A stretch of 64,000 nucleotides of DNA from assembly GCA_051294905.1 (NCBI GenBank), contig CM119378.1, positions 28,334,001 through 28,398,000 of the forward strand, read 5' to 3'. Source of the stretch: Botryllus schlosseri (lineage: Eukaryota). The position numbers and the translations under genes were made by a program. Shown here piece by piece: positions 1 through 64,000 of this stretch. Under the pieces are notes generated by a model. The model did no database searches and had not been told where the DNA came from. It saw only the letters and a list, made by a program, of their open reading frames with translations. Every line of letters begins with the position of its first letter. Position 1 is the stretch's first letter.

Positions 1-1525
1 CTCCAGCACGTTTATTACTTTATGCGTTTTATTTGAAATAAGCGATCCATGCGCGTGTTTAGTAGATTCCGCATCTATAGGTGCACTGGGCAGTAGGCAC
101 AATATTAACTTATTCATAACTAGCGCCACGACTCGAAGCAATCTAAAATGCGACGAGTTGAATATAAACGCTTTTTGCAGTAAAGAAACGAGCAAGAAGT
201 AACGTAAACTGTAAGACTTGTAATGTAATGCAGTCGTTGCTGATTTCAAATTATGAGCTGCCACATGAAGTAACCGAATTAATTGAATATTTAGGACATC
301 GGCAAATTACGTTCGTCTACACGGAAGAACGTGCAGAATGCATGTTTTAGATAGTAAGACATTAGCTGACGGGTAGGTAAAGGTTGCTTGGTTATGATGC
401 TGGCAGCAGGTAGCATCAGAAAATCTATAAGCAGATTGTCGTGAGTTCCAAGAATCTGTACAATCCACTTCTTCACTAATTTCCGCAAATTGGTTATTGA
501 GGATAAGCAGCTTATAAAACTCGCTAAATTTTTATGACGTTATAACGAATACGTTATCGTGAAATCAATGCTTGATTTGTTCTAAATATATAGGCTAGTT
601 ATTATCTCCATGTCCTCGCCTACGCGTTTTGGCTCATCATCCTAAATAGGCTATAGTGCGTAACGCGAATGGATTCATATGTTGCATTCGACCCTCGAGC
701 CAAAACAAGCCGCAGGCATTTTAGTTGCAATTAAATTACCCTTGTTCTCGACCTACAAAAAATATGCTGGTATTAGATTGAAGACCAATGTGTCAGCCGT
801 TGGGAGTTTATCGCATTGGCGGGCGACGATGACACTACAAATAACAACTGTACGTGTGCACAGGTTCGTGTTACCACATATTGTAGTGTTGCGACATACG
901 CCGGACGCATCAGTCCAAATCCTGAAAGCGAGAAAAGGCGCTCTGATCTTATTCGATGCGGAATTTAACCCCACGGAATCTCAAGTTCGTGTCCACTGGA
1001 CTGACAGCTGTGTCATAGATGTCTGCGGAAAAGAGCTCATTCGATTTATTGGGGTCGTCAATATTCAACGAAAATCGGGCTACATAATTGTGCGCGGGTC
1101 GCATTGCTAAATGCGAATTGGTTACCATCCAGCTACACATACTGCGCTATATCGATAAAGCATCAATGCTAGTTGAATATGCTCGTTTGTACGTCTATAA
1201 TGTTGATGGCACACTCGTCGCTTATTATTGCTCATGATTTACAGAGCCACTTACGTTGATCGTTCGTTGTACGTCTGTAATGGTACTGGTACACTCGTCG
1301 CCTCGCCTTACAATTGAGAGCGCAGGCTCGGAAGCGTACGGTAGCCATCTCTAATTTAATGGTAGCTTTCTTGAGGCCGGAAAATGGACCTGAATCCTTT
1401 TCTGATGTCGATAGGGACCATTATCATGTGGATATCCCGAAAAATATATGGTGATTGTCGCACCAATAACAAATGTGTTTTCAATGCTTGCGCCTTATTA
1501 GACAACCTTTTTTTAAAACCTTCAA

Positions 1526-1795
1526 TACGGACAGAGATTGGTAGCGAGCGCGATAGTTTAATGGTTACGGTTCTGTTCTACAAATCGTAGGGTCCTCGGT
1601 TCGAGTCAGGGAGAGGAGCCGTTTTCATTAGGCCTTAAAGGCTCAGTACGGATAGAATTTCTCAGCGAGCGCGGTAATGTAATGGTTACAGTTCAGATGT
1701 ATAAGACATGAGGTTCTGGGTTCGATTCCAGGAGAAGGCATGTTTTCATATCTGAGTCGGGAGGTCCTCGGTACAATTCTCGGAGAGTAACCTTT
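1526..1795 (+). repeat. Tandem tRNA-derived (SINE-head-like) units: two ~121-bp copies plus a partial third
   Basis: Both copies share TACGGA...AGCGAGCGCG, an A-box-like TAGTTTAATGGTT / TAATGTAATGGTT and a B-box-like GGTTCGAGTC / GGTTCGATTCC. The cloverleaf arms do not pair cleanly, so these are not called functional tRNAs. Confidence 0.55.
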
Positions 1796-2287
1796 CTCAT
1801 AATCCGCCGAAATTCGAGACAGAAAAATTAAAAAAAAAATACACGGGAAAATTTAAATTTGAAAGTGGGCGTGGCTGGACGCGTGGCGCTCGCTCATTGG
1901 TGGCTATAATCGGCCTCATACTACTACTAAGGCCGTCCGGATAAAGGACGATGCCTTCATGCGATTTTGTATATTTACCCTGCCAAAGATCTTTCATGAC
2001 ATCAAACTGGCGTTGGACAACATGGGGTCATGCGAACAAGTTCACTGCCTGAACTGTCGAAATTGGCAGAAAAATGTTCCGTTTGTGCAGGACAGACAGC
2101 AAATAGTATTAGCTTCATCTGCGATAGCATTCAAATCTAATTCAGTTCGACTCCTGACGTGTCCGTAAATGATTTTTGAACTGCTTGTTATTGGGATGTC
2201 AAGTTTTGAAAGAGTTTACTGCATCCCTAAAACTTGAATGGTCTTTATTACGGTTTATTAACACTAGAACGACCGGAAAACCGCACT

Positions 2288-2370
2288 ACCTAGAACTATA
2301 GTATACCTACTATACCTATACTATACTATACCTACTATACCTAGAAATATTCTATACCTACTATGGTATA
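2288..2370. repeat. Degenerate TATAC/CCTAC low-complexity repeat
   Basis: ctatagtatacctactatacctatactatactatacctactatacc read directly. Confidence 0.7.
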
Positions 2371-5300
2371 CCAAGTGAGTTTCTGGCGCATGTTGAATTT
2401 TTTCCGATTAAATTCATTCAAGGGAGCTAAAAACCAGCACAAATATCCATAAACGGCATCAGAAACCAAAGTTTATTGCGCTCACAGATATAGACCCACT
2501 TGCAACATTTTAGACAGACTTTAGTACAACAATTGTAACAAATCGCCGTTTTTTTAGTGTAACATATCAGTGTTGTTTTGGTGCACATTTGCTATATGAG
2601 CACGTTCTCTAAAAATGTGGAGTAGTTTAGAGATCGGCTTTAGCCACATTACCATTCGTCGTTCCTGCTGACATATCACAAAGCTCATCAGCTAAGATTT
2701 GCATGATGTACTCGCGACTAATCCTCGATTTGCATATTTTTATAGTATCGGCCTTTTGACAAGTAGTAGATCAATCACATTCCAAGAAAACATGCATGGA
2801 TCATGACTTGTTGGTGCCCTTGTAGAATACTGCCTTATTACAACCTGGTCAATAATATCCACCTGGTTTTGTTTCGTTATAAAATGTAACCGTCACTGGT
2901 TGCTTGTTTTTATTTTGTTTCTGAAGGGGACAGTTAGCCTACCTCTGGTTAAATTGGACTCAATATATATGTGTACAACTTCGATCTCTACACTGGCATC
3001 TCGCCGTTACTCTTATCGATGAGATTATACTGTTGAATAGTGTATGACTACATGAAGATGCCTTTTTTTCCTTCTGGGCCTGGGTAACTTCAAGCAACTC
3101 TAGACAATACTGTCAACTGGGACTTCTTTTTCTTCACCAAGCGTGTACTGCACAGCCATTCGCGTAACATTGTTTCAAGATGGATTACATCAGACTATAT
3201 ACATTACTGTGCTTGGTAAATGTAGGGATATCTAGTTCTAGAACTAGATATCCCTGGGCAAATGCATATCAGACATGGGGTGATTACTTCATGAATGTAA
3301 TCGATTGCGATTACGATTACTTCAGAATCACGCGATTACGATTACGATTACAGCAAAATCAGGAAGTAGTCGATTACGATTACGATTACATTGGAAAAGT
3401 AATCACGATTACTCACGATTACATTTGTTTTGCTTCTTAGGACTATAATCTTAAATGATATACTGGAAGACAATACAAGGATTGCGATGAAAAGGCTTAA
3501 TGAGATATCAACTCTCTTCATACATCATGCGTCATTTGCTTATTACGTCATAATATACCAATGCCCAACATTATAGGGGATGATTTATCGCACCCAACGA
3601 TTTGCATTATTGCCAGGTCTTTACCTGCCGCACCCCAAATTCCTTAATAGGGTAGGGATCGTGCTCGAAGGGAATTCAAAACTATTTCGTAAACCAACAT
3701 AAATTATAGAGTATTTTCGAGAATTTAATTATTTCTTGAAAATGTTCTTCGAGCTTCGCGATTCAAATGTCTCTAGTAAAGAGGTCACCAACGCGGACCA
3801 AATGAGTCGCCCGCGGTCGCTGTAGCAAAATCAAATCCAACATCCAAATGAGAGATTTGAAAGTTGAAGCTGGTTTCATATGAGCCGCAGTTGAACATGG
3901 GTCGGCCGACCGCAAGGAACATACGAACGCTATCGCTCGGGGCATTGCTCGTCTTCGCCTACGCGGCGGCTCAACGGGAAACTATAGCTAATATTCCCGA
4001 GTCTCGACGCGGAGATCGGCGCTTCAGCGCGCACTGCAGCAACGCAACTGAGCCTGGAGGAGCTGGTGTGAGTCCCGGCGAGTGAGCGTTTTTTGTTCTT
4101 GGTAAGGGGCGGATACCCGGCCCACTTCTCTGATTGTCTTACTCTAAGTGAAGAAATCCAACTGAGCACTGATAAACGGTGGGAGTAAGTGGTAACCCAT
4201 CGGTCGTCGCAATATTCAGTACACACTATACACAAGAAGTAGCTTTTTGTTTCAAAACGGTTGGTGACCCGTGCTCCAGTAGATAGCTTGGTTTGAAATG
4301 CATACCTCTTCCCCTCAAGAAAAAACATGCGTAGGCTATTTTATTGAAACAGGCATTTCGGAGCCGGTCATTACCGCGCCACGATCCCACAACACACCAA
4401 AAGAGATATGCAGTTTCGGCCAACACGCAACTCCACGGGATGTGATACCAAAGAAATACCTTGGCCGAAACTTAGGGTATTCGTCCATTGTCAATAGCCA
4501 TGCTGGGTGGGCGTGACTAATAACTCATGTCCTTCCAATCTTGGCCCACAATGCAAATGCCACCCGGCGCATCCACAAAGGAGTAAAGCCATGACAATTT
4601 GTGTGTGCGTCTCACGAAAGATATTCTTTTAGTCTGCTACGTTTGGGCGAGTACAATATCTTTTGATTATACAACAGACTGGAGGTCGCGAATTAACAAC
4701 ATATAATGAAGTAATTATAACAGCATACTAGATGCTATAATTATGAATTACGTGCCCCAGCTCTACAGGTAAATCTGACACTCGGGGCAGAGAGAGGTTA
4801 TAAATGAATAGTAATATGATGCAATTACGAAGTGCTGTTTTGGTTCTGATTCTAGCTACAACCCACGCTAACATGTCAGGGTATATAAGCGGATGGTTAT
4901 ATGGCGACAGGTCCAAATGCTGAGTAACGAACTGTGAAATAACGATTGACGCCCGTTTCAAGTAGTTATATGAGAATAATATATAGTGAACATAAAAATT
5001 CTGCCTTCAACTTAATACATAGGCTATACTGCGAGCTGCTGTTACGTGAAACGGCTAAGCACGGCTCGGTTATGATATATATCAGCAGCTGTTTATTTGT
5101 AATGCTTCGTTGTGGAAACTGCAATGTTTTATTCGACGAGTACAAAATTCCGAATCTTCGTCAGGTGCACGTTCGTACGTAGGCCTCCTGCTCGCCAAGC
5201 AGCAACGTTAAATTGCGTTTAGCTAAGCACAACCAAACATCAATACATAAGTTACTATTTGAAACTATAGGCGGAGTGGTGATCAATATCCTGCTGCGAG

Positions 5301-5776
5301 GTAGGGGCTACTGTAGTGTATTGATAACCTGATATACACCACGGGGGTGTTCTTAAAATCACACTACAATGTTCATCGCATGTCTGTTTACTATGTGTGG
5401 ATACTTCTATGCAATGACGAGCGGAGCTAATACTTCTGACGTAATAATGAGTAGCGGCGTTTGAAAACAGACGTTTGTGCTATCGCTAACGTGGTATATT
5501 ATCTCATTCTTGTTCACGAATATTCAGTTTATGTCATAGTCCTTGTACAAACAAAAAGTAATCGTTCTTCCACAAAAAATCGATTAGATACGGGAAGTAG
5601 TCGATTACGATTAGGGGAGATGTGGTACCGATGGATCAAAAATCGGAAAATGATCGCTGACCCTAAAATGTTCAGCCGAAAATAGCAGATCTTTTGCTGG
5701 CTCAGCACTTTGATACAAGTTCTACCTATCGCGCACATATACATGAATATCCGTCTTCTCAAAAAATATTAATGGA

Positions 5777-6113
5777 TGTAACCGCTCGACTCCGGAGCCA
5801 TAATGACTCCGGACTATCTGGTGGCAAGACCAGTCATGCGTAAGGTAGCATGCGGTATCGAAAAGAGGAAGGGATTGGATTTAGTCTTTGGATAAGTAGT
5901 TTGGTTGGATATGGAGTTGGTCTTGGAGTATCTTCGTGTGGAGTTGTTACTGTGTTAAGTCTTGGATTGGATTGGAAGTATTGATGCGTTTATTGTGCCT
6001 GCCTTCGTTGTAATATATCCGTCGAATCTGCTATGTGTCTCTGGGTCCAGTCGAACCTGAAGTAACTTGGCCGCATTCAGTTAGATAGCGAAGACTACGA
6101 CCGAACGGCTACA
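5777..6113 (+). repeat. 5' LTR
   Basis: TG...CA ends; direct repeat of 7307-7643. Confidence 0.92.
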
Positions 6114-6114
6114 A

Positions 6115-6828
6115 ATGGCGAGCACGCAGCCTGATGCTGGATCCGGTAGAGAGATGCCGCTTGCTGTAGGAGACGGATGCGGTGGACTTGAAGCAAGGCA
6201 GTTATTAAAGAGGAAAGAAGAAGTTGCACTTGCACGTTTTTTTAAGAAGTTAGCAAAAGGAATGCTTGGGAAGGAAGCACGGCAAATTGTGAAGTTATTG
6301 GACACTCGTGCTGTTGGGAAAATGGATAATGTGACTCGTGGTGGCTTGGAACAGGTGTCGGTATGCTCGTCTGTTGGAAACTCTGTTGTTGATGTGACCT
6401 TACAAGAGGAGGAAATTTTAAAATCGCATGTAGAGGAAATCGTTGATGATGTGTTGGCATATGAGAGTGAAATGGATTCAGTGTCTGAAGATACTGTTAC
6501 TGCTCCTGTTGATGATATTGGATCTGAGATGGTAGTCATGGTACCATTGAAGTCGTGTGACGAGATAGATGATAATGGTCATGGAGAAAAAAGAAGTGTG
6601 ATGGATGGCTGTTTGACGGAAGGACATTTATCAGAGGATTGTGGAAGTGAAAGTGCTACAGTGGCTTCGTCAATTGGGAACAAGGGCTTGGTTGGTCAAG
6701 AAGTAAATGTATTGGATATATTTGGTACTTTGAAGTTGTTGGTGGACTGTAAGCTGACCGTTGAACGTTTCAATGTGAATATAAAGGAGCCCTCACACCG
6801 TAAAGCGTTTACTTTGAGAGATATTTGA
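6115..6828 (+). CDS. 237-aa acidic orphan ORF inside the LTR element
   Basis: Uninterrupted ORF whose ATG overlaps the PBS (aATGGCGAGC) and fills 60% of the internal region. No gag, protease, RT or integrase motif recognised. Confidence 0.5.
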   Translation: MASTQPDAGSGREMPLAVGDGCGGLEARQLLKRKEEVALARFFKKLAKGMLGKEARQIVKLLDTRAVGKMDNVTRGGLEQVSVCSSVGNSVVDVTLQEEEILKSHVEEIVDDVLAYESEMDSVSEDTVTAPVDDIGSEMVVMVPLKSCDEIDDNGHGEKRSVMDGCLTEGHLSEDCGSESATVASSIGNKGLVGQEVNVLDIFGTLKLLVDCKLTVERFNVNIKEPSHRKAFTLRDI

Positions 6829-7306
6829 TTTGAGATGGTGGGTCATTGGGATTTGACACTGGACTTGGACTACGCCCCTGATGTTGAGATGTTAAAACTG
6901 TGATCTTGATTTGATAATGAACTGCTATTGTTGATGGGTATTGACACCTCGTGTTTTTGTTTCTGTTATTGGCTTGGTTTTAGCGCATGGTGTTATGTTG
7001 GTGGAAACTGTCTGTGGCAAATGGTTGCTTTTACGTTGTTGGTGGATTGTGTCTCGTTGTTTTGTATTTTTGACAGTTGAGTGAACTTTTGAAGATGTTG
7101 TCGTGGCTGTCTTTACGTTGTTGGTGGATGTTGTGAGATTTTGTATTAGTGACGATTGTAGGACGTTGTAACTGGGTTTGCACGATCATATACCTTCTTT
7201 GTACATATTCATCCAATTTTTATACTCATTTTTTTAAATTTGTGCTCCCTCATGTCGCTTGTGAGTGATCTTTACTACTAGATCACTCAACTTGGGAACG
7301 GGGATG

Positions 7307-7643
7307 TGTAACCGCTCGACTCCGGAGCCATAATGACTCCGGACTATCTGGTGGCAAGACCAGTCATGCGTAAGGTAGCATGCGGTATCGAAAAGAGGAA
7401 GGGATTGGATTTAGTCTTTGGATAAGTAGTTTGGTTGGATATGGAGTTGGTCTTGGAGTATCTTCGTGTGGAGTTGTTACTGTGTTAAGTCTTGGATTGG
7501 ATTGGAAGTATTGATGCGTTTATTGTGCCTGCCTTCGTTGTAATATATCCGTCGAATCTGCTATGTGTCTCTGGGTCCAGTCGAACCTGAAGTAACTTGG
7601 CCGCATTCAGTTAGATAGCGAAGACTACGACCGAACGGCTACA
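7307..7643 (+). repeat. 3' LTR
   Basis: Direct repeat of 5777-6113, followed by TSD TGGA. Confidence 0.92.
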
Positions 7644-10412
7644 TGGACGTTCAAAATTTGTTGCTCGAACGTGTCATCGGTCCCCACCCGGTGGGTCCAA
7701 TGACACACGACCCGGGGACCTACAACACATATACCCTAAAAAACTCAAACGTGACTACTTTTCTTTCTCAGTATTATAATCTAAGCTACAGCAAGCCAAA
7801 GAAGAATATGTTTGGTCGCAAATGTCAAAAAATAGAATAAATATTAACTCAAATGTTGTCATAAAATCACGTTTCGATTTGGGCCCGGACTTATAAATTT
7901 GAGGGTGCATACATATTGCCTGAAAATTGAGAGTGTGACTTCCAAATACCTCGTTATAGCGATAAAACATCATATGCAATTATTACATAAAGATTTTCTA
8001 TACGTAGGTATGTTTCATTTATTTCGTGATTAGTATGCTTGATTAATTTGCTTGATTTGGCTATTGTATCATCGGTCCAAACCCTACGAATTTTATACAT
8101 AAATCGAAAAAAAGTCCACTCAAGGAAGGTACTGGAAAAAATAATAGGTGCCATTATATAGCCTAATACAAGCCCTACACTTCACAATAAAAATGATTGC
8201 TGGTTTGTTCGTGTTGAAGGTTACAAAGAAAAATGTATATGTCGATCTAAATTTAGTTTACACCCCCTAAAACAAAAATCATCTGTGAGAGACCCCATTG
8301 CTCGCGCACGTCGAATTTTTTTGTATGTAAGGAAAGATTTTGCCAGCATGCAATTGTAGACAAGTTCACGGAGTGCAATCATGGAATCATCATAGAGAAT
8401 TTTCAAAGTATTTTCGGTCCCAGTGATCCATCGGTACCACATCTCCCCTACTTCGGATTTTTTTTTCGAATGTAATCGATTGCGATTACTTCAAAATGCT
8501 GTAATCGTCGTAATCGATTACGATTACTAATCGCGATTACCCCATGTCTGGTGTATATATTATAGAAGAGGTGTCCTGTCTTATCCTGGCCTAAATATGA
8601 GACGATCTTTTACAACTACTCTACTTGGTAGCAGCAGCATCCACCATCTGACATTTTATCCCAACTCTTTTCTGGCATTTTGACCATGTAATAATGAAAA
8701 CCAAATTATCTTTATCGAGTCTACAACTTTTACTCTTCATGTCAATAGAAAGTTCATGAATTCCATAACCGAGACGGTCTCACCGCCACAGCCAACAACA
8801 TTGTCAGTTCGACATTTATTCCGATAACTGCACGCTAATATAACAACTACTAGATAAAGCTGCGAAATAACGATTATAGAACATAATTGGTCACAGCATT
8901 CAACCCCACACAAGACATACTGAATATAACTGAGCAAGCTGTCTATTGTGTAGATAGGCAAGGAGATTTCAACTTTTATATCGGATGGTTGACTAGCAGG
9001 GCACATTGTCTGCGCTGCTACTCTACTTTAGGAACTATCCAATTTCTAAGATATGCCAGGACAACTTGAAGTAGTATATAATGAATTGGTTACAAAACTC
9101 AAGTATGTCATGTAGTGTAAAAAGTAGATTTGCTCCTATTTTTAGGAGTGATTCGAGGTAGCTATTTCTGAAATTGCGAGATGAATCTTCGCGACCAACG
9201 CATAATCACTGCCGTCATTACACATACATTTTACTACGACCATTCAGTGGCTATTTCAACACGTTAATATTATAATTTCACTCACAAACCTGATACAAAA
9301 AAATCCCAAAACTACTTAATTCGTCACTCTAGTGAAAGTGAAGAAGTTCATTGCTTTGTCACAAATTACGGTAAAGTGAAATCGGAAGTCTTCTGAAAAC
9401 GAGCCAATTGAGCAGTCAGTGAAAGTAAGCAAAACTCAGCGAGTACACTGAACGAGTACAAATACTTCGACCATTTCTTCTCAAGTACAAACAGAACAAG
9501 TACGAATTGATCGGAGTGAGGATGTGACGTCCCAAGTTTCGAGTATTTGCCAATAGCCAGAAATCAATTTGTGTCGGTGATTGACGCCGAGCTACCAGTA
9601 AAATGAAGTTACATATGTAGTGGCAAATGGGAAATGGGTCTCACCATGCACTGCCGCTACGCTTACACAAGAACTTATTCTGAAAATCTGATTAATAAAT
9701 ATTTCTAACCAGGTTTATTTGAAAATTTGATGACAGTAACAATTCGCTGCTCTATCACATTAAAATATATTTCGCATTACATAGCAGAACGGTAGAATGG
9801 AAAAATCAACTCAAAATTTCCGCTGCAGATAATTAAAAAGGAAAGAATAGGGTTCCATATTTACACAAATTGACCGAAATGAAATGTTATTATTGTAACT
9901 TGGCAGGGAGGCGAGATAATATATTTCAATATAGAAAAATTGCATTGCAGACAATGCTTTTTATGATTCATTCCTTTTCTAGTTCCAATCAATATTTTCT
10001 TTTTCAACTCATGCTCTTGCATACGGATTTGGAATTCGGGCTTTCTCAAGAATCCTTCTTCATCCTAAATCTGGGCCTGCATCAGCTGAGCTCCTATGTC
10101 ATCGCAGCTCCTTTCACATGGTTTGGATTTTCTGTCTGAATTGAAAGAAGTGCATATTAATACTTTGAGTTAGCTAGCTACCTGCCATTCACTAAAACTG
10201 GTATTCTGCAACCAGCTGATCACAAAGTGCAGAATTGGTAGTAACCGATATTCAACTCCTTCGCCGATAACCTCTAAATATTCAGCCGCTATTCAAAAGA
10301 TGTGGAATCGACATTAAAATGCGCATTTAAAAAGCTTCAGACCATTTATTTCAACAGCTTAACAGCGATTGCTATACATGGACAGGAAATAAACTAGAAA
10401 GCATGCGTCCGG

Positions 10413-10580
10413 CAGTGTTGGGATGACTCGAGTCACCTTTTCCGCATGATTTGATTTGATTTGACTTGACTCGAGTCACTTTGCTAAAATGACTTGACTT
10501 CACTCGACTCGGCGTATCAGAAATGTGGATGGACTCGTGACTCGGAGCAAAATTCACGAGTCAATTTCAAGTCATCGAGT
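10413..10580 (+). mobile_element. End of a CAGTGTTGGG-type element with GAGTC/GACTT subterminal repeats
   Basis: Starts CAGTGTTGGGATGACTCGAGTC; colinear with the reverse complement of 22596-23310. Confidence 0.75.
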
Positions 10581-11119
10581 AATCGGTGTCGATAAAAATC
10601 ACTGTATCTTTCATGTTCGGATTGTTCGCGAAACCGGTGAGAGCCAGTTACCAATCATTCAGCCAATTGCGCGTTTTACTGAGCCTCCGTTGTTCTCTCA
10701 CAAACAAATTGATCGAAAACGAAGTGATCGAAGCTTACAGCTTCCGTTGTTGCAAACTAGTATAGTAAAGTGATTTAATAGCAAAATGTCTATTTCTGTT
10801 CTCTGTTCTTACCTTCACCAAACCTCTTGTTTTATTAAAATTGAATTCGAATATAGTTTGTAGCTAACAATACGTTTATATTGCCAAATTTATTCCACTG
10901 GAAGCTTTTCGACTGGCTATCTTCAGCAGTGAACGCCAGTAAATGAGGTTAACCAAGTTCGAAATATAGAAAGAATTTTGTCGTTGTGACGTGACAATGA
11001 CAAGTACACAGAGTCGCGAACGGCAGTAAACAACGCATGGTCACGGTACAGCACACAGAAAATCAGCTATAAAACAGCTGAATAGCAAAACAACACTAAT
11101 GGAAGATTCCCAGCGTCCT

Positions 11120-11293
11120 TCTGGCGACAGAGGATCGGCTTTTGCAGCTTTATAATGGTTGATTCAAGGACCTTAAAATGAAAAAGAGAACGACCACGAG
11201 CAACTATGGAAAATTGATTGTTATTGTAATGTTTTGCACACTCTGGGTGTTTCAATAGGTGCTGTCCGATGGCAGAATTACATGCTGTTACTT
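11120..11293 (-). pseudogene. Penelope-like element GIY-YIG endonuclease remnant, C-terminal part
   Basis: ACNSAIGQHLLKHPECAKHY...FSIVARGRSLFHFKVLESTIIKLQKPILCRQKD, resembling the C-terminal half of PLE GIY-YIG domains. Confidence 0.7.
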
Positions 11294-12864
11294 CAAGGGT
11301 CGGCAACCTACGGCCCGCGGGCCGGATCCGGCCCGCCAAGCGAAATCGTCCGGCCCGCGACATAATATTAGTTATCACAAGAATACGGCCCGCCGCTTCA
11401 TAATGAGTTTCAATCTGCAGTGCATGAAAAAAGATGCGGCATTGCTACGATATAATAGTAGCCTATACATCGTATTAGTCTATTGTTACGCCATAAAACG
11501 AAGGTGGTTGAAGTAGGAGATGGAATGGAGATAGACTAGACTGGATCAGTGCTAATCAATCGGGTGTATCTCGCAACCGAAGGTGTTCCATGCTTTTTTA
11601 AAGGTTAATCACTCTAACGGGCTGTGAAAATAGACGTGTTCTTCCTTTGCTTCAAAAAACGCTTGGAGCATCTCAGACGCAATGACGGAATTTCAAACTA
11701 TTCAATTATAGATAACTAGCCTCCGTATGTTAGTTAGCCTGTCTATAGTTTGATTTTCCAGAAGGCATTGTGTGCCCAGACAAAAAACCCGAATAGTGTT
11801 TTAGCCACAATGGTGAAAACTGTTAATATGATTTTTGTCTCATCAACTGAATCAGTTACGCCAGATATTACTAGAAGCAGAGAATCAATATGGCGATGTC
11901 ATGTAGGCCTATACCTGTCGTGTTCGCTCATTGAGTAGAGCAGCTATACTTACACGAGTGTATGAACTGAGAAATGAAATAGCAACTTTCCTCGAAAATA
12001 CAAGTATCGCCGACTCATAATCTTGTAATCGAAAATGGGTATCTCTCAACGTCACATCTGAACAAATTGAACTTGCAACTTCAGGGGGAAAACAACTACA
12101 TACATGAGATGTTGAGGTGCATTCAAAACAAATCTGTGACTCTGGAAATGTCAACAGTAGAGAGAAAATTACGCTCACTTTCCTATACTGGAGGAGTGAA
12201 AACCTAGTACCAACACTACATTTGTAACTGTGATACGAAATTTAACTACTGAATATTCACCCTCTTTTCCGACATTCCTTCTCTACAAAATGAATTCTGA
12301 CTTTTCAGTACTCTGTTTAATGTGGATGCCAATACCATTGCCTGAAAATTTGAAATGGGCCTTTTTGAAATGCGATGCAGTTGAATTGAATGTCAAATTT
12401 TATACAAAGAGCATATCGCTGCATGACTTTGACAAAGAGTACGTTCTTGAAATTGGTCTTTATCCCAGCTTGACCAGCAAATAGCAATGCAAAAGAAATT
12501 GCATCGATTTTTGGAAGCACGTACGCATGTGAACAAATAGTTTTGAACAATGAAATTCACGAAGAGCAAGCTAAGATCACGTATTTCGGACGTCCATTTT
12601 GAATAGGGTCTGATTCTTTTTTCATCTGACTTGTTACCAGAAGTTGAAAACCTTTCACAAAGCAAGCTGCGTCAATTGTCACAATTATTCTGTGTCGTTG
12701 AAGTGTAAATACATGTGACTTCGGATTGGTATGATTGAGATTGCAACAATGTAGGTTAATATACCGAAGTGAGCGTAAAATATAGTACTAAGAAACAATC
12801 CGGCCCGCCAAAGATTGTACACCCGAAATTTGGCCCGCGACTAGCAAAAGGTTGCCGACCCCTG
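11294..12864 (+). mobile_element. hAT (Buster/Charlie/SPIN-like) deletion derivative with transposase remnants
   Basis: TIRs CAAGGGTCGGCAACCT / AGGTTGCCGACCCCTG, perfect 8-bp TSD TGTTACTT, and GGCCCGC subterminal motifs. Broken transposase pieces: FQKALCAQ, MVKTVNMIF, and FGSTYACEQ then MKFTKSKLRSRISDVHFE after a frameshift. Confidence 0.92.
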
Positions 12865-13079
12865 TGTTACTTGGTCATAATCGTGCATGGTAACTAGGGA
12901 CTGTGATGATGAAGCAGACATGTCATCACCCTGCGAATTCCTAATTTGAAGTGGGACGTGTTGACGAATTCTTGTTGCAAGCGTTGAGATGTGCGACCTA
13001 TATACCGACTGTCGCATCGGCATGTATACTGGTAAATTATGTTACTCTGATCAATCGCAGGAAGCACATCCTTACGCAA
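12865..13079 (-). pseudogene. Penelope-like element GIY-YIG remnant, N-terminal part
   Basis: SNIIYQYTCRCDSRYIGRTSQRL (GIY-YIG motif), then a frameshift to IRQHVP...HDYDQVT. This joins 11120-11293 in frame once the hAT and one TSD copy are removed. Confidence 0.75.
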
Positions 13080-13415
13080 TATTGAAGTTCTGTACTTCGA
13101 AAAGAATATAGTTTATATAGTCCTCAACCAGTGACGCAGGCTCGAATTGTATCATATCAATTTGTAAATGGGTAATGTATTGCATCTTATCAATTCGTTT
13201 CTCTACTCTCCATTTTGACAGACAGGGAACTATAAACCGAGGCTATGCAATTACTTACGTTGTTACATAGCCTTCTTGCGAGTATATTTACCTCTATATT
13301 CATTCATCGGTTCAAAATCAATGACAAGTCAATCTTTATTTCACCTTCAATGGCCGATACCAAGAATTCATTCAAAGTGTGATATCGACTTGATATTATC
13401 AGCGAACCTGTAATT

Positions 13416-13693
13416 CAGTGATTCCCCAACTTTTTTAGACACAATAGTGAAAAATTTAGCCCCCCCCTTATCACCAAATGCAACCAGAATGCTAGCAATC
13501 CAAACGGATAGTTTGATGGCACGGAAGGTTATGACTGTTGATGAGAGAATTATAAAATAAGAAATTTGGACTATACACAGAGCAATGGCTATGAATTGGA
13601 GCTAAATCGTGCGGAGCACGAAAATATTTTTCAATTGGTCGCTGCTTCACGCCCCCTTCAGATCCTCTCACCACCCCAGTTTGAGAACCGCTG
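13416..13693. mobile_element. 278-bp hAT-type MITE
   Basis: Imperfect TIR CAGTGATTCCCCAACT vs CAGCGGTTCTCAAACT (12/16); flanks CTGTAATT / CTGTAATC (7/8 TSD). Confidence 0.7.
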
Positions 13694-14368
13694 CTGTAAT
13701 CGGTCTGCTCTATTGTATACCATCTTAAATGAATTGTTACAGGGTTGTAACAATGTACATTGCACTGGTAATCAGCAATCTTTGGAGCAGTCAAATACCA
13801 TTTCCCACTCTATCGTTCACAGATATACTTCACTAGAACACTTAGTACAAAGTGGGACCTATTTACCTAACAATGGTTGTGGCAGTGGAGTGAAAGTTTG
13901 CCTTACTCTCCGAAACTGTAAGATTGTATATTTAAAATTATCAACTCGACTTGAAATTCCAATGAATATAAGTTATATATATACCAGATGGCAGCTTACT
14001 TCTCTTTGCCACGCTCATGCCTGTTGAATGTGATTCCATGTAGCTTGTTTCTGAAAAAAAGTGAATGCTTCAGAAGGATTAGAGGCTAAACGCATGTTTA
14101 CGCATGCACAATGCACATGCATACTTGCTAGTGACAGTGAAACAGATTATTTGACGCCTAGAGAAAAATCTCATTACAAAATCGCAAGAAAATTTGATAG
14201 CATCAATGCATTCCCTTCGACACACCACTAGGTTTAACGGTACATATTTTGGGCAATTATAAATAACACTTTGGGCAATTATAAATAACACAATAAATTC
14301 AGTACAGTTAAATTACACAGGAAGTGAAACATATGTATTGGTAACGACATTTTGGTTGTCATATAAAT

Positions 14369-14402
14369 CAGGGGCGGGCAACATACGGCCTGGGGGCCGG
14401 AA
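14369..14402 (+). mobile_element. Isolated hAT (Buster-like) terminus
   Basis: CAGGGGCGGGCAACATACGGCC resembles the TIR at 11294; no partner end found. Confidence 0.45.
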
Positions 14403-16451
14403 AGCAGACTTTTTGTTTTATTAGTCAACCGACCACAAAGTGGGGAAAATTTACCATATTTTCAGGATTTGCCTCTGGGATTGCAAGTCTGAAAATTTTG
14501 AAAAAGTGTCCTTTTTTCAGATTTTCAAACTATATGGTAACCCTAAGCTTGCGTGTAAGTTCGTCGACGCGAGAAGACTTGCATTATCGGCATTTACGAT
14601 GTACTCAACCATAATGCATTGATACAACACGAGATAGTACCAACCTTTATAATGCGATGAAGAAATATTCTGACGATTTAATTTTGTAGCTCTCAAATAC
14701 AAATATATTTAGTTATTCATTTAGTTCACAAAGCTTCAAAACTTATTTTATGTACAAGGGGCTCTCACTATCAAAAGTGATATACAGAGCCAACTCCTTC
14801 CATTTTCACACTCTGTGCACTGCGGGATATAATACCTAATGCGTAACATTTTGTGGAAAATAACCCTAACAAGCATGACGGCAGTGTTCTAAAAGTACGC
14901 GCAATTCGTTTTATATTAATTATAATAACCCACTACATTTATAAAAACACGACCAAAAATTTCGGGATTTGGCATGTTTTGTGGAATGTTAATTCGTTCT
15001 GAATACTCATTATGGATATATCCTACTACCACATCATCTACGGCGAAGCCAATTTTATTCAGCGCTCCCCTTATGATAGCCCTCCTGAGCCGCGCCCCCC
15101 ATATTGCCCCCTGAGTGTTTCCACCCCCTTTAAAATCGCCAACGCCCCTTAGGGCCTATATGACAATCTAGTTTTCAAATACACATTGTTTTCCTGATCT
15201 GCGCCGAAAAATGAACTGAAATGAAATAACCCCCAATTGGGGAGGGCCCGAGCTCGAAGTGGGCCCCAAATTATTTCGTGAATTAGCATAAATTGTAGAG
15301 TATTTTTCGAAAATTTGTGCGCGATTTCAAGTTGTCAAATATCTTCATTATTCGGTACTCTCCCCCGAAGAAAAAACTCGCGTTGGCCATTACCACGCCA
15401 CGACGCACCAAGACATATAACGATTTAGGACATATTACATGAGACTCCAAGAAGTGTGCCAGAACGATCAGCAGCGCGAAAACCTTGGCCGAAAAGGACT
15501 GCCCTTACGCTGACCGAAAACTTCGTTATATATACATTATAAATTAACCGGGTAGGTTTAATTGTCTGTCCACAGGCGCCTAAATGACTAGCACTGAATG
15601 TTCCTGCCTTGGCAATCTGAACCTAAGAAGACAAATACCATCCCGCAGGGAAAATTATATGCCAGTGAAGAAATACCAATTTGAAATCGTGTGCGTCTTT
15701 TAGTTTAATTTGGGCGATTTTATATTTTTTGATATAGTTGTAACCAAGTCACAAGGCTTCGAGTCACAAGTCAATCTCACTTTTACAGTTTTGATTGAAA
15801 TTGGATGTGGATCAAAGATCTTGATCATAACGATGCGTTAGAGTAATTTACATTTAAATTTTAATGGCACATGTAGGGTAACTAGTACTCGTAGTGCAAT
15901 TGATATGCAATGTAGAAGTTAGTGGTGAACGAAATTTTGGATTGATCTTGAATTAGCCACAAAAATATTTTTTAAATCCAGAATTTTATACTCCAAAGAC
16001 TTCGCTGCTACGGGTTGGAATCGAACAAAAATTGTTGGCATTATTCGTCTAAAATAAATGATTTTTGGCTAATTTCCACACACAGAGGCAAAGTTCTTGG
16101 AGTAGAAAAGTTTGGATTAAAAAATAATAGCATTAATAAGAATTTGGACTATAATTGATGGAAATGTAGAAGAACCACACCCACCACTTCTGACTGTTAC
16201 GTACCTGGAACGTTGATGCCTTCCGGCACCGTGATCGAAGGAACGGGACCATTTTGAGTAGTGAACTACAGAAATTCCACATTTTCGTCTTTGCTTTCCT
16301 GCTGCGGTTCTGGTTCGCATTTCTTCATGTCGGAATCCAGATTTCTTTCAGGTCGAAACAGGAGTTCAAAGACTAGGCCTACCTGTACAGACAAAAATCG
16401 GGATGGTTGGTGTTTGATCGTCACCCACATCCACACTTGGACAATTCGATC

Positions 16452-16823
16452 ATTCTAGCCTAATTACAGTGAAATGACGGTAATCTGATTATAATCTAAT
16501 TCGTGATCGCTTTTTTTACTCCAATTCTAATCTAATGTGTGAAATGTTGCCATGGTCTATTTCTAATTCGAATCTAATTTGGAAAAGACGGTAGCTATCA
16601 TTCTAATTATAGTATAATTTGTTAAGTAAACTAGATACCTGTAATTCTAATTGTACGGTATCTAATTTGGAAAAAAAAACTGCAATTTTACAATTTTCAT
16701 TTTGTTCTCATTTGGAAAAAAAACTGTGTACGTGTAGCTATAATTCTAATTCTCCTCTAATTTGCGACGTCTCTTTGCTCTAATTTTAATTTTAATTTAA
16801 TTTGGAAGAATTAGGCCTAGAAT
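16452..16823. mobile_element. MITE-like element rich in AATTCT/TCTAAT repeats
   Basis: Inverted ends ATTCTAGCCTAATT / AATTAGGCCTAGAAT; a related internal tract with GGAAAGACGGT and (AATTCT)n occurs at about 23930-24052. Confidence 0.55.
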
Positions 16824-17308
16824 CAGATCGTCAACTAACTACTGATTTTTGAGCAGTTTCAGTTTTAGTTTTAGTTGTGAGTTTTGAAAATGAGTGGTCC
16901 TAGTTGTAGTTCCGAATTTTGAAAAGTGCATAGTTTGTACAAGTCTGCCAGAATACTTGTTCCCACCTCGGGATTCCCAACAGGCCTGGTTCTGTCATCA
17001 ATATCCAAGTTCTTCTCCGCCTCATTATTCATCATCAATCAGCGGAGCTTTAACTGTGTACAGAATACATGCCTGTTCACATTTAGCAACATATTGTAAA
17101 AATGCACGACAAAAGCCTGACTCCATGCGTGAGAGACATTGACAGGTTGAAATAGGTTTCGTATCACAATACCTCAGTCACCATCTATTTCGGTACGACC
17201 AAATGTTGATTTGAAGTAGATTGAAGTAGAATTAGAAGTAACAACGTAAATTTCAAGGCAAGTACATATATGTGGATATTATGATTTTCCAGGGTTGTTA
17301 TAACTCGA

Positions 17309-18570
17309 GTCACAATTTTTTGGTGACTCGATATGACTTTACTTAAGTCATTTTTTCAAATGCGTAAAATGCCTCGACTCGAGTCAATTTGGACCCATCT
17401 TGTACTCGAGTCATTGGGCAGGACTTGCACCAAGTCATGACTCTAGACCAGGGGTGGGTGGGCAAACTTTTCAGCTCGCGGGCCGCATTCAACATCTGAA
17501 TCCATTCGTGGGCCGCACTATATTAAATTGGGATTATTAGCTAAATCGCCACATCATTATGTAATTATATGGGGACCAGGGAATTATGGAGAAGACATAT
17601 ATTTAGATTGTATATATTTACAACAAGTCAAACAATAATTTAATGATAGCATATACGCTTCAGAAACATCGATAAGATTTTTCAAGCTGGTCATCCTTAT
17701 TCCTTATGACCAATTTAGTAAAATTTGGGATGAAAGGCAGTTCTGCCGATTCTTAGAAGTAGGCTATATGTAAATTTGAATCTGAGGAACCATGTCTTCA
17801 TAGATTTACTGATTCTACTTTTGGTTTACATCGAGGACAGACAATAATGCGGACAGCATCATAGCCATGCTACCTTCAATATACGTTTCTATGATACATA
17901 GTTAATATAAATATAAAATACACATATCCAGAACATATCTATACCTAACACACACGTGAACCGGTCTCCCAAATACGGTAACAAAAGTAATAAAAGTAAT
18001 AAATTTACTGGAGCTGTCAATTTGAAACCGCACTCGTGATCCGAATTATGTTATTTCCATTTTGAATTTCCGTAATTTTTACCAACTAAAACCTTCGAAA
18101 ATGTGTGGGCCTTGAGATCAGGCTTCTACGTCTGCAAAAAATAACCATCATAGTAAGACTATAACTTCTAGTTGTCAGAGGTAAATATATTTAAAAAAAA
18201 TATTGCCAAGTTGCTGCAAAATTTACATTTTACTACGCATTATATTTTCTCATGGCTTTCACGGGCCGCACAAAATGGTGTTCTGGCCGCATGCCGTAGT
18301 TTGCCCACTCCTGTTCTAGACTCAGACGGCCAAGACAGACATTTCATTGCAACTTCGAAGAATGGTAAAGTCACCGCATGATTGGTATTTCGTCTATCAG
18401 TCCTGATATTGGAATATAGGACCGGAAACTGTTCAAACTGACTGAGGAAAACTACGATATTATAAATGTGGGCCAGCCATTCAATATCCCTCAAGCAGAG
18501 TATAAAAACTGATCAGACTTTACACAATGACTTGTACTCAGAGTCGACTTAACTCGAGTCGAAACTATAA
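17309..18570. repeat. GACTCGAGTC-rich element fragments split by the 17449-18313 hAT
   Basis: ACTCGAGTC/GAGTCA motifs at about 17315-17445 and again at about 18530-18565. Confidence 0.4.
17449..18313 (-). mobile_element. 865-bp hAT (Charlie/Buster-type) non-autonomous element
   Basis: TIRs CAGGGGTGGG..CAAAC / GTTTGCCCACTCCTG; TSD CTCTAGAC / TTCTAGAC (the NTCTAGAN preference typical of Charlie/Buster hATs); GGGCCGCA subterminal motifs; minus-strand SDSNLHIA...PNFTKLV resembles the hAT transposase C-terminus. Confidence 0.85.
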
Positions 18571-18932
18571 AAGAGTAATTCCCTCTCAACATACAAACGC
18601 CCGTCTCCACTACACTTCAGATCTAATTGAAAATTTTCTCATAGATCAGGTATCAAATTTGGTGCATAACGAACTTTGTTTCAAGAAAATCGGACGATTC
18701 GCTGCAGAGTTATTGCAATTTGAAAAATGACATTTTGTGCTCACTCGGCCGTGACGCTGTACGTACAGCTTGGAACCTACGTCTAATTGCAATTGACATT
18801 ATAGTCATCAAATTGCAGCCAGGCAGACTTAAATTTATGTAGTAAGATATTTTGGTATATGCTTATTGTGATAGACCCAACTTTTTAACTTTACTAACTA
18901 CCGGGGGTTAGAGGTCAAATGTCAACTCAACT

Positions 18933-19710
18933 GCTAACAAATTAAGTTTAAATACCGATAAAACTGTGATGATGCTCTTTAATACTGCTTCTGATAACCT
19001 TACTGTGAATCTAAATAATAACTGTATCTCACTGTGTGACTCAGCAAAATATCTTGGAATCATCATCGACTCTAAATTGTCATGGAAACCGCATATTGCT
19101 CATACCATAACACAGCTTTCTAGATGTGTAGGTGTAATGACAAAACTCAAGCACATAGTTCCTAGATCTGTGCTTAGGACAATTTACTTTTCGCTTTTTT
19201 ACTCGTTTGTACAGTATGGCATAATTGTATGGGGGAATGCTTGTACTTCACATTGTTCTAAAATTCGTACCCTGCAAAACCGAGCCATGCGTTTGACGGC
19301 TGGCTTGCCCCCATCGAACAAGATTATCCCAGTACTACCGCAAATACAATATTCTAAAATTTGACGATATTTTTACATTTGAAGTAGCTAAATTTATGCA
19401 TCAATCTTTTTCAAATGAATTGCCTCCTGTGTTTAATGATTTCTTCGTCCTTGCTCAAACTGTTCACTCACACCATACCAGATTTTCTTCCCAGGGCAAC
19501 ATCTATTTTCATCGACCCACCAGTAACCTCACAAAGAAATCGATCGACTATGCCGGTCCTGTCATATGGAATGCTATACCCTCTTCAATACGGGACCTCC
19601 CATACCACTCCTTCAAAAGGAATTATTCAGTCACCTCATCTCCCATTACCAATGATCCGCTTGTCTCCCACCAAATTTGTAGTTTCTTTAGTATTTTATT
19701 TTTATGCTGA
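18933..19710 (+). pseudogene. 5'-truncated CR1-group (L2/Crack-like) LINE, RT C-terminal region
   Basis: ANKLSLNTDKT...KYLGIIIDSKLSWKPHI...IYFSLFYSFVQYGIIVWG...LQNRAMR, then a frameshift to FMHQ...HSHHTR...IDYAGPVIWNAIP. Confidence 0.85.
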
Positions 19711-19726
19711 GCTGAATTGATTGATC

Positions 19727-19745
19727 CTCTCTCGCTCTCTCGCTC

Positions 19746-19778
<33 letters not shown>
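19727..19778. repeat. (CT)n/(CTCG) microsatellite at the LINE 3' end
   Basis: Read directly. Confidence 0.85.
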
Positions 19779-20027
19779 TCGCCTTGCGTAATTCTATTTA
19801 AACCGATTTTTTGGCGGAAGGTGTCAAATAAAAGCTTGGAAAGAATAGAACGTTGCTGAATTGGTATTGCATGTGATATTTGACTGCCACTTGTCTAAAA
19901 GTTCATTGAAAAGATGCATTCTAACCAGCTCATGATGACCTATTCCGCATATACTGTCAAATTATATTTTCAACTGTGTTCCTGACATATATTCAAATCA
20001 TAACCAATTCTGATGTATTCTAATTGG

Positions 20028-21310
20028 TAACAGCTTTCATATGACACCGTACTTATGAATATTGAGTTACATAGAGTCGTGCCATGAGAGTTTAGAAATA
20101 TCGTTACGCATCACTGATTTTAACATACTGGTATGACTATTTTCAAATCAAGATTTGAACCTTAATTCTATAATGTGGAGGGGAATGCCTATTCCATGAA
20201 GAACATCTACCACCAATTATTGCTCACCAGCCTGCATGGAATCGTCGTCCTGTGTTCTATGTTTTATTTTTTTATTATTATTTAATAAATTACTTTAACT
20301 TGGAGAATCATCGCTGCTCACGTGTTTATGCAAAACGTACCGAGATTCCAGTAGGGCTTACCAGCATTACAACCTGCAGCCCGTATAAGTAATGATTTTA
20401 GCAGTTATAATCATACACTGGTTTCCGCTCATCAAACTTCATGGTTGGGTAAGCACGAAATCCTCATTCTTCAAACTGCAATTGCTCAAGAACCGATCAA
20501 TAAAAGATACAGTAATTAAATTCTATTCTACTCAGAATTGGGTGCTTTAGTTGAACATGATATTGAAGAGAAATCGAGAGGGTGTGAAGACGATTTGAAA
20601 TATTATTTGTATGTTGACTCGAACTACTGATAGTCAGTCAGTATACCCAGAAGCACCCTTGCAAGCATAATGCACATGCAATAAGTAAAAGTACTTTCTG
20701 AGCATGGCAATGATTAACTACTGAAACACATTATCATATATGAAGCATAATAATGGCAAAATCAGATAATCAATGAATAACTTCAATTAAAATTAATTAA
20801 AAAATGACTGATTTTGCATTATGCACCGCATTATATCTATAATAAAACTAAGTTTCGTGCATTCTAGTTGGAAACAGCTTTCATATGACACCTTGCATGT
20901 GAATTTTGGTTTGAATAGAATTGCACCAGATGAGTTGAAAAATATCGTTATGCATCACTGATCTTAACATATTAACAATTTTGGAATCGCGTTTTGAACC
21001 TTGACCCAATACTGTGGAGCGGGGAAATTCATGGAAAGTGAAGAACATGTACCAACAATTATTGCTAAATAACATTCAGAAATTTACTCTACGTAACCTC
21101 TGAGCTATACCAGTTACAATCTTACACAGGTTTTGTGTTGCCAAATTTCATGGTTGAGTAACCACAAAATCATCATTTTTCAAACTGCAATAACTCGAGA
21201 GCCGTTCAACGAAATTGTCCGAAATAAATTTCGTTGTACTCAGAACTAGATACTTTAGTTGTATATAAATTTAGAGAAAAATCTGAGAGGGTGTGGAGAC
21301 GGATTTAAAA
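20028..21310. repeat. Diverged tandem duplication (about 20028-20600 vs 20875-21310)
   Basis: Colinear shared blocks AACAGCTTTCATATGACACC, AATATCGTTA(C/T)GCATCACTGAT, GAAGAACAT.TACCA.CAATTATTGCT, TTCATGGTTG, TTCAAACTGCAAT and GAGAGGGTGTG. Confidence 0.75.
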
Positions 21311-21920
21311 AATATTTGCATGTTGACAGGCAATTACTCAAAAGTGAGACGGAACGTTGCGACTTGGTTACAACCCGGTGATTTCCAAGACCAGTCAAAA
21401 CAACTTTACGTAACAGTAGAAATGAAGATTTGCAAATTACTGCCGTAACTGGTTTCAACGTGTACAAGAAGTACTAAAAATACCATGAATGCCTACTCTA
21501 GCACAAGTACAACTCACCATTTCCGAGACAAGACAAAACTATTACATGAAGGAGTCAAAAATCAAGAATTGGAAATGAGTAGTTTCAAAGAATCGCATAC
21601 TTATCGCAGTTGATAGAAGGAGACTATTTCTGAAATTGCAACATCAATCTTCGTAACTGACGCAAATAACCAATGACAATAGCTACACTAGATATAGGAT
21701 TTTCGACAACATATTCAGCAATCTTACGACCGACCACTTGTCATGACGAATTCACTCAGTCAAGTTGTGTTGACTTACCCCAACACTGTGCTGTACTTAA
21801 AAATTGAGTAGTTCAAGTGCTAGTTCTAGTGGAGAGTTTTGTAAAGCGATCTAGTTGCGAGATTTATAGAATGATCAGTTGTAAAACCGTACCGTACCGT
21901 ACTGTACTGTACACCTAATG

Positions 21921-23310
21921 CAGTGTTGGGATCAAGTCACTACCTTCGAGTCACAGGTCATCTTGAGTCATTGCAGATTTGGAGTCGAATCGAGTCACGT
22001 CACGTCACGTCATAAAGTCAAATTGAATTTTCGAAGTACGGTATGAGTGATGATTCAAAGTCATTACATTTGCTAGCTATGCTAGACATGCTAGTATGCT
22101 AGACAGCGATGCTAGTATGATAGACGGATTAATTAATCATTTATCTTAATCAAATAACAAATAGGCTACCGTATCTAGTTAAATATACATGCGAAAAGAA
22201 GGTGTATCCCTCACGCACACGTAGAACTGCTAATAAAGTACGTGAGTAACTGTACACAGCTACATACTACAGCCTACAGCCTACACTACCCATCTACACC
22301 TCTGTGAGAATATAAATGCACACAATATATTCGTTTGATTTACACAAGAGGATTGGTAAATGTGAGCACTGGGCAACGTAAGCATTGAGCCGTCTAAGAA
22401 ACAGAGACAAATTGCAATTTAGAATAATTTATTACTTTGCGGTCAATTTATTTGTGATCTAACAATTGAGGAACCTTGTAACATACAATCACTGAATGAC
22501 TGGTGGGTTGTTCCCACAAAATCCACCGGCGTATCTCGAATAATCCGAACATACACAAGATACAGTGATTTATTCGACACCGCTTATTTAATTTAATGAC
22601 TTGAAATTGACTCGTAAATTTTGCTCCGAGTCACGAGTCAATGCACATTTTTGAAGCTCCGAGTCGAGTCGAGTCGAGTCGAGTCGAGTCGAGTCGAGTC
22701 GAGTCGAGTCGAGTCGAGTCGAGTCGAGTCGAGTCGAGTCGAGTCGAGTCGAGTCGAGTCGAGTCGAGTCGAGTCGAGTCGAGTCGAGTCGAGTCGAGTC
22801 GAGTCGAGTCGAGTCGAGTCGAGTCGAGTCGAGTCGAGTCTAGTCTAGTCAAGTCAAGTCAAGTCAAGTCAAGTCAAGTCAAGTCAAGTCAAGTCAAGTC
22901 AAGTCAAGTCAAGTCAAGTCAAGTCAAGTCAAGTCAAGTCAAGTCAAGTCAAGTCAAGTCAAGTCAAGTCAAGTCAAGTCAAGTCAAGTCAAGTCAAGTC
23001 AAGTCAAGTCAAGTCAAGTCAAGTCAAGTCAAGTCAAGTCAAGTCAAGTCAAGTCAAGTCAAGTCAAGTCAAGTCAAGTCAAGTCAAGTCAAGTCAAGTC
23101 AAGTCAAGTCAAGTCAAGTCAAGTCAAGTCAAGTCAAGTCAAGTCAAGTCAAGTCAAGTCAAGTCAAATAAAATCAAGTCAAGTCATTTTTCCAAAGTGA
23201 CTCGAGTCAAGTCAAGTCAAGTCAAGTCATACGAGAAAGTTGACTCGAGTCGAGTCAAGTCGAGTCAAGTCAAGTCAAGTCAAGTCATGACTCGAGTCAT
23301 CCCAACACTA
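21921..23310. mobile_element. CAGTGTTGGG-type hAT-like element with an expanded subterminal microsatellite
   Basis: Ends CAGTGTTGGGAT / ATCCCAACACTA; flanks ACCTAATG / GCCTACTG (6/8). Confidence 0.65.
22661..23165. repeat. Compound pentanucleotide microsatellite (GAGTC)36(TAGTC)2(AAGTC)63
   Basis: Counted from the sequence. Confidence 0.97.
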
Positions 23311-24671
23311 GCCTACTGTAGTAGTTTCAGTTGCAAGTTTTGAAAAGTGAGTTGTCCTAGTTGGCGTTGTGGATTTTGAAAAGTGAATAGGTATACTTGT
23401 AGTTGACGTTGCGAATTTTGGAAAAATGAGTAGGGCCTAGCTGTAGTATTGGTTTACGTTAGTCGCACAATTTGAAAATGCAGTAGTTTCAGTGGTTTGT
23501 ACAAGTGCGATCGTTACCAGTTTCACATTTGAACAAGTATAAACTCACCACTAATAGTATCTTGTTGCACCGTCGCAGTGTTTCCGTCAGTCTTCAAGTT
23601 TGATTGGCCGCCAGACATGACGACTTTTCTCACAGTGAACTTACTACGCTTGGAGTCTATAAAATAAATGAATATCCATTTAGATAAATGCTAATTAAGC
23701 GGAGGTGGTCAAGGGAGCTACAATGCCAAGCCGCCATCACATTACTTACACCATGCACTCATAGTAATTGTGAGGGATAACAGCCATGCCGGCATACTAG
23801 CTTCTAGTCTGCGGACAACCTTCTTATAAGATTAAACTCTCATTTGATATGACCTGTGCACTCGATTTTTGTTGTATTTCTTTCTCATTCATAGTTAAAT
23901 TCATTTCCTAGTTTTTTTTTGCAAATTCAGTACCGTAATTTCTAATGATATCTGGAAAGACGGTGTAACTCTAATTCTAATTCTAATTCCAATTCCAATC
24001 TATTTTGAAAATAATCTGTGCAGATCTAATTCTAATTCTAATTCTAATTCTCATTTAAAGTTGAAAATATTCTAGTTGTCCAAATATGGGTGGACCCATT
24101 TCTGTGTCACACCAGATTGGAACAACTTGCACAAAAATCATTAAGACTTGGACGGACCAGAAAAATGATAACCAAATATATTTGCTACTAATATTATCAC
24201 AGCTGAACGCAAAGCAATCGAATAGCGATGAAGGCGCGACATGAATCGATGACAAGGTTTTCTATTAGGCCTAGTAAGGTTGCTATCATCATAAATATTT
24301 TGATTGATTCTTTAGGAATACCGGAAGGGAATTGATTATGTTGGTAATAATATTGGATATATACGATTATCAACTTGCATTATCAATAACTATATATTCA
24401 TAACAGACAAAATTGCATCATTTTTGTAATTGAACTATAAAAACGTATCATTACCACTTCAAGTGCGCATTATCGACACCTCTCGGGTTGCATGATCCAA
24501 CTGAAGAATAGTTTAGAATTCATAATTTATAGATTTACAACTGTGACAAAACAAATCTGGGATTGGGATTGGGATTGAGGTTAAATCTGGTAGTTCAATG
24601 GCTTATGGTCAAACTCTCAAACATGTAGCCTATGCCTTGGAGAATATAGGATTTACAACAGGCCGAAAGCA

Positions 24672-24756
24672 TTGGGTTGGGTTGGGTTGGGTTGGGTTGG
24701 GTTGGGTTGGGTTGGGTTGGGTTGGGTTGGGTTGCGTTGCGTTGCGTTGTGTTGTG
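24672..24756. repeat. (TTGGG)12(TTGCG)3(TTGTG)2 microsatellite
   Basis: Counted from the sequence. Confidence 0.95.
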
Positions 24757-25272
24757 TTTCAAGATCTCGAATCACATTTATAGATTACTCCCGGCAATGA
24801 GACAAAATCAGGCTACTTTTACTGGACAATGACCAATAACAATAATACTAATCGAATATGCATATATAATATTACAGCATTTCTATTTCTAAGCAATTTA
24901 CAAAATATGTTGGCATAAATTGATAATAACTTCCAGTTAATAACACCAATTTCCGCTACCGGTAGGCCTACTACAAATTCCTAGATCGTGAATACCAACA
25001 AATTCCACTGGAATACCGTACAGTGAATCGAGTTATCGAAGCATGTCCTTTGGTTGAAATATTTTATTTACCATAATAAATACGTTCAATACAGTATGCC
25101 ATGCATGTAATCCCTTTACATTCACAGGCAGGCGAGCAACCAATAAGCTTGAGGTCAAGTTATCAATTCTAGGTCTACATACCCTAGCCTGCACAGCAGT
25201 AAAAACGCAAACAAAGGCTATTTGTGAGTTGTGACTACTGACTACTACTGCTAGCTAGCGAACTTACTTACT

Positions 25273-25579
25273 NNNNNNNNNNNNNNNNNNNNNNNNNNNN
25301 NNNNNNNNNNNNNNNNNNNNNNNNNNNNNNNNNNNNNNNNNNNNNNNNNNNNNNNNNNNNNNNNNNNNNNNNNNNNNNNNNNNNNNNNNNNNNNNNNNNN
25401 NNNNNNNNNNNNNNNNNNNNNNNNNNNNNNNNNNNNNNNNNNNNNNNNNNNNNNNNNNNNNNNNNNNNNNNNNNNNNNNNNNNNNNNNNNNNNNNNNNNN
25501 NNNNNNNNNNNNNNNNNNNNNNNNNNNNNNNNNNNNNNNNNNNNNNNNNNNNNNNNNNNNNNNNNNNNNNNNNNNNNNN
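25273..25579. other. Assembly gap (307 N)
   Basis: Run of N. Confidence 1.
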
Positions 25580-27482
25580 CACAATGATTCGAGTACTGGA
25601 ATCTGAAAAGAGTATTCATTAGGGTTGTTTGAAAAAAACTTTTTTTTCCAAATCTCACTCGCCTGGTGACTAAATCGTCAGGTTGTCCGAGAAAACAATG
25701 CACACCAAATTTGACTCAATTCCAACCAGTAAAAGCTGTGCAATCTTGAATTGAAATTTTTAATTTATTATTTAAAATTTAAAAAAAAATTCTCAAATTT
25801 TTCTGTCAACCCCATGAAATTGTTGAGCTGTCTTCAAAGACGATGCAAAACAAATTTGAGTCAATTCCGACTTGTAGAAGCGGAGTTATTCGAGTTTTTC
25901 GTTGATAATTCTGGTATTATAATGTACCTGTTTGACTTGCAAAGCAGATAATTCCAGTCTTTTGTTGGCAGTTTATTCTGGCATTCGTCCGAAAGTGATG
26001 ACGGCAATTTCAGTAGCTTCGCCAGTTCGTCTTTGTCACTTTCACCGGATGGAGTGATGAGAATGAATAAAACGGTTATTCCTATTGCTGAAGCATGATG
26101 TATTTGAAGCCTCAATTAATCTGAAATATCACGTCCAATGTATTTATCATTCCATTCGGTAATAATTCCTTTTCATACCATTATATCGAAGACTAAAATC
26201 TATGAATGAGTTTGCAATTTCAGGCGACAGTATGTTGTGTAGTACCACCAATGTTTGCTATGATCAGCAATATTGCTGTTTAGTAGCAAATTAATTTATT
26301 GCTGACAAAAAATAGCAAACACACAGTTTGTGATAGTTGCATAAGAGCCAATGATAATAATATTATTAATAATAATGTATTGCATAGGAATAACAATTTG
26401 AATGTATTACTGAAATTTTAAAAATTTACTCCAATCTCGCCATTTTCCTTTGGGGGCAGGTTGCTCCCCGGATTATGTGTGTATCTACCAGTTTTACTGT
26501 GAATAAAGAATATAATAATAATAATATTAATATTAATATTAATTAATCTCCATCAGTAGGATATAATTATAAAATGAACACTCATAATTTCAGTTGGCAG
26601 CAGCATTCAATACCGCACAAGATGCATTGAATATTAAAGGAAGCGGTATGGAAAGATATCAATAGTCAAGCAAATTTATGGGTATTTCAACTTTTAACCA
26701 GGGCGGCGAGCTAACATAACACATGAATAAAATCATCACTGTCGACTAATTCTGCCGGTCCAGAGGAGACGAGGCAATAATGATCAGGCTTACCTGTCAA
26801 GTTTTTGCTAATCCACACTTTGTACACTATACATGTCCATGGTGAACACTAATTGGTGGTGAACATGCAAGCACTTCTCAATGTTTACTAGCAGAACAAA
26901 CCACGAAAACGACTGCAATTGTTTTGAACTGTCCTACAGGCTACAGGGATTTCTGAACCGGTTATTATTTGCAAATCTGGTGTGACAACTTAGCTTACTT
27001 CTCACATGTCGTTCGAGCAGAGAAAATGTTTCCCAAGATGACATTGGCTATCAAAATTTGCACAGCCAACAGTATTGTGAACAATGCAGTAATAATTTCC
27101 ACATTAATAGAATAAAACTGTTAAATTGCCACCACTCAATAGTCAATACCACAGATGATAGTAGTATTAAACCCGACAGAAGATACATTGAAAATTAAAC
27201 TGCTGCGCAGCATAAAAAGGCAAAGTCGAAGAGGTGCAACTTTGACCTGAGAGAGCTGCTGCTGAGCATATTCATTATTCATGAATGAAATGTCAGCAAT
27301 AAATGAAATCATTGCTAACGAATGAATTACCAATGCAAGCTGGCCGGCCATACACATGTCAATGGGGAACTCAACTAAGATTGGTTTATGGTCTGCCATG
27401 AAGAATTACTGGTTCAATTAACAACGACTACAGTAACTCATGGACTTAACTCATGGACTTTAGGACTATAGGCCTACTTCTA

Positions 27483-27575
27483 CGGCGGCGGCAACGGCGG
27501 CGGCAACGGCAACGGCAGCGGCAGCGGCAGCGGCAGCAACAGCAACAACAACAACAACAACAAAAACAACCACCA
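27483..27575. repeat. Graded trinucleotide tract GGC to GCA to ACA
   Basis: cggcggcggcaacggc...ggcagcggcagc...aacaacaacaac read directly. Confidence 0.85.
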
Positions 27576-29173
27576 CAGCTAAACAAAAATTATGTATTCG
27601 TAACGGCTAACAGTACACAACAGTAAAGTACCGGTAGGTAATCGCCTATGCCAATGTGGGTGTCTGATTCCACAGCCTACCGCAAGTTGTTTCGACACCT
27701 TTCTATCTTTTCATTGCATCGAATTATTTGTGCTGCATTGAACTGATAAAATTGCTAATAAACCAAACTGATGATAAATCACAGCTTATCCAGAAATTTA
27801 ACCAAGACATAGGTCACATAGGTTAGTATTGCAGATACGGTGAATTTATTACCCCATGAACTATGACATATTATAGACTGAATTTAACTTGAAACAACTG
27901 CTAAAATGTAGGCGATTTTGGGAGACTATAGTGAAAAATTGTTGAAGTTTCAGTGCTATATAATTTTACATACAGGCCTAGGCTACAGCTATATTTTCAG
28001 TAATAGCATTTCGCTAAAGCATGATTATTCAGGTTAAAAATCAAGAGTTCCATTCAAAATATGGCCCTCGTTAGATTGAAATCACGCACGCAGACAGACG
28101 CATCTCAATATCCTGAGTGGAATTAGTTTGTCGTCAGTTAATACTCCTTACAATGACAACAAAATCAAAACTGAAAAGTACGTACATTTTACAACATTAT
28201 GTTATTAGTAAGTAATAATTAATTATGACCGTTAAATTGACAAGAAGAACATGACATTGACAATACCCTGAAACTGAACTGGGTCGAAAAACCGATCTTA
28301 AAAACTGATCAGAGAGGATAAAACATAAGACCTAAAACCCGTCTCGGCTCCCGGACCGTCAAGACACCTAGTGTTGACATACAGAAATAAAATCAACGTT
28401 TTTACACAACTGTATTCGAGATACGCACCTCAATACGATAAACAACGCATCAAATCGATATTTATGTCATTTTACCAGAAACAGGAACCTTTACTTATGA
28501 CCGTTATTGCTTGCAAACGACTTGCTGAGGCGAGCGACGCAATACACAATTCCCAATACAGAAGCCGGTCTGCCTGATGCGTGAATCAAAAAAGGCTGAG
28601 CGCACTCAGCCGCCTCTGTCAAGAGATACGTACCTTCAAATACAACCAAATACTCCAATGTCTGGTTCGTACGGAGCAGGGGCGTACTAGTACTTGGAGA
28701 GTCGTAAGTACTGGTGCGGGTAGAAAGGATCTCGTCTGTTACGTCTTACAGTTGGGACTTGCCGTCGCTTGGAATTTTGTTGCTCGGCACAATTCCGTTG
28801 TTCGCGCAAAGTTACAGTGTAAGTGTCGAGGTTCGGGTTCGACACGATTGGATAGTATTTACGGATGGATTGGCTGGAACAAAAGAAAACACATTTTCTG
28901 CATATCGAAAAAATGCTAACCCGTTGGCGCCCGCCCGACGAATGAGATCGTCCGATGCTACAGTCACAGTGCTACATCACAGAACGACACTCGGTGTGGT
29001 ATCGCCGACTACCTAAGCCTGTCGAAGCACGTATATATTACACTGTCGCTCGTGCAAGCAAAGGTTGGCAAAGCCGGAATTGCACCGAATTTCAAGCGAC
29101 GGGCGGTCGTTTTTAGACAGGCGCGAGTGCTGATAATTCTCCAACTCCTAGTAGTCCCCCTTGTCCGTTAAAT

Positions 29174-29245
29174 ATTCATCGGAGTATTTGGTTGTTATAA
29201 GGTTTGTATGCTTTTTCTTCTCTCGTTTGCCGAGTGCGCTCGGCT
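29174..29245 (+). ncRNA. Putative spliced-leader (SL) RNA gene, unit 1 (leader exon about 29174-29201, donor GT 29202)
   Basis: ATTCATCGGAGTATTTGGTTGTTATAAG|GTTTGT, then a U-tract and the perfect hairpin GCCGAG-TGCG-CTCGGC (29229-44). Resembles tunicate SL exons as I recall them (unverified). The 5' and 3' ends are uncertain. Confidence 0.65.
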
Positions 29246-30686
29246 CTTTCACGACAAATGACAAGTAAACCCGGTCCGTTTGATGTGGGGGGGGGGTAAA
29301 CGGTGGGAGTAATTCCCGAGTGAACGCGGCGGGACGAAGCCCGTAACGCAACACACAGCACGACACATTTTCTTTGTCCCGGTCCGTATTGAGGCGCGTC
29401 GAGTCGCGTTTGTCGCGGGCGGACAGGGCTATCGCGGCGGGTGTTTTTTTTTGATTCGTACTCGTTCGGGTCGGATTCCGTCGCATGTTTTGTTTGTGAT
29501 TTTGTTGTGGGTAGTTGTGTGACCAGACGTGAGTGTTGACTGCAAAGTCGTTTTGCCAAGTGGGTCCGAGCCAGTATATACATTACGTCAGATAACCCTA
29601 ACCTTGGCCTTTGTAAATACTAGTCTGCTCAGATGTACGATTGGGATTCTTCGGCACACGGTTGTTCGGTTCGATTCAGATTCCGAACGGCATTATTCGG
29701 AGTAGACTGCGAGTAGCTGGGGGTCTCTCGCGTTTGCCCGCTCGCGCTCGCTCGTAGTTGGGGGGGGGGGGGGGGCAGGCGTGCACAATGGCACGGGTAC
29801 TCAAAAATGAATCGAGTAACAATTTTCAAGATTCGAATCGTGTAGTGATACATGACTTCATAGCGTACTGAAATTATACGATCTTGTCGCTAAGGGTTGA
29901 ATTATAGTTTCGATGTAATTAGTTTTAAAACCTCGATTGGTCACGTGGCGGCATACGAAGCCGGGTGCGTCATTGTATATGAGATATCTGTGAAGTCGTG
30001 GTCGAGCCGCGGCAACAGTGACAATGCATGCGCAATTAAATGGGTACGCTCGAAAATATGCCTGACCTGCCGCAATTACATTTAATCCGATGCGAACACT
30101 CGACACGACTCGAAGCCCAATACACATTGTCGTCTACTTCTGACCCGGCGTTTCCGATATCTTATCGCTCTTTCAATTCAGAGTCCCAATTTCCGGTGCG
30201 GCGCTCGACGCTCAGGCTCTCGCTCTCCCCCGTGGCGAGCGACGGCCGATCAATGGGCTTTTGCCGCGCCGTAGTACTGGCTGGCGACGTGGCAGAACCG
30301 GGCTGCGTTCACCGCCTGACAGGTCTGAACTGCCCCTCGGATGAGCGCGGGTCCGATAGCGCTGCGGGTTTTGCTAGCTCCGCGAAACGCGGCTTTAGGA
30401 AGTAGAAGTGTTAATTTTGCACAGCTCGATCGAGCCGCCCCGCCGTCGAAAACCGGCCGTTTACGCAGCCGCGACGTCTCGCGCGGATCCGGAACGGGCG
30501 CGCCGGTCAGCGCGCGAACACGCTCCGCCCCGCGAACCGATTCGGATCGGTCGGCCACTTCCGGGGTCGTCGCCACGGCCCGGGTCACGACGAACACTAG
30601 CACAGAAAGCCGTGCCCCGACCGGCGTCGGCCGTCGCCGAGAGCTTTATCGTTTCGTTCGCGTCTGCTCGTTCGGCGGACGTTGGT

Positions 30687-30692
30687 TATATA
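30687..30692 (+). promoter_or_regulatory. H1 TATA-like box (repeated in every unit)
   Basis: TATATA about 80 bp upstream of the H1 ATG. Confidence 0.55.
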
Positions 30693-30767
30693 GTAATTTG
30701 CGCCTTTTCTCGACTTCTACAACAACTGCAGAAATATTCACCGTTCTATTTGTACGTACAAAGCACG

Positions 30768-31301
30768 ATGTCAGCCGCCAAGAAAACTACGACGACGCCG
30801 AGTCACGCTCCTTTCAAGGACATGATCGTCGCCGCCATCAGGAAGCTGGGCGACAAGAAAGGCTCCTCGCGCCAAGCCATCAAGAAGCACGTTTTGAGCA
30901 GCAACAAAGTCACCGAGCAGTCGACTAAAACCAACCTGAACCGGACTCTCGCAAAAATGCTCGCGTCCGGCCAGCTCGTCCACCCGAAGAACAGCACGGG
31001 ACGGTACAAGCTCGCCGCTCCGAAGGCCCCGGCCCAGCAGGCAGCCAAAAAGAAGACCGTCGTCGCCAAGAAGAAACCGGCCGCCAAGAAGGCCGCCGTC
31101 GGCAAGGAATCGACCAAAAAAACTGCGGCCAAAAAGCCCAAACCGAAGAAGACTCCCGTCAAGAAAGCAGCGGCCAAGAAATCGGCCACGGTCAAGAAGA
31201 GCGCCGCCAAAAAGCCGGCTTCCAAGAGACCCGCTTCGAAAAAGTCGCCGAAGAAAGTCGTCAAGAAGGCTGCCAAAAAGACCTCAGCCAAGAAGAAGTA
31301 A
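30768..31301 (+). CDS. H1: Histone H1, 177 aa (unit 1)
   Basis: MSAAKK...SHAPFKDMIVAAI...GSSRQAIKKH winged-helix domain and K/A/P-rich tail; 3' stem-loop follows. Confidence 0.96.
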   Translation: MSAAKKTTTTPSHAPFKDMIVAAIRKLGDKKGSSRQAIKKHVLSSNKVTEQSTKTNLNRTLAKMLASGQLVHPKNSTGRYKLAAPKAPAQQAAKKKTVVAKKKPAAKKAAVGKESTKKTAAKKPKPKKTPVKKAAAKKSATVKKSAAKKPASKRPASKKSPKKVVKKAAKKTSAKKK

Positions 31302-31335
31302 AAGCTTGCGTGTCGCCAACACCACCGCTATTAAC

Positions 31336-31351
31336 GGCTCTTTTCAGGGCC
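31336..31351 (+). promoter_or_regulatory. Histone 3' stem-loop, H1 (same in all units)
   Basis: GGCTCT-TTTC-AGGGCC. Confidence 0.9.
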
Positions 31352-31572
31352 ATCCAAAGTTGATGTTTACGCGTATAGAGTACGGGCCGACTGTCGCAAT
31401 ATCGCGACGGCGAGACTCGTATTTACAAACTACCCATTGAGTTAGTCGAGCGGTTGTACAAGTCGGGTGATTTATTGGAAAACTGATCGGGGTCTGTTTA
31501 CTGGTCAGTAGTATAATTATGTACTATACGACCGACCAAAATATTCTCTACACAGTTTCAACAAGTTCGGGT

Positions 31573-31588
31573 GGCTCTGAAAAGAGCC
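31573..31588 (-). promoter_or_regulatory. Histone 3' stem-loop, H4 (all units)
   Basis: Minus strand GGCTCT-TTTC-AGAGCC. Confidence 0.95.
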
Positions 31589-31620
31589 GTTGTTGTCTTG
31601 TGATCGCAGTAGCGAGTCGC

Positions 31621-31944
<324 letters not shown>

Positions 31945-32085
31945 TTACTGAAATTTTCAAACGTAAAATTACAGTAAGGTATCACTTTCAGCAACGAATG
32001 ATATGCGCCGCCACTCAACGCATTATGTCAACGTCGCCAGCGGACGTTCACGAAACGCTTTAACGCGCCAAATTCGACGGCCGAG

Positions 32086-32093
32086 TATAAATA
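32086..32093 (+). promoter_or_regulatory. H3 TATA box (all units)
   Basis: TATAAATA about 90 bp upstream of the H3 ATG, in the divergent H4/H3 promoter. Confidence 0.7.
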
Positions 32094-32104
32094 GCCTTGC
32101 GTGA

Positions 32105-32593
<489 letters not shown>

Positions 32594-32625
32594 GCTGCCG
32601 GCGATTAGCACGACGCAAAAGAAAC

Positions 32626-32641
32626 GGCTCTTTTCAGAGCC
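32626..32641 (+). promoter_or_regulatory. Histone 3' stem-loop, H3 (all units)
   Basis: GGCTCT-TTTC-AGAGCC. Confidence 0.95.
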
Positions 32642-32969
32642 ACCCGAACTATACGGTATCGAGAGAGCTTAGAATGGGCGCGCTGCTTTCAGTTTTATAA
32701 TTATTGTCATCGCGGCATGTTGCCTTCCGCAGCGTCCGTTTCACAGCGCGCGCACTACTTTGTAATACACAAACCAGTCTGGAAGATTCGCATCCCACGA
32801 ACCTCTAACAGCAGATAAGCTACCCATGTAATACACGAACCCGTCTCGTTCATCGCACCGCAGGTACCGGAAACGCAACTTACCACCTAGCGTAAATAAC
32901 AGAGTACGGCATAACAACTGAACTGATAACGCTCGCGAGAGCAAGCAATCAAAACGCACAAGAGCGGGT

Positions 32970-32985
32970 GGCCCTTACAAGGGCC
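32970..32985 (-). promoter_or_regulatory. Histone 3' stem-loop, H2B, with atypical UGUA loop (all units)
   Basis: Minus strand GGCCCT-TGTA-AGGGCC. Confidence 0.85.
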
Positions 32986-33019
32986 GTTGTTGTCGATTTT
33001 CGGCGTCGAGCACAACCAT

Positions 33020-33379
33020 CTACTTAGAGCTGGTGTACTTGGTGACGGCTTTGGTGCCTTCAGACACGGCGTGCTTGGCCAGTTCGCCGGGCAGCAAGAG
33101 CCTGACGGCGGTCTGGATCTCGCGGCTGCTGATGGTCGAGCGCTTGTTGTAGTGGGCGAGACGAGACGACTCGCTGGCGATCCTCTCGAACACGTCGTTG
33201 ACGAACGAGTTCATGATGCTCATGGCCTTGCTGGAGATTCCAGTATCGGGATGAACCTGCTTCAACACCTTGTAGATGTAGATGCTGAAGCTTTCCTTTC
33301 GCCTCGACTTTCTTTTCTTCTTGCCATCTTTCGGCGTTTGCTTTTTCACCAACTTCTTGCTTCCCTTAGACGCGACCAT
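33020..33379 (-). CDS. H2B: Histone H2B, 119 aa (unit 1)
   Basis: MVASKGSKK...[26 protein letters not shown]...AVTKYTSSK; ATG at 33379. Confidence 0.98.
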
Positions 33380-33416
33380 TTTGCTGTTTGTGATCGGCGT
33401 CAAGCCGCAGATCCGA

Positions 33417-33422
33417 TTTATA
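33417..33422 (-). promoter_or_regulatory. H2B TATA box (all units)
   Basis: Minus strand TATAAA about 40 bp upstream of the ATG. Confidence 0.6.
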
Positions 33423-33535
33423 GTCGGGCGTATGCTAATGATGCGAGTAGCAAAAGCACGAAACGAGACAGCCGCGTCACGGATTTTTTAGGCGCGCGAA
33501 ATAGCCGTCTCTCGTTTTATGTCACAACGTTGTGA

Positions 33536-33991
<456 letters not shown>

Positions 33992-34022
33992 GCGCATCGC
34001 AAAAGCCTTCATCATCACAAAC

Positions 34023-34038
34023 GGCACTTTTCAGTGCC
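34023..34038 (+). promoter_or_regulatory. Histone 3' stem-loop, H2A (all units)
   Basis: GGCACT-TTTC-AGTGCC. Confidence 0.9.
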
Positions 34039-34981
34039 ACCCGATCGAGCAGGTTTTATGAAATTGTATACACACTTACATGTCATTGCGCGCGCAGTAT
34101 ATTCATAAGACTGAGACTCGAGCGAGCCTAGAGTAGAGCGTTTTTAAAGCAATACTTGTATGGTTACGGCGATGTACATTGTCGAACAATTTTGATTTGG
34201 AATTGAATAGAATAGTGTTTACGGTGGCCAACTAGAATTAGACGCGCTCGACGGGTGGCGGGCGGTACGGCGGCGGCGCCGCCTTGATTGCTCAGCGGGT
34301 TTCTGTCACCGTTATTGCTTGCAAACGACTTGCTGAGGCGAGCGACGCAATACACAATTCCCAATACAGAAGCCGGTCTGCCTGATGCGTGAATCAAAAA
34401 AGGCTGAGCGCACTCAGCCGCCTCTGTCAAGAGATACGTACCTTCAAATACAACCAAATACTCCAATGTCTGGTTCGTACGGAGCAGGGGCGTACTAGTA
34501 CTTGGAGAGTCGTAAGTACTGGTGCGGGTAGAAAGGATCTCGTCTGTTACGTCTTACAGTTGGGACTTGCCGTCGCTTGGAATTTTGTTGCTCGGCACAA
34601 TTCCGTTGTTCGCGCAAAGTTACAGTGTAAGTGTCGAGGTTCGGGTTCGACACGATTGGATAGTATTTACGGATGGATTGGCTGGAACAAAAGAAAACAC
34701 ATTTTCTGCATATCGAAAAAATGCTAACCCGTTGGCGCCCGCCCGACGAATGAGATCGTCCGATGCTACAGTCACAGTGCTACATCACAGAACGACACTC
34801 GGTGTGGTATCGCCGACTACCTAAGCCTGTCGAAGCACGTATATATTACACTGTCGCTCGTGCAAGCAAAGGTTGGCAAAGCCGGAATTGCACCGAATTT
34901 CAAGCGACGGGCGGTCGTTTTTAGACAGGCGCGAGTGCTGATAATTCTCCAACTCCTAGTAGTCCCCCTTGTCCGTTAAAT

Positions 34982-35053
34982 ATTCATCGGAGTATTTGGT
35001 TGTTATAAGGTTTGTATGCTTTTTCTTCTCTCGTTTGCCGAGTGCGCTCGGCT
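34982..35053 (+). ncRNA. Putative SL RNA gene, unit 2
   Basis: Same sequence as 29174-29245. Confidence 0.65.
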
Positions 35054-36575
35054 CTTTCACGACAAATGACAAGTAAACCCGGTCCGTTTGATGTGGGGGG
35101 GGGGTAAACGGTGGGAGTAATTCCCGAGTGAACGCGGCGGGACGAAGCCCGTAACGCAACACACAGCACGACACATTTTCTTTGTCCCGGTCCGTATTGA
35201 GGCGCGTCGAGTCGCGTTTGTCGCGGGCGGACAGGGCTATCGCGGCGGGTGTTTTTTTTTGATTCGTACTCGTTCGGGTCGGATTCCGTCGCATGTTTTG
35301 TTTGTGATTTTGTTGTGGGTAGTTGTGTGACCAGACGTGAGTGTTGACTGCAAAGTCGTTTTGCCAAGTGGGTCCGAGCCAGTATATACATTACGTCAGA
35401 TAACCCTAACCTTGGCCTTTGTAAATACTAGTCTGCTCAGATGTACGATTGGGATTCTTCGGCACACGGTTGTTCGGTTCGATTCAGATTCCGAACGGCA
35501 TTATTCGGAGTAGACTGCGAGTAGCTGGGGGTCTCTCGCGTTTGCCCGCTCGCGCTCGCTCGTAGTTGGGGGGGGGGGGGGGGCAGGCGTGCACAATGGC
35601 ACGGGTACTCAAAAATGAATCGAGTAACAATTTTCAAGATTCGAATCGTGTAGTGATACATGACTTCATAGCGTACTGAAATTATACGATCTTGTCGCTA
35701 AGGGTTGAATTATAGTTTCGATGTAATTAGTTTTAAAACCTCGATTGGTCACGTGGCGGCATACGAAGCCGGGTGCGTCATTGTATATGAGATATCTGTG
35801 AAGTCGTGGTCGAGCCGCGGCAACAGTGACAATGCATGCGCAATTAAATGGGTACGCTCGAAAATATGCCTGACCTGCCGCAATTACATTTAATCCGATG
35901 CGAACACTCGACACGACTCGAAGCCCAATACACATTGTCGTCTACTTCTGACCCGGCGTTTCCGATATCTTATCGCTCTTTCAATTCAGAGTCCCAATTT
36001 CCGGTGCGGCGCTCGACGCTCAGGCTCTCGCTCTCCCCCGTGGCGAGCGACGGCCGATCAATGGGCTTTTGCCGCGCCGTAGTACTGGCTGGCGACGTGG
36101 CAGAACCGGGCTGCGTTCACCGCCTGACAGGTCTGAACTGCCCCTCGGATGAGCGCGGGTCCGATAGCGCTGCGGGTTTTGCTAGCTCCGCGAAACGCGG
36201 CTTTAGGAAGTAGAAGTGTTAATTTTGCACAGCTCGATCGAGCCGCCCCGCCGTCGAAAACCGGCCGTTTACGCAGCCGCGACGTCTCGCGCGGATCCGG
36301 AACGGGCGCGCCGGTCAGCGCGCGAACACGCTCCGCCCCGCGAACCGATTCGGATCGGTCGGCCACTTCCGGGGTCGTCGCCACGGCCCGGGTCACGACG
36401 AACACTAGCACAGAAAGCCGTGCCCCGACCGGCGTCGGCCGTCGCCGAGAGCTTTATCGTTTCGTTCGCGTCTGCTCGTTCGGCGGACGTTGGTTATATA
36501 GTAATTTGCGCCTTTTCTCGACTTCTACAACAACTGCAGAAATATTCACCGTTCTATTTGTACGTACAAAGCACG

Positions 36576-37109
36576 ATGTCAGCCGCCAAGAAAACTACGA
36601 CGACGCCGAGTCACGCTCCTTTCAAGGACATGATCGTCGCCGCCATCAGGAAGCTGGGCGACAAGAAAGGCTCCTCGCGCCAAGCCATCAAGAAGCACGT
36701 TTTGAGCAGCAACAAAGTCACCGAGCAGTCGACTAAAACCAACCTGAACCGGACTCTCGCAAAAATGCTCGCGTCCGGCCAGCTCGTCCACCCGAAGAAC
36801 AGCACGGGACGGTACAAGCTCGCCGCTCCGAAGGCCCCGGCCCAGCAGGCAGCCAAAAAGAAGACCGTCGTCGCCAAGAAGAAACCGGCCGCCAAGAAGG
36901 CCGCCGTCGGCAAGGAATCGACCAAAAAAACTGCGGCCAAAAAGCCCAAACCGAAGAAGACTCCCGTCAAGAAAGCAGCGGCCAAGAAATCGGCCACGGT
37001 CAAGAAGAGCGCCGCCAAAAAGCCGGCTTCCAAGAGACCCGCTTCGAAAAAGTCGCCGAAGAAAGTCGTCAAGAAGGCTGCCAAAAAGACCTCAGCCAAG
37101 AAGAAGTAA
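36576..37109 (+). CDS. H1: Histone H1 (unit 2)
   Basis: Same protein as unit 1. Confidence 0.96.
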   Translation: MSAAKKTTTTPSHAPFKDMIVAAIRKLGDKKGSSRQAIKKHVLSSNKVTEQSTKTNLNRTLAKMLASGQLVHPKNSTGRYKLAAPKAPAQQAAKKKTVVAKKKPAAKKAAVGKESTKKTAAKKPKPKKTPVKKAAAKKSATVKKSAAKKPASKRPASKKSPKKVVKKAAKKTSAKKK

Positions 37110-37428
37110 AAGCTTGCGTGTCGCCAACACCACCGCTATTAACGGCTCTTTTCAGGGCCATCCAAAGTTGATGTTTACGCGTATAGAGTACGGGCCGACT
37201 GTCGCAATATCGCGACGGCGAGACTCGTATTTACAAACTACCCATTGAGTTAGTCGAGCGGTTGTACAAGTCGGGTGATTTATTGGAAAACTGATCGGGG
37301 TCTGTTTACTGGTCAGTAGTATAATTATGTACTATACGACCGACCAAAATATTCTCTACACAGTTTCAACAAGTTCGGGTGGCTCTGAAAAGAGCCGTTG
37401 TTGTCTTGTGATCGCAGTAGCGAGTCGC

Positions 37429-37752
<324 letters not shown>

Positions 37753-37912
37753 TTACTGAAATTTTCAAACGTAAAATTACAGTAAGGTATCACTTTCAGC
37801 AACGAATGATATGCGCCGCCACTCAACGCATTATGTCAACGTCGCCAGCGGACGTTCACGAAACGCTTTAACGCGCCAAATTCGACGGCCGAGTATAAAT
37901 AGCCTTGCGTGA

Positions 37913-38401
<489 letters not shown>

Positions 38402-38827
38402 GCTGCCGGCGATTAGCACGACGCAAAAGAAACGGCTCTTTTCAGAGCCACCCGAACTATACGGTATCGAGAGAGCTTAGAATGGGCGCGCTGCTTTCAG
38501 TTTTATAATTATTGTCATCGCGGCATGTTGCCTTCCGCAGCGTCCGTTTCACAGCGCGCGCACTACTTTGTAATACACAAACCAGTCTGGAAGATTCGCA
38601 TCCCACGAACCTCTAACAGCAGATAAGCTACCCATGTAATACACGAACCCGTCTCGTTCATCGCACCGCAGGTACCGGAAACGCAACTTACCACCTAGCG
38701 TAAATAACAGAGTACGGCATAACAACTGAACTGATAACGCTCGCGAGAGCAAGCAATCAAAACGCACAAGAGCGGGTGGCCCTTACAAGGGCCGTTGTTG
38801 TCGATTTTCGGCGTCGAGCACAACCAT

Positions 38828-39187
38828 CTACTTAGAGCTGGTGTACTTGGTGACGGCTTTGGTGCCTTCAGACACGGCGTGCTTGGCCAGTTCGCCGGGC
38901 AGCAAGAGCCTGACGGCGGTCTGGATCTCGCGGCTGCTGATGGTCGAGCGCTTGTTGTAGTGGGCGAGACGAGACGACTCGCTGGCGATCCTCTCGAACA
39001 CGTCGTTGACGAACGAGTTCATGATGCTCATGGCCTTGCTGGAGATTCCAGTATCGGGATGAACCTGCTTCAACACCTTGTAGATGTAGATGCTGAAGCT
39101 TTCCTTTCGCCTCGACTTTCTTTTCTTCTTGCCATCTTTCGGCGTTTGCTTTTTCACCAACTTCTTGCTTCCCTTAGACGCGACCAT
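38828..39187 (-). CDS. H2B: Histone H2B (unit 2)
   Basis: Same protein as unit 1. Confidence 0.98.
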
Positions 39188-39343
39188 TTTGCTGTTTGTG
39201 ATCGGCGTCAAGCCGCAGATCCGATTTATAGTCGGGCGTATGCTAATGATGCGAGTAGCAAAAGCACGAAACGAGACAGCCGCGTCACGGATTTTTTAGG
39301 CGCGCGAAATAGCCGTCTCTCGTTTTATGTCACAACGTTGTGA

Positions 39344-39799
<456 letters not shown>

Positions 39800-40789
39800 G
39801 CGCATCGCAAAAGCCTTCATCATCACAAACGGCACTTTTCAGTGCCACCCGATCGAGCAGGTTTTATGAAATTGTATACACACTTACATGTCATTGCGCG
39901 CGCAGTATATTCATAAGACTGAGACTCGAGCGAGCCTAGAGTAGAGCGTTTTTAAAGCAATACTTGTATGGTTACGGCGATGTACATTGTCGAACAATTT
40001 TGATTTGGAATTGAATAGAATAGTGTTTACGGTGGCCAACTAGAATTAGACGCGCTCGACGGGTGGCGGGCGGTACGGCGGCGGCGCCGCCTTGATTGCT
40101 CAGCGGGTTTCTGTCACCGTTATTGCTTGCAAACGACTTGCTGAGGCGAGCGACGCAATACACAATTCCCAATACAGAAGCCGGTCTGCCTGATGCGTGA
40201 ATCAAAAAAGGCTGAGCGCACTCAGCCGCCTCTGTCAAGAGATACGTACCTTCAAATACAACCAAATACTCCAATGTCTGGTTCGTACGGAGCAGGGGCG
40301 TACTAGTACTTGGAGAGTCGTAAGTACTGGTGCGGGTAGAAAGGATCTCGTCTGTTACGTCTTACAGTTGGGACTTGCCGTCGCTTGGAATTTTGTTGCT
40401 CGGCACAATTCCGTTGTTCGCGCAAAGTTACAGTGTAAGTGTCGAGGTTCGGGTTCGACACGATTGGATAGTATTTACGGATGGATTGGCTGGAACAAAA
40501 GAAAACACATTTTCTGCATATCGAAAAAATGCTAACCCGTTGGCGCCCGCCCGACGAATGAGATCGTCCGATGCTACAGTCACAGTGCTACATCACAGAA
40601 CGACACTCGGTGTGGTATCGCCGACTACCTAAGCCTGTCGAAGCACGTATATATTACACTGTCGCTCGTGCAAGCAAAGGTTGGCAAAGCCGGAATTGCA
40701 CCGAATTTCAAGCGACGGGCGGTCGTTTTTAGACAGGCGCGAGTGCTGATAATTCTCCAACTCCTAGTAGTCCCCCTTGTCCGTTAAAT

Positions 40790-40861
40790 ATTCATCGGAG
40801 TATTTGGTTGTTATAAGGTTTGTATGCTTTTTCTTCTCTCGTTTGCCGAGTGCGCTCGGCT
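40790..40861 (+). ncRNA. Putative SL RNA gene, unit 3
   Basis: Same sequence as 29174-29245. Confidence 0.65.
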
Positions 40862-42383
40862 CTTTCACGACAAATGACAAGTAAACCCGGTCCGTTTGAT
40901 GTGGGGGGGGGGTAAACGGTGGGAGTAATTCCCGAGTGAACGCGGCGGGACGAAGCCCGTAACGCAACACACAGCACGACACATTTTCTTTGTCCCGGTC
41001 CGTATTGAGGCGCGTCGAGTCGCGTTTGTCGCGGGCGGACAGGGCTATCGCGGCGGGTGTTTTTTTTTGATTCGTACTCGTTCGGGTCGGATTCCGTCGC
41101 ATGTTTTGTTTGTGATTTTGTTGTGGGTAGTTGTGTGACCAGACGTGAGTGTTGACTGCAAAGTCGTTTTGCCAAGTGGGTCCGAGCCAGTATATACATT
41201 ACGTCAGATAACCCTAACCTTGGCCTTTGTAAATACTAGTCTGCTCAGATGTACGATTGGGATTCTTCGGCACACGGTTGTTCGGTTCGATTCAGATTCC
41301 GAACGGCATTATTCGGAGTAGACTGCGAGTAGCTGGGGGTCTCTCGCGTTTGCCCGCTCGCGCTCGCTCGTAGTTGGGGGGGGGGGGGGGGCAGGCGTGC
41401 ACAATGGCACGGGTACTCAAAAATGAATCGAGTAACAATTTTCAAGATTCGAATCGTGTAGTGATACATGACTTCATAGCGTACTGAAATTATACGATCT
41501 TGTCGCTAAGGGTTGAATTATAGTTTCGATGTAATTAGTTTTAAAACCTCGATTGGTCACGTGGCGGCATACGAAGCCGGGTGCGTCATTGTATATGAGA
41601 TATCTGTGAAGTCGTGGTCGAGCCGCGGCAACAGTGACAATGCATGCGCAATTAAATGGGTACGCTCGAAAATATGCCTGACCTGCCGCAATTACATTTA
41701 ATCCGATGCGAACACTCGACACGACTCGAAGCCCAATACACATTGTCGTCTACTTCTGACCCGGCGTTTCCGATATCTTATCGCTCTTTCAATTCAGAGT
41801 CCCAATTTCCGGTGCGGCGCTCGACGCTCAGGCTCTCGCTCTCCCCCGTGGCGAGCGACGGCCGATCAATGGGCTTTTGCCGCGCCGTAGTACTGGCTGG
41901 CGACGTGGCAGAACCGGGCTGCGTTCACCGCCTGACAGGTCTGAACTGCCCCTCGGATGAGCGCGGGTCCGATAGCGCTGCGGGTTTTGCTAGCTCCGCG
42001 AAACGCGGCTTTAGGAAGTAGAAGTGTTAATTTTGCACAGCTCGATCGAGCCGCCCCGCCGTCGAAAACCGGCCGTTTACGCAGCCGCGACGTCTCGCGC
42101 GGATCCGGAACGGGCGCGCCGGTCAGCGCGCGAACACGCTCCGCCCCGCGAACCGATTCGGATCGGTCGGCCACTTCCGGGGTCGTCGCCACGGCCCGGG
42201 TCACGACGAACACTAGCACAGAAAGCCGTGCCCCGACCGGCGTCGGCCGTCGCCGAGAGCTTTATCGTTTCGTTCGCGTCTGCTCGTTCGGCGGACGTTG
42301 GTTATATAGTAATTTGCGCCTTTTCTCGACTTCTACAACAACTGCAGAAATATTCACCGTTCTATTTGTACGTACAAAGCACG

Positions 42384-42917
42384 ATGTCAGCCGCCAAGAA
42401 AACTACGACGACGCCGAGTCACGCTCCTTTCAAGGACATGATCGTCGCCGCCATCAGGAAGCTGGGCGACAAGAAAGGCTCCTCGCGCCAAGCCATCAAG
42501 AAGCACGTTTTGAGCAGCAACAAAGTCACCGAGCAGTCGACTAAAACCAACCTGAACCGGACTCTCGCAAAAATGCTCGCGTCCGGCCAGCTCGTCCACC
42601 CGAAGAACAGCACGGGACGGTACAAGCTCGCCGCTCCGAAGGCCCCGGCCCAGCAGGCAGCCAAAAAGAAGACCGTCGTCGCCAAGAAGAAACCGGCCGC
42701 CAAGAAGGCCGCCGTCGGCAAGGAATCGACCAAAAAAACTGCGGCCAAAAAGCCCAAACCGAAGAAGACTCCCGTCAAGAAAGCAGCGGCCAAGAAATCG
42801 GCCACGGTCAAGAAGAGCGCCGCCAAAAAGCCGGCTTCCAAGAGACCCGCTTCGAAAAAGTCGCCGAAGAAAGTCGTCAAGAAGGCTGCCAAAAAGACCT
42901 CAGCCAAGAAGAAGTAA
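42384..42917 (+). CDS. H1: Histone H1 (unit 3)
   Basis: Same protein as unit 1. Confidence 0.96.
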   Translation: MSAAKKTTTTPSHAPFKDMIVAAIRKLGDKKGSSRQAIKKHVLSSNKVTEQSTKTNLNRTLAKMLASGQLVHPKNSTGRYKLAAPKAPAQQAAKKKTVVAKKKPAAKKAAVGKESTKKTAAKKPKPKKTPVKKAAAKKSATVKKSAAKKPASKRPASKKSPKKVVKKAAKKTSAKKK

Positions 42918-43236
42918 AAGCTTGCGTGTCGCCAACACCACCGCTATTAACGGCTCTTTTCAGGGCCATCCAAAGTTGATGTTTACGCGTATAGAGTACG
43001 GGCCGACTGTCGCAATATCGCGACGGCGAGACTCGTATTTACAAACTACCCATTGAGTTAGTCGAGCGGTTGTACAAGTCGGGTGATTTATTGGAAAACT
43101 GATCGGGGTCTGTTTACTGGTCAGTAGTATAATTATGTACTATACGACCGACCAAAATATTCTCTACACAGTTTCAACAAGTTCGGGTGGCTCTGAAAAG
43201 AGCCGTTGTTGTCTTGTGATCGCAGTAGCGAGTCGC

Positions 43237-43560
<324 letters not shown>

Positions 43561-43720
43561 TTACTGAAATTTTCAAACGTAAAATTACAGTAAGGTATCA
43601 CTTTCAGCAACGAATGATATGCGCCGCCACTCAACGCATTATGTCAACGTCGCCAGCGGACGTTCACGAAACGCTTTAACGCGCCAAATTCGACGGCCGA
43701 GTATAAATAGCCTTGCGTGA

Positions 43721-44209
<489 letters not shown>

Positions 44210-44635
44210 GCTGCCGGCGATTAGCACGACGCAAAAGAAACGGCTCTTTTCAGAGCCACCCGAACTATACGGTATCGAGAGAGCTTAGAATGGGCGCGCT
44301 GCTTTCAGTTTTATAATTATTGTCATCGCGGCATGTTGCCTTCCGCAGCGTCCGTTTCACAGCGCGCGCACTACTTTGTAATACACAAACCAGTCTGGAA
44401 GATTCGCATCCCACGAACCTCTAACAGCAGATAAGCTACCCATGTAATACACGAACCCGTCTCGTTCATCGCACCGCAGGTACCGGAAACGCAACTTACC
44501 ACCTAGCGTAAATAACAGAGTACGGCATAACAACTGAACTGATAACGCTCGCGAGAGCAAGCAATCAAAACGCACAAGAGCGGGTGGCCCTTACAAGGGC
44601 CGTTGTTGTCGATTTTCGGCGTCGAGCACAACCAT

Positions 44636-44995
44636 CTACTTAGAGCTGGTGTACTTGGTGACGGCTTTGGTGCCTTCAGACACGGCGTGCTTGGCCAGTT
44701 CGCCGGGCAGCAAGAGCCTGACGGCGGTCTGGATCTCGCGGCTGCTGATGGTCGAGCGCTTGTTGTAGTGGGCGAGACGAGACGACTCGCTGGCGATCCT
44801 CTCGAACACGTCGTTGACGAACGAGTTCATGATGCTCATGGCCTTGCTGGAGATTCCAGTATCGGGATGAACCTGCTTCAACACCTTGTAGATGTAGATG
44901 CTGAAGCTTTCCTTTCGCCTCGACTTTCTTTTCTTCTTGCCATCTTTCGGCGTTTGCTTTTTCACCAACTTCTTGCTTCCCTTAGACGCGACCAT
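44636..44995 (-). CDS. H2B: Histone H2B (unit 3)
   Basis: Same protein as unit 1. Confidence 0.98.
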
Positions 44996-45151
44996 TTTGC
45001 TGTTTGTGATCGGCGTCAAGCCGCAGATCCGATTTATAGTCGGGCGTATGCTAATGATGCGAGTAGCAAAAGCACGAAACGAGACAGCCGCGTCACGGAT
45101 TTTTTAGGCGCGCGAAATAGCCGTCTCTCGTTTTATGTCACAACGTTGTGA

Positions 45152-45607
<456 letters not shown>

Positions 45608-46597
45608 GCGCATCGCAAAAGCCTTCATCATCACAAACGGCACTTTTCAGTGCCACCCGATCGAGCAGGTTTTATGAAATTGTATACACACTTACATGTC
45701 ATTGCGCGCGCAGTATATTCATAAGACTGAGACTCGAGCGAGCCTAGAGTAGAGCGTTTTTAAAGCAATACTTGTATGGTTACGGCGATGTACATTGTCG
45801 AACAATTTTGATTTGGAATTGAATAGAATAGTGTTTACGGTGGCCAACTAGAATTAGACGCGCTCGACGGGTGGCGGGCGGTACGGCGGCGGCGCCGCCT
45901 TGATTGCTCAGCGGGTTTCTGTCACCGTTATTGCTTGCAAACGACTTGCTGAGGCGAGCGACGCAATACACAATTCCCAATACAGAAGCCGGTCTGCCTG
46001 ATGCGTGAATCAAAAAAGGCTGAGCGCACTCAGCCGCCTCTGTCAAGAGATACGTACCTTCAAATACAACCAAATACTCCAATGTCTGGTTCGTACGGAG
46101 CAGGGGCGTACTAGTACTTGGAGAGTCGTAAGTACTGGTGCGGGTAGAAAGGATCTCGTCTGTTACGTCTTACAGTTGGGACTTGCCGTCGCTTGGAATT
46201 TTGTTGCTCGGCACAATTCCGTTGTTCGCGCAAAGTTACAGTGTAAGTGTCGAGGTTCGGGTTCGACACGATTGGATAGTATTTACGGATGGATTGGCTG
46301 GAACAAAAGAAAACACATTTTCTGCATATCGAAAAAATGCTAACCCGTTGGCGCCCGCCCGACGAATGAGATCGTCCGATGCTACAGTCACAGTGCTACA
46401 TCACAGAACGACACTCGGTGTGGTATCGCCGACTACCTAAGCCTGTCGAAGCACGTATATATTACACTGTCGCTCGTGCAAGCAAAGGTTGGCAAAGCCG
46501 GAATTGCACCGAATTTCAAGCGACGGGCGGTCGTTTTTAGACAGGCGCGAGTGCTGATAATTCTCCAACTCCTAGTAGTCCCCCTTGTCCGTTAAAT

Positions 46598-46669
46598 ATT
46601 CATCGGAGTATTTGGTTGTTATAAGGTTTGTATGCTTTTTCTTCTCTCGTTTGCCGAGTGCGCTCGGCT
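46598..46669 (+). ncRNA. Putative SL RNA gene, unit 4
   Basis: Same sequence as 29174-29245. Confidence 0.65.
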
Positions 46670-48191
46670 CTTTCACGACAAATGACAAGTAAACCCGGTC
46701 CGTTTGATGTGGGGGGGGGGTAAACGGTGGGAGTAATTCCCGAGTGAACGCGGCGGGACGAAGCCCGTAACGCAACACACAGCACGACACATTTTCTTTG
46801 TCCCGGTCCGTATTGAGGCGCGTCGAGTCGCGTTTGTCGCGGGCGGACAGGGCTATCGCGGCGGGTGTTTTTTTTTGATTCGTACTCGTTCGGGTCGGAT
46901 TCCGTCGCATGTTTTGTTTGTGATTTTGTTGTGGGTAGTTGTGTGACCAGACGTGAGTGTTGACTGCAAAGTCGTTTTGCCAAGTGGGTCCGAGCCAGTA
47001 TATACATTACGTCAGATAACCCTAACCTTGGCCTTTGTAAATACTAGTCTGCTCAGATGTACGATTGGGATTCTTCGGCACACGGTTGTTCGGTTCGATT
47101 CAGATTCCGAACGGCATTATTCGGAGTAGACTGCGAGTAGCTGGGGGTCTCTCGCGTTTGCCCGCTCGCGCTCGCTCGTAGTTGGGGGGGGGGGGGGGGC
47201 AGGCGTGCACAATGGCACGGGTACTCAAAAATGAATCGAGTAACAATTTTCAAGATTCGAATCGTGTAGTGATACATGACTTCATAGCGTACTGAAATTA
47301 TACGATCTTGTCGCTAAGGGTTGAATTATAGTTTCGATGTAATTAGTTTTAAAACCTCGATTGGTCACGTGGCGGCATACGAAGCCGGGTGCGTCATTGT
47401 ATATGAGATATCTGTGAAGTCGTGGTCGAGCCGCGGCAACAGTGACAATGCATGCGCAATTAAATGGGTACGCTCGAAAATATGCCTGACCTGCCGCAAT
47501 TACATTTAATCCGATGCGAACACTCGACACGACTCGAAGCCCAATACACATTGTCGTCTACTTCTGACCCGGCGTTTCCGATATCTTATCGCTCTTTCAA
47601 TTCAGAGTCCCAATTTCCGGTGCGGCGCTCGACGCTCAGGCTCTCGCTCTCCCCCGTGGCGAGCGACGGCCGATCAATGGGCTTTTGCCGCGCCGTAGTA
47701 CTGGCTGGCGACGTGGCAGAACCGGGCTGCGTTCACCGCCTGACAGGTCTGAACTGCCCCTCGGATGAGCGCGGGTCCGATAGCGCTGCGGGTTTTGCTA
47801 GCTCCGCGAAACGCGGCTTTAGGAAGTAGAAGTGTTAATTTTGCACAGCTCGATCGAGCCGCCCCGCCGTCGAAAACCGGCCGTTTACGCAGCCGCGACG
47901 TCTCGCGCGGATCCGGAACGGGCGCGCCGGTCAGCGCGCGAACACGCTCCGCCCCGCGAACCGATTCGGATCGGTCGGCCACTTCCGGGGTCGTCGCCAC
48001 GGCCCGGGTCACGACGAACACTAGCACAGAAAGCCGTGCCCCGACCGGCGTCGGCCGTCGCCGAGAGCTTTATCGTTTCGTTCGCGTCTGCTCGTTCGGC
48101 GGACGTTGGTTATATAGTAATTTGCGCCTTTTCTCGACTTCTACAACAACTGCAGAAATATTCACCGTTCTATTTGTACGTACAAAGCACG

Positions 48192-48725
48192 ATGTCAGCC
48201 GCCAAGAAAACTACGACGACGCCGAGTCACGCTCCTTTCAAGGACATGATCGTCGCCGCCATCAGGAAGCTGGGCGACAAGAAAGGCTCCTCGCGCCAAG
48301 CCATCAAGAAGCACGTTTTGAGCAGCAACAAAGTCACCGAGCAGTCGACTAAAACCAACCTGAACCGGACTCTCGCAAAAATGCTCGCGTCCGGCCAGCT
48401 CGTCCACCCGAAGAACAGCACGGGACGGTACAAGCTCGCCGCTCCGAAGGCCCCGGCCCAGCAGGCAGCCAAAAAGAAGACCGTCGTCGCCAAGAAGAAA
48501 CCGGCCGCCAAGAAGGCCGCCGTCGGCAAGGAATCGACCAAAAAAACTGCGGCCAAAAAGCCCAAACCGAAGAAGACTCCCGTCAAGAAAGCAGCGGCCA
48601 AGAAATCGGCCACGGTCAAGAAGAGCGCCGCCAAAAAGCCGGCTTCCAAGAGACCCGCTTCGAAAAAGTCGCCGAAGAAAGTCGTCAAGAAGGCTGCCAA
48701 AAAGACCTCAGCCAAGAAGAAGTAA
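48192..48725 (+). CDS. H1: Histone H1 (unit 4)
   Basis: Same protein as unit 1. Confidence 0.96.
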   Translation: MSAAKKTTTTPSHAPFKDMIVAAIRKLGDKKGSSRQAIKKHVLSSNKVTEQSTKTNLNRTLAKMLASGQLVHPKNSTGRYKLAAPKAPAQQAAKKKTVVAKKKPAAKKAAVGKESTKKTAAKKPKPKKTPVKKAAAKKSATVKKSAAKKPASKRPASKKSPKKVVKKAAKKTSAKKK

Positions 48726-49044
48726 AAGCTTGCGTGTCGCCAACACCACCGCTATTAACGGCTCTTTTCAGGGCCATCCAAAGTTGATGTTTACGCGTAT
48801 AGAGTACGGGCCGACTGTCGCAATATCGCGACGGCGAGACTCGTATTTACAAACTACCCATTGAGTTAGTCGAGCGGTTGTACAAGTCGGGTGATTTATT
48901 GGAAAACTGATCGGGGTCTGTTTACTGGTCAGTAGTATAATTATGTACTATACGACCGACCAAAATATTCTCTACACAGTTTCAACAAGTTCGGGTGGCT
49001 CTGAAAAGAGCCGTTGTTGTCTTGTGATCGCAGTAGCGAGTCGC

Positions 49045-49368
<324 letters not shown>

Positions 49369-49528
49369 TTACTGAAATTTTCAAACGTAAAATTACAGTA
49401 AGGTATCACTTTCAGCAACGAATGATATGCGCCGCCACTCAACGCATTATGTCAACGTCGCCAGCGGACGTTCACGAAACGCTTTAACGCGCCAAATTCG
49501 ACGGCCGAGTATAAATAGCCTTGCGTGA

Positions 49529-50017
<489 letters not shown>

Positions 50018-50443
50018 GCTGCCGGCGATTAGCACGACGCAAAAGAAACGGCTCTTTTCAGAGCCACCCGAACTATACGGTATCGAGAGAGCTTAGAATG
50101 GGCGCGCTGCTTTCAGTTTTATAATTATTGTCATCGCGGCATGTTGCCTTCCGCAGCGTCCGTTTCACAGCGCGCGCACTACTTTGTAATACACAAACCA
50201 GTCTGGAAGATTCGCATCCCACGAACCTCTAACAGCAGATAAGCTACCCATGTAATACACGAACCCGTCTCGTTCATCGCACCGCAGGTACCGGAAACGC
50301 AACTTACCACCTAGCGTAAATAACAGAGTACGGCATAACAACTGAACTGATAACGCTCGCGAGAGCAAGCAATCAAAACGCACAAGAGCGGGTGGCCCTT
50401 ACAAGGGCCGTTGTTGTCGATTTTCGGCGTCGAGCACAACCAT

Positions 50444-50803
50444 CTACTTAGAGCTGGTGTACTTGGTGACGGCTTTGGTGCCTTCAGACACGGCGTGCTT
50501 GGCCAGTTCGCCGGGCAGCAAGAGCCTGACGGCGGTCTGGATCTCGCGGCTGCTGATGGTCGAGCGCTTGTTGTAGTGGGCGAGACGAGACGACTCGCTG
50601 GCGATCCTCTCGAACACGTCGTTGACGAACGAGTTCATGATGCTCATGGCCTTGCTGGAGATTCCAGTATCGGGATGAACCTGCTTCAACACCTTGTAGA
50701 TGTAGATGCTGAAGCTTTCCTTTCGCCTCGACTTTCTTTTCTTCTTGCCATCTTTCGGCGTTTGCTTTTTCACCAACTTCTTGCTTCCCTTAGACGCGAC
50801 CAT
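50444..50803 (-). CDS. H2B: Histone H2B (unit 4)
   Basis: Same protein as unit 1. Confidence 0.98.
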
Positions 50804-50959
50804 TTTGCTGTTTGTGATCGGCGTCAAGCCGCAGATCCGATTTATAGTCGGGCGTATGCTAATGATGCGAGTAGCAAAAGCACGAAACGAGACAGCCGCG
50901 TCACGGATTTTTTAGGCGCGCGAAATAGCCGTCTCTCGTTTTATGTCACAACGTTGTGA

Positions 50960-51415
<456 letters not shown>

Positions 51416-52405
51416 GCGCATCGCAAAAGCCTTCATCATCACAAACGGCACTTTTCAGTGCCACCCGATCGAGCAGGTTTTATGAAATTGTATACACACT
51501 TACATGTCATTGCGCGCGCAGTATATTCATAAGACTGAGACTCGAGCGAGCCTAGAGTAGAGCGTTTTTAAAGCAATACTTGTATGGTTACGGCGATGTA
51601 CATTGTCGAACAATTTTGATTTGGAATTGAATAGAATAGTGTTTACGGTGGCCAACTAGAATTAGACGCGCTCGACGGGTGGCGGGCGGTACGGCGGCGG
51701 CGCCGCCTTGATTGCTCAGCGGGTTTCTGTCACCGTTATTGCTTGCAAACGACTTGCTGAGGCGAGCGACGCAATACACAATTCCCAATACAGAAGCCGG
51801 TCTGCCTGATGCGTGAATCAAAAAAGGCTGAGCGCACTCAGCCGCCTCTGTCAAGAGATACGTACCTTCAAATACAACCAAATACTCCAATGTCTGGTTC
51901 GTACGGAGCAGGGGCGTACTAGTACTTGGAGAGTCGTAAGTACTGGTGCGGGTAGAAAGGATCTCGTCTGTTACGTCTTACAGTTGGGACTTGCCGTCGC
52001 TTGGAATTTTGTTGCTCGGCACAATTCCGTTGTTCGCGCAAAGTTACAGTGTAAGTGTCGAGGTTCGGGTTCGACACGATTGGATAGTATTTACGGATGG
52101 ATTGGCTGGAACAAAAGAAAACACATTTTCTGCATATCGAAAAAATGCTAACCCGTTGGCGCCCGCCCGACGAATGAGATCGTCCGATGCTACAGTCACA
52201 GTGCTACATCACAGAACGACACTCGGTGTGGTATCGCCGACTACCTAAGCCTGTCGAAGCACGTATATATTACACTGTCGCTCGTGCAAGCAAAGGTTGG
52301 CAAAGCCGGAATTGCACCGAATTTCAAGCGACGGGCGGTCGTTTTTAGACAGGCGCGAGTGCTGATAATTCTCCAACTCCTAGTAGTCCCCCTTGTCCGT
52401 TAAAT

Positions 52406-52477
52406 ATTCATCGGAGTATTTGGTTGTTATAAGGTTTGTATGCTTTTTCTTCTCTCGTTTGCCGAGTGCGCTCGGCT
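52406..52477 (+). ncRNA. Putative SL RNA gene, unit 5
   Basis: Same sequence as 29174-29245. Confidence 0.65.
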
Positions 52478-54000
52478 CTTTCACGACAAATGACAAGTAA
52501 ACCCGGTCCGTTTGATGTGGGGGGGGGGTAAACGGTGGGAGTAATTCCCGAGTGAACGCGGCGGGACGAAGCCCGTAACGCAACACACAGCACGACACAT
52601 TTTCTTTGTCCCGGTCCGTATTGAGGCGCGTCGAGTCGCGTTTGTCGCGGGCGGACAGGGCTATCGCGGCGGGTGTTTTTTTTTGATTCGTACTCGTTCG
52701 GGTCGGATTCCGTCGCATGTTTTGTTTGTGATTTTGTTGTGGGTAGTTGTGTGACCAGACGTGAGTGTTGACTGCAAAGTCGTTTTGCCAAGTGGGTCCG
52801 AGCCAGTATATACATTACGTCAGATAACCCTAACCTTGGCCTTTGTAAATACTAGTCTGCTCAGATGTACGATTGGGATTCTTCGGCACACGGTTGTTCG
52901 GTTCGATTCAGATTCCGAACGGCATTATTCGGAGTAGACTGCGAGTAGCTGGGGGTCTCTCGCGTTTGCCCGCTCGCGCTCGCTCGTAGTTGGGGGGGGG
53001 GGGGGGGGCAGGCGTGCACAATGGCACGGGTACTCAAAAATGAATCGAGTAACAATTTTCAAGATTCGAATCGTGTAGTGATACATGACTTCATAGCGTA
53101 CTGAAATTATACGATCTTGTCGCTAAGGGTTGAATTATAGTTTCGATGTAATTAGTTTTAAAACCTCGATTGGTCACGTGGCGGCATACGAAGCCGGGTG
53201 CGTCATTGTATATGAGATATCTGTGAAGTCGTGGTCGAGCCGCGGCAACAGTGACAATGCATGCGCAATTAAATGGGTACGCTCGAAAATATGCCTGACC
53301 TGCCGCAATTACATTTAATCCGATGCGAACACTCGACACGACTCGAAGCCCAATACACATTGTCGTCTACTTCTGACCCGGCGTTTCCGATATCTTATCG
53401 CTCTTTCAATTCAGAGTCCCAATTTCCGGTGCGGCGCTCGACGCTCAGGCTCTCGCTCTCCCCCGTGGCGAGCGACGGCCGATCAATGGGCTTTTGCCGC
53501 GCCGTAGTACTGGCTGGCGACGTGGCAGAACCGGGCTGCGTTCACCGCCTGACAGGTCTGAACTGCCCCTCGGATGAGCGCGGGTCCGATAGCGCTGCGG
53601 GTTTTGCTAGCTCCGCGAAACGCGGCTTTAGGAAGTAGAAGTGTTAATTTTGCACAGCTCGATCGAGCCGCCCCGCCGTCGAAAACCGGCCGTTTACGCA
53701 GCCGCGACGTCTCGCGCGGATCCGGAACGGGCGCGCCGGTCAGCGCGCGAACACGCTCCGCCCCGCGAACCGATTCGGATCGGTCGGCCACTTCCGGGGT
53801 CGTCGCCACGGCCCGGGTCACGACGAACACTAGCACAGAAAGCCGTGCCCCGACCGGCGTCGGCCGTCGCCGAGAGCTTTATCGTTTCGTTCGCGTCTGC
53901 TCGTTCGGCGGACGTTGGTTATATAGTAATTTGCGCCTTTTCTCGACTTCTACAACAACTGCAGAAATATTCACCGTTCTATTTGTACGTACAAAGCACG

Positions 54001-54534
54001 ATGTCAGCCGCCAAGAAAACTACGACGACGCCGAGTCACGCTCCTTTCAAGGACATGATCGTCGCCGCCATCAGGAAGCTGGGCGACAAGAAAGGCTCCT
54101 CGCGCCAAGCCATCAAGAAGCACGTTTTGAGCAGCAACAAAGTCACCGAGCAGTCGACTAAAACCAACCTGAACCGGACTCTCGCAAAAATGCTCGCGTC
54201 CGGCCAGCTCGTCCACCCGAAGAACAGCACGGGACGGTACAAGCTCGCCGCTCCGAAGGCCCCGGCCCAGCAGGCAGCCAAAAAGAAGACCGTCGTCGCC
54301 AAGAAGAAACCGGCCGCCAAGAAGGCCGCCGTCGGCAAGGAATCGACCAAAAAAACTGCGGCCAAAAAGCCCAAACCGAAGAAGACTCCCGTCAAGAAAG
54401 CAGCGGCCAAGAAATCGGCCACGGTCAAGAAGAGCGCCGCCAAAAAGCCGGCTTCCAAGAGACCCGCTTCGAAAAAGTCGCCGAAGAAAGTCGTCAAGAA
54501 GGCTGCCAAAAAGACCTCAGCCAAGAAGAAGTAA
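54001..54534 (+). CDS. H1: Histone H1 (unit 5)
   Basis: Same protein as unit 1. Confidence 0.96.
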   Translation: MSAAKKTTTTPSHAPFKDMIVAAIRKLGDKKGSSRQAIKKHVLSSNKVTEQSTKTNLNRTLAKMLASGQLVHPKNSTGRYKLAAPKAPAQQAAKKKTVVAKKKPAAKKAAVGKESTKKTAAKKPKPKKTPVKKAAAKKSATVKKSAAKKPASKRPASKKSPKKVVKKAAKKTSAKKK

Positions 54535-54853
54535 AAGCTTGCGTGTCGCCAACACCACCGCTATTAACGGCTCTTTTCAGGGCCATCCAAAGTTGATGTT
54601 TACGCGTATAGAGTACGGGCCGACTGTCGCAATATCGCGACGGCGAGACTCGTATTTACAAACTACCCATTGAGTTAGTCGAGCGGTTGTACAAGTCGGG
54701 TGATTTATTGGAAAACTGATCGGGGTCTGTTTACTGGTCAGTAGTATAATTATGTACTATACGACCGACCAAAATATTCTCTACACAGTTTCAACAAGTT
54801 CGGGTGGCTCTGAAAAGAGCCGTTGTTGTCTTGTGATCGCAGTAGCGAGTCGC

Positions 54854-55177
<324 letters not shown>

Positions 55178-55337
55178 TTACTGAAATTTTCAAACGTAAA
55201 ATTACAGTAAGGTATCACTTTCAGCAACGAATGATATGCGCCGCCACTCAACGCATTATGTCAACGTCGCCAGCGGACGTTCACGAAACGCTTTAACGCG
55301 CCAAATTCGACGGCCGAGTATAAATAGCCTTGCGTGA

Positions 55338-55826
<489 letters not shown>

Positions 55827-56252
55827 GCTGCCGGCGATTAGCACGACGCAAAAGAAACGGCTCTTTTCAGAGCCACCCGAACTATACGGTATCGAGAGAG
55901 CTTAGAATGGGCGCGCTGCTTTCAGTTTTATAATTATTGTCATCGCGGCATGTTGCCTTCCGCAGCGTCCGTTTCACAGCGCGCGCACTACTTTGTAATA
56001 CACAAACCAGTCTGGAAGATTCGCATCCCACGAACCTCTAACAGCAGATAAGCTACCCATGTAATACACGAACCCGTCTCGTTCATCGCACCGCAGGTAC
56101 CGGAAACGCAACTTACCACCTAGCGTAAATAACAGAGTACGGCATAACAACTGAACTGATAACGCTCGCGAGAGCAAGCAATCAAAACGCACAAGAGCGG
56201 GTGGCCCTTACAAGGGCCGTTGTTGTCGATTTTCGGCGTCGAGCACAACCAT

Positions 56253-56612
56253 CTACTTAGAGCTGGTGTACTTGGTGACGGCTTTGGTGCCTTCAGACAC
56301 GGCGTGCTTGGCCAGTTCGCCGGGCAGCAAGAGCCTGACGGCGGTCTGGATCTCGCGGCTGCTGATGGTCGAGCGCTTGTTGTAGTGGGCGAGACGAGAC
56401 GACTCGCTGGCGATCCTCTCGAACACGTCGTTGACGAACGAGTTCATGATGCTCATGGCCTTGCTGGAGATTCCAGTATCGGGATGAACCTGCTTCAACA
56501 CCTTGTAGATGTAGATGCTGAAGCTTTCCTTTCGCCTCGACTTTCTTTTCTTCTTGCCATCTTTCGGCGTTTGCTTTTTCACCAACTTCTTGCTTCCCTT
56601 AGACGCGACCAT
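56253..56612 (-). CDS. H2B: Histone H2B (unit 5)
   Basis: Same protein as unit 1. Confidence 0.98.
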
Positions 56613-56768
56613 TTTGCTGTTTGTGATCGGCGTCAAGCCGCAGATCCGATTTATAGTCGGGCGTATGCTAATGATGCGAGTAGCAAAAGCACGAAACGAG
56701 ACAGCCGCGTCACGGATTTTTTAGGCGCGCGAAATAGCCGTCTCTCGTTTTATGTCACAACGTTGTGA

Positions 56769-57224
<456 letters not shown>

Positions 57225-58214
57225 GCGCATCGCAAAAGCCTTCATCATCACAAACGGCACTTTTCAGTGCCACCCGATCGAGCAGGTTTTATGAAATTGT
57301 ATACACACTTACATGTCATTGCGCGCGCAGTATATTCATAAGACTGAGACTCGAGCGAGCCTAGAGTAGAGCGTTTTTAAAGCAATACTTGTATGGTTAC
57401 GGCGATGTACATTGTCGAACAATTTTGATTTGGAATTGAATAGAATAGTGTTTACGGTGGCCAACTAGAATTAGACGCGCTCGACGGGTGGCGGGCGGTA
57501 CGGCGGCGGCGCCGCCTTGATTGCTCAGCGGGTTTCTGTCACCGTTATTGCTTGCAAACGACTTGCTGAGGCGAGCGACGCAATACACAATTCCCAATAC
57601 AGAAGCCGGTCTGCCTGATGCGTGAATCAAAAAAGGCTGAGCGCACTCAGCCGCCTCTGTCAAGAGATACGTACCTTCAAATACAACCAAATACTCCAAT
57701 GTCTGGTTCGTACGGAGCAGGGGCGTACTAGTACTTGGAGAGTCGTAAGTACTGGTGCGGGTAGAAAGGATCTCGTCTGTTACGTCTTACAGTTGGGACT
57801 TGCCGTCGCTTGGAATTTTGTTGCTCGGCACAATTCCGTTGTTCGCGCAAAGTTACAGTGTAAGTGTCGAGGTTCGGGTTCGACACGATTGGATAGTATT
57901 TACGGATGGATTGGCTGGAACAAAAGAAAACACATTTTCTGCATATCGAAAAAATGCTAACCCGTTGGCGCCCGCCCGACGAATGAGATCGTCCGATGCT
58001 ACAGTCACAGTGCTACATCACAGAACGACACTCGGTGTGGTATCGCCGACTACCTAAGCCTGTCGAAGCACGTATATATTACACTGTCGCTCGTGCAAGC
58101 AAAGGTTGGCAAAGCCGGAATTGCACCGAATTTCAAGCGACGGGCGGTCGTTTTTAGACAGGCGCGAGTGCTGATAATTCTCCAACTCCTAGTAGTCCCC
58201 CTTGTCCGTTAAAT

Positions 58215-58245
58215 ATTCATCGGAGTATTTGGTTGTTATAAGGTT
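58215..58245 (+). ncRNA. Putative SL RNA gene, unit 6, interrupted 3 nt after the splice donor by the retrotransposon
   Basis: ...GTTGTTATAAG|GTT is followed by CGCATC instead of TGTATG. Confidence 0.65.
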
Positions 58246-58509
58246 CGCATCTCTGGCGTTTTGGTTGTAAAAAGGTAGAAACTCTGCTGAGGCAGGTGTC
58301 TTTTAGAATATTCATTTCAGAATCTAGTTACTAACCTTGGTTTCACCGCTGTGGTGAACGCTGATAGAACTAGAGTAGACAAGACGTGATTTTTCATAGG
58401 AATAAATTTTATTTGGCTGTGAGACGTACCGACTTAAACTTAACGGAAAACGATTCGCCAAACACAGCGTCGCTTCGGTGGCTGTGCTTTTCCGGCTTAA
58501 ACACTGAAA

Positions 58510-59065
58510 CTCACGTACGTGAGATAAACTGCTACACCTTACGACGTAAGGAAACTTCATTAACACTTACCTGGAGAGCCTTGGCTTTCCATCTTCTCAA
58601 CGATTCGGCTTTACAGCAGTGTACTTAGCGAAAGAAACATTCGCCTTCGGTTCCTACAACAAAATTAGCACAGATATTCAAATACGCTTCACGCGATACA
58701 TATGAACACAGCCTCGCGATACAGATTGTGATATTCGACGCAAATACCGGTACTCACGCAAGTGAGCAAACTGCAGCACCTTACAACGTAAGGAAACAAC
58801 ATTAACACCTACCTGGAGAGCCTAGGCTTTCCATCTTCACACCGATTCGACCTTGCAGCAGTGTACATAACGAAGAAAACATTCGCCTTCGGTTCCTGAA
58901 ACAAAATTAGCACAGAAAATCAAATACGCTTCACGCGATAAATCTGAACACAACCTCGCGGTACAGACTGCGGTTTTCGACGTAAATACCGGTACTCACG
59001 CAAGTGAGCAAACTGCAGCACCTTACAACGTAAGGATACAACAGTAACACTTACGGTGAGGCTTT
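58510..59065 (+). repeat. About 242-bp tandem monomers (2.3 copies) in the retrotransposon 5' UTR
   Basis: CTCACG anchors at 58510, 58753 and 58995; shared AAACATTCGCCTTCGGTTCCT, CAAAATTAGCACAGA and CAAATACGCTTCACGCGATA blocks. Confidence 0.92.
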
Positions 59066-59185
59066 GCCTTTTTGTCTTCACTCGTTCTTGGTCCTGCGGC
59101 GGTGCGTGGAGCGGGGGAGACAGTCGACTTCAGATCCTGAAATAAAAACATTACAGAAAACAAAGTCAAAAAAGATTGAAATAAA

Positions 59186-60340
59186 ATGGATTCTCAAGGA
59201 GTTCATGGCCACAGGCCACAATCAGTGAATCTCAAAGGAGACCAAAACATAACATTGATGGAGGTCTTACAAATATTTGAAAAAAAACCGGCACTGGTGC
59301 AGTACCGTGAGAAACTGGAAGCAGTGTTCCAAATAGCACAGGACACTTTCAACGTCACATTGACGGATGAAAAGACAAGAAATGACTTACTAAAAGAAGA
59401 AAACGACATTGTTTACCAAGGCAAGAGATACCTGTTATCACTGCCGGGTACAATGCCAACTGTAATAAACATTCGTGCCGTGCCGTCAGAGGCAAGTAAC
59501 GAATCTGTAGCAAGAGCTATAGAAAGTTGGAAGGCAGGGCGTGTCGTGGGCGTGCGCAAGCAATTTCACAGAGGACTTAACCTCCACAATGGCTATCGTA
59601 CGGTAGCAGTGGCGGACTATCAAAAAGGAAAATTACCACCCTTCATAAGAATTGAAGGAGCGTCTTGCAAGGTATACACACCTACAATCGAAAGACCGAT
59701 AGTAATAGAAAGACTCTGTTTTAAATGTAACAAGTCAGGACATCTGGCGGCCAAATGCAGATCACCCTACTGCAGCCATTGCAACAAAAGCGGTCACAAC
59801 AGACAAGAGTGCCAAGCACTGGAAAATGATTACCCAGCTCTCATGAGTGGGAGAAATGTAAATGAAACAGAGAATAATAATAAAAACGAAGAAATGGTGG
59901 AACTCACTAGTGAAGAACCACAGAACGAAGTACAGAACACGGAAATAATAATAAACGAATCGGTACCGGTAACGGTACAAAGTGAGGAGAAAAGCAACCA
60001 GAACGAATCGGTTCTAGTTGAAGACTTGAACATCTCCACCTCCGATTCAGAAACAGAGAAGGAGGTGAAAGGAAAACAAACAACACCAGAAAGTGATGAT
60101 GATACAATCACCAATGGTGAAGAATCAGAAATTGAAGAACAATCAGAATCAGAAGCCGAGGAACAGGACTCGGAGAAAACTGCTCCTCCACCTCTCAATC
60201 AGAGACAGGCGGAATTTACACTAGTAAAAGCGAATAAAAAGAGAAGACGATCAGCGAATGATCGCAGGAAAAGCAATGAAAAGAAAAGAAATGCCATTGA
60301 TCTTGAAGCAAATAGAAACCGCTTTAGCCCATTACAATGA
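59186..60340 (+). CDS. ORF1 gag-like nucleic-acid-binding protein, 384 aa
   Basis: CFKCNKSGHLAAKC and CSHCNKSGHNRQEC (CX2CX4HX4C), then an acidic tract and a basic KKRRR segment. Confidence 0.93.
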   Translation: MDSQGVHGHRPQSVNLKGDQNITLMEVLQIFEKKPALVQYREKLEAVFQIAQDTFNVTLTDEKTRNDLLKEENDIVYQGKRYLLSLPGTMPTVINIRAVPSEASNESVARAIESWKAGRVVGVRKQFHRGLNLHNGYRTVAVADYQKGKLPPFIRIEGASCKVYTPTIERPIVIERLCFKCNKSGHLAAKCRSPYCSHCNKSGHNRQECQALENDYPALMSGRNVNETENNNKNEEMVELTSEEPQNEVQNTEIIINESVPVTVQSEEKSNQNESVLVEDLNISTSDSETEKEVKGKQTTPESDDDTITNGEESEIEEQSESEAEEQDSEKTAPPPLNQRQAEFTLVKANKKRRRSANDRRKSNEKKRNAIDLEANRNRFSPLQ

Positions 60341-63300
60341 CTATCAAGATCACTTCCCTCAATATCAACGGTTTTAACAGAAAATGGAACGAAATAGAAA
60401 AGATGATTCGAAAGTATAAAAGCGATGTGTACTGTCTACAAGAAGTGCACAGAGTTAACAAAACAAAATTGAATGAGTGGTGCAGAGACAACGAATATGT
60501 GAACTTTCCAAACTGCCTAGATATGAATGATGCCTGGACAGACGACCAAGGCCAAAAAATATCCTATTGGCAAGGTACCTTAATGATAATAAAATCGAAT
60601 CTGAAAAATCTATACGACATTCAAGAAGAAACAGTAATTGAACACAGAGCCCAGAGAATTAAATTGGCTAAACAAAATGAGATAACAGAAATCTGGAACA
60701 TTTACGCCCCTGCAACGGTGGCTAGACATCAAACAGAATACTATAAAAATCTTACTCAGGCATTGAAAAATGCAGGGGACAGAACAATCATTATAGGAGA
60801 TTTTAATATCATTATAGACAAGAATGATGCAAAAATCAACACAAACTACAAGAACACACCCGCTGCGGATATATGGAAATGGTTCGTTGACACCAACGGC
60901 TACCAGGATATATATAGGTGGAGAAACCCACACAAAAAACTGTTTACAAGGAAAACAGGGCAACAGGAAAGACGCATAGACAATGCCTTTGCATCAGATG
61001 TTTTGGCAAAGGATGTTAGCAGATGTATATATAAAATAAATCCAATATCGGATCACATATATCTATTGGAAACAACTATTACAAATTACAACAGTAATAA
61101 ATGGGGAAGAGGAATATGGAAATGTAATGCGGACTTATTAGAAAATAAAATGATGAAAGAAAACATAAATATGATAATAGACAACATGAAAGCAAATAAA
61201 CATGGGTACAATCACATCACTACGTGGTGGGATACTCTCAAGAAAAAAATCAAAAGTGCCATACAAGCGTTTGAAAAAACCCATGGCAAAAAAGAGAAAG
61301 ACAGAATTAAGAAAATAACAGAAGAGATTGAGATGCTACAAAGTACTAACGATAGTATCAAAAAGACTCTTCTGCAAAACGAGCTAAAAAGCATTGAAAG
61401 GAAAAGGATAGACTTCACCTCCAAGAAAGCAAAAATCAGGGATAAAGAGGAAGGAGAAAAACCTACCAAATACTTCTTTGATATGTTAAAAAGGAGGAAA
61501 GCCATCCAAACAATGAACGTATTAAAGAATAATAATGGAGAAGACATCATGGATTCTGAACAGATAATCGATCAAATCGAAAATTATTATCAGAATCTAT
61601 GGCAGGCCCATCCCAACATAGATGACAAGAAACAGAAAAGGTATCTAGACCAACTAGATGACACTGAGCTGTCAGAAGAAGATCATACGTTTCTTGAGAT
61701 ACCGATTTCTGTAGATGAAATCAAAATCATAATCCAAGCAATGAATAATGACAAAACTCCCGGTAACGACGGCTTACCGAAAAGGTTTTACATCATTTAC
61801 TGGAACAAAATTAAAGATCAGTTGGTAGAGCTTTTCAATAACGCGCTTTTCCTGGGGGATATATGCCAATCTTGGAATACAGGTGTAGTCCAATTGATTT
61901 ATAAAAAAGGAGATGCTAAACTGCTCAAGAATTGGAGACCTATAACGTTACTTAATTTAGATTATAAAATACTCACCTCGATCATTTCGAATAGGCTAAA
62001 AGCAGTTACTGGTAAATTAATATTAAACACGCAAAAATGCGGGATAGCAAATCGGCAGATAACGGACAATCTAAGAAACATAAAAGCGGCGTGGGACTAT
62101 GCCCACAGAAAGAATATTGATCTAATCGTGGTGTCGATAGACCAAGAGAAAGCTTTCGACAGAGTTCATCATGGCTATCTAAACAAGATACTAGATAGTT
62201 ATGCAGTACCGTACAACATCCGAAGACTAATAAAGAAAGTGTATGATAACTCATACAGTCAAATATTGGTCAACGGGACATTATCAAATAAAATAAAGAT
62301 AGGCAGAGGACTCCGCCAAGGATGTCCATTAAGCATGTGTCTGTATGCGATGACCGCTGACCCACTAGCTAGAAAAATAATGGAAAATGAGAAAATAAAT
62401 GGAATAAAAATAGGAAAGCAAGAGCTGAGACTGCAGCAATACGCTGATGATCTCACGGCGATTCTTATAGATCATCTTTCGGTAAAGCAACTATTTGGCG
62501 AGCTACAACTCTTCGCAGAGGCAACAGGCCAAATTGTCAACAAAGATAAAACTGAAATTTTATGCACAAAACCAAACACAACAAATCTCGGAGATTTTAG
62601 AAAGTATTTGAAAACATCAACGGAAATATTAGGCCAAACATTCGGTATCAATTACCTCAATAAAACATGGAAGAAACGAAGCGAACAAATTAGAAAAATA
62701 ACAATGGCATACAAAGACAGAGAACTGACCTGGTATGGTAAATCAACCATACTGAGTAGCATGGCCTCAACGAAGATCGTTTATAATGCCAGGATAGTTG
62801 ACGTTCCTGTAAAAACAAGAAAGAACTTGGAGGCTCAGTTCTTTCACTTCATATGGAGCCCAGAGAAGCTGGAGCCGATTAACAGGTCCCATATGACCTC
62901 CAGCGAACTTATGGGAGACCTAAAAATCACCTGCATTAAGAGTAAAATTGATGCATGCAAACTAGAAAAATATCAAATATTGAAAATCATTACAGAGCCA
63001 GAAGAATTCTGGCACTGGGAGGCAATCTTTGTGTTAGGCACAAAGATAAATAGAATTAACAAAAGGCTATATACAAATTCATTCCCACATAGTGACAAAC
63101 TCACAAAAGAGTGGGATTATATAATAAAGAGAGCAGAGGCTCTGAAATGGACGGACGAGATATGGGCAGAGGCGTCCCATAAGGACATCTACCTGGGGAT
63201 AAAAGATCAGGATAAACCCCAAATCAAGAACATTTCGTTAAATTCCAGACAGCCAGTGAACTGGAAAGAAGTCACGACACTGAACGGTCGCGATAACAAA

Positions 63301-63795
63301 TTAATGAACGAAGAAAGAATCGTCAACTTAAGAACGGCTCTTGGAGGATATTTCCTCGGAGACGACAAGAAAAGATTGAACATAATGAATATTGGTTCGC
63401 AAAAAAACATGAACACGTGTTGTAAACTTTGTGAGTCGAAGAAGGACAATCTAGAACATCTCCTTATAGATTGCAATTTTATCAGACGGATCTTTGCAAA
63501 CTTCAGAGGAGTAATGAAGCAGAGAAATCTCAACAGAGATCACATCTTCTTCAATCACGGTATAAAATGCGCAACCGACTGGACCATAATCAGTATAATT
63601 AAAAGAAAGATAATCATGCAAAAATTCATCCAAGAAAAGAAGAACGAAAAAATACATGACCAAAAATCAGCAATCAAATTGATGACAAAGAAAATTATAA
63701 AGAAACTGATAAAAAGAATCTCTTTCTTCAAAGACACAACAGAACAGCAGCTTTTCAGAAATGAGCTGCTGTTTGTGGAGGCGGAAAACACATGA
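60337..63795 (+). CDS. ORF2 APE endonuclease / reverse transcriptase, 1152 aa
   Basis: APE motifs SLNING, CLQE, NIYAP, GDFN, RIDN, SDH; Tx1/L1-type GRGIWKCN and GEKPTKYFF; RT motifs KTPGNDG, WRPITLLNLDYKIL, DQEKAFDRV, GLRQGCPLS, YADD; C-terminal CKLC...HLLIDC. Confidence 0.97.
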   Translation: MTIKITSLNINGFNRKWNEIEKMIRKYKSDVYCLQEVHRVNKTKLNEWCRDNEYVNFPNCLDMNDAWTDDQGQKISYWQGTLMIIKSNLKNLYDIQEETVIEHRAQRIKLAKQNEITEIWNIYAPATVARHQTEYYKNLTQALKNAGDRTIIIGDFNIIIDKNDAKINTNYKNTPAADIWKWFVDTNGYQDIYRWRNPHKKLFTRKTGQQERRIDNAFASDVLAKDVSRCIYKINPISDHIYLLETTITNYNSNKWGRGIWKCNADLLENKMMKENINMIIDNMKANKHGYNHITTWWDTLKKKIKSAIQAFEKTHGKKEKDRIKKITEEIEMLQSTNDSIKKTLLQNELKSIERKRIDFTSKKAKIRDKEEGEKPTKYFFDMLKRRKAIQTMNVLKNNNGEDIMDSEQIIDQIENYYQNLWQAHPNIDDKKQKRYLDQLDDTELSEEDHTFLEIPISVDEIKIIIQAMNNDKTPGNDGLPKRFYIIYWNKIKDQLVELFNNALFLGDICQSWNTGVVQLIYKKGDAKLLKNWRPITLLNLDYKILTSIISNRLKAVTGKLILNTQKCGIANRQITDNLRNIKAAWDYAHRKNIDLIVVSIDQEKAFDRVHHGYLNKILDSYAVPYNIRRLIKKVYDNSYSQILVNGTLSNKIKIGRGLRQGCPLSMCLYAMTADPLARKIMENEKINGIKIGKQELRLQQYADDLTAILIDHLSVKQLFGELQLFAEATGQIVNKDKTEILCTKPNTTNLGDFRKYLKTSTEILGQTFGINYLNKTWKKRSEQIRKITMAYKDRELTWYGKSTILSSMASTKIVYNARIVDVPVKTRKNLEAQFFHFIWSPEKLEPINRSHMTSSELMGDLKITCIKSKIDACKLEKYQILKIITEPEEFWHWEAIFVLGTKINRINKRLYTNSFPHSDKLTKEWDYIIKRAEALKWTDEIWAEASHKDIYLGIKDQDKPQIKNISLNSRQPVNWKEVTTLNGRDNKLMNEERIVNLRTALGGYFLGDDKKRLNIMNIGSQKNMNTCCKLCESKKDNLEHLLIDCNFIRRIFANFRGVMKQRNLNRDHIFFNHGIKCATDWTIISIIKRKIIMQKFIQEKKNEKIHDQKSAIKLMTKKIIKKLIKRISFFKDTTEQQLFRNELLFVEAENT

Positions 63796-64000
63796 AATGG
63801 AGAACATGTACATACCTGATACTGGAGAAGGAAATCAAGGAAAGAGGACGATCCGATCGCCGGAGACGGAGAATGCGAACTGTGACGGGCCGGCCGACGA
63901 CGATGGAGGAGAGCGATGCCGACGGAGGATGATGCTGAAAACGAAAAGAGAATGATGAAATGGATCCTGGACCACAAAGAAATGCATTGTGTGGGTATGA

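What the first reader, a model, noticed from the sequence alone, without database searches (positions are those of the whole stretch)
29174..29245. A spliced-leader-like RNA gene embedded in every histone repeat unit
Seen: each unit has ATTCATCGGAGTATTTGGTTGTTATAAG|GTTTGT, a following U-rich tract and a perfect 6-bp hairpin (GCCGAG-TGCG-CTCGGC). Recalled, not verified here: the Ciona SL is ATTCTATTTGAATAAG, which is colinear with this sequence (ATTC..TATTTG..ATAAG). Stolidobranch ascidian leaders, as I remember them, end GGAGTATTTGGTTGTATTAAG (19/21 to this site). SL genes are known to be linked to 5S rRNA repeats in nematodes, cnidarians and Oikopleura; linkage to a five-histone unit is something I do not recall for chordates. 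Inference: SL and histone genes are co-amplified and co-homogenised, and the host is probably a stolidobranch ascidian. No canonical Sm site (RAU4-6GR) is evident, and tunicate SL RNAs are reported to have non-canonical ones.
Basis: partly seen in the sequence, partly recalled or inferred. Interest (0 to 1): 0.85.

Follow-up and report, generated by a model that had tools for sequence, protein, structure and literature searches.

The report
Variant spliced-leader genes inside histone repeats
Every unit of this sea-squirt-type tandem histone repeat carries two head-to-head, diverged copies of the spliced-leader RNA gene, but neither encodes the leader that actually caps most of the animal's mRNAs, so this is a new gene linkage with at most a minor role in trans-splicing.

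Summary
The 34-mer with its GT donor, U-rich tract and 6-bp hairpin occurs six times at a 5808-bp period, inside an H1-H4-H3-H2B-H2A repeat.

- The published stolidobranch leader is (G)ATTGGAGTATTTGGTTGTATTAAG (PMC3795323). The site matches it 21/24.
- Raw RNA-seq reads of the same species label show that this canonical leader, not the window's version, sits next to the template-switch oligo on thousands of reads with diverse downstream sequence.
- About 250 reads (~2%) fit the finding's 21-mer ending TTATAAG. They read ATT where the window has ATC, and none covers the intron.
It has a canonical 5' end, a 2-nt insertion before AAG, a better donor, the same UGCG-loop hairpin with one compensatory pair, and U6G.
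- The two copies share only two promoter-like blocks, the exon and the hairpin.
- Other histone units of the same architecture lack any SL-like sequence. In another species the canonical SL gene is repeated together with U2 snRNA.

Verdict: these are real SL RNA gene paralogues co-amplified with the histone genes, weakly used or decaying, and not the main SL genes. The scan's only earlier notes concern the retrotransposon in this same window.

The parts
29178..29201 (+). Copy b (the finding): variant leader exon ATCGGAGTATTTGGTTGTTATAAG. Further copies lie at 34986-35009, 40794-40817, 46602-46625, 52410-52433 and 58219-58242.
   Evidence: It matches the canonical ATTGGAGTATTTGGTTGTATTAAG 21/24. 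About 250 X23 reads lie on 29181-29201 only: 87 carry TSO+GATT before 29181 and 41 carry diverse letters behind 29201.
29202..29207 (+). Copy b splice donor GTTTGT, weaker than the canonical GTAAGT.
   Evidence: Sequence. The canonical gene of organism C has AAG|GTAAGT.
29229..29244 (+). Copy b hairpin GCCGAG-UGCG-CUCGGC, followed by UCUUUCACGA. No U-run plus G stands at the place where copy a has U6G.
   Evidence: present in both the MFE and the centroid fold; I2; GAGTGC is invariant in all three SL RNAs.
29138..29153 (+). Copy b proximal upstream block TCTCCAACTCCTAGTA, at -40 to -25.
   Evidence: 12 hits in the window, all upstream of the 12 SL-like genes; 0.07 expected; 16/20 at matched position, better than 300/300 shuffles.
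29075..29102 (+). Copy b distal upstream block CGGAATTGCACCGAATTTCAAGCGACGG, at -103 to -76.
   Evidence: I7, I9; 16/20, P about 0.003.
28634..28659 (-). Its first 21 nt are canonical and TG is inserted before AAG. Further copies lie at 34442-34467, 40250-40275, 46058-46083, 51866-51891 and 57675-57700.
   Evidence: Thousands of X23 reads lie on 28639-28659 only and continue with AAG plus diverse letters, so they carry the canonical leader, not copy a's.
28587..28633 (-). Copy a intron part: donor GTACGT, hairpin GGCUGAG-UGCG-CUCAGCC (28594-28611), then a U6G Sm-like tract (28587-28593).
   Evidence: One U-A to C-G compensatory pair relative to copy b.
28685..28700 (-). Copy a proximal upstream block TCTCCAAGTACTAGTA, at -41 to -26.
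28762..28797 (-). Copy a distal upstream block CGGAATTGTGCCGA..AATTCCAAGCGACGG.
28500..58245 (.). Tandem array: [copy a - copy b - H1 - H4 - H3 - H2B - H2A] x5, plus one more a-b pair.
58246..64000 (+). Non-LTR retroelement (ORF1 59186-60340; ORF2 with APE+RT 60337-63795). It begins right after AAG|GTT of the sixth copy b, in the same orientation, and runs off the window.

Best explanation
The element is a diverged paralogue of the stolidobranch spliced-leader (SL) RNA gene. It is one of a head-to-head pair that entered the spacer between H2A and H1 and was then amplified and homogenised together with the five histone genes. Both copies keep the parts an SL RNA gene needs. These are two upstream promoter-like blocks at matched distances, a leader starting at a pyrimidine-A, an AAG|GU donor, and a GC hairpin with a UGCG loop that a canonical SL gene of another species also has. 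Both leaders depart from the leader that is invariant across styelids and pyurids: copy b by 3 substitutions and copy a by a 2-nt insertion. Copy b also has a weaker donor and has lost the U-run-G tract. Shown here: the homology, the paired architecture, the co-amplification, and that the animal's dominant leader is the canonical one, which neither copy encodes. Inferred: the genes are, or recently were, transcribed from snRNA-type promoters. A copy-b-type leader (..GTTGTTATAAG) is trans-spliced onto diverse mRNAs at roughly 2% of leader-bearing reads, probably from copies that read ATT rather than ATC at leader positions 1-3. The bulk of SL RNA comes from canonical genes elsewhere in the genome.
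For: - Six copies of each gene, none expected by chance.
- 21/24 identity to the published stolidobranch SL.
- Between copies a and b, only four blocks are conserved at matched positions; everything else is at random level. The proximal block beats 300/300 shuffles and occurs nowhere else in the window.
- The hairpin is retained with one compensatory pair, and GAGUGC is shared with the canonical gene in L014.
- X23 reads show TSO-GGGG directly followed by ATTGGAG..GTATT+AAG+diverse sequence. There are 4138 TSO-bearing and 2474 3'-diverging reads on 28639-28659.
- About 250 reads lie on 29181-29201, with TSO+GATT before and diverse letters behind.
- These reads were placed on copy b although copy a offers canonical reads a perfect 21-mer. 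They show the same share of TSO-bearing reads as the canonical set, which argues that they really end in TTATAAG.
- X23 animals differ from the assembly at several positions of the H1 5'UTR in the same unit. A C/T difference at 29180 between individuals is therefore plausible (table 3).
Against: - No read carries the window's ATC (29178-29180), and none covers the intron 29202+. X23 is a SMART-type cDNA library that would not be expected to hold an unpolyadenylated ~80-nt RNA.
- I could not see positions 29196/29197 in the reads: the table was truncated. The TTATAAG variant is therefore inferred from read placement and likeness classes, not read off directly.
- Copy b has a poor donor (GUUUGU) and no Sm-like U-run after the hairpin.
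- Folding energies are no better than shuffles (z about 0).
- The perfect identity of the units could partly reflect assembly polishing.
- No copy-a-type leader end appeared among the listed loose ends.
Confidence: 0.65

Rival explanations
1. Both copies are dead SL RNA pseudogenes that hitch-hiked into the histone unit and are multiplied only by unequal crossing-over of the array. The blocks they share reflect conservation in their functional source genes before insertion, not selection since then. The ~250 reads on copy b come from SL genes elsewhere.
For: Both leaders deviate from a leader that is identical in seven stolidobranch species. Copy b has a weak donor and a degenerate U-tract. 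No read carries ATC at 29178-29180 or any intron sequence, and the canonical leader accounts for about 97% or more of leader reads. Related histone units do without any SL gene. One copy is already disrupted by a retroelement.
Against: The promoter-like blocks, donor GT and hairpin (with a compensatory pair) are intact in both copies, while the flanks and linker have diverged to random level. A leader with exactly copy b's 3' half appears to be in use. Array-wide homogenisation would spread a disabling mutation as readily as remove it, so sequence alone cannot prove decay.
Confidence: 0.28
2. One reading: the histone-linked gene is the species' working SL RNA gene, and its 28-mer or 21-mer is the leader on the animal's trans-spliced mRNAs.
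For: High copy number and homogenisation. Close similarity to the stolidobranch SL. Some reads fit its 21-mer.
Against: Thousands of TSO-adjacent reads carry ATTGGAGTATTTGGTTGTATT+AAG, against about 250 that fit copy b. None extends into ATTCATC. The window holds no exact canonical leader followed by GT.
Confidence: 0.04
3. The resemblance is incidental, or the sequence acts as a cis-element of the histone unit (promoter, insulator or origin) and not as an RNA gene.
For: No Rfam family matches. The fold z-scores are about 0.
Against: A 15-nt exact core plus AAG|GT plus a hairpin shared with a canonical SL gene of another species, found twice per unit in inverted orientation with matching upstream blocks, is far beyond chance. 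Rfam has no tunicate SL family to match.
Confidence: 0.03

Closest known systems
Canonical stolidobranch spliced leader (Botryllus schlosseri, Halocynthia roretzi, Boltenia villosa, Polyandrocarpa misakiensis, Styela plicata; PMC3795323 supplement) and its gene as found here in metagenome contigs L014/L015 (organism C)
   Same: Leader core GGAGTATTTGGTTGT is identical. The leader ends in AAG followed by GT, starts at A after a pyrimidine, has a short intron part with a GC hairpin carrying GAGUGC/UGCG, and the gene is multicopy and tandem.
   Different: Copy b's leader differs at 3 of 24 positions, and copy a's has a 2-nt insertion. A 23-27-nt linker lies between donor and hairpin, against 7 nt in the canonical gene. 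The partner gene in the repeat is a five-histone unit here, and a U2 snRNA in organism C.
Ciona intestinalis SL RNA genes (16-nt leader ATTCTATTTGAATAAG, 46-nt SL RNA, Sm-like AGCUUUGG, ~670 copies, mostly one cluster on chromosome 8; PMC7986045, PMC6836712)
   Same: A tunicate SL RNA gene family with a very short RNA, a non-canonical Sm-like site and high-copy tandem organisation. The leader is colinear at TATTTG..ATAAG.
   Different: The Ciona repeat is described as a short SL-only unit (264 bp, from memory of Yeats et al. 2010, which I could not read here). Here the genes are a divergent pair inside a 5.8-kb protein-coding histone unit and encode non-dominant leader variants.
SL RNA genes linked to 5S rRNA repeats (nematode SL1, Oikopleura dioica, others; established knowledge, Ganot et al. 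2004 as cited in PMC7986045)
   Same: The SL RNA gene is embedded in the tandem repeat of another multicopy gene family and evolves in concert with it.
   Different: The partner here is a Pol II histone quintet, not 5S rDNA. In those systems the linked gene is the working SL gene; here it is a minor or decaying variant.
Site-specific non-LTR retrotransposons of SL RNA genes (NeSL-1 in C. elegans; SLACS/CRE/CZAR in trypanosomatids) and the Tx1-clade elements that target small-RNA genes (established knowledge)
   Same: An APE+RT element sits exactly at the leader/intron boundary of the sixth copy b, in the gene's orientation, and carries an SL-like fragment at its own 5' end.
   Different: Only one insertion was seen, so target specificity was not tested here. 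It is context for this finding, not part of the SL gene.

Membership tests
Spliced-leader (SL) RNA gene | The leader is found at the 5' end of many unrelated mRNAs. | tested here: inconclusive
   about 250 X23 reads lie on 29181-29201. 87 carry the template-switch oligo just upstream and 41 carry diverse letters downstream. All read ATT, not the window's ATC, before GGAG. Positions 29196/29197 could not be inspected directly.
Spliced-leader (SL) RNA gene | The leader is immediately followed by a GU splice donor in the gene. | tested here: met
   AAG|GTTTGT at 29199-29207 and AAG|GTACGT in copy a.
Spliced-leader (SL) RNA gene | The gene is transcribed as a discrete small capped RNA (leader plus intron part). 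| tested here: inconclusive
   X23 and X21 have zero depth over 29202-29256. Both are cDNA libraries that are not expected to capture an ~80-nt non-polyadenylated RNA. The 'RNA?' contig runs cover the whole spacer as DNA would.
Spliced-leader (SL) RNA gene | An Sm-binding site lies in the intron part. | tested here: inconclusive
   Copy b has no RAU4-6GR, only GCUUUUUCU before the hairpin and UCUUUCACG after it. Copy a has CU6GA after the hairpin. The Ciona site is itself non-canonical (AGCUUUGG, PMC7986045), so the criterion is loose in tunicates.
Spliced-leader (SL) RNA gene | Sequence homology to the clade's SL RNA beyond the leader. | tested here: met
   GAGUGC and a UGCG-loop hairpin are shared by copy a, copy b and the canonical gene in L014. 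One compensatory pair separates a and b.
Spliced-leader (SL) RNA gene | Own upstream promoter elements of snRNA-gene type. | tested here: inconclusive
   Two blocks are conserved between a and b at matched distances. There is no functional or cross-species evidence that they are PSE/DSE.
Principal (canonical) stolidobranch SL RNA gene | Encodes exactly ATTGGAGTATTTGGTTGTATTAAG. | tested here: not met
   Copy b has 3 mismatches and copy a has a TG insertion. No exact canonical leader followed by GT exists in the window.
Principal (canonical) stolidobranch SL RNA gene | Supplies the dominant leader of the species' mRNAs. | tested here: not met
   The dominant leader in X23 is the canonical one (thousands of reads), against about 250 reads that fit copy b.

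The most novel reading that the evidence does not exclude
The histone-array SL genes are a specialised, co-regulated source of variant leaders. They would be switched on together with the tandem (cleavage-type) histone genes, for example in oogenesis or early embryos or within a shared histone-locus/Cajal-body compartment. A subset of mRNAs would then receive a distinct leader (..TTATAAG or ..TTTGAAG) at stages not sampled by the one run I could lay.
Probability: 0.12. Interest if true: 0.8.

Novelty: new variant of a known kind. Interest (0 to 1): 0.55.

Why it matters
SL RNA genes are known to ride in 5S rDNA repeats or in their own short repeats. I found no report of them inside a histone repeat in the papers I could search. 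At least two complete histone units of the same architecture from other organisms lack them, so the linkage looks recent and lineage-specific. This gives a natural case for asking three things: what happens to an snRNA-type gene captured by another family's concerted evolution, whether tunicates use minor leader variants, and which promoter and RNA elements of the tiny tunicate SL RNA are constrained. The a/b comparison points to two upstream blocks, the leader and one hairpin. It also shows that the leader-like sequence in this array must not be taken as the species' SL for SL-based annotation.

Tried and rejected
- Rfam found nothing, at gathering level on the whole window or at E<=10 on 28450-29450. 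There is no tunicate SL family in it to match.
- The H1 and retroelement ORF1 proteins are not on record for exact look-up.
- The closest H1 relatives give contigs that stop short of the SL genes. L021 has too little upstream sequence. L028 starts at window-equivalent 29546, 290 nt downstream of copy b.
- The metagenome scan for GGAGTATTTGGTTGT-N3-5-AAGGT returned 11 loci. Nine are unrelated chance matches in soil-type contigs. Two (L014/L015) are the canonical gene, but of organism C, not organism A.
- The idea that the 244 reads in the 90-95% likeness class are canonical reads mis-laid on copy b was dropped. The roughly 261 H1-5'UTR reads all carry at least one difference and can absorb most of the sub-99% classes. 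Canonical reads also have a perfect 21-mer at copy a.
- The high depth at 29755-29775 is poly-G read tails on a G16 run, not a transcript.
- Fold energies of both copies and of the canonical RNA are no better than shuffles, so thermodynamics gives no support either way.
- Yeats et al. 2010 and Vandenberghe et al. 2001 are not held in the library.

Full report
**Observation**

The 34-mer ATTCATCGGAGTATTTGGTTGTTATAAG|GTTTGT is present exactly at 29174, 34982, 40790, 46598 and 52406. It is present with two changes in its last three bases at 58215. Shuffles expect none. It is followed by a U-rich stretch and the hairpin GCCGAG-TGCG-CTCGGC at 29229-29244.

The period is 5808 bp. Each unit encodes H1 (+), H4 (-), H3 (+), H2B (-) and H2A (+). 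The array runs from about 28500 to 58245. Its five complete units are identical except for one extra G in a G-run. Rfam has no match for any part of the region.

**Recalled sequences**

- The Ciona leader ATTCTATTTGAATAAG, its 46-nt SL RNA, the Sm-like AGCUUUGG and about 670 gene copies are stated in PMC7986045.
- The stolidobranch leader GATTGGAGTATTTGGTTGTATTAAG is listed for Botryllus schlosseri, Halocynthia roretzi, Boltenia villosa, Polyandrocarpa misakiensis, Styela plicata and B. primigenus. Herdmania has one change (supplement of PMC3795323).
- The first G is absent from several of these records. It is preceded by the oligo's G-run in the reads below, so I take the leader as 24 nt starting at A.
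- On that reading, the finding's copy (ATCGGAGTATTTGGTTGTTATAAG from 29178) matches 21/24.

**RNA evidence (one call allowed)**

I laid raw reads of X23 on 28600-30780. X23 is a bulk paired RNA-seq run under the same species label, and its reads carry a SMART-type template-switch oligo (TSO).

*The canonical leader.* The dominant signal was not at the finding. It was at 28639-28659, a 21-nt stretch covered at a mean depth of about 3000.
- 4138 reads continue on one side with the reverse complement of ...GCAGAGTACATGGGG.
- 2474 reads continue on the other side with diverse letters, of which the three adjacent ones read CTT.
- Read on the minus strand, this is TSO-GGGG|ATTGGAGTATTTGGTTGTATT|AAG|diverse mRNA.
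- The animal's main leader is therefore the canonical stolidobranch one.
- The window matches it here only because the minus strand holds a second SL-like gene (see below).

*The finding's copy.*
- About 250 reads (from bin depths) lie on 29181-29201 only.
- 87 of them continue upstream with ...ACATGGGGATT, so they read ATT where the window has ATC.
- 41 continue downstream of 29201 with diverse letters (agreement 0.41).
- No read covers 29174-29180 or the intron.

*Why I infer a real TTATAAG variant.*
- A canonical read has a perfect 21-mer at copy a but only 19/21 at copy b.
- No read was reported to fit two places.
- The share of TSO-bearing reads is the same in both sets.
- From this I infer that these ~250 reads really end in TTATAAG and represent a minor leader variant at about 2% of leader reads.
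- I could not read positions 29196/29197 directly because the table was truncated.
- The likeness classes do not contradict this. The roughly 261 H1-5'UTR reads all carry at least one difference and can fill most of the sub-99% classes.

*Differences between the X23 animals and the assembly.* Within the same unit, the X23 animals show 30739 C>T in about 95% of reads, 30751 T>C in about 55%, and a 1-nt deletion at 30760 in about 44%. A C/T difference at 29180 between individuals is therefore plausible.

**The second copy**

On the minus strand, 515 bp upstream and head-to-head with the finding's gene, every unit has ATTGGAGTATTTGGTTGTATTTGAAG|GTACGT. This is followed by GGCUGAG-UGCG-CUCAGCC and CUUUUUUGAUUCACGC. 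There are six copies.
- Its first 21 nt are canonical, and TG is inserted before AAG.
- Its donor is closer to consensus than copy b's.
- Its post-hairpin U6G is a better Sm-like site than copy b's.

**Comparison of the two copies**

Aligned from their starts, the two copies share only four blocks; the rest is at random level.
- A distal block, CGGAATTG..CCGA..TTYCAAGCGACGG.
- A proximal block, TCTCCAAsTmCTAGTA at -41 to -25. It occurs 12 times in the window, only upstream of the 12 genes, against 0.07 expected. It beats 300 of 300 shuffles.
- The leader.
- The hairpin, with one U-A to C-G compensatory pair.

This pattern marks elements that are, or were, under selection in an SL RNA gene. It argues against a chance resemblance or a retro-copied mRNA 5' end.

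**Relatives**

*The canonical gene in another species.*
- A metagenome scan found the canonical gene ...CT|ATTGGAGTATTTGGTTGTATTAAG|GTAAGTTGAGTGCCTGCGCGGCAUUUAUAUUGAUC in two contigs.
- It shares GAGUGC and the UGCG-containing hairpin with copies a and b.
- It lies 490 bp upstream of a full U2 snRNA (165 bits), in a tandem repeat of about 1329 bp.
- Run look-up assigns this repeat to a different organism label (C), not to the window's (A).

*Other histone units.*
- Exact look-ups with the window's H2B and H2A proteins, and with H1 homologues, fetched four other histone-unit types with the same gene order and orientation.
- Two of them have complete spacers.
- None contains an SL-like exon within 3 mismatches of the 15-nt core.
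- The closest relative (about 90% identical spacer and H1) starts 290 nt downstream of copy b and so gives no information.
- The SL-histone linkage therefore looks specific to this lineage.

I found no open paper on the genomic organisation of stolidobranch SL RNA genes or on an SL-histone linkage.

**Interpretation**

The finding is a genuine SL RNA gene paralogue, one of a divergent pair captured by the histone repeat and amplified with it. It is not the species' main SL gene. The canonical leader is encoded by neither copy in the window and must come from elsewhere. Whether the pair is weakly active or decaying is open.
- For activity: the intact promoter-like blocks, donor and hairpin, and the apparent 2% use of a copy-b-type leader.
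- For decay: departures from a leader that is otherwise invariant across two ascidian families, copy b's weak donor and lost U-run, the absence of reads with the window's exact 5' end, and no copy-a-type leader end among the listed loose ends.

I put 0.65 on 'paralogue, weakly used or recently active' and 0.28 on 'pure pseudogenes'.

**Context**

The sixth copy b is cut right after AAG|GTT by a plus-strand non-LTR element. It has an APE+RT ORF2 and an ORF1 with a weak zinc knuckle. Its first ~40 nt contain an SL-3'-half look-alike with a canonical-type donor. This agrees with the scan's earlier notes on this window. It suggests that retroelements treat these sequences as SL genes. One insertion does not establish target specificity.

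Noticed in passing
L014:1-1453 and L015 (metagenome contigs, organism C): The canonical stolidobranch SL RNA gene lies 490 bp upstream of a complete U2 snRNA gene (Rfam 165 bits) in a tandem repeat of about 1329 bp. The contig ends repeat each other. I did not find an SL-U2 linkage described in the searchable papers.
   Followed up: partly
window 30719-30767: H1 mRNA has its own capped 5' end at 30719. The template-switch oligo stands directly before it in 81 X23 reads, and also in X21. A TATA-like GTTATATAG lies about 30 nt upstream. This histone mRNA is therefore not trans-spliced.
   Followed up: partly
window 58246-64000: A plus-strand non-LTR retroelement starts exactly after AAG|GTT of the sixth copy b. 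ORF1 is 59186-60340 and ORF2 (APE+RT) is 60337-63795. Its first ~40 nt hold TTTTGGTTGTAAAAAG|GTAGAA, an SL look-alike. A 242-bp tandem repeat (2.3 copies) lies at 58509-59054 in its 5' part. Its 3' end is beyond the window.
   Followed up: partly
window 30739, 30751, 30760: The RNA-seq animals (X23) differ from the assembly in the H1 5'UTR: C>T in about 95% of reads, T>C in about 55%, and a 1-nt deletion in about 44%. The array sequence therefore varies between individuals or between arrays, despite perfect identity within the assembled array.
   Followed up: no
window 29760-29775: A G16 run collects thousands of poly-G read tails and TSO-GGGG fragments. This produces spurious depth and 'joints' to the SL site. 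It is an artefact, not a transcript.
   Followed up: yes
window 22662-23287: An (AGTCA)n microsatellite of 124 copies lies upstream of the array. An N gap lies at 25273-25579.
   Followed up: no
L001 (4800-bp period), L022-L035, L003/L036/L039, L037: At least four other five-histone repeat types from marine metagenomes share the same gene order and orientation and have identical H2A and H2B proteins. None has an SL-like exon. L001's spacer carries a 268-aa ORF without a Pfam hit.
   Followed up: partly

Follow-up and report, generated by a model that had tools for sequence, protein, structure and literature searches.

The window, by which we mean the whole 64,000-nt stretch of DNA analysed, contains a histone array whose sixth unit is interrupted by a two-ORF LINE at the splice donor of a spliced-leader (SL)-like gene. 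This locus raises the question of whether the element came to lie there by accident or belongs to a lineage that seeks out this boundary. We consider it very probable that the element is an APE-type LINE of the L1/Tx1 group, present as a real full-length insertion, and that its lineage inserts in a sequence-specific manner where exon and intron of SL genes meet.

The insertion in the sixth histone unit

The target gene and the element comprise the following features.

52407..52450, + strand: representative empty target site; its sequence recurs at 29175, 34983, 40791, 46599 and, past the end of the window, in three later units
58189..58197, + strand: motif CTAGTAGTC, promoter-proximal in the SL-like gene and ~22-30 nt before the putative leader start
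58219..58242, + strand: variant spliced-leader exon ATCGGAGTATTTGGTTGTTATAAG, 24 nt, differing from the canonical ATTGGAGTATTTGGTTGTATTAAG by 3 substitutions
58243..58245, + strand: donor GT plus T, from comparison of filled and empty sites
58246..59185, + strand: element 5'UTR, 940 nt, with the 5' terminus CGCATCTC, which is common to relatives
58254..58277, + strand: degenerate internal copy of leader and donor (TGGCGTTTTGGTTGTAAAAAG followed by GTA), from local alignment
58509..59054, + strand: 242-bp tandem monomers in the 5'UTR, 2.3 copies, 88% alike
59186..60340, + strand: ORF1, 384 aa, with one CCHC zinc knuckle (Pfam zf-CCHC)
60337..63795, + strand: ORF2, 1152 aa, an open frame with Pfam Exo_endo_phos and RVT_1
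~60355-61056, + strand: APE endonuclease of ORF2 (Pfam Exo_endo_phos, residues 7-240)
~61903-62592, + strand: reverse transcriptase (RT) of ORF2 (Pfam RVT_1, residues 523-752)
~63421-63474, + strand: C-terminal Cys/His motif of ORF2, from conserved residues
63796..64000, + strand: 3'UTR, with ~155 nt more outside the window, up to the terminal hairpin and A14 at window-equivalent 64155

Six copies of TTCATCGGAGTATTTGGTTGTTATAAGGT are present in the window (at 29175, 34983, 40791, 46599, 52407 and 58216, with a spacing of 5808/5809 bp), where no copy would be expected by chance. Histone copies 1-5 read on as TTGTATGCTTTTTC, and copy 6 reads on as CGCATCTC from 58246, so that unit 6 is interrupted after ...TTATAAGGTT (58245) by an element of 5,910 bp. 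Where the element ends had been left by the first-pass annotation to the sequence downstream, and on the same contig beyond the window the tail hairpin and A14 are followed by TTTGTATGCTTTTTC, the unit being rejoined at exactly the expected base. The filled site thus reads AAGGTT joined to CGC... on one side and ...A14 joined to TTTGTATGC on the other, against AAGGTTTGTATGC in the empty site. The target-site duplication is at most 2 bp, with the TT at 58244-58245 recurring after the poly-A tail. The same position is empty in five units upstream and three units downstream of the filled one, and filled and empty units are otherwise 100% identical. The histone-repeat copy is a natural experiment in which identical empty and filled units fix the junctions to the base.

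Both ORFs are open on the + strand, with ATGA shared between them. The zf-CCHC match in ORF1 (E 5.6e-4) falls just under the Pfam cutoff, and in ORF2 the residues C1029, C1032, H1041 and C1046 are conserved in at least 90% of 63 homologues. Covariation was observed in the terminal 3' hairpin. The repeated 5'UTR monomers are also present in relatives on C1 and C7. The element is a full-length, autonomous-looking non-LTR retrotransposon and a real insertion. The first-pass annotation was correct in placing it at the donor of a leader-like gene; it lies in the orientation of that gene, 2-3 nt past the donor, with both ORFs intact.

Flanks of related copies and the target site

The target had also been named a putative spliced-leader gene in the first-pass annotation. 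The canonical leader matches a published chordate SL (PMC3795323 Table 1); the gene hit here is a variant of it carrying three substitutions. The motif ACTAGTAGTC is found at equal distance upstream of a canonical SL exon on C14, and CTAGTAGTC may serve as the promoter of the SL-like gene. An Rfam search of the window at the gathering threshold gave no match. Exact canonical SL genes number 39 in the genome. Genome-wide, the canonical exon-intron junction was found intact 73 times and poly-A joined to TAAGCAT 13 times; the filled share of canonical gene junctions, ~13 of 86, bears on the upkeep of functional tunicate SL genes.

A search of the genome with the tail motif gave 26 matches, representing 24 distinct 3' flanks. 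Six of these consist of poly-A followed by TAAGCAT..., which is the canonical SL intron from +2; one is the window copy, and in three T is followed by a second element's 5' end. Past the poly-A, T comes first in 16 of the 24. Unrelated sequence follows in ~10 of the 24, through off-target insertion or later rearrangement. The 5' ends were collected with a gapped pattern, a strict pattern having missed most copies. Among 12 distinct 5' ends, three lie after leader plus GTN, eight after the poly-A of another LINE and a GGTA, GTA or T remnant, and one after unrelated sequence. An array on C14, which is another chromosome, shows the arrangement in full: promoter motif, leader and GTA are followed by a truncated element with its poly-A, then by T and a full-length element with an open ORF2, and finally by poly-A and the TAAGCATCGG intron.

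Target specificity has been defined by more than 20% of flanks sharing the same sequence (PMC4494074); here at least 10 of the 24 3' flanks and 11 of the 12 5' flanks lie at the SL donor site. Together with the C14 array and the 13 poly-A junctions with TAAGCAT, these flanks bear out the site specificity for the SL exon/donor junction that the first-pass annotation had suggested from one copy. Its caveat that other copies might sit at unrelated sites holds for the ~10 unrelated 3' flanks and not for the flanks at the SL donor site. It also counts against specificity that one filled unit was seen in an array that word depth puts at very roughly 50-200 units. Since relatives occupy the same boundary in ordinary SL genes, the element is best read as a site-specific parasite of SL genes. 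Some of the "targets", as for the C1 copy, are promoter-less leader sequences that head other retroposons; specificity may for this reason be directed at the leader motif rather than at functional SL genes. The 5' end of the element, (T)CGCATC, resembles intron positions +4 to +9 (AGCATC), and recognition of upstream and of downstream sequence is therefore inseparable in these flanks. The histone-linked target, in which the exon end is the same and the intron different, limits which bases could be recognised.

The anatomy of the element, both junctions, the empty sites and the enrichment of leader-gene flanks are direct observations; the nick positions, the bases recognised and the mode of element transcription we infer from the sequence. 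The endonuclease would nick the bottom strand opposite the step from intron +1 G to +2 T (AAGG/T on the top strand), at a position deduced from the junctions, and from this nick the poly-A tail of the element RNA would be reverse-transcribed. A top-strand cut 2 nt further on would give the 2-bp duplication (TA for canonical genes, TT for the window copy, which hit a diverged leader gene in the histone repeat at the homologous position). The leader exon is left intact upstream of each insertion, so that the site can be hit again; repeated hits would explain why LINEs of several families stand head to tail between leader exon and intron.

Expression and alternative origins

How the element is expressed is less clear than where it inserts. 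Co-transcription from the SL promoter into the element, as proposed in the first-pass annotation, is plausible from its position. The ~6% of bulk RNA run X23 that was read gave 0 reads, a result that does not bear on expression or leader use, and none of the indexed RNA runs searched contains the element. Alternatively, the 242-bp monomers may contain an internal promoter like that of mouse L1 and drive expression with no SL read-through, the position of the element behind the leader being a by-product of targeting. This explanation could well be right, although we lean slightly against it. A 940-nt 5'UTR with tandem monomers kept in relatives is consistent with it, and the monomers may have such a promoter role; snRNA-type promoters, moreover, are generally poor makers of long polyadenylated RNAs. 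Against it, promoter-less copies (L070, L072 and the X5 contig) have the first leader base as their exact start and retain GTN ahead of the element, and the 5'UTR of the window copy contains a fossil leader plus GTA. This internal copy matches canonical leader plus GTA at 21 of 25 positions, a local alignment score that none of 2000 shuffles reached, and it lies in a ~30-nt insert that relatives do not carry. Both the promoter-less leader-GTN copies and the fossil fit RNAs begun at the SL transcription start site.

A wider reading, which we put forward as speculative and rather less likely than not to hold as a whole, is that an entire chordate radiation of APE-type LINEs has specialised on the SL exon/donor junction. 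Its members would exploit the SL promoter and leader to start their own mRNA without trans-splicing, and an intron-mimicking 5' end would rebuild the target, giving self-extending arrays and scattered leader-headed retrocopies.

Misassembly, a trans-spliced origin of the window copy and chance insertion were each judged unlikely on the junction and flank evidence. An assembly error, or ectopic recombination with a filled SL gene in place of retrotransposition, is very unlikely, although the setting gives it some purchase: the array lies collapsed at a contig end (~10 units in the assembly, where word depth points to very roughly 50-200), and in sample X5 a 5' end 99.7% identical stands behind ATT plus GGAG...TTATAAGGTT in a different upstream context. 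The first-pass annotation had made the insertion depend on long reads spanning the 58245/58246 junction. The junction is present in unitigs of the assembly sample's own reads at a word depth of 6-12, in unitigs with just 22-30 nt left of the junction, which is k-mer-level support from the same sample as the assembly and not from independent long reads. Word depth for the histone unit is 500-1200, and a branch for the empty site is present too. Several features argue against such an error: poly-A and a 2-bp duplication accompany two base-exact junctions, histone-variant sequence flanks the element left and right, and the junction words stand at single-copy depth.

Addition of the leader to element RNA by trans-splicing, with retrotransposition of the capped RNA, would make SL-gene targeting unneeded. 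In its favour, hundreds of leader cores in the genome (581 matches) stand directly before non-intron repeats, and other LINE families begin right after ...AAG(G) with no GT. The scattering of leader sequences over the genome may stem from the SL-targeted insertion process. For the window element we give trans-splicing almost no credence, because its junctions show an arrangement that trans-splicing cannot produce: intron bases are kept (AAG followed by GTT here and by GTA in relatives), the promoter motif stands upstream within a complete histone unit, and the remaining intron resumes past the poly-A. Chance insertion of an ordinary, non-specific L1-like element into a leader-like gene would suit the usually weak specificity of L1-group enzymes and the unrelated 3' flanks, but is scarcely credible when so many flanks fall at the same 2-3 nt of a leader of 24 nt plus donor and the inferred nick site differs from the TTTT/AA type of L1.

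Relation to known site-specific elements

ORF2 residues 3-861 match human L1 ORF2p in PDB (E 1e-59). A structure model of ORF2 (pLDDT 87.8) was searched with Foldseek, and Tx1 and L1 were the top matches (TM 0.67-0.74). In the Swiss-Prot structural ranking Tx1 P14381 comes first at E 1.4e-61, against 4.2e-59 for mouse L1, at identities of 18% and 20%, and L1 ORF2 proteins follow Tx1 at E 4e-59 to 2e-56. R1 is matched at E about 1e-29; SLACS, at rank 15, aligns to ORF2 residues 454-1067 only, the RT part (E 2.5e-14). By this modelling ORF2 belongs to the L1/Tx1 group, with Tx1 its best structural match, only marginally above L1, and the Tx1 type named in the first-pass annotation is a candidate clade. 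The nearest outside protein, P0001, is 40% identical; its 5.5-kb contig stops at the poly-A tail and has no flanks. ORF2s within the proposed SL-junction radiation share only 36-55% identity, with several tail types.

L1 resembles the element in the alignment of ORF2 from APE through RT, and the 5'UTR monomers recall mouse L1. L1 is, however, loosely specific (TTTT/AA) with duplications of 7-20 bp, whereas the position here is fixed and the duplication 2 bp. R1 and R2 in rDNA are likewise site-specific LINEs in a tandem multicopy gene, with a minority of units filled, possible co-transcription with the target and repeated hits at the same site. Target and clade are different: R2 has a restriction-like endonuclease, and R1, although APE-type, is of another group.

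Tx1-clade LINEs (Tx1L, Keno, Dewa, Mutsu, Kibi/Koshi) share with the element two ORFs, a CCHC ORF1, an ORF2 with APE, RT and Cys/His, a poly-A tail and, as sequence-specific elements, insertion into a multicopy small-RNA gene; the CCHC knuckle of ORF1 and the C-terminal Cys/His motif of ORF2 are both present here. Known targets of the clade are U2 snRNA genes for Keno, tRNA arrays for Dewa, 5S rDNA for Mutsu and microsatellites for Kibi/Koshi. The target here is the SL exon/donor junction, and the structural ranking sets Tx1 only marginally ahead of L1. This junction is absent from the Tx1 targets given in PMC4494074 and PMC4640811, and if the present interpretation is true, a new target is added to those of target-specific APE LINEs.

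The closest parallels in habit are SLACS, CZAR and CRE1-2 of trypanosomatids and NeSL-1 of nematodes, which also parasitise multicopy SL genes in gene orientation, behind the SL promoter and with leader sequence kept at the 5' junction. To our knowledge, SL-gene-specific retrotransposons were previously known only from these two groups, and only with restriction-like endonucleases. In SLACS, CZAR, CRE1-2 and NeSL-1 this endonuclease is C-terminal to the RT, and insertion is inside the leader exon. The element described here also inserts into SL genes in gene orientation, but at intron +1/+2 instead of inside the exon, and it has an N-terminal APE domain in place of a restriction-like endonuclease. 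The Pfam domain and the L1/Tx1 structural matches uphold the first-pass assignment of an APE-type enzyme, unlike that of the earlier SL-specific elements, and our literature searches turned up no published APE-type SL-targeting LINE, in agreement with the same annotation. Non-LTR elements are split by restriction-like versus APE endonuclease (PMC4640811). The likeness to SLACS, CZAR, CRE and NeSL is convergent, and an APE-type SL-targeting lineage in a tunicate would, if true, represent an independent solution reached in a chordate.

The interrupted histone unit

The histone repeat, its leader-like gene and the inserted LINE are organized as follows (window coordinates, with the window at C8:28334001-28398000, carried past 64000 along the contig).

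22662-23287: (AGTCA)x124 array, just upstream of the histone repeat
24672-24758: (TTGGG)x17 array, likewise just upstream
from ~28.5 kb on: tandem histone repeat, unit 5808 bp, with H1, H4, H3, H2B and H2A
one per unit: leader-like gene, CTAGTAGTC motif ~22 nt upstream, then ATCGGAGTATTTGGTTGTTATAAG, then GTTTGTATGC; a diverged second copy lies head-to-head with it
58246-64155: LINE in unit 6, 5,910 bp
LINE 5'UTR: 940 nt, 2.3 tandem monomers of 242 bp
LINE ORF1: 384 aa, CCHC knuckle
LINE ORF2: 1152 aa, APE and RT domains, ATGA overlap with ORF1
~64123-64139 (L031:6123-6139): 3' terminal hairpin GG-A-UCGC[UGCG]GCGA-CC, just 5' of the poly-A

Unit 6 reads ...TTATAAGGTT to 58245 and then changes to CGCATCTC, the start of an intact two-ORF element at a leader-like donor, as the first-pass annotation had described. 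On the contig continuation past the window, the 3'UTR closes with a short hairpin ahead of A14, after which comes TTTGTATGCTTTTTC, an exact continuation of the histone unit, from which the length of the LINE was determined; the 3.8 kb beyond this junction are 100% identical to the unit. No bases were lost from the target site, and at most TT was gained. In unitigs of the assembly sample's own reads, words across the 5' junction are present at depth 6-12, the empty-site branch is likewise present, and words of the histone unit reach depth 500-1200, indicating an array much larger than the ~10 units assembled at the contig end. Going by the ratio of these depths, the array would hold very roughly 50-200 units, about one of them carrying the LINE.

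The leader-like exon differs by 3 substitutions from ATTGGAGTATTTGGTTGTATTAAG, which, but for a missing first G, matches the 25-nt chordate spliced leader (SL) of PMC3795323 Table 1 and, joined to the GTAAGCATCGG intron, occurs at 73 dispersed sites genome-wide in the 495.5-Mb assembly. The earlier putative identification of the target as an SL gene thus holds for its resemblance to the published leader, but the histone-unit exon is a variant of the canonical one.

Two stem pairs of the terminal hairpin covary between lineages (CG/GC to GC/AU) in an alignment of the LINE with 21 related tails, where 97.7% of cells are paired, a value reached by 0 of 500 shuffles. The hairpin is probably the RT recognition element.

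A second, unrelated 5.05-kb LINE with APE, RT and zf-RVT domains (C8:28407007-28412057; L032:3508-8558) lies two histone units downstream of the window. It has no poly-A tail, ends in ATCAAATGTA, and sits within the histone H3 N-terminal coding sequence, flanked by a 22-23-bp duplication. Relatives of ~69% identity at C1:6170397 and C1:6190972 are also in the H3 5' coding region and other copies are outside H3; this element may be H3-preferring.

Flanks of related elements

Site specificity had been proposed from the single insertion, and tabulating the flanks of related copies bore it out. A search with the 3' tail motif AATAAAATTGGGAT-stem-TGCG-stem-ACCGAAAA gave 26 genome matches with 24 distinct flanks. 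In six of these the poly-A gives way to the canonical SL intron, entered at base +2 (TAAGCATCGG...); one is the histone-unit LINE itself, three continue with T and the 5' end of another element, and about ten enter unrelated sequence, which puts the off-target or rearranged share of the related 3' ends at roughly 40%. T is the first non-A base after the tail in 16 of the 24. At 5' ends, leader plus GTT or GTA precedes three copies. Eight lie behind the poly-A of a second LINE, in many cases one from a different tail family, and a GGTA, GTA or T remnant; one lies in unrelated context.

In an array on C14, a promoter motif and the canonical leader are followed by GTA and a first element, truncated at its 5' end and closed by poly-A; after a T come a second, full-length element whose ORF2 is open, its poly-A and the TAAGCATCGG intron. 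Removal of the elements from this array restores the SL gene with TA duplicated. Genome-wide, poly-A/TAAGCAT junctions number 13 against 73 intact exon-intron junctions. The histone-variant geometry AAGG/TT/TG is homologous base for base to the canonical AAGG/TA/AG. The exon end is common to all targets, and the 5' end of the LINE is itself intron-like, which leaves a filled site target-like on either side. Element 5' ends, (T)CGCATC or AGCATC (window 58246-58253 and loci L070-L079), resemble SL intron positions +3 to +9 (AAGCATC).

From the positions of the junctions, the bottom strand would be nicked opposite +1G/+2T, reverse transcription would then be primed at the poly-A, and the top strand would be nicked 2 nt downstream.

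Two further arrangements were observed. The small contig C205 (1-13451) carries head-to-tail 55%-related elements with open ORF2 at a period of 5686 bp, linked by poly-A, T and AGCATCTC. At L046, L052 and L053, a second poly-A/TAAGCAT junction lies ~418 nt past the first (e.g. C14:22299663 and C14:22300081), a spacing accounted for by the conserved 3' part of the SL gene (~243 nt) and a poly-A-tailed insert of ~175 nt at that site, which may be a short non-autonomous rider.

Leader-headed copies and transcription

The LINE lies immediately behind the promoter motif and leader of the leader-like gene, with the GT donor kept. Copies on C1 and C13 start at leader position 1, with GTA or GTT before the element and no SL promoter upstream, and a contig from a different sample (X5) carries a 99.7%-identical 5' end behind ATT+GGAG...TTATAAGGTT in non-histone surroundings. 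Within the LINE's own 5'UTR, a degenerate leader plus GTA occupies 58254-58277, with a score reached by 0 of 2000 shuffles. All of these fit RNAs begun at the SL transcription start and running into the element. The C1 copy can also be read as an insertion into a leader that heads another retroposon, as its 3' flank matches sequence found elsewhere after leader+GTAA. In a bulk RNA run (X23), of which about 6% was covered, no reads were recovered. Co-transcription from the SL promoter and an internal promoter in the 242-bp monomers appear about evenly balanced as the source of LINE transcripts. For this LINE, trans-splicing as the leader source was ruled out because GTT is retained, a unit bearing the promoter lies upstream and the intron lies downstream.

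The degenerate leader and donor sit in a ~30-nt insert that relatives do not have; template switching onto SL RNA and an old co-transcribed leader are both possible origins. The leader core TATTTGGTTGTWWTAAG has 581 genome matches, compared with 7 for a control. In most cases recurrent sequences other than the intron come next, and these matches appear to be repeats or retrocopies headed by the leader and spread over all chromosomes. At C3:5093720-5093800 (L093:~420-500), a 41%-related LINE comes after, in order, poly-A, a 27-nt piece (GATACTTACCTGACGAGGCAG...) resembling the U1 snRNA 5' end, the full leader and GT, a composite small-RNA head.

Classification and comparison with known elements

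ORF2 aligned with human L1 ORF2p from APE through RT (E 1e-59). A structure model of ORF2 (pLDDT 87.8) had the Tx1 protein as its best Swiss-Prot structural match (E 1.4e-61, TM 0.74), with mouse, loris and human L1 ORF2 close behind and Jockey, R1 and R2 far lower. Together, the alignment and ranking place the element among APE-type LINEs of the L1/Tx1 group. The narrower Tx1 label given at first pass agrees with the top match, but L1 ORF2 follows closely; the element's behaviour makes membership of Tx1 likely, though short of proven.

The nearest database protein to ORF2 has 40% identity. Within the genome, the LINE is the sole open member of its own subfamily, the next copies (84% and 82% identical) being interrupted by stops or truncated. 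Open ORF2s are numerous among more distant elements (55%, 49% and 36-41% identity), and a first look gave 2438 candidates. Half of the LINE's 31-mers (window 58246-63900) were found in public runs labelled as two other organisms (C and D), and its 5' junction region was not found in the organism D runs; such matches could stem from close relatives carrying near-identical copies, from mislabelled runs or from transfer.

Target-specific elements of the Tx1 and R1 clades use an APE-type endonuclease (PMC4640811), and described Tx1 family targets are U2, U5, 5S, satellites, microsatellites and transposons (PMC4494074). As the first-pass annotation anticipated, no APE-type or tunicate SL-targeting LINE was found in the full-text literature searched. 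The SL-specific LINEs SLACS, CZAR, CRE and NeSL share the target but use a restriction-like endonuclease (PMC4640811), whereas the ORF2 described here carries APE and matches SLACS in the RT only, in keeping with the endonuclease difference first proposed. We rate the LINE as a target-specific APE element whose target is new and which converges with the SL elements of the restriction type.
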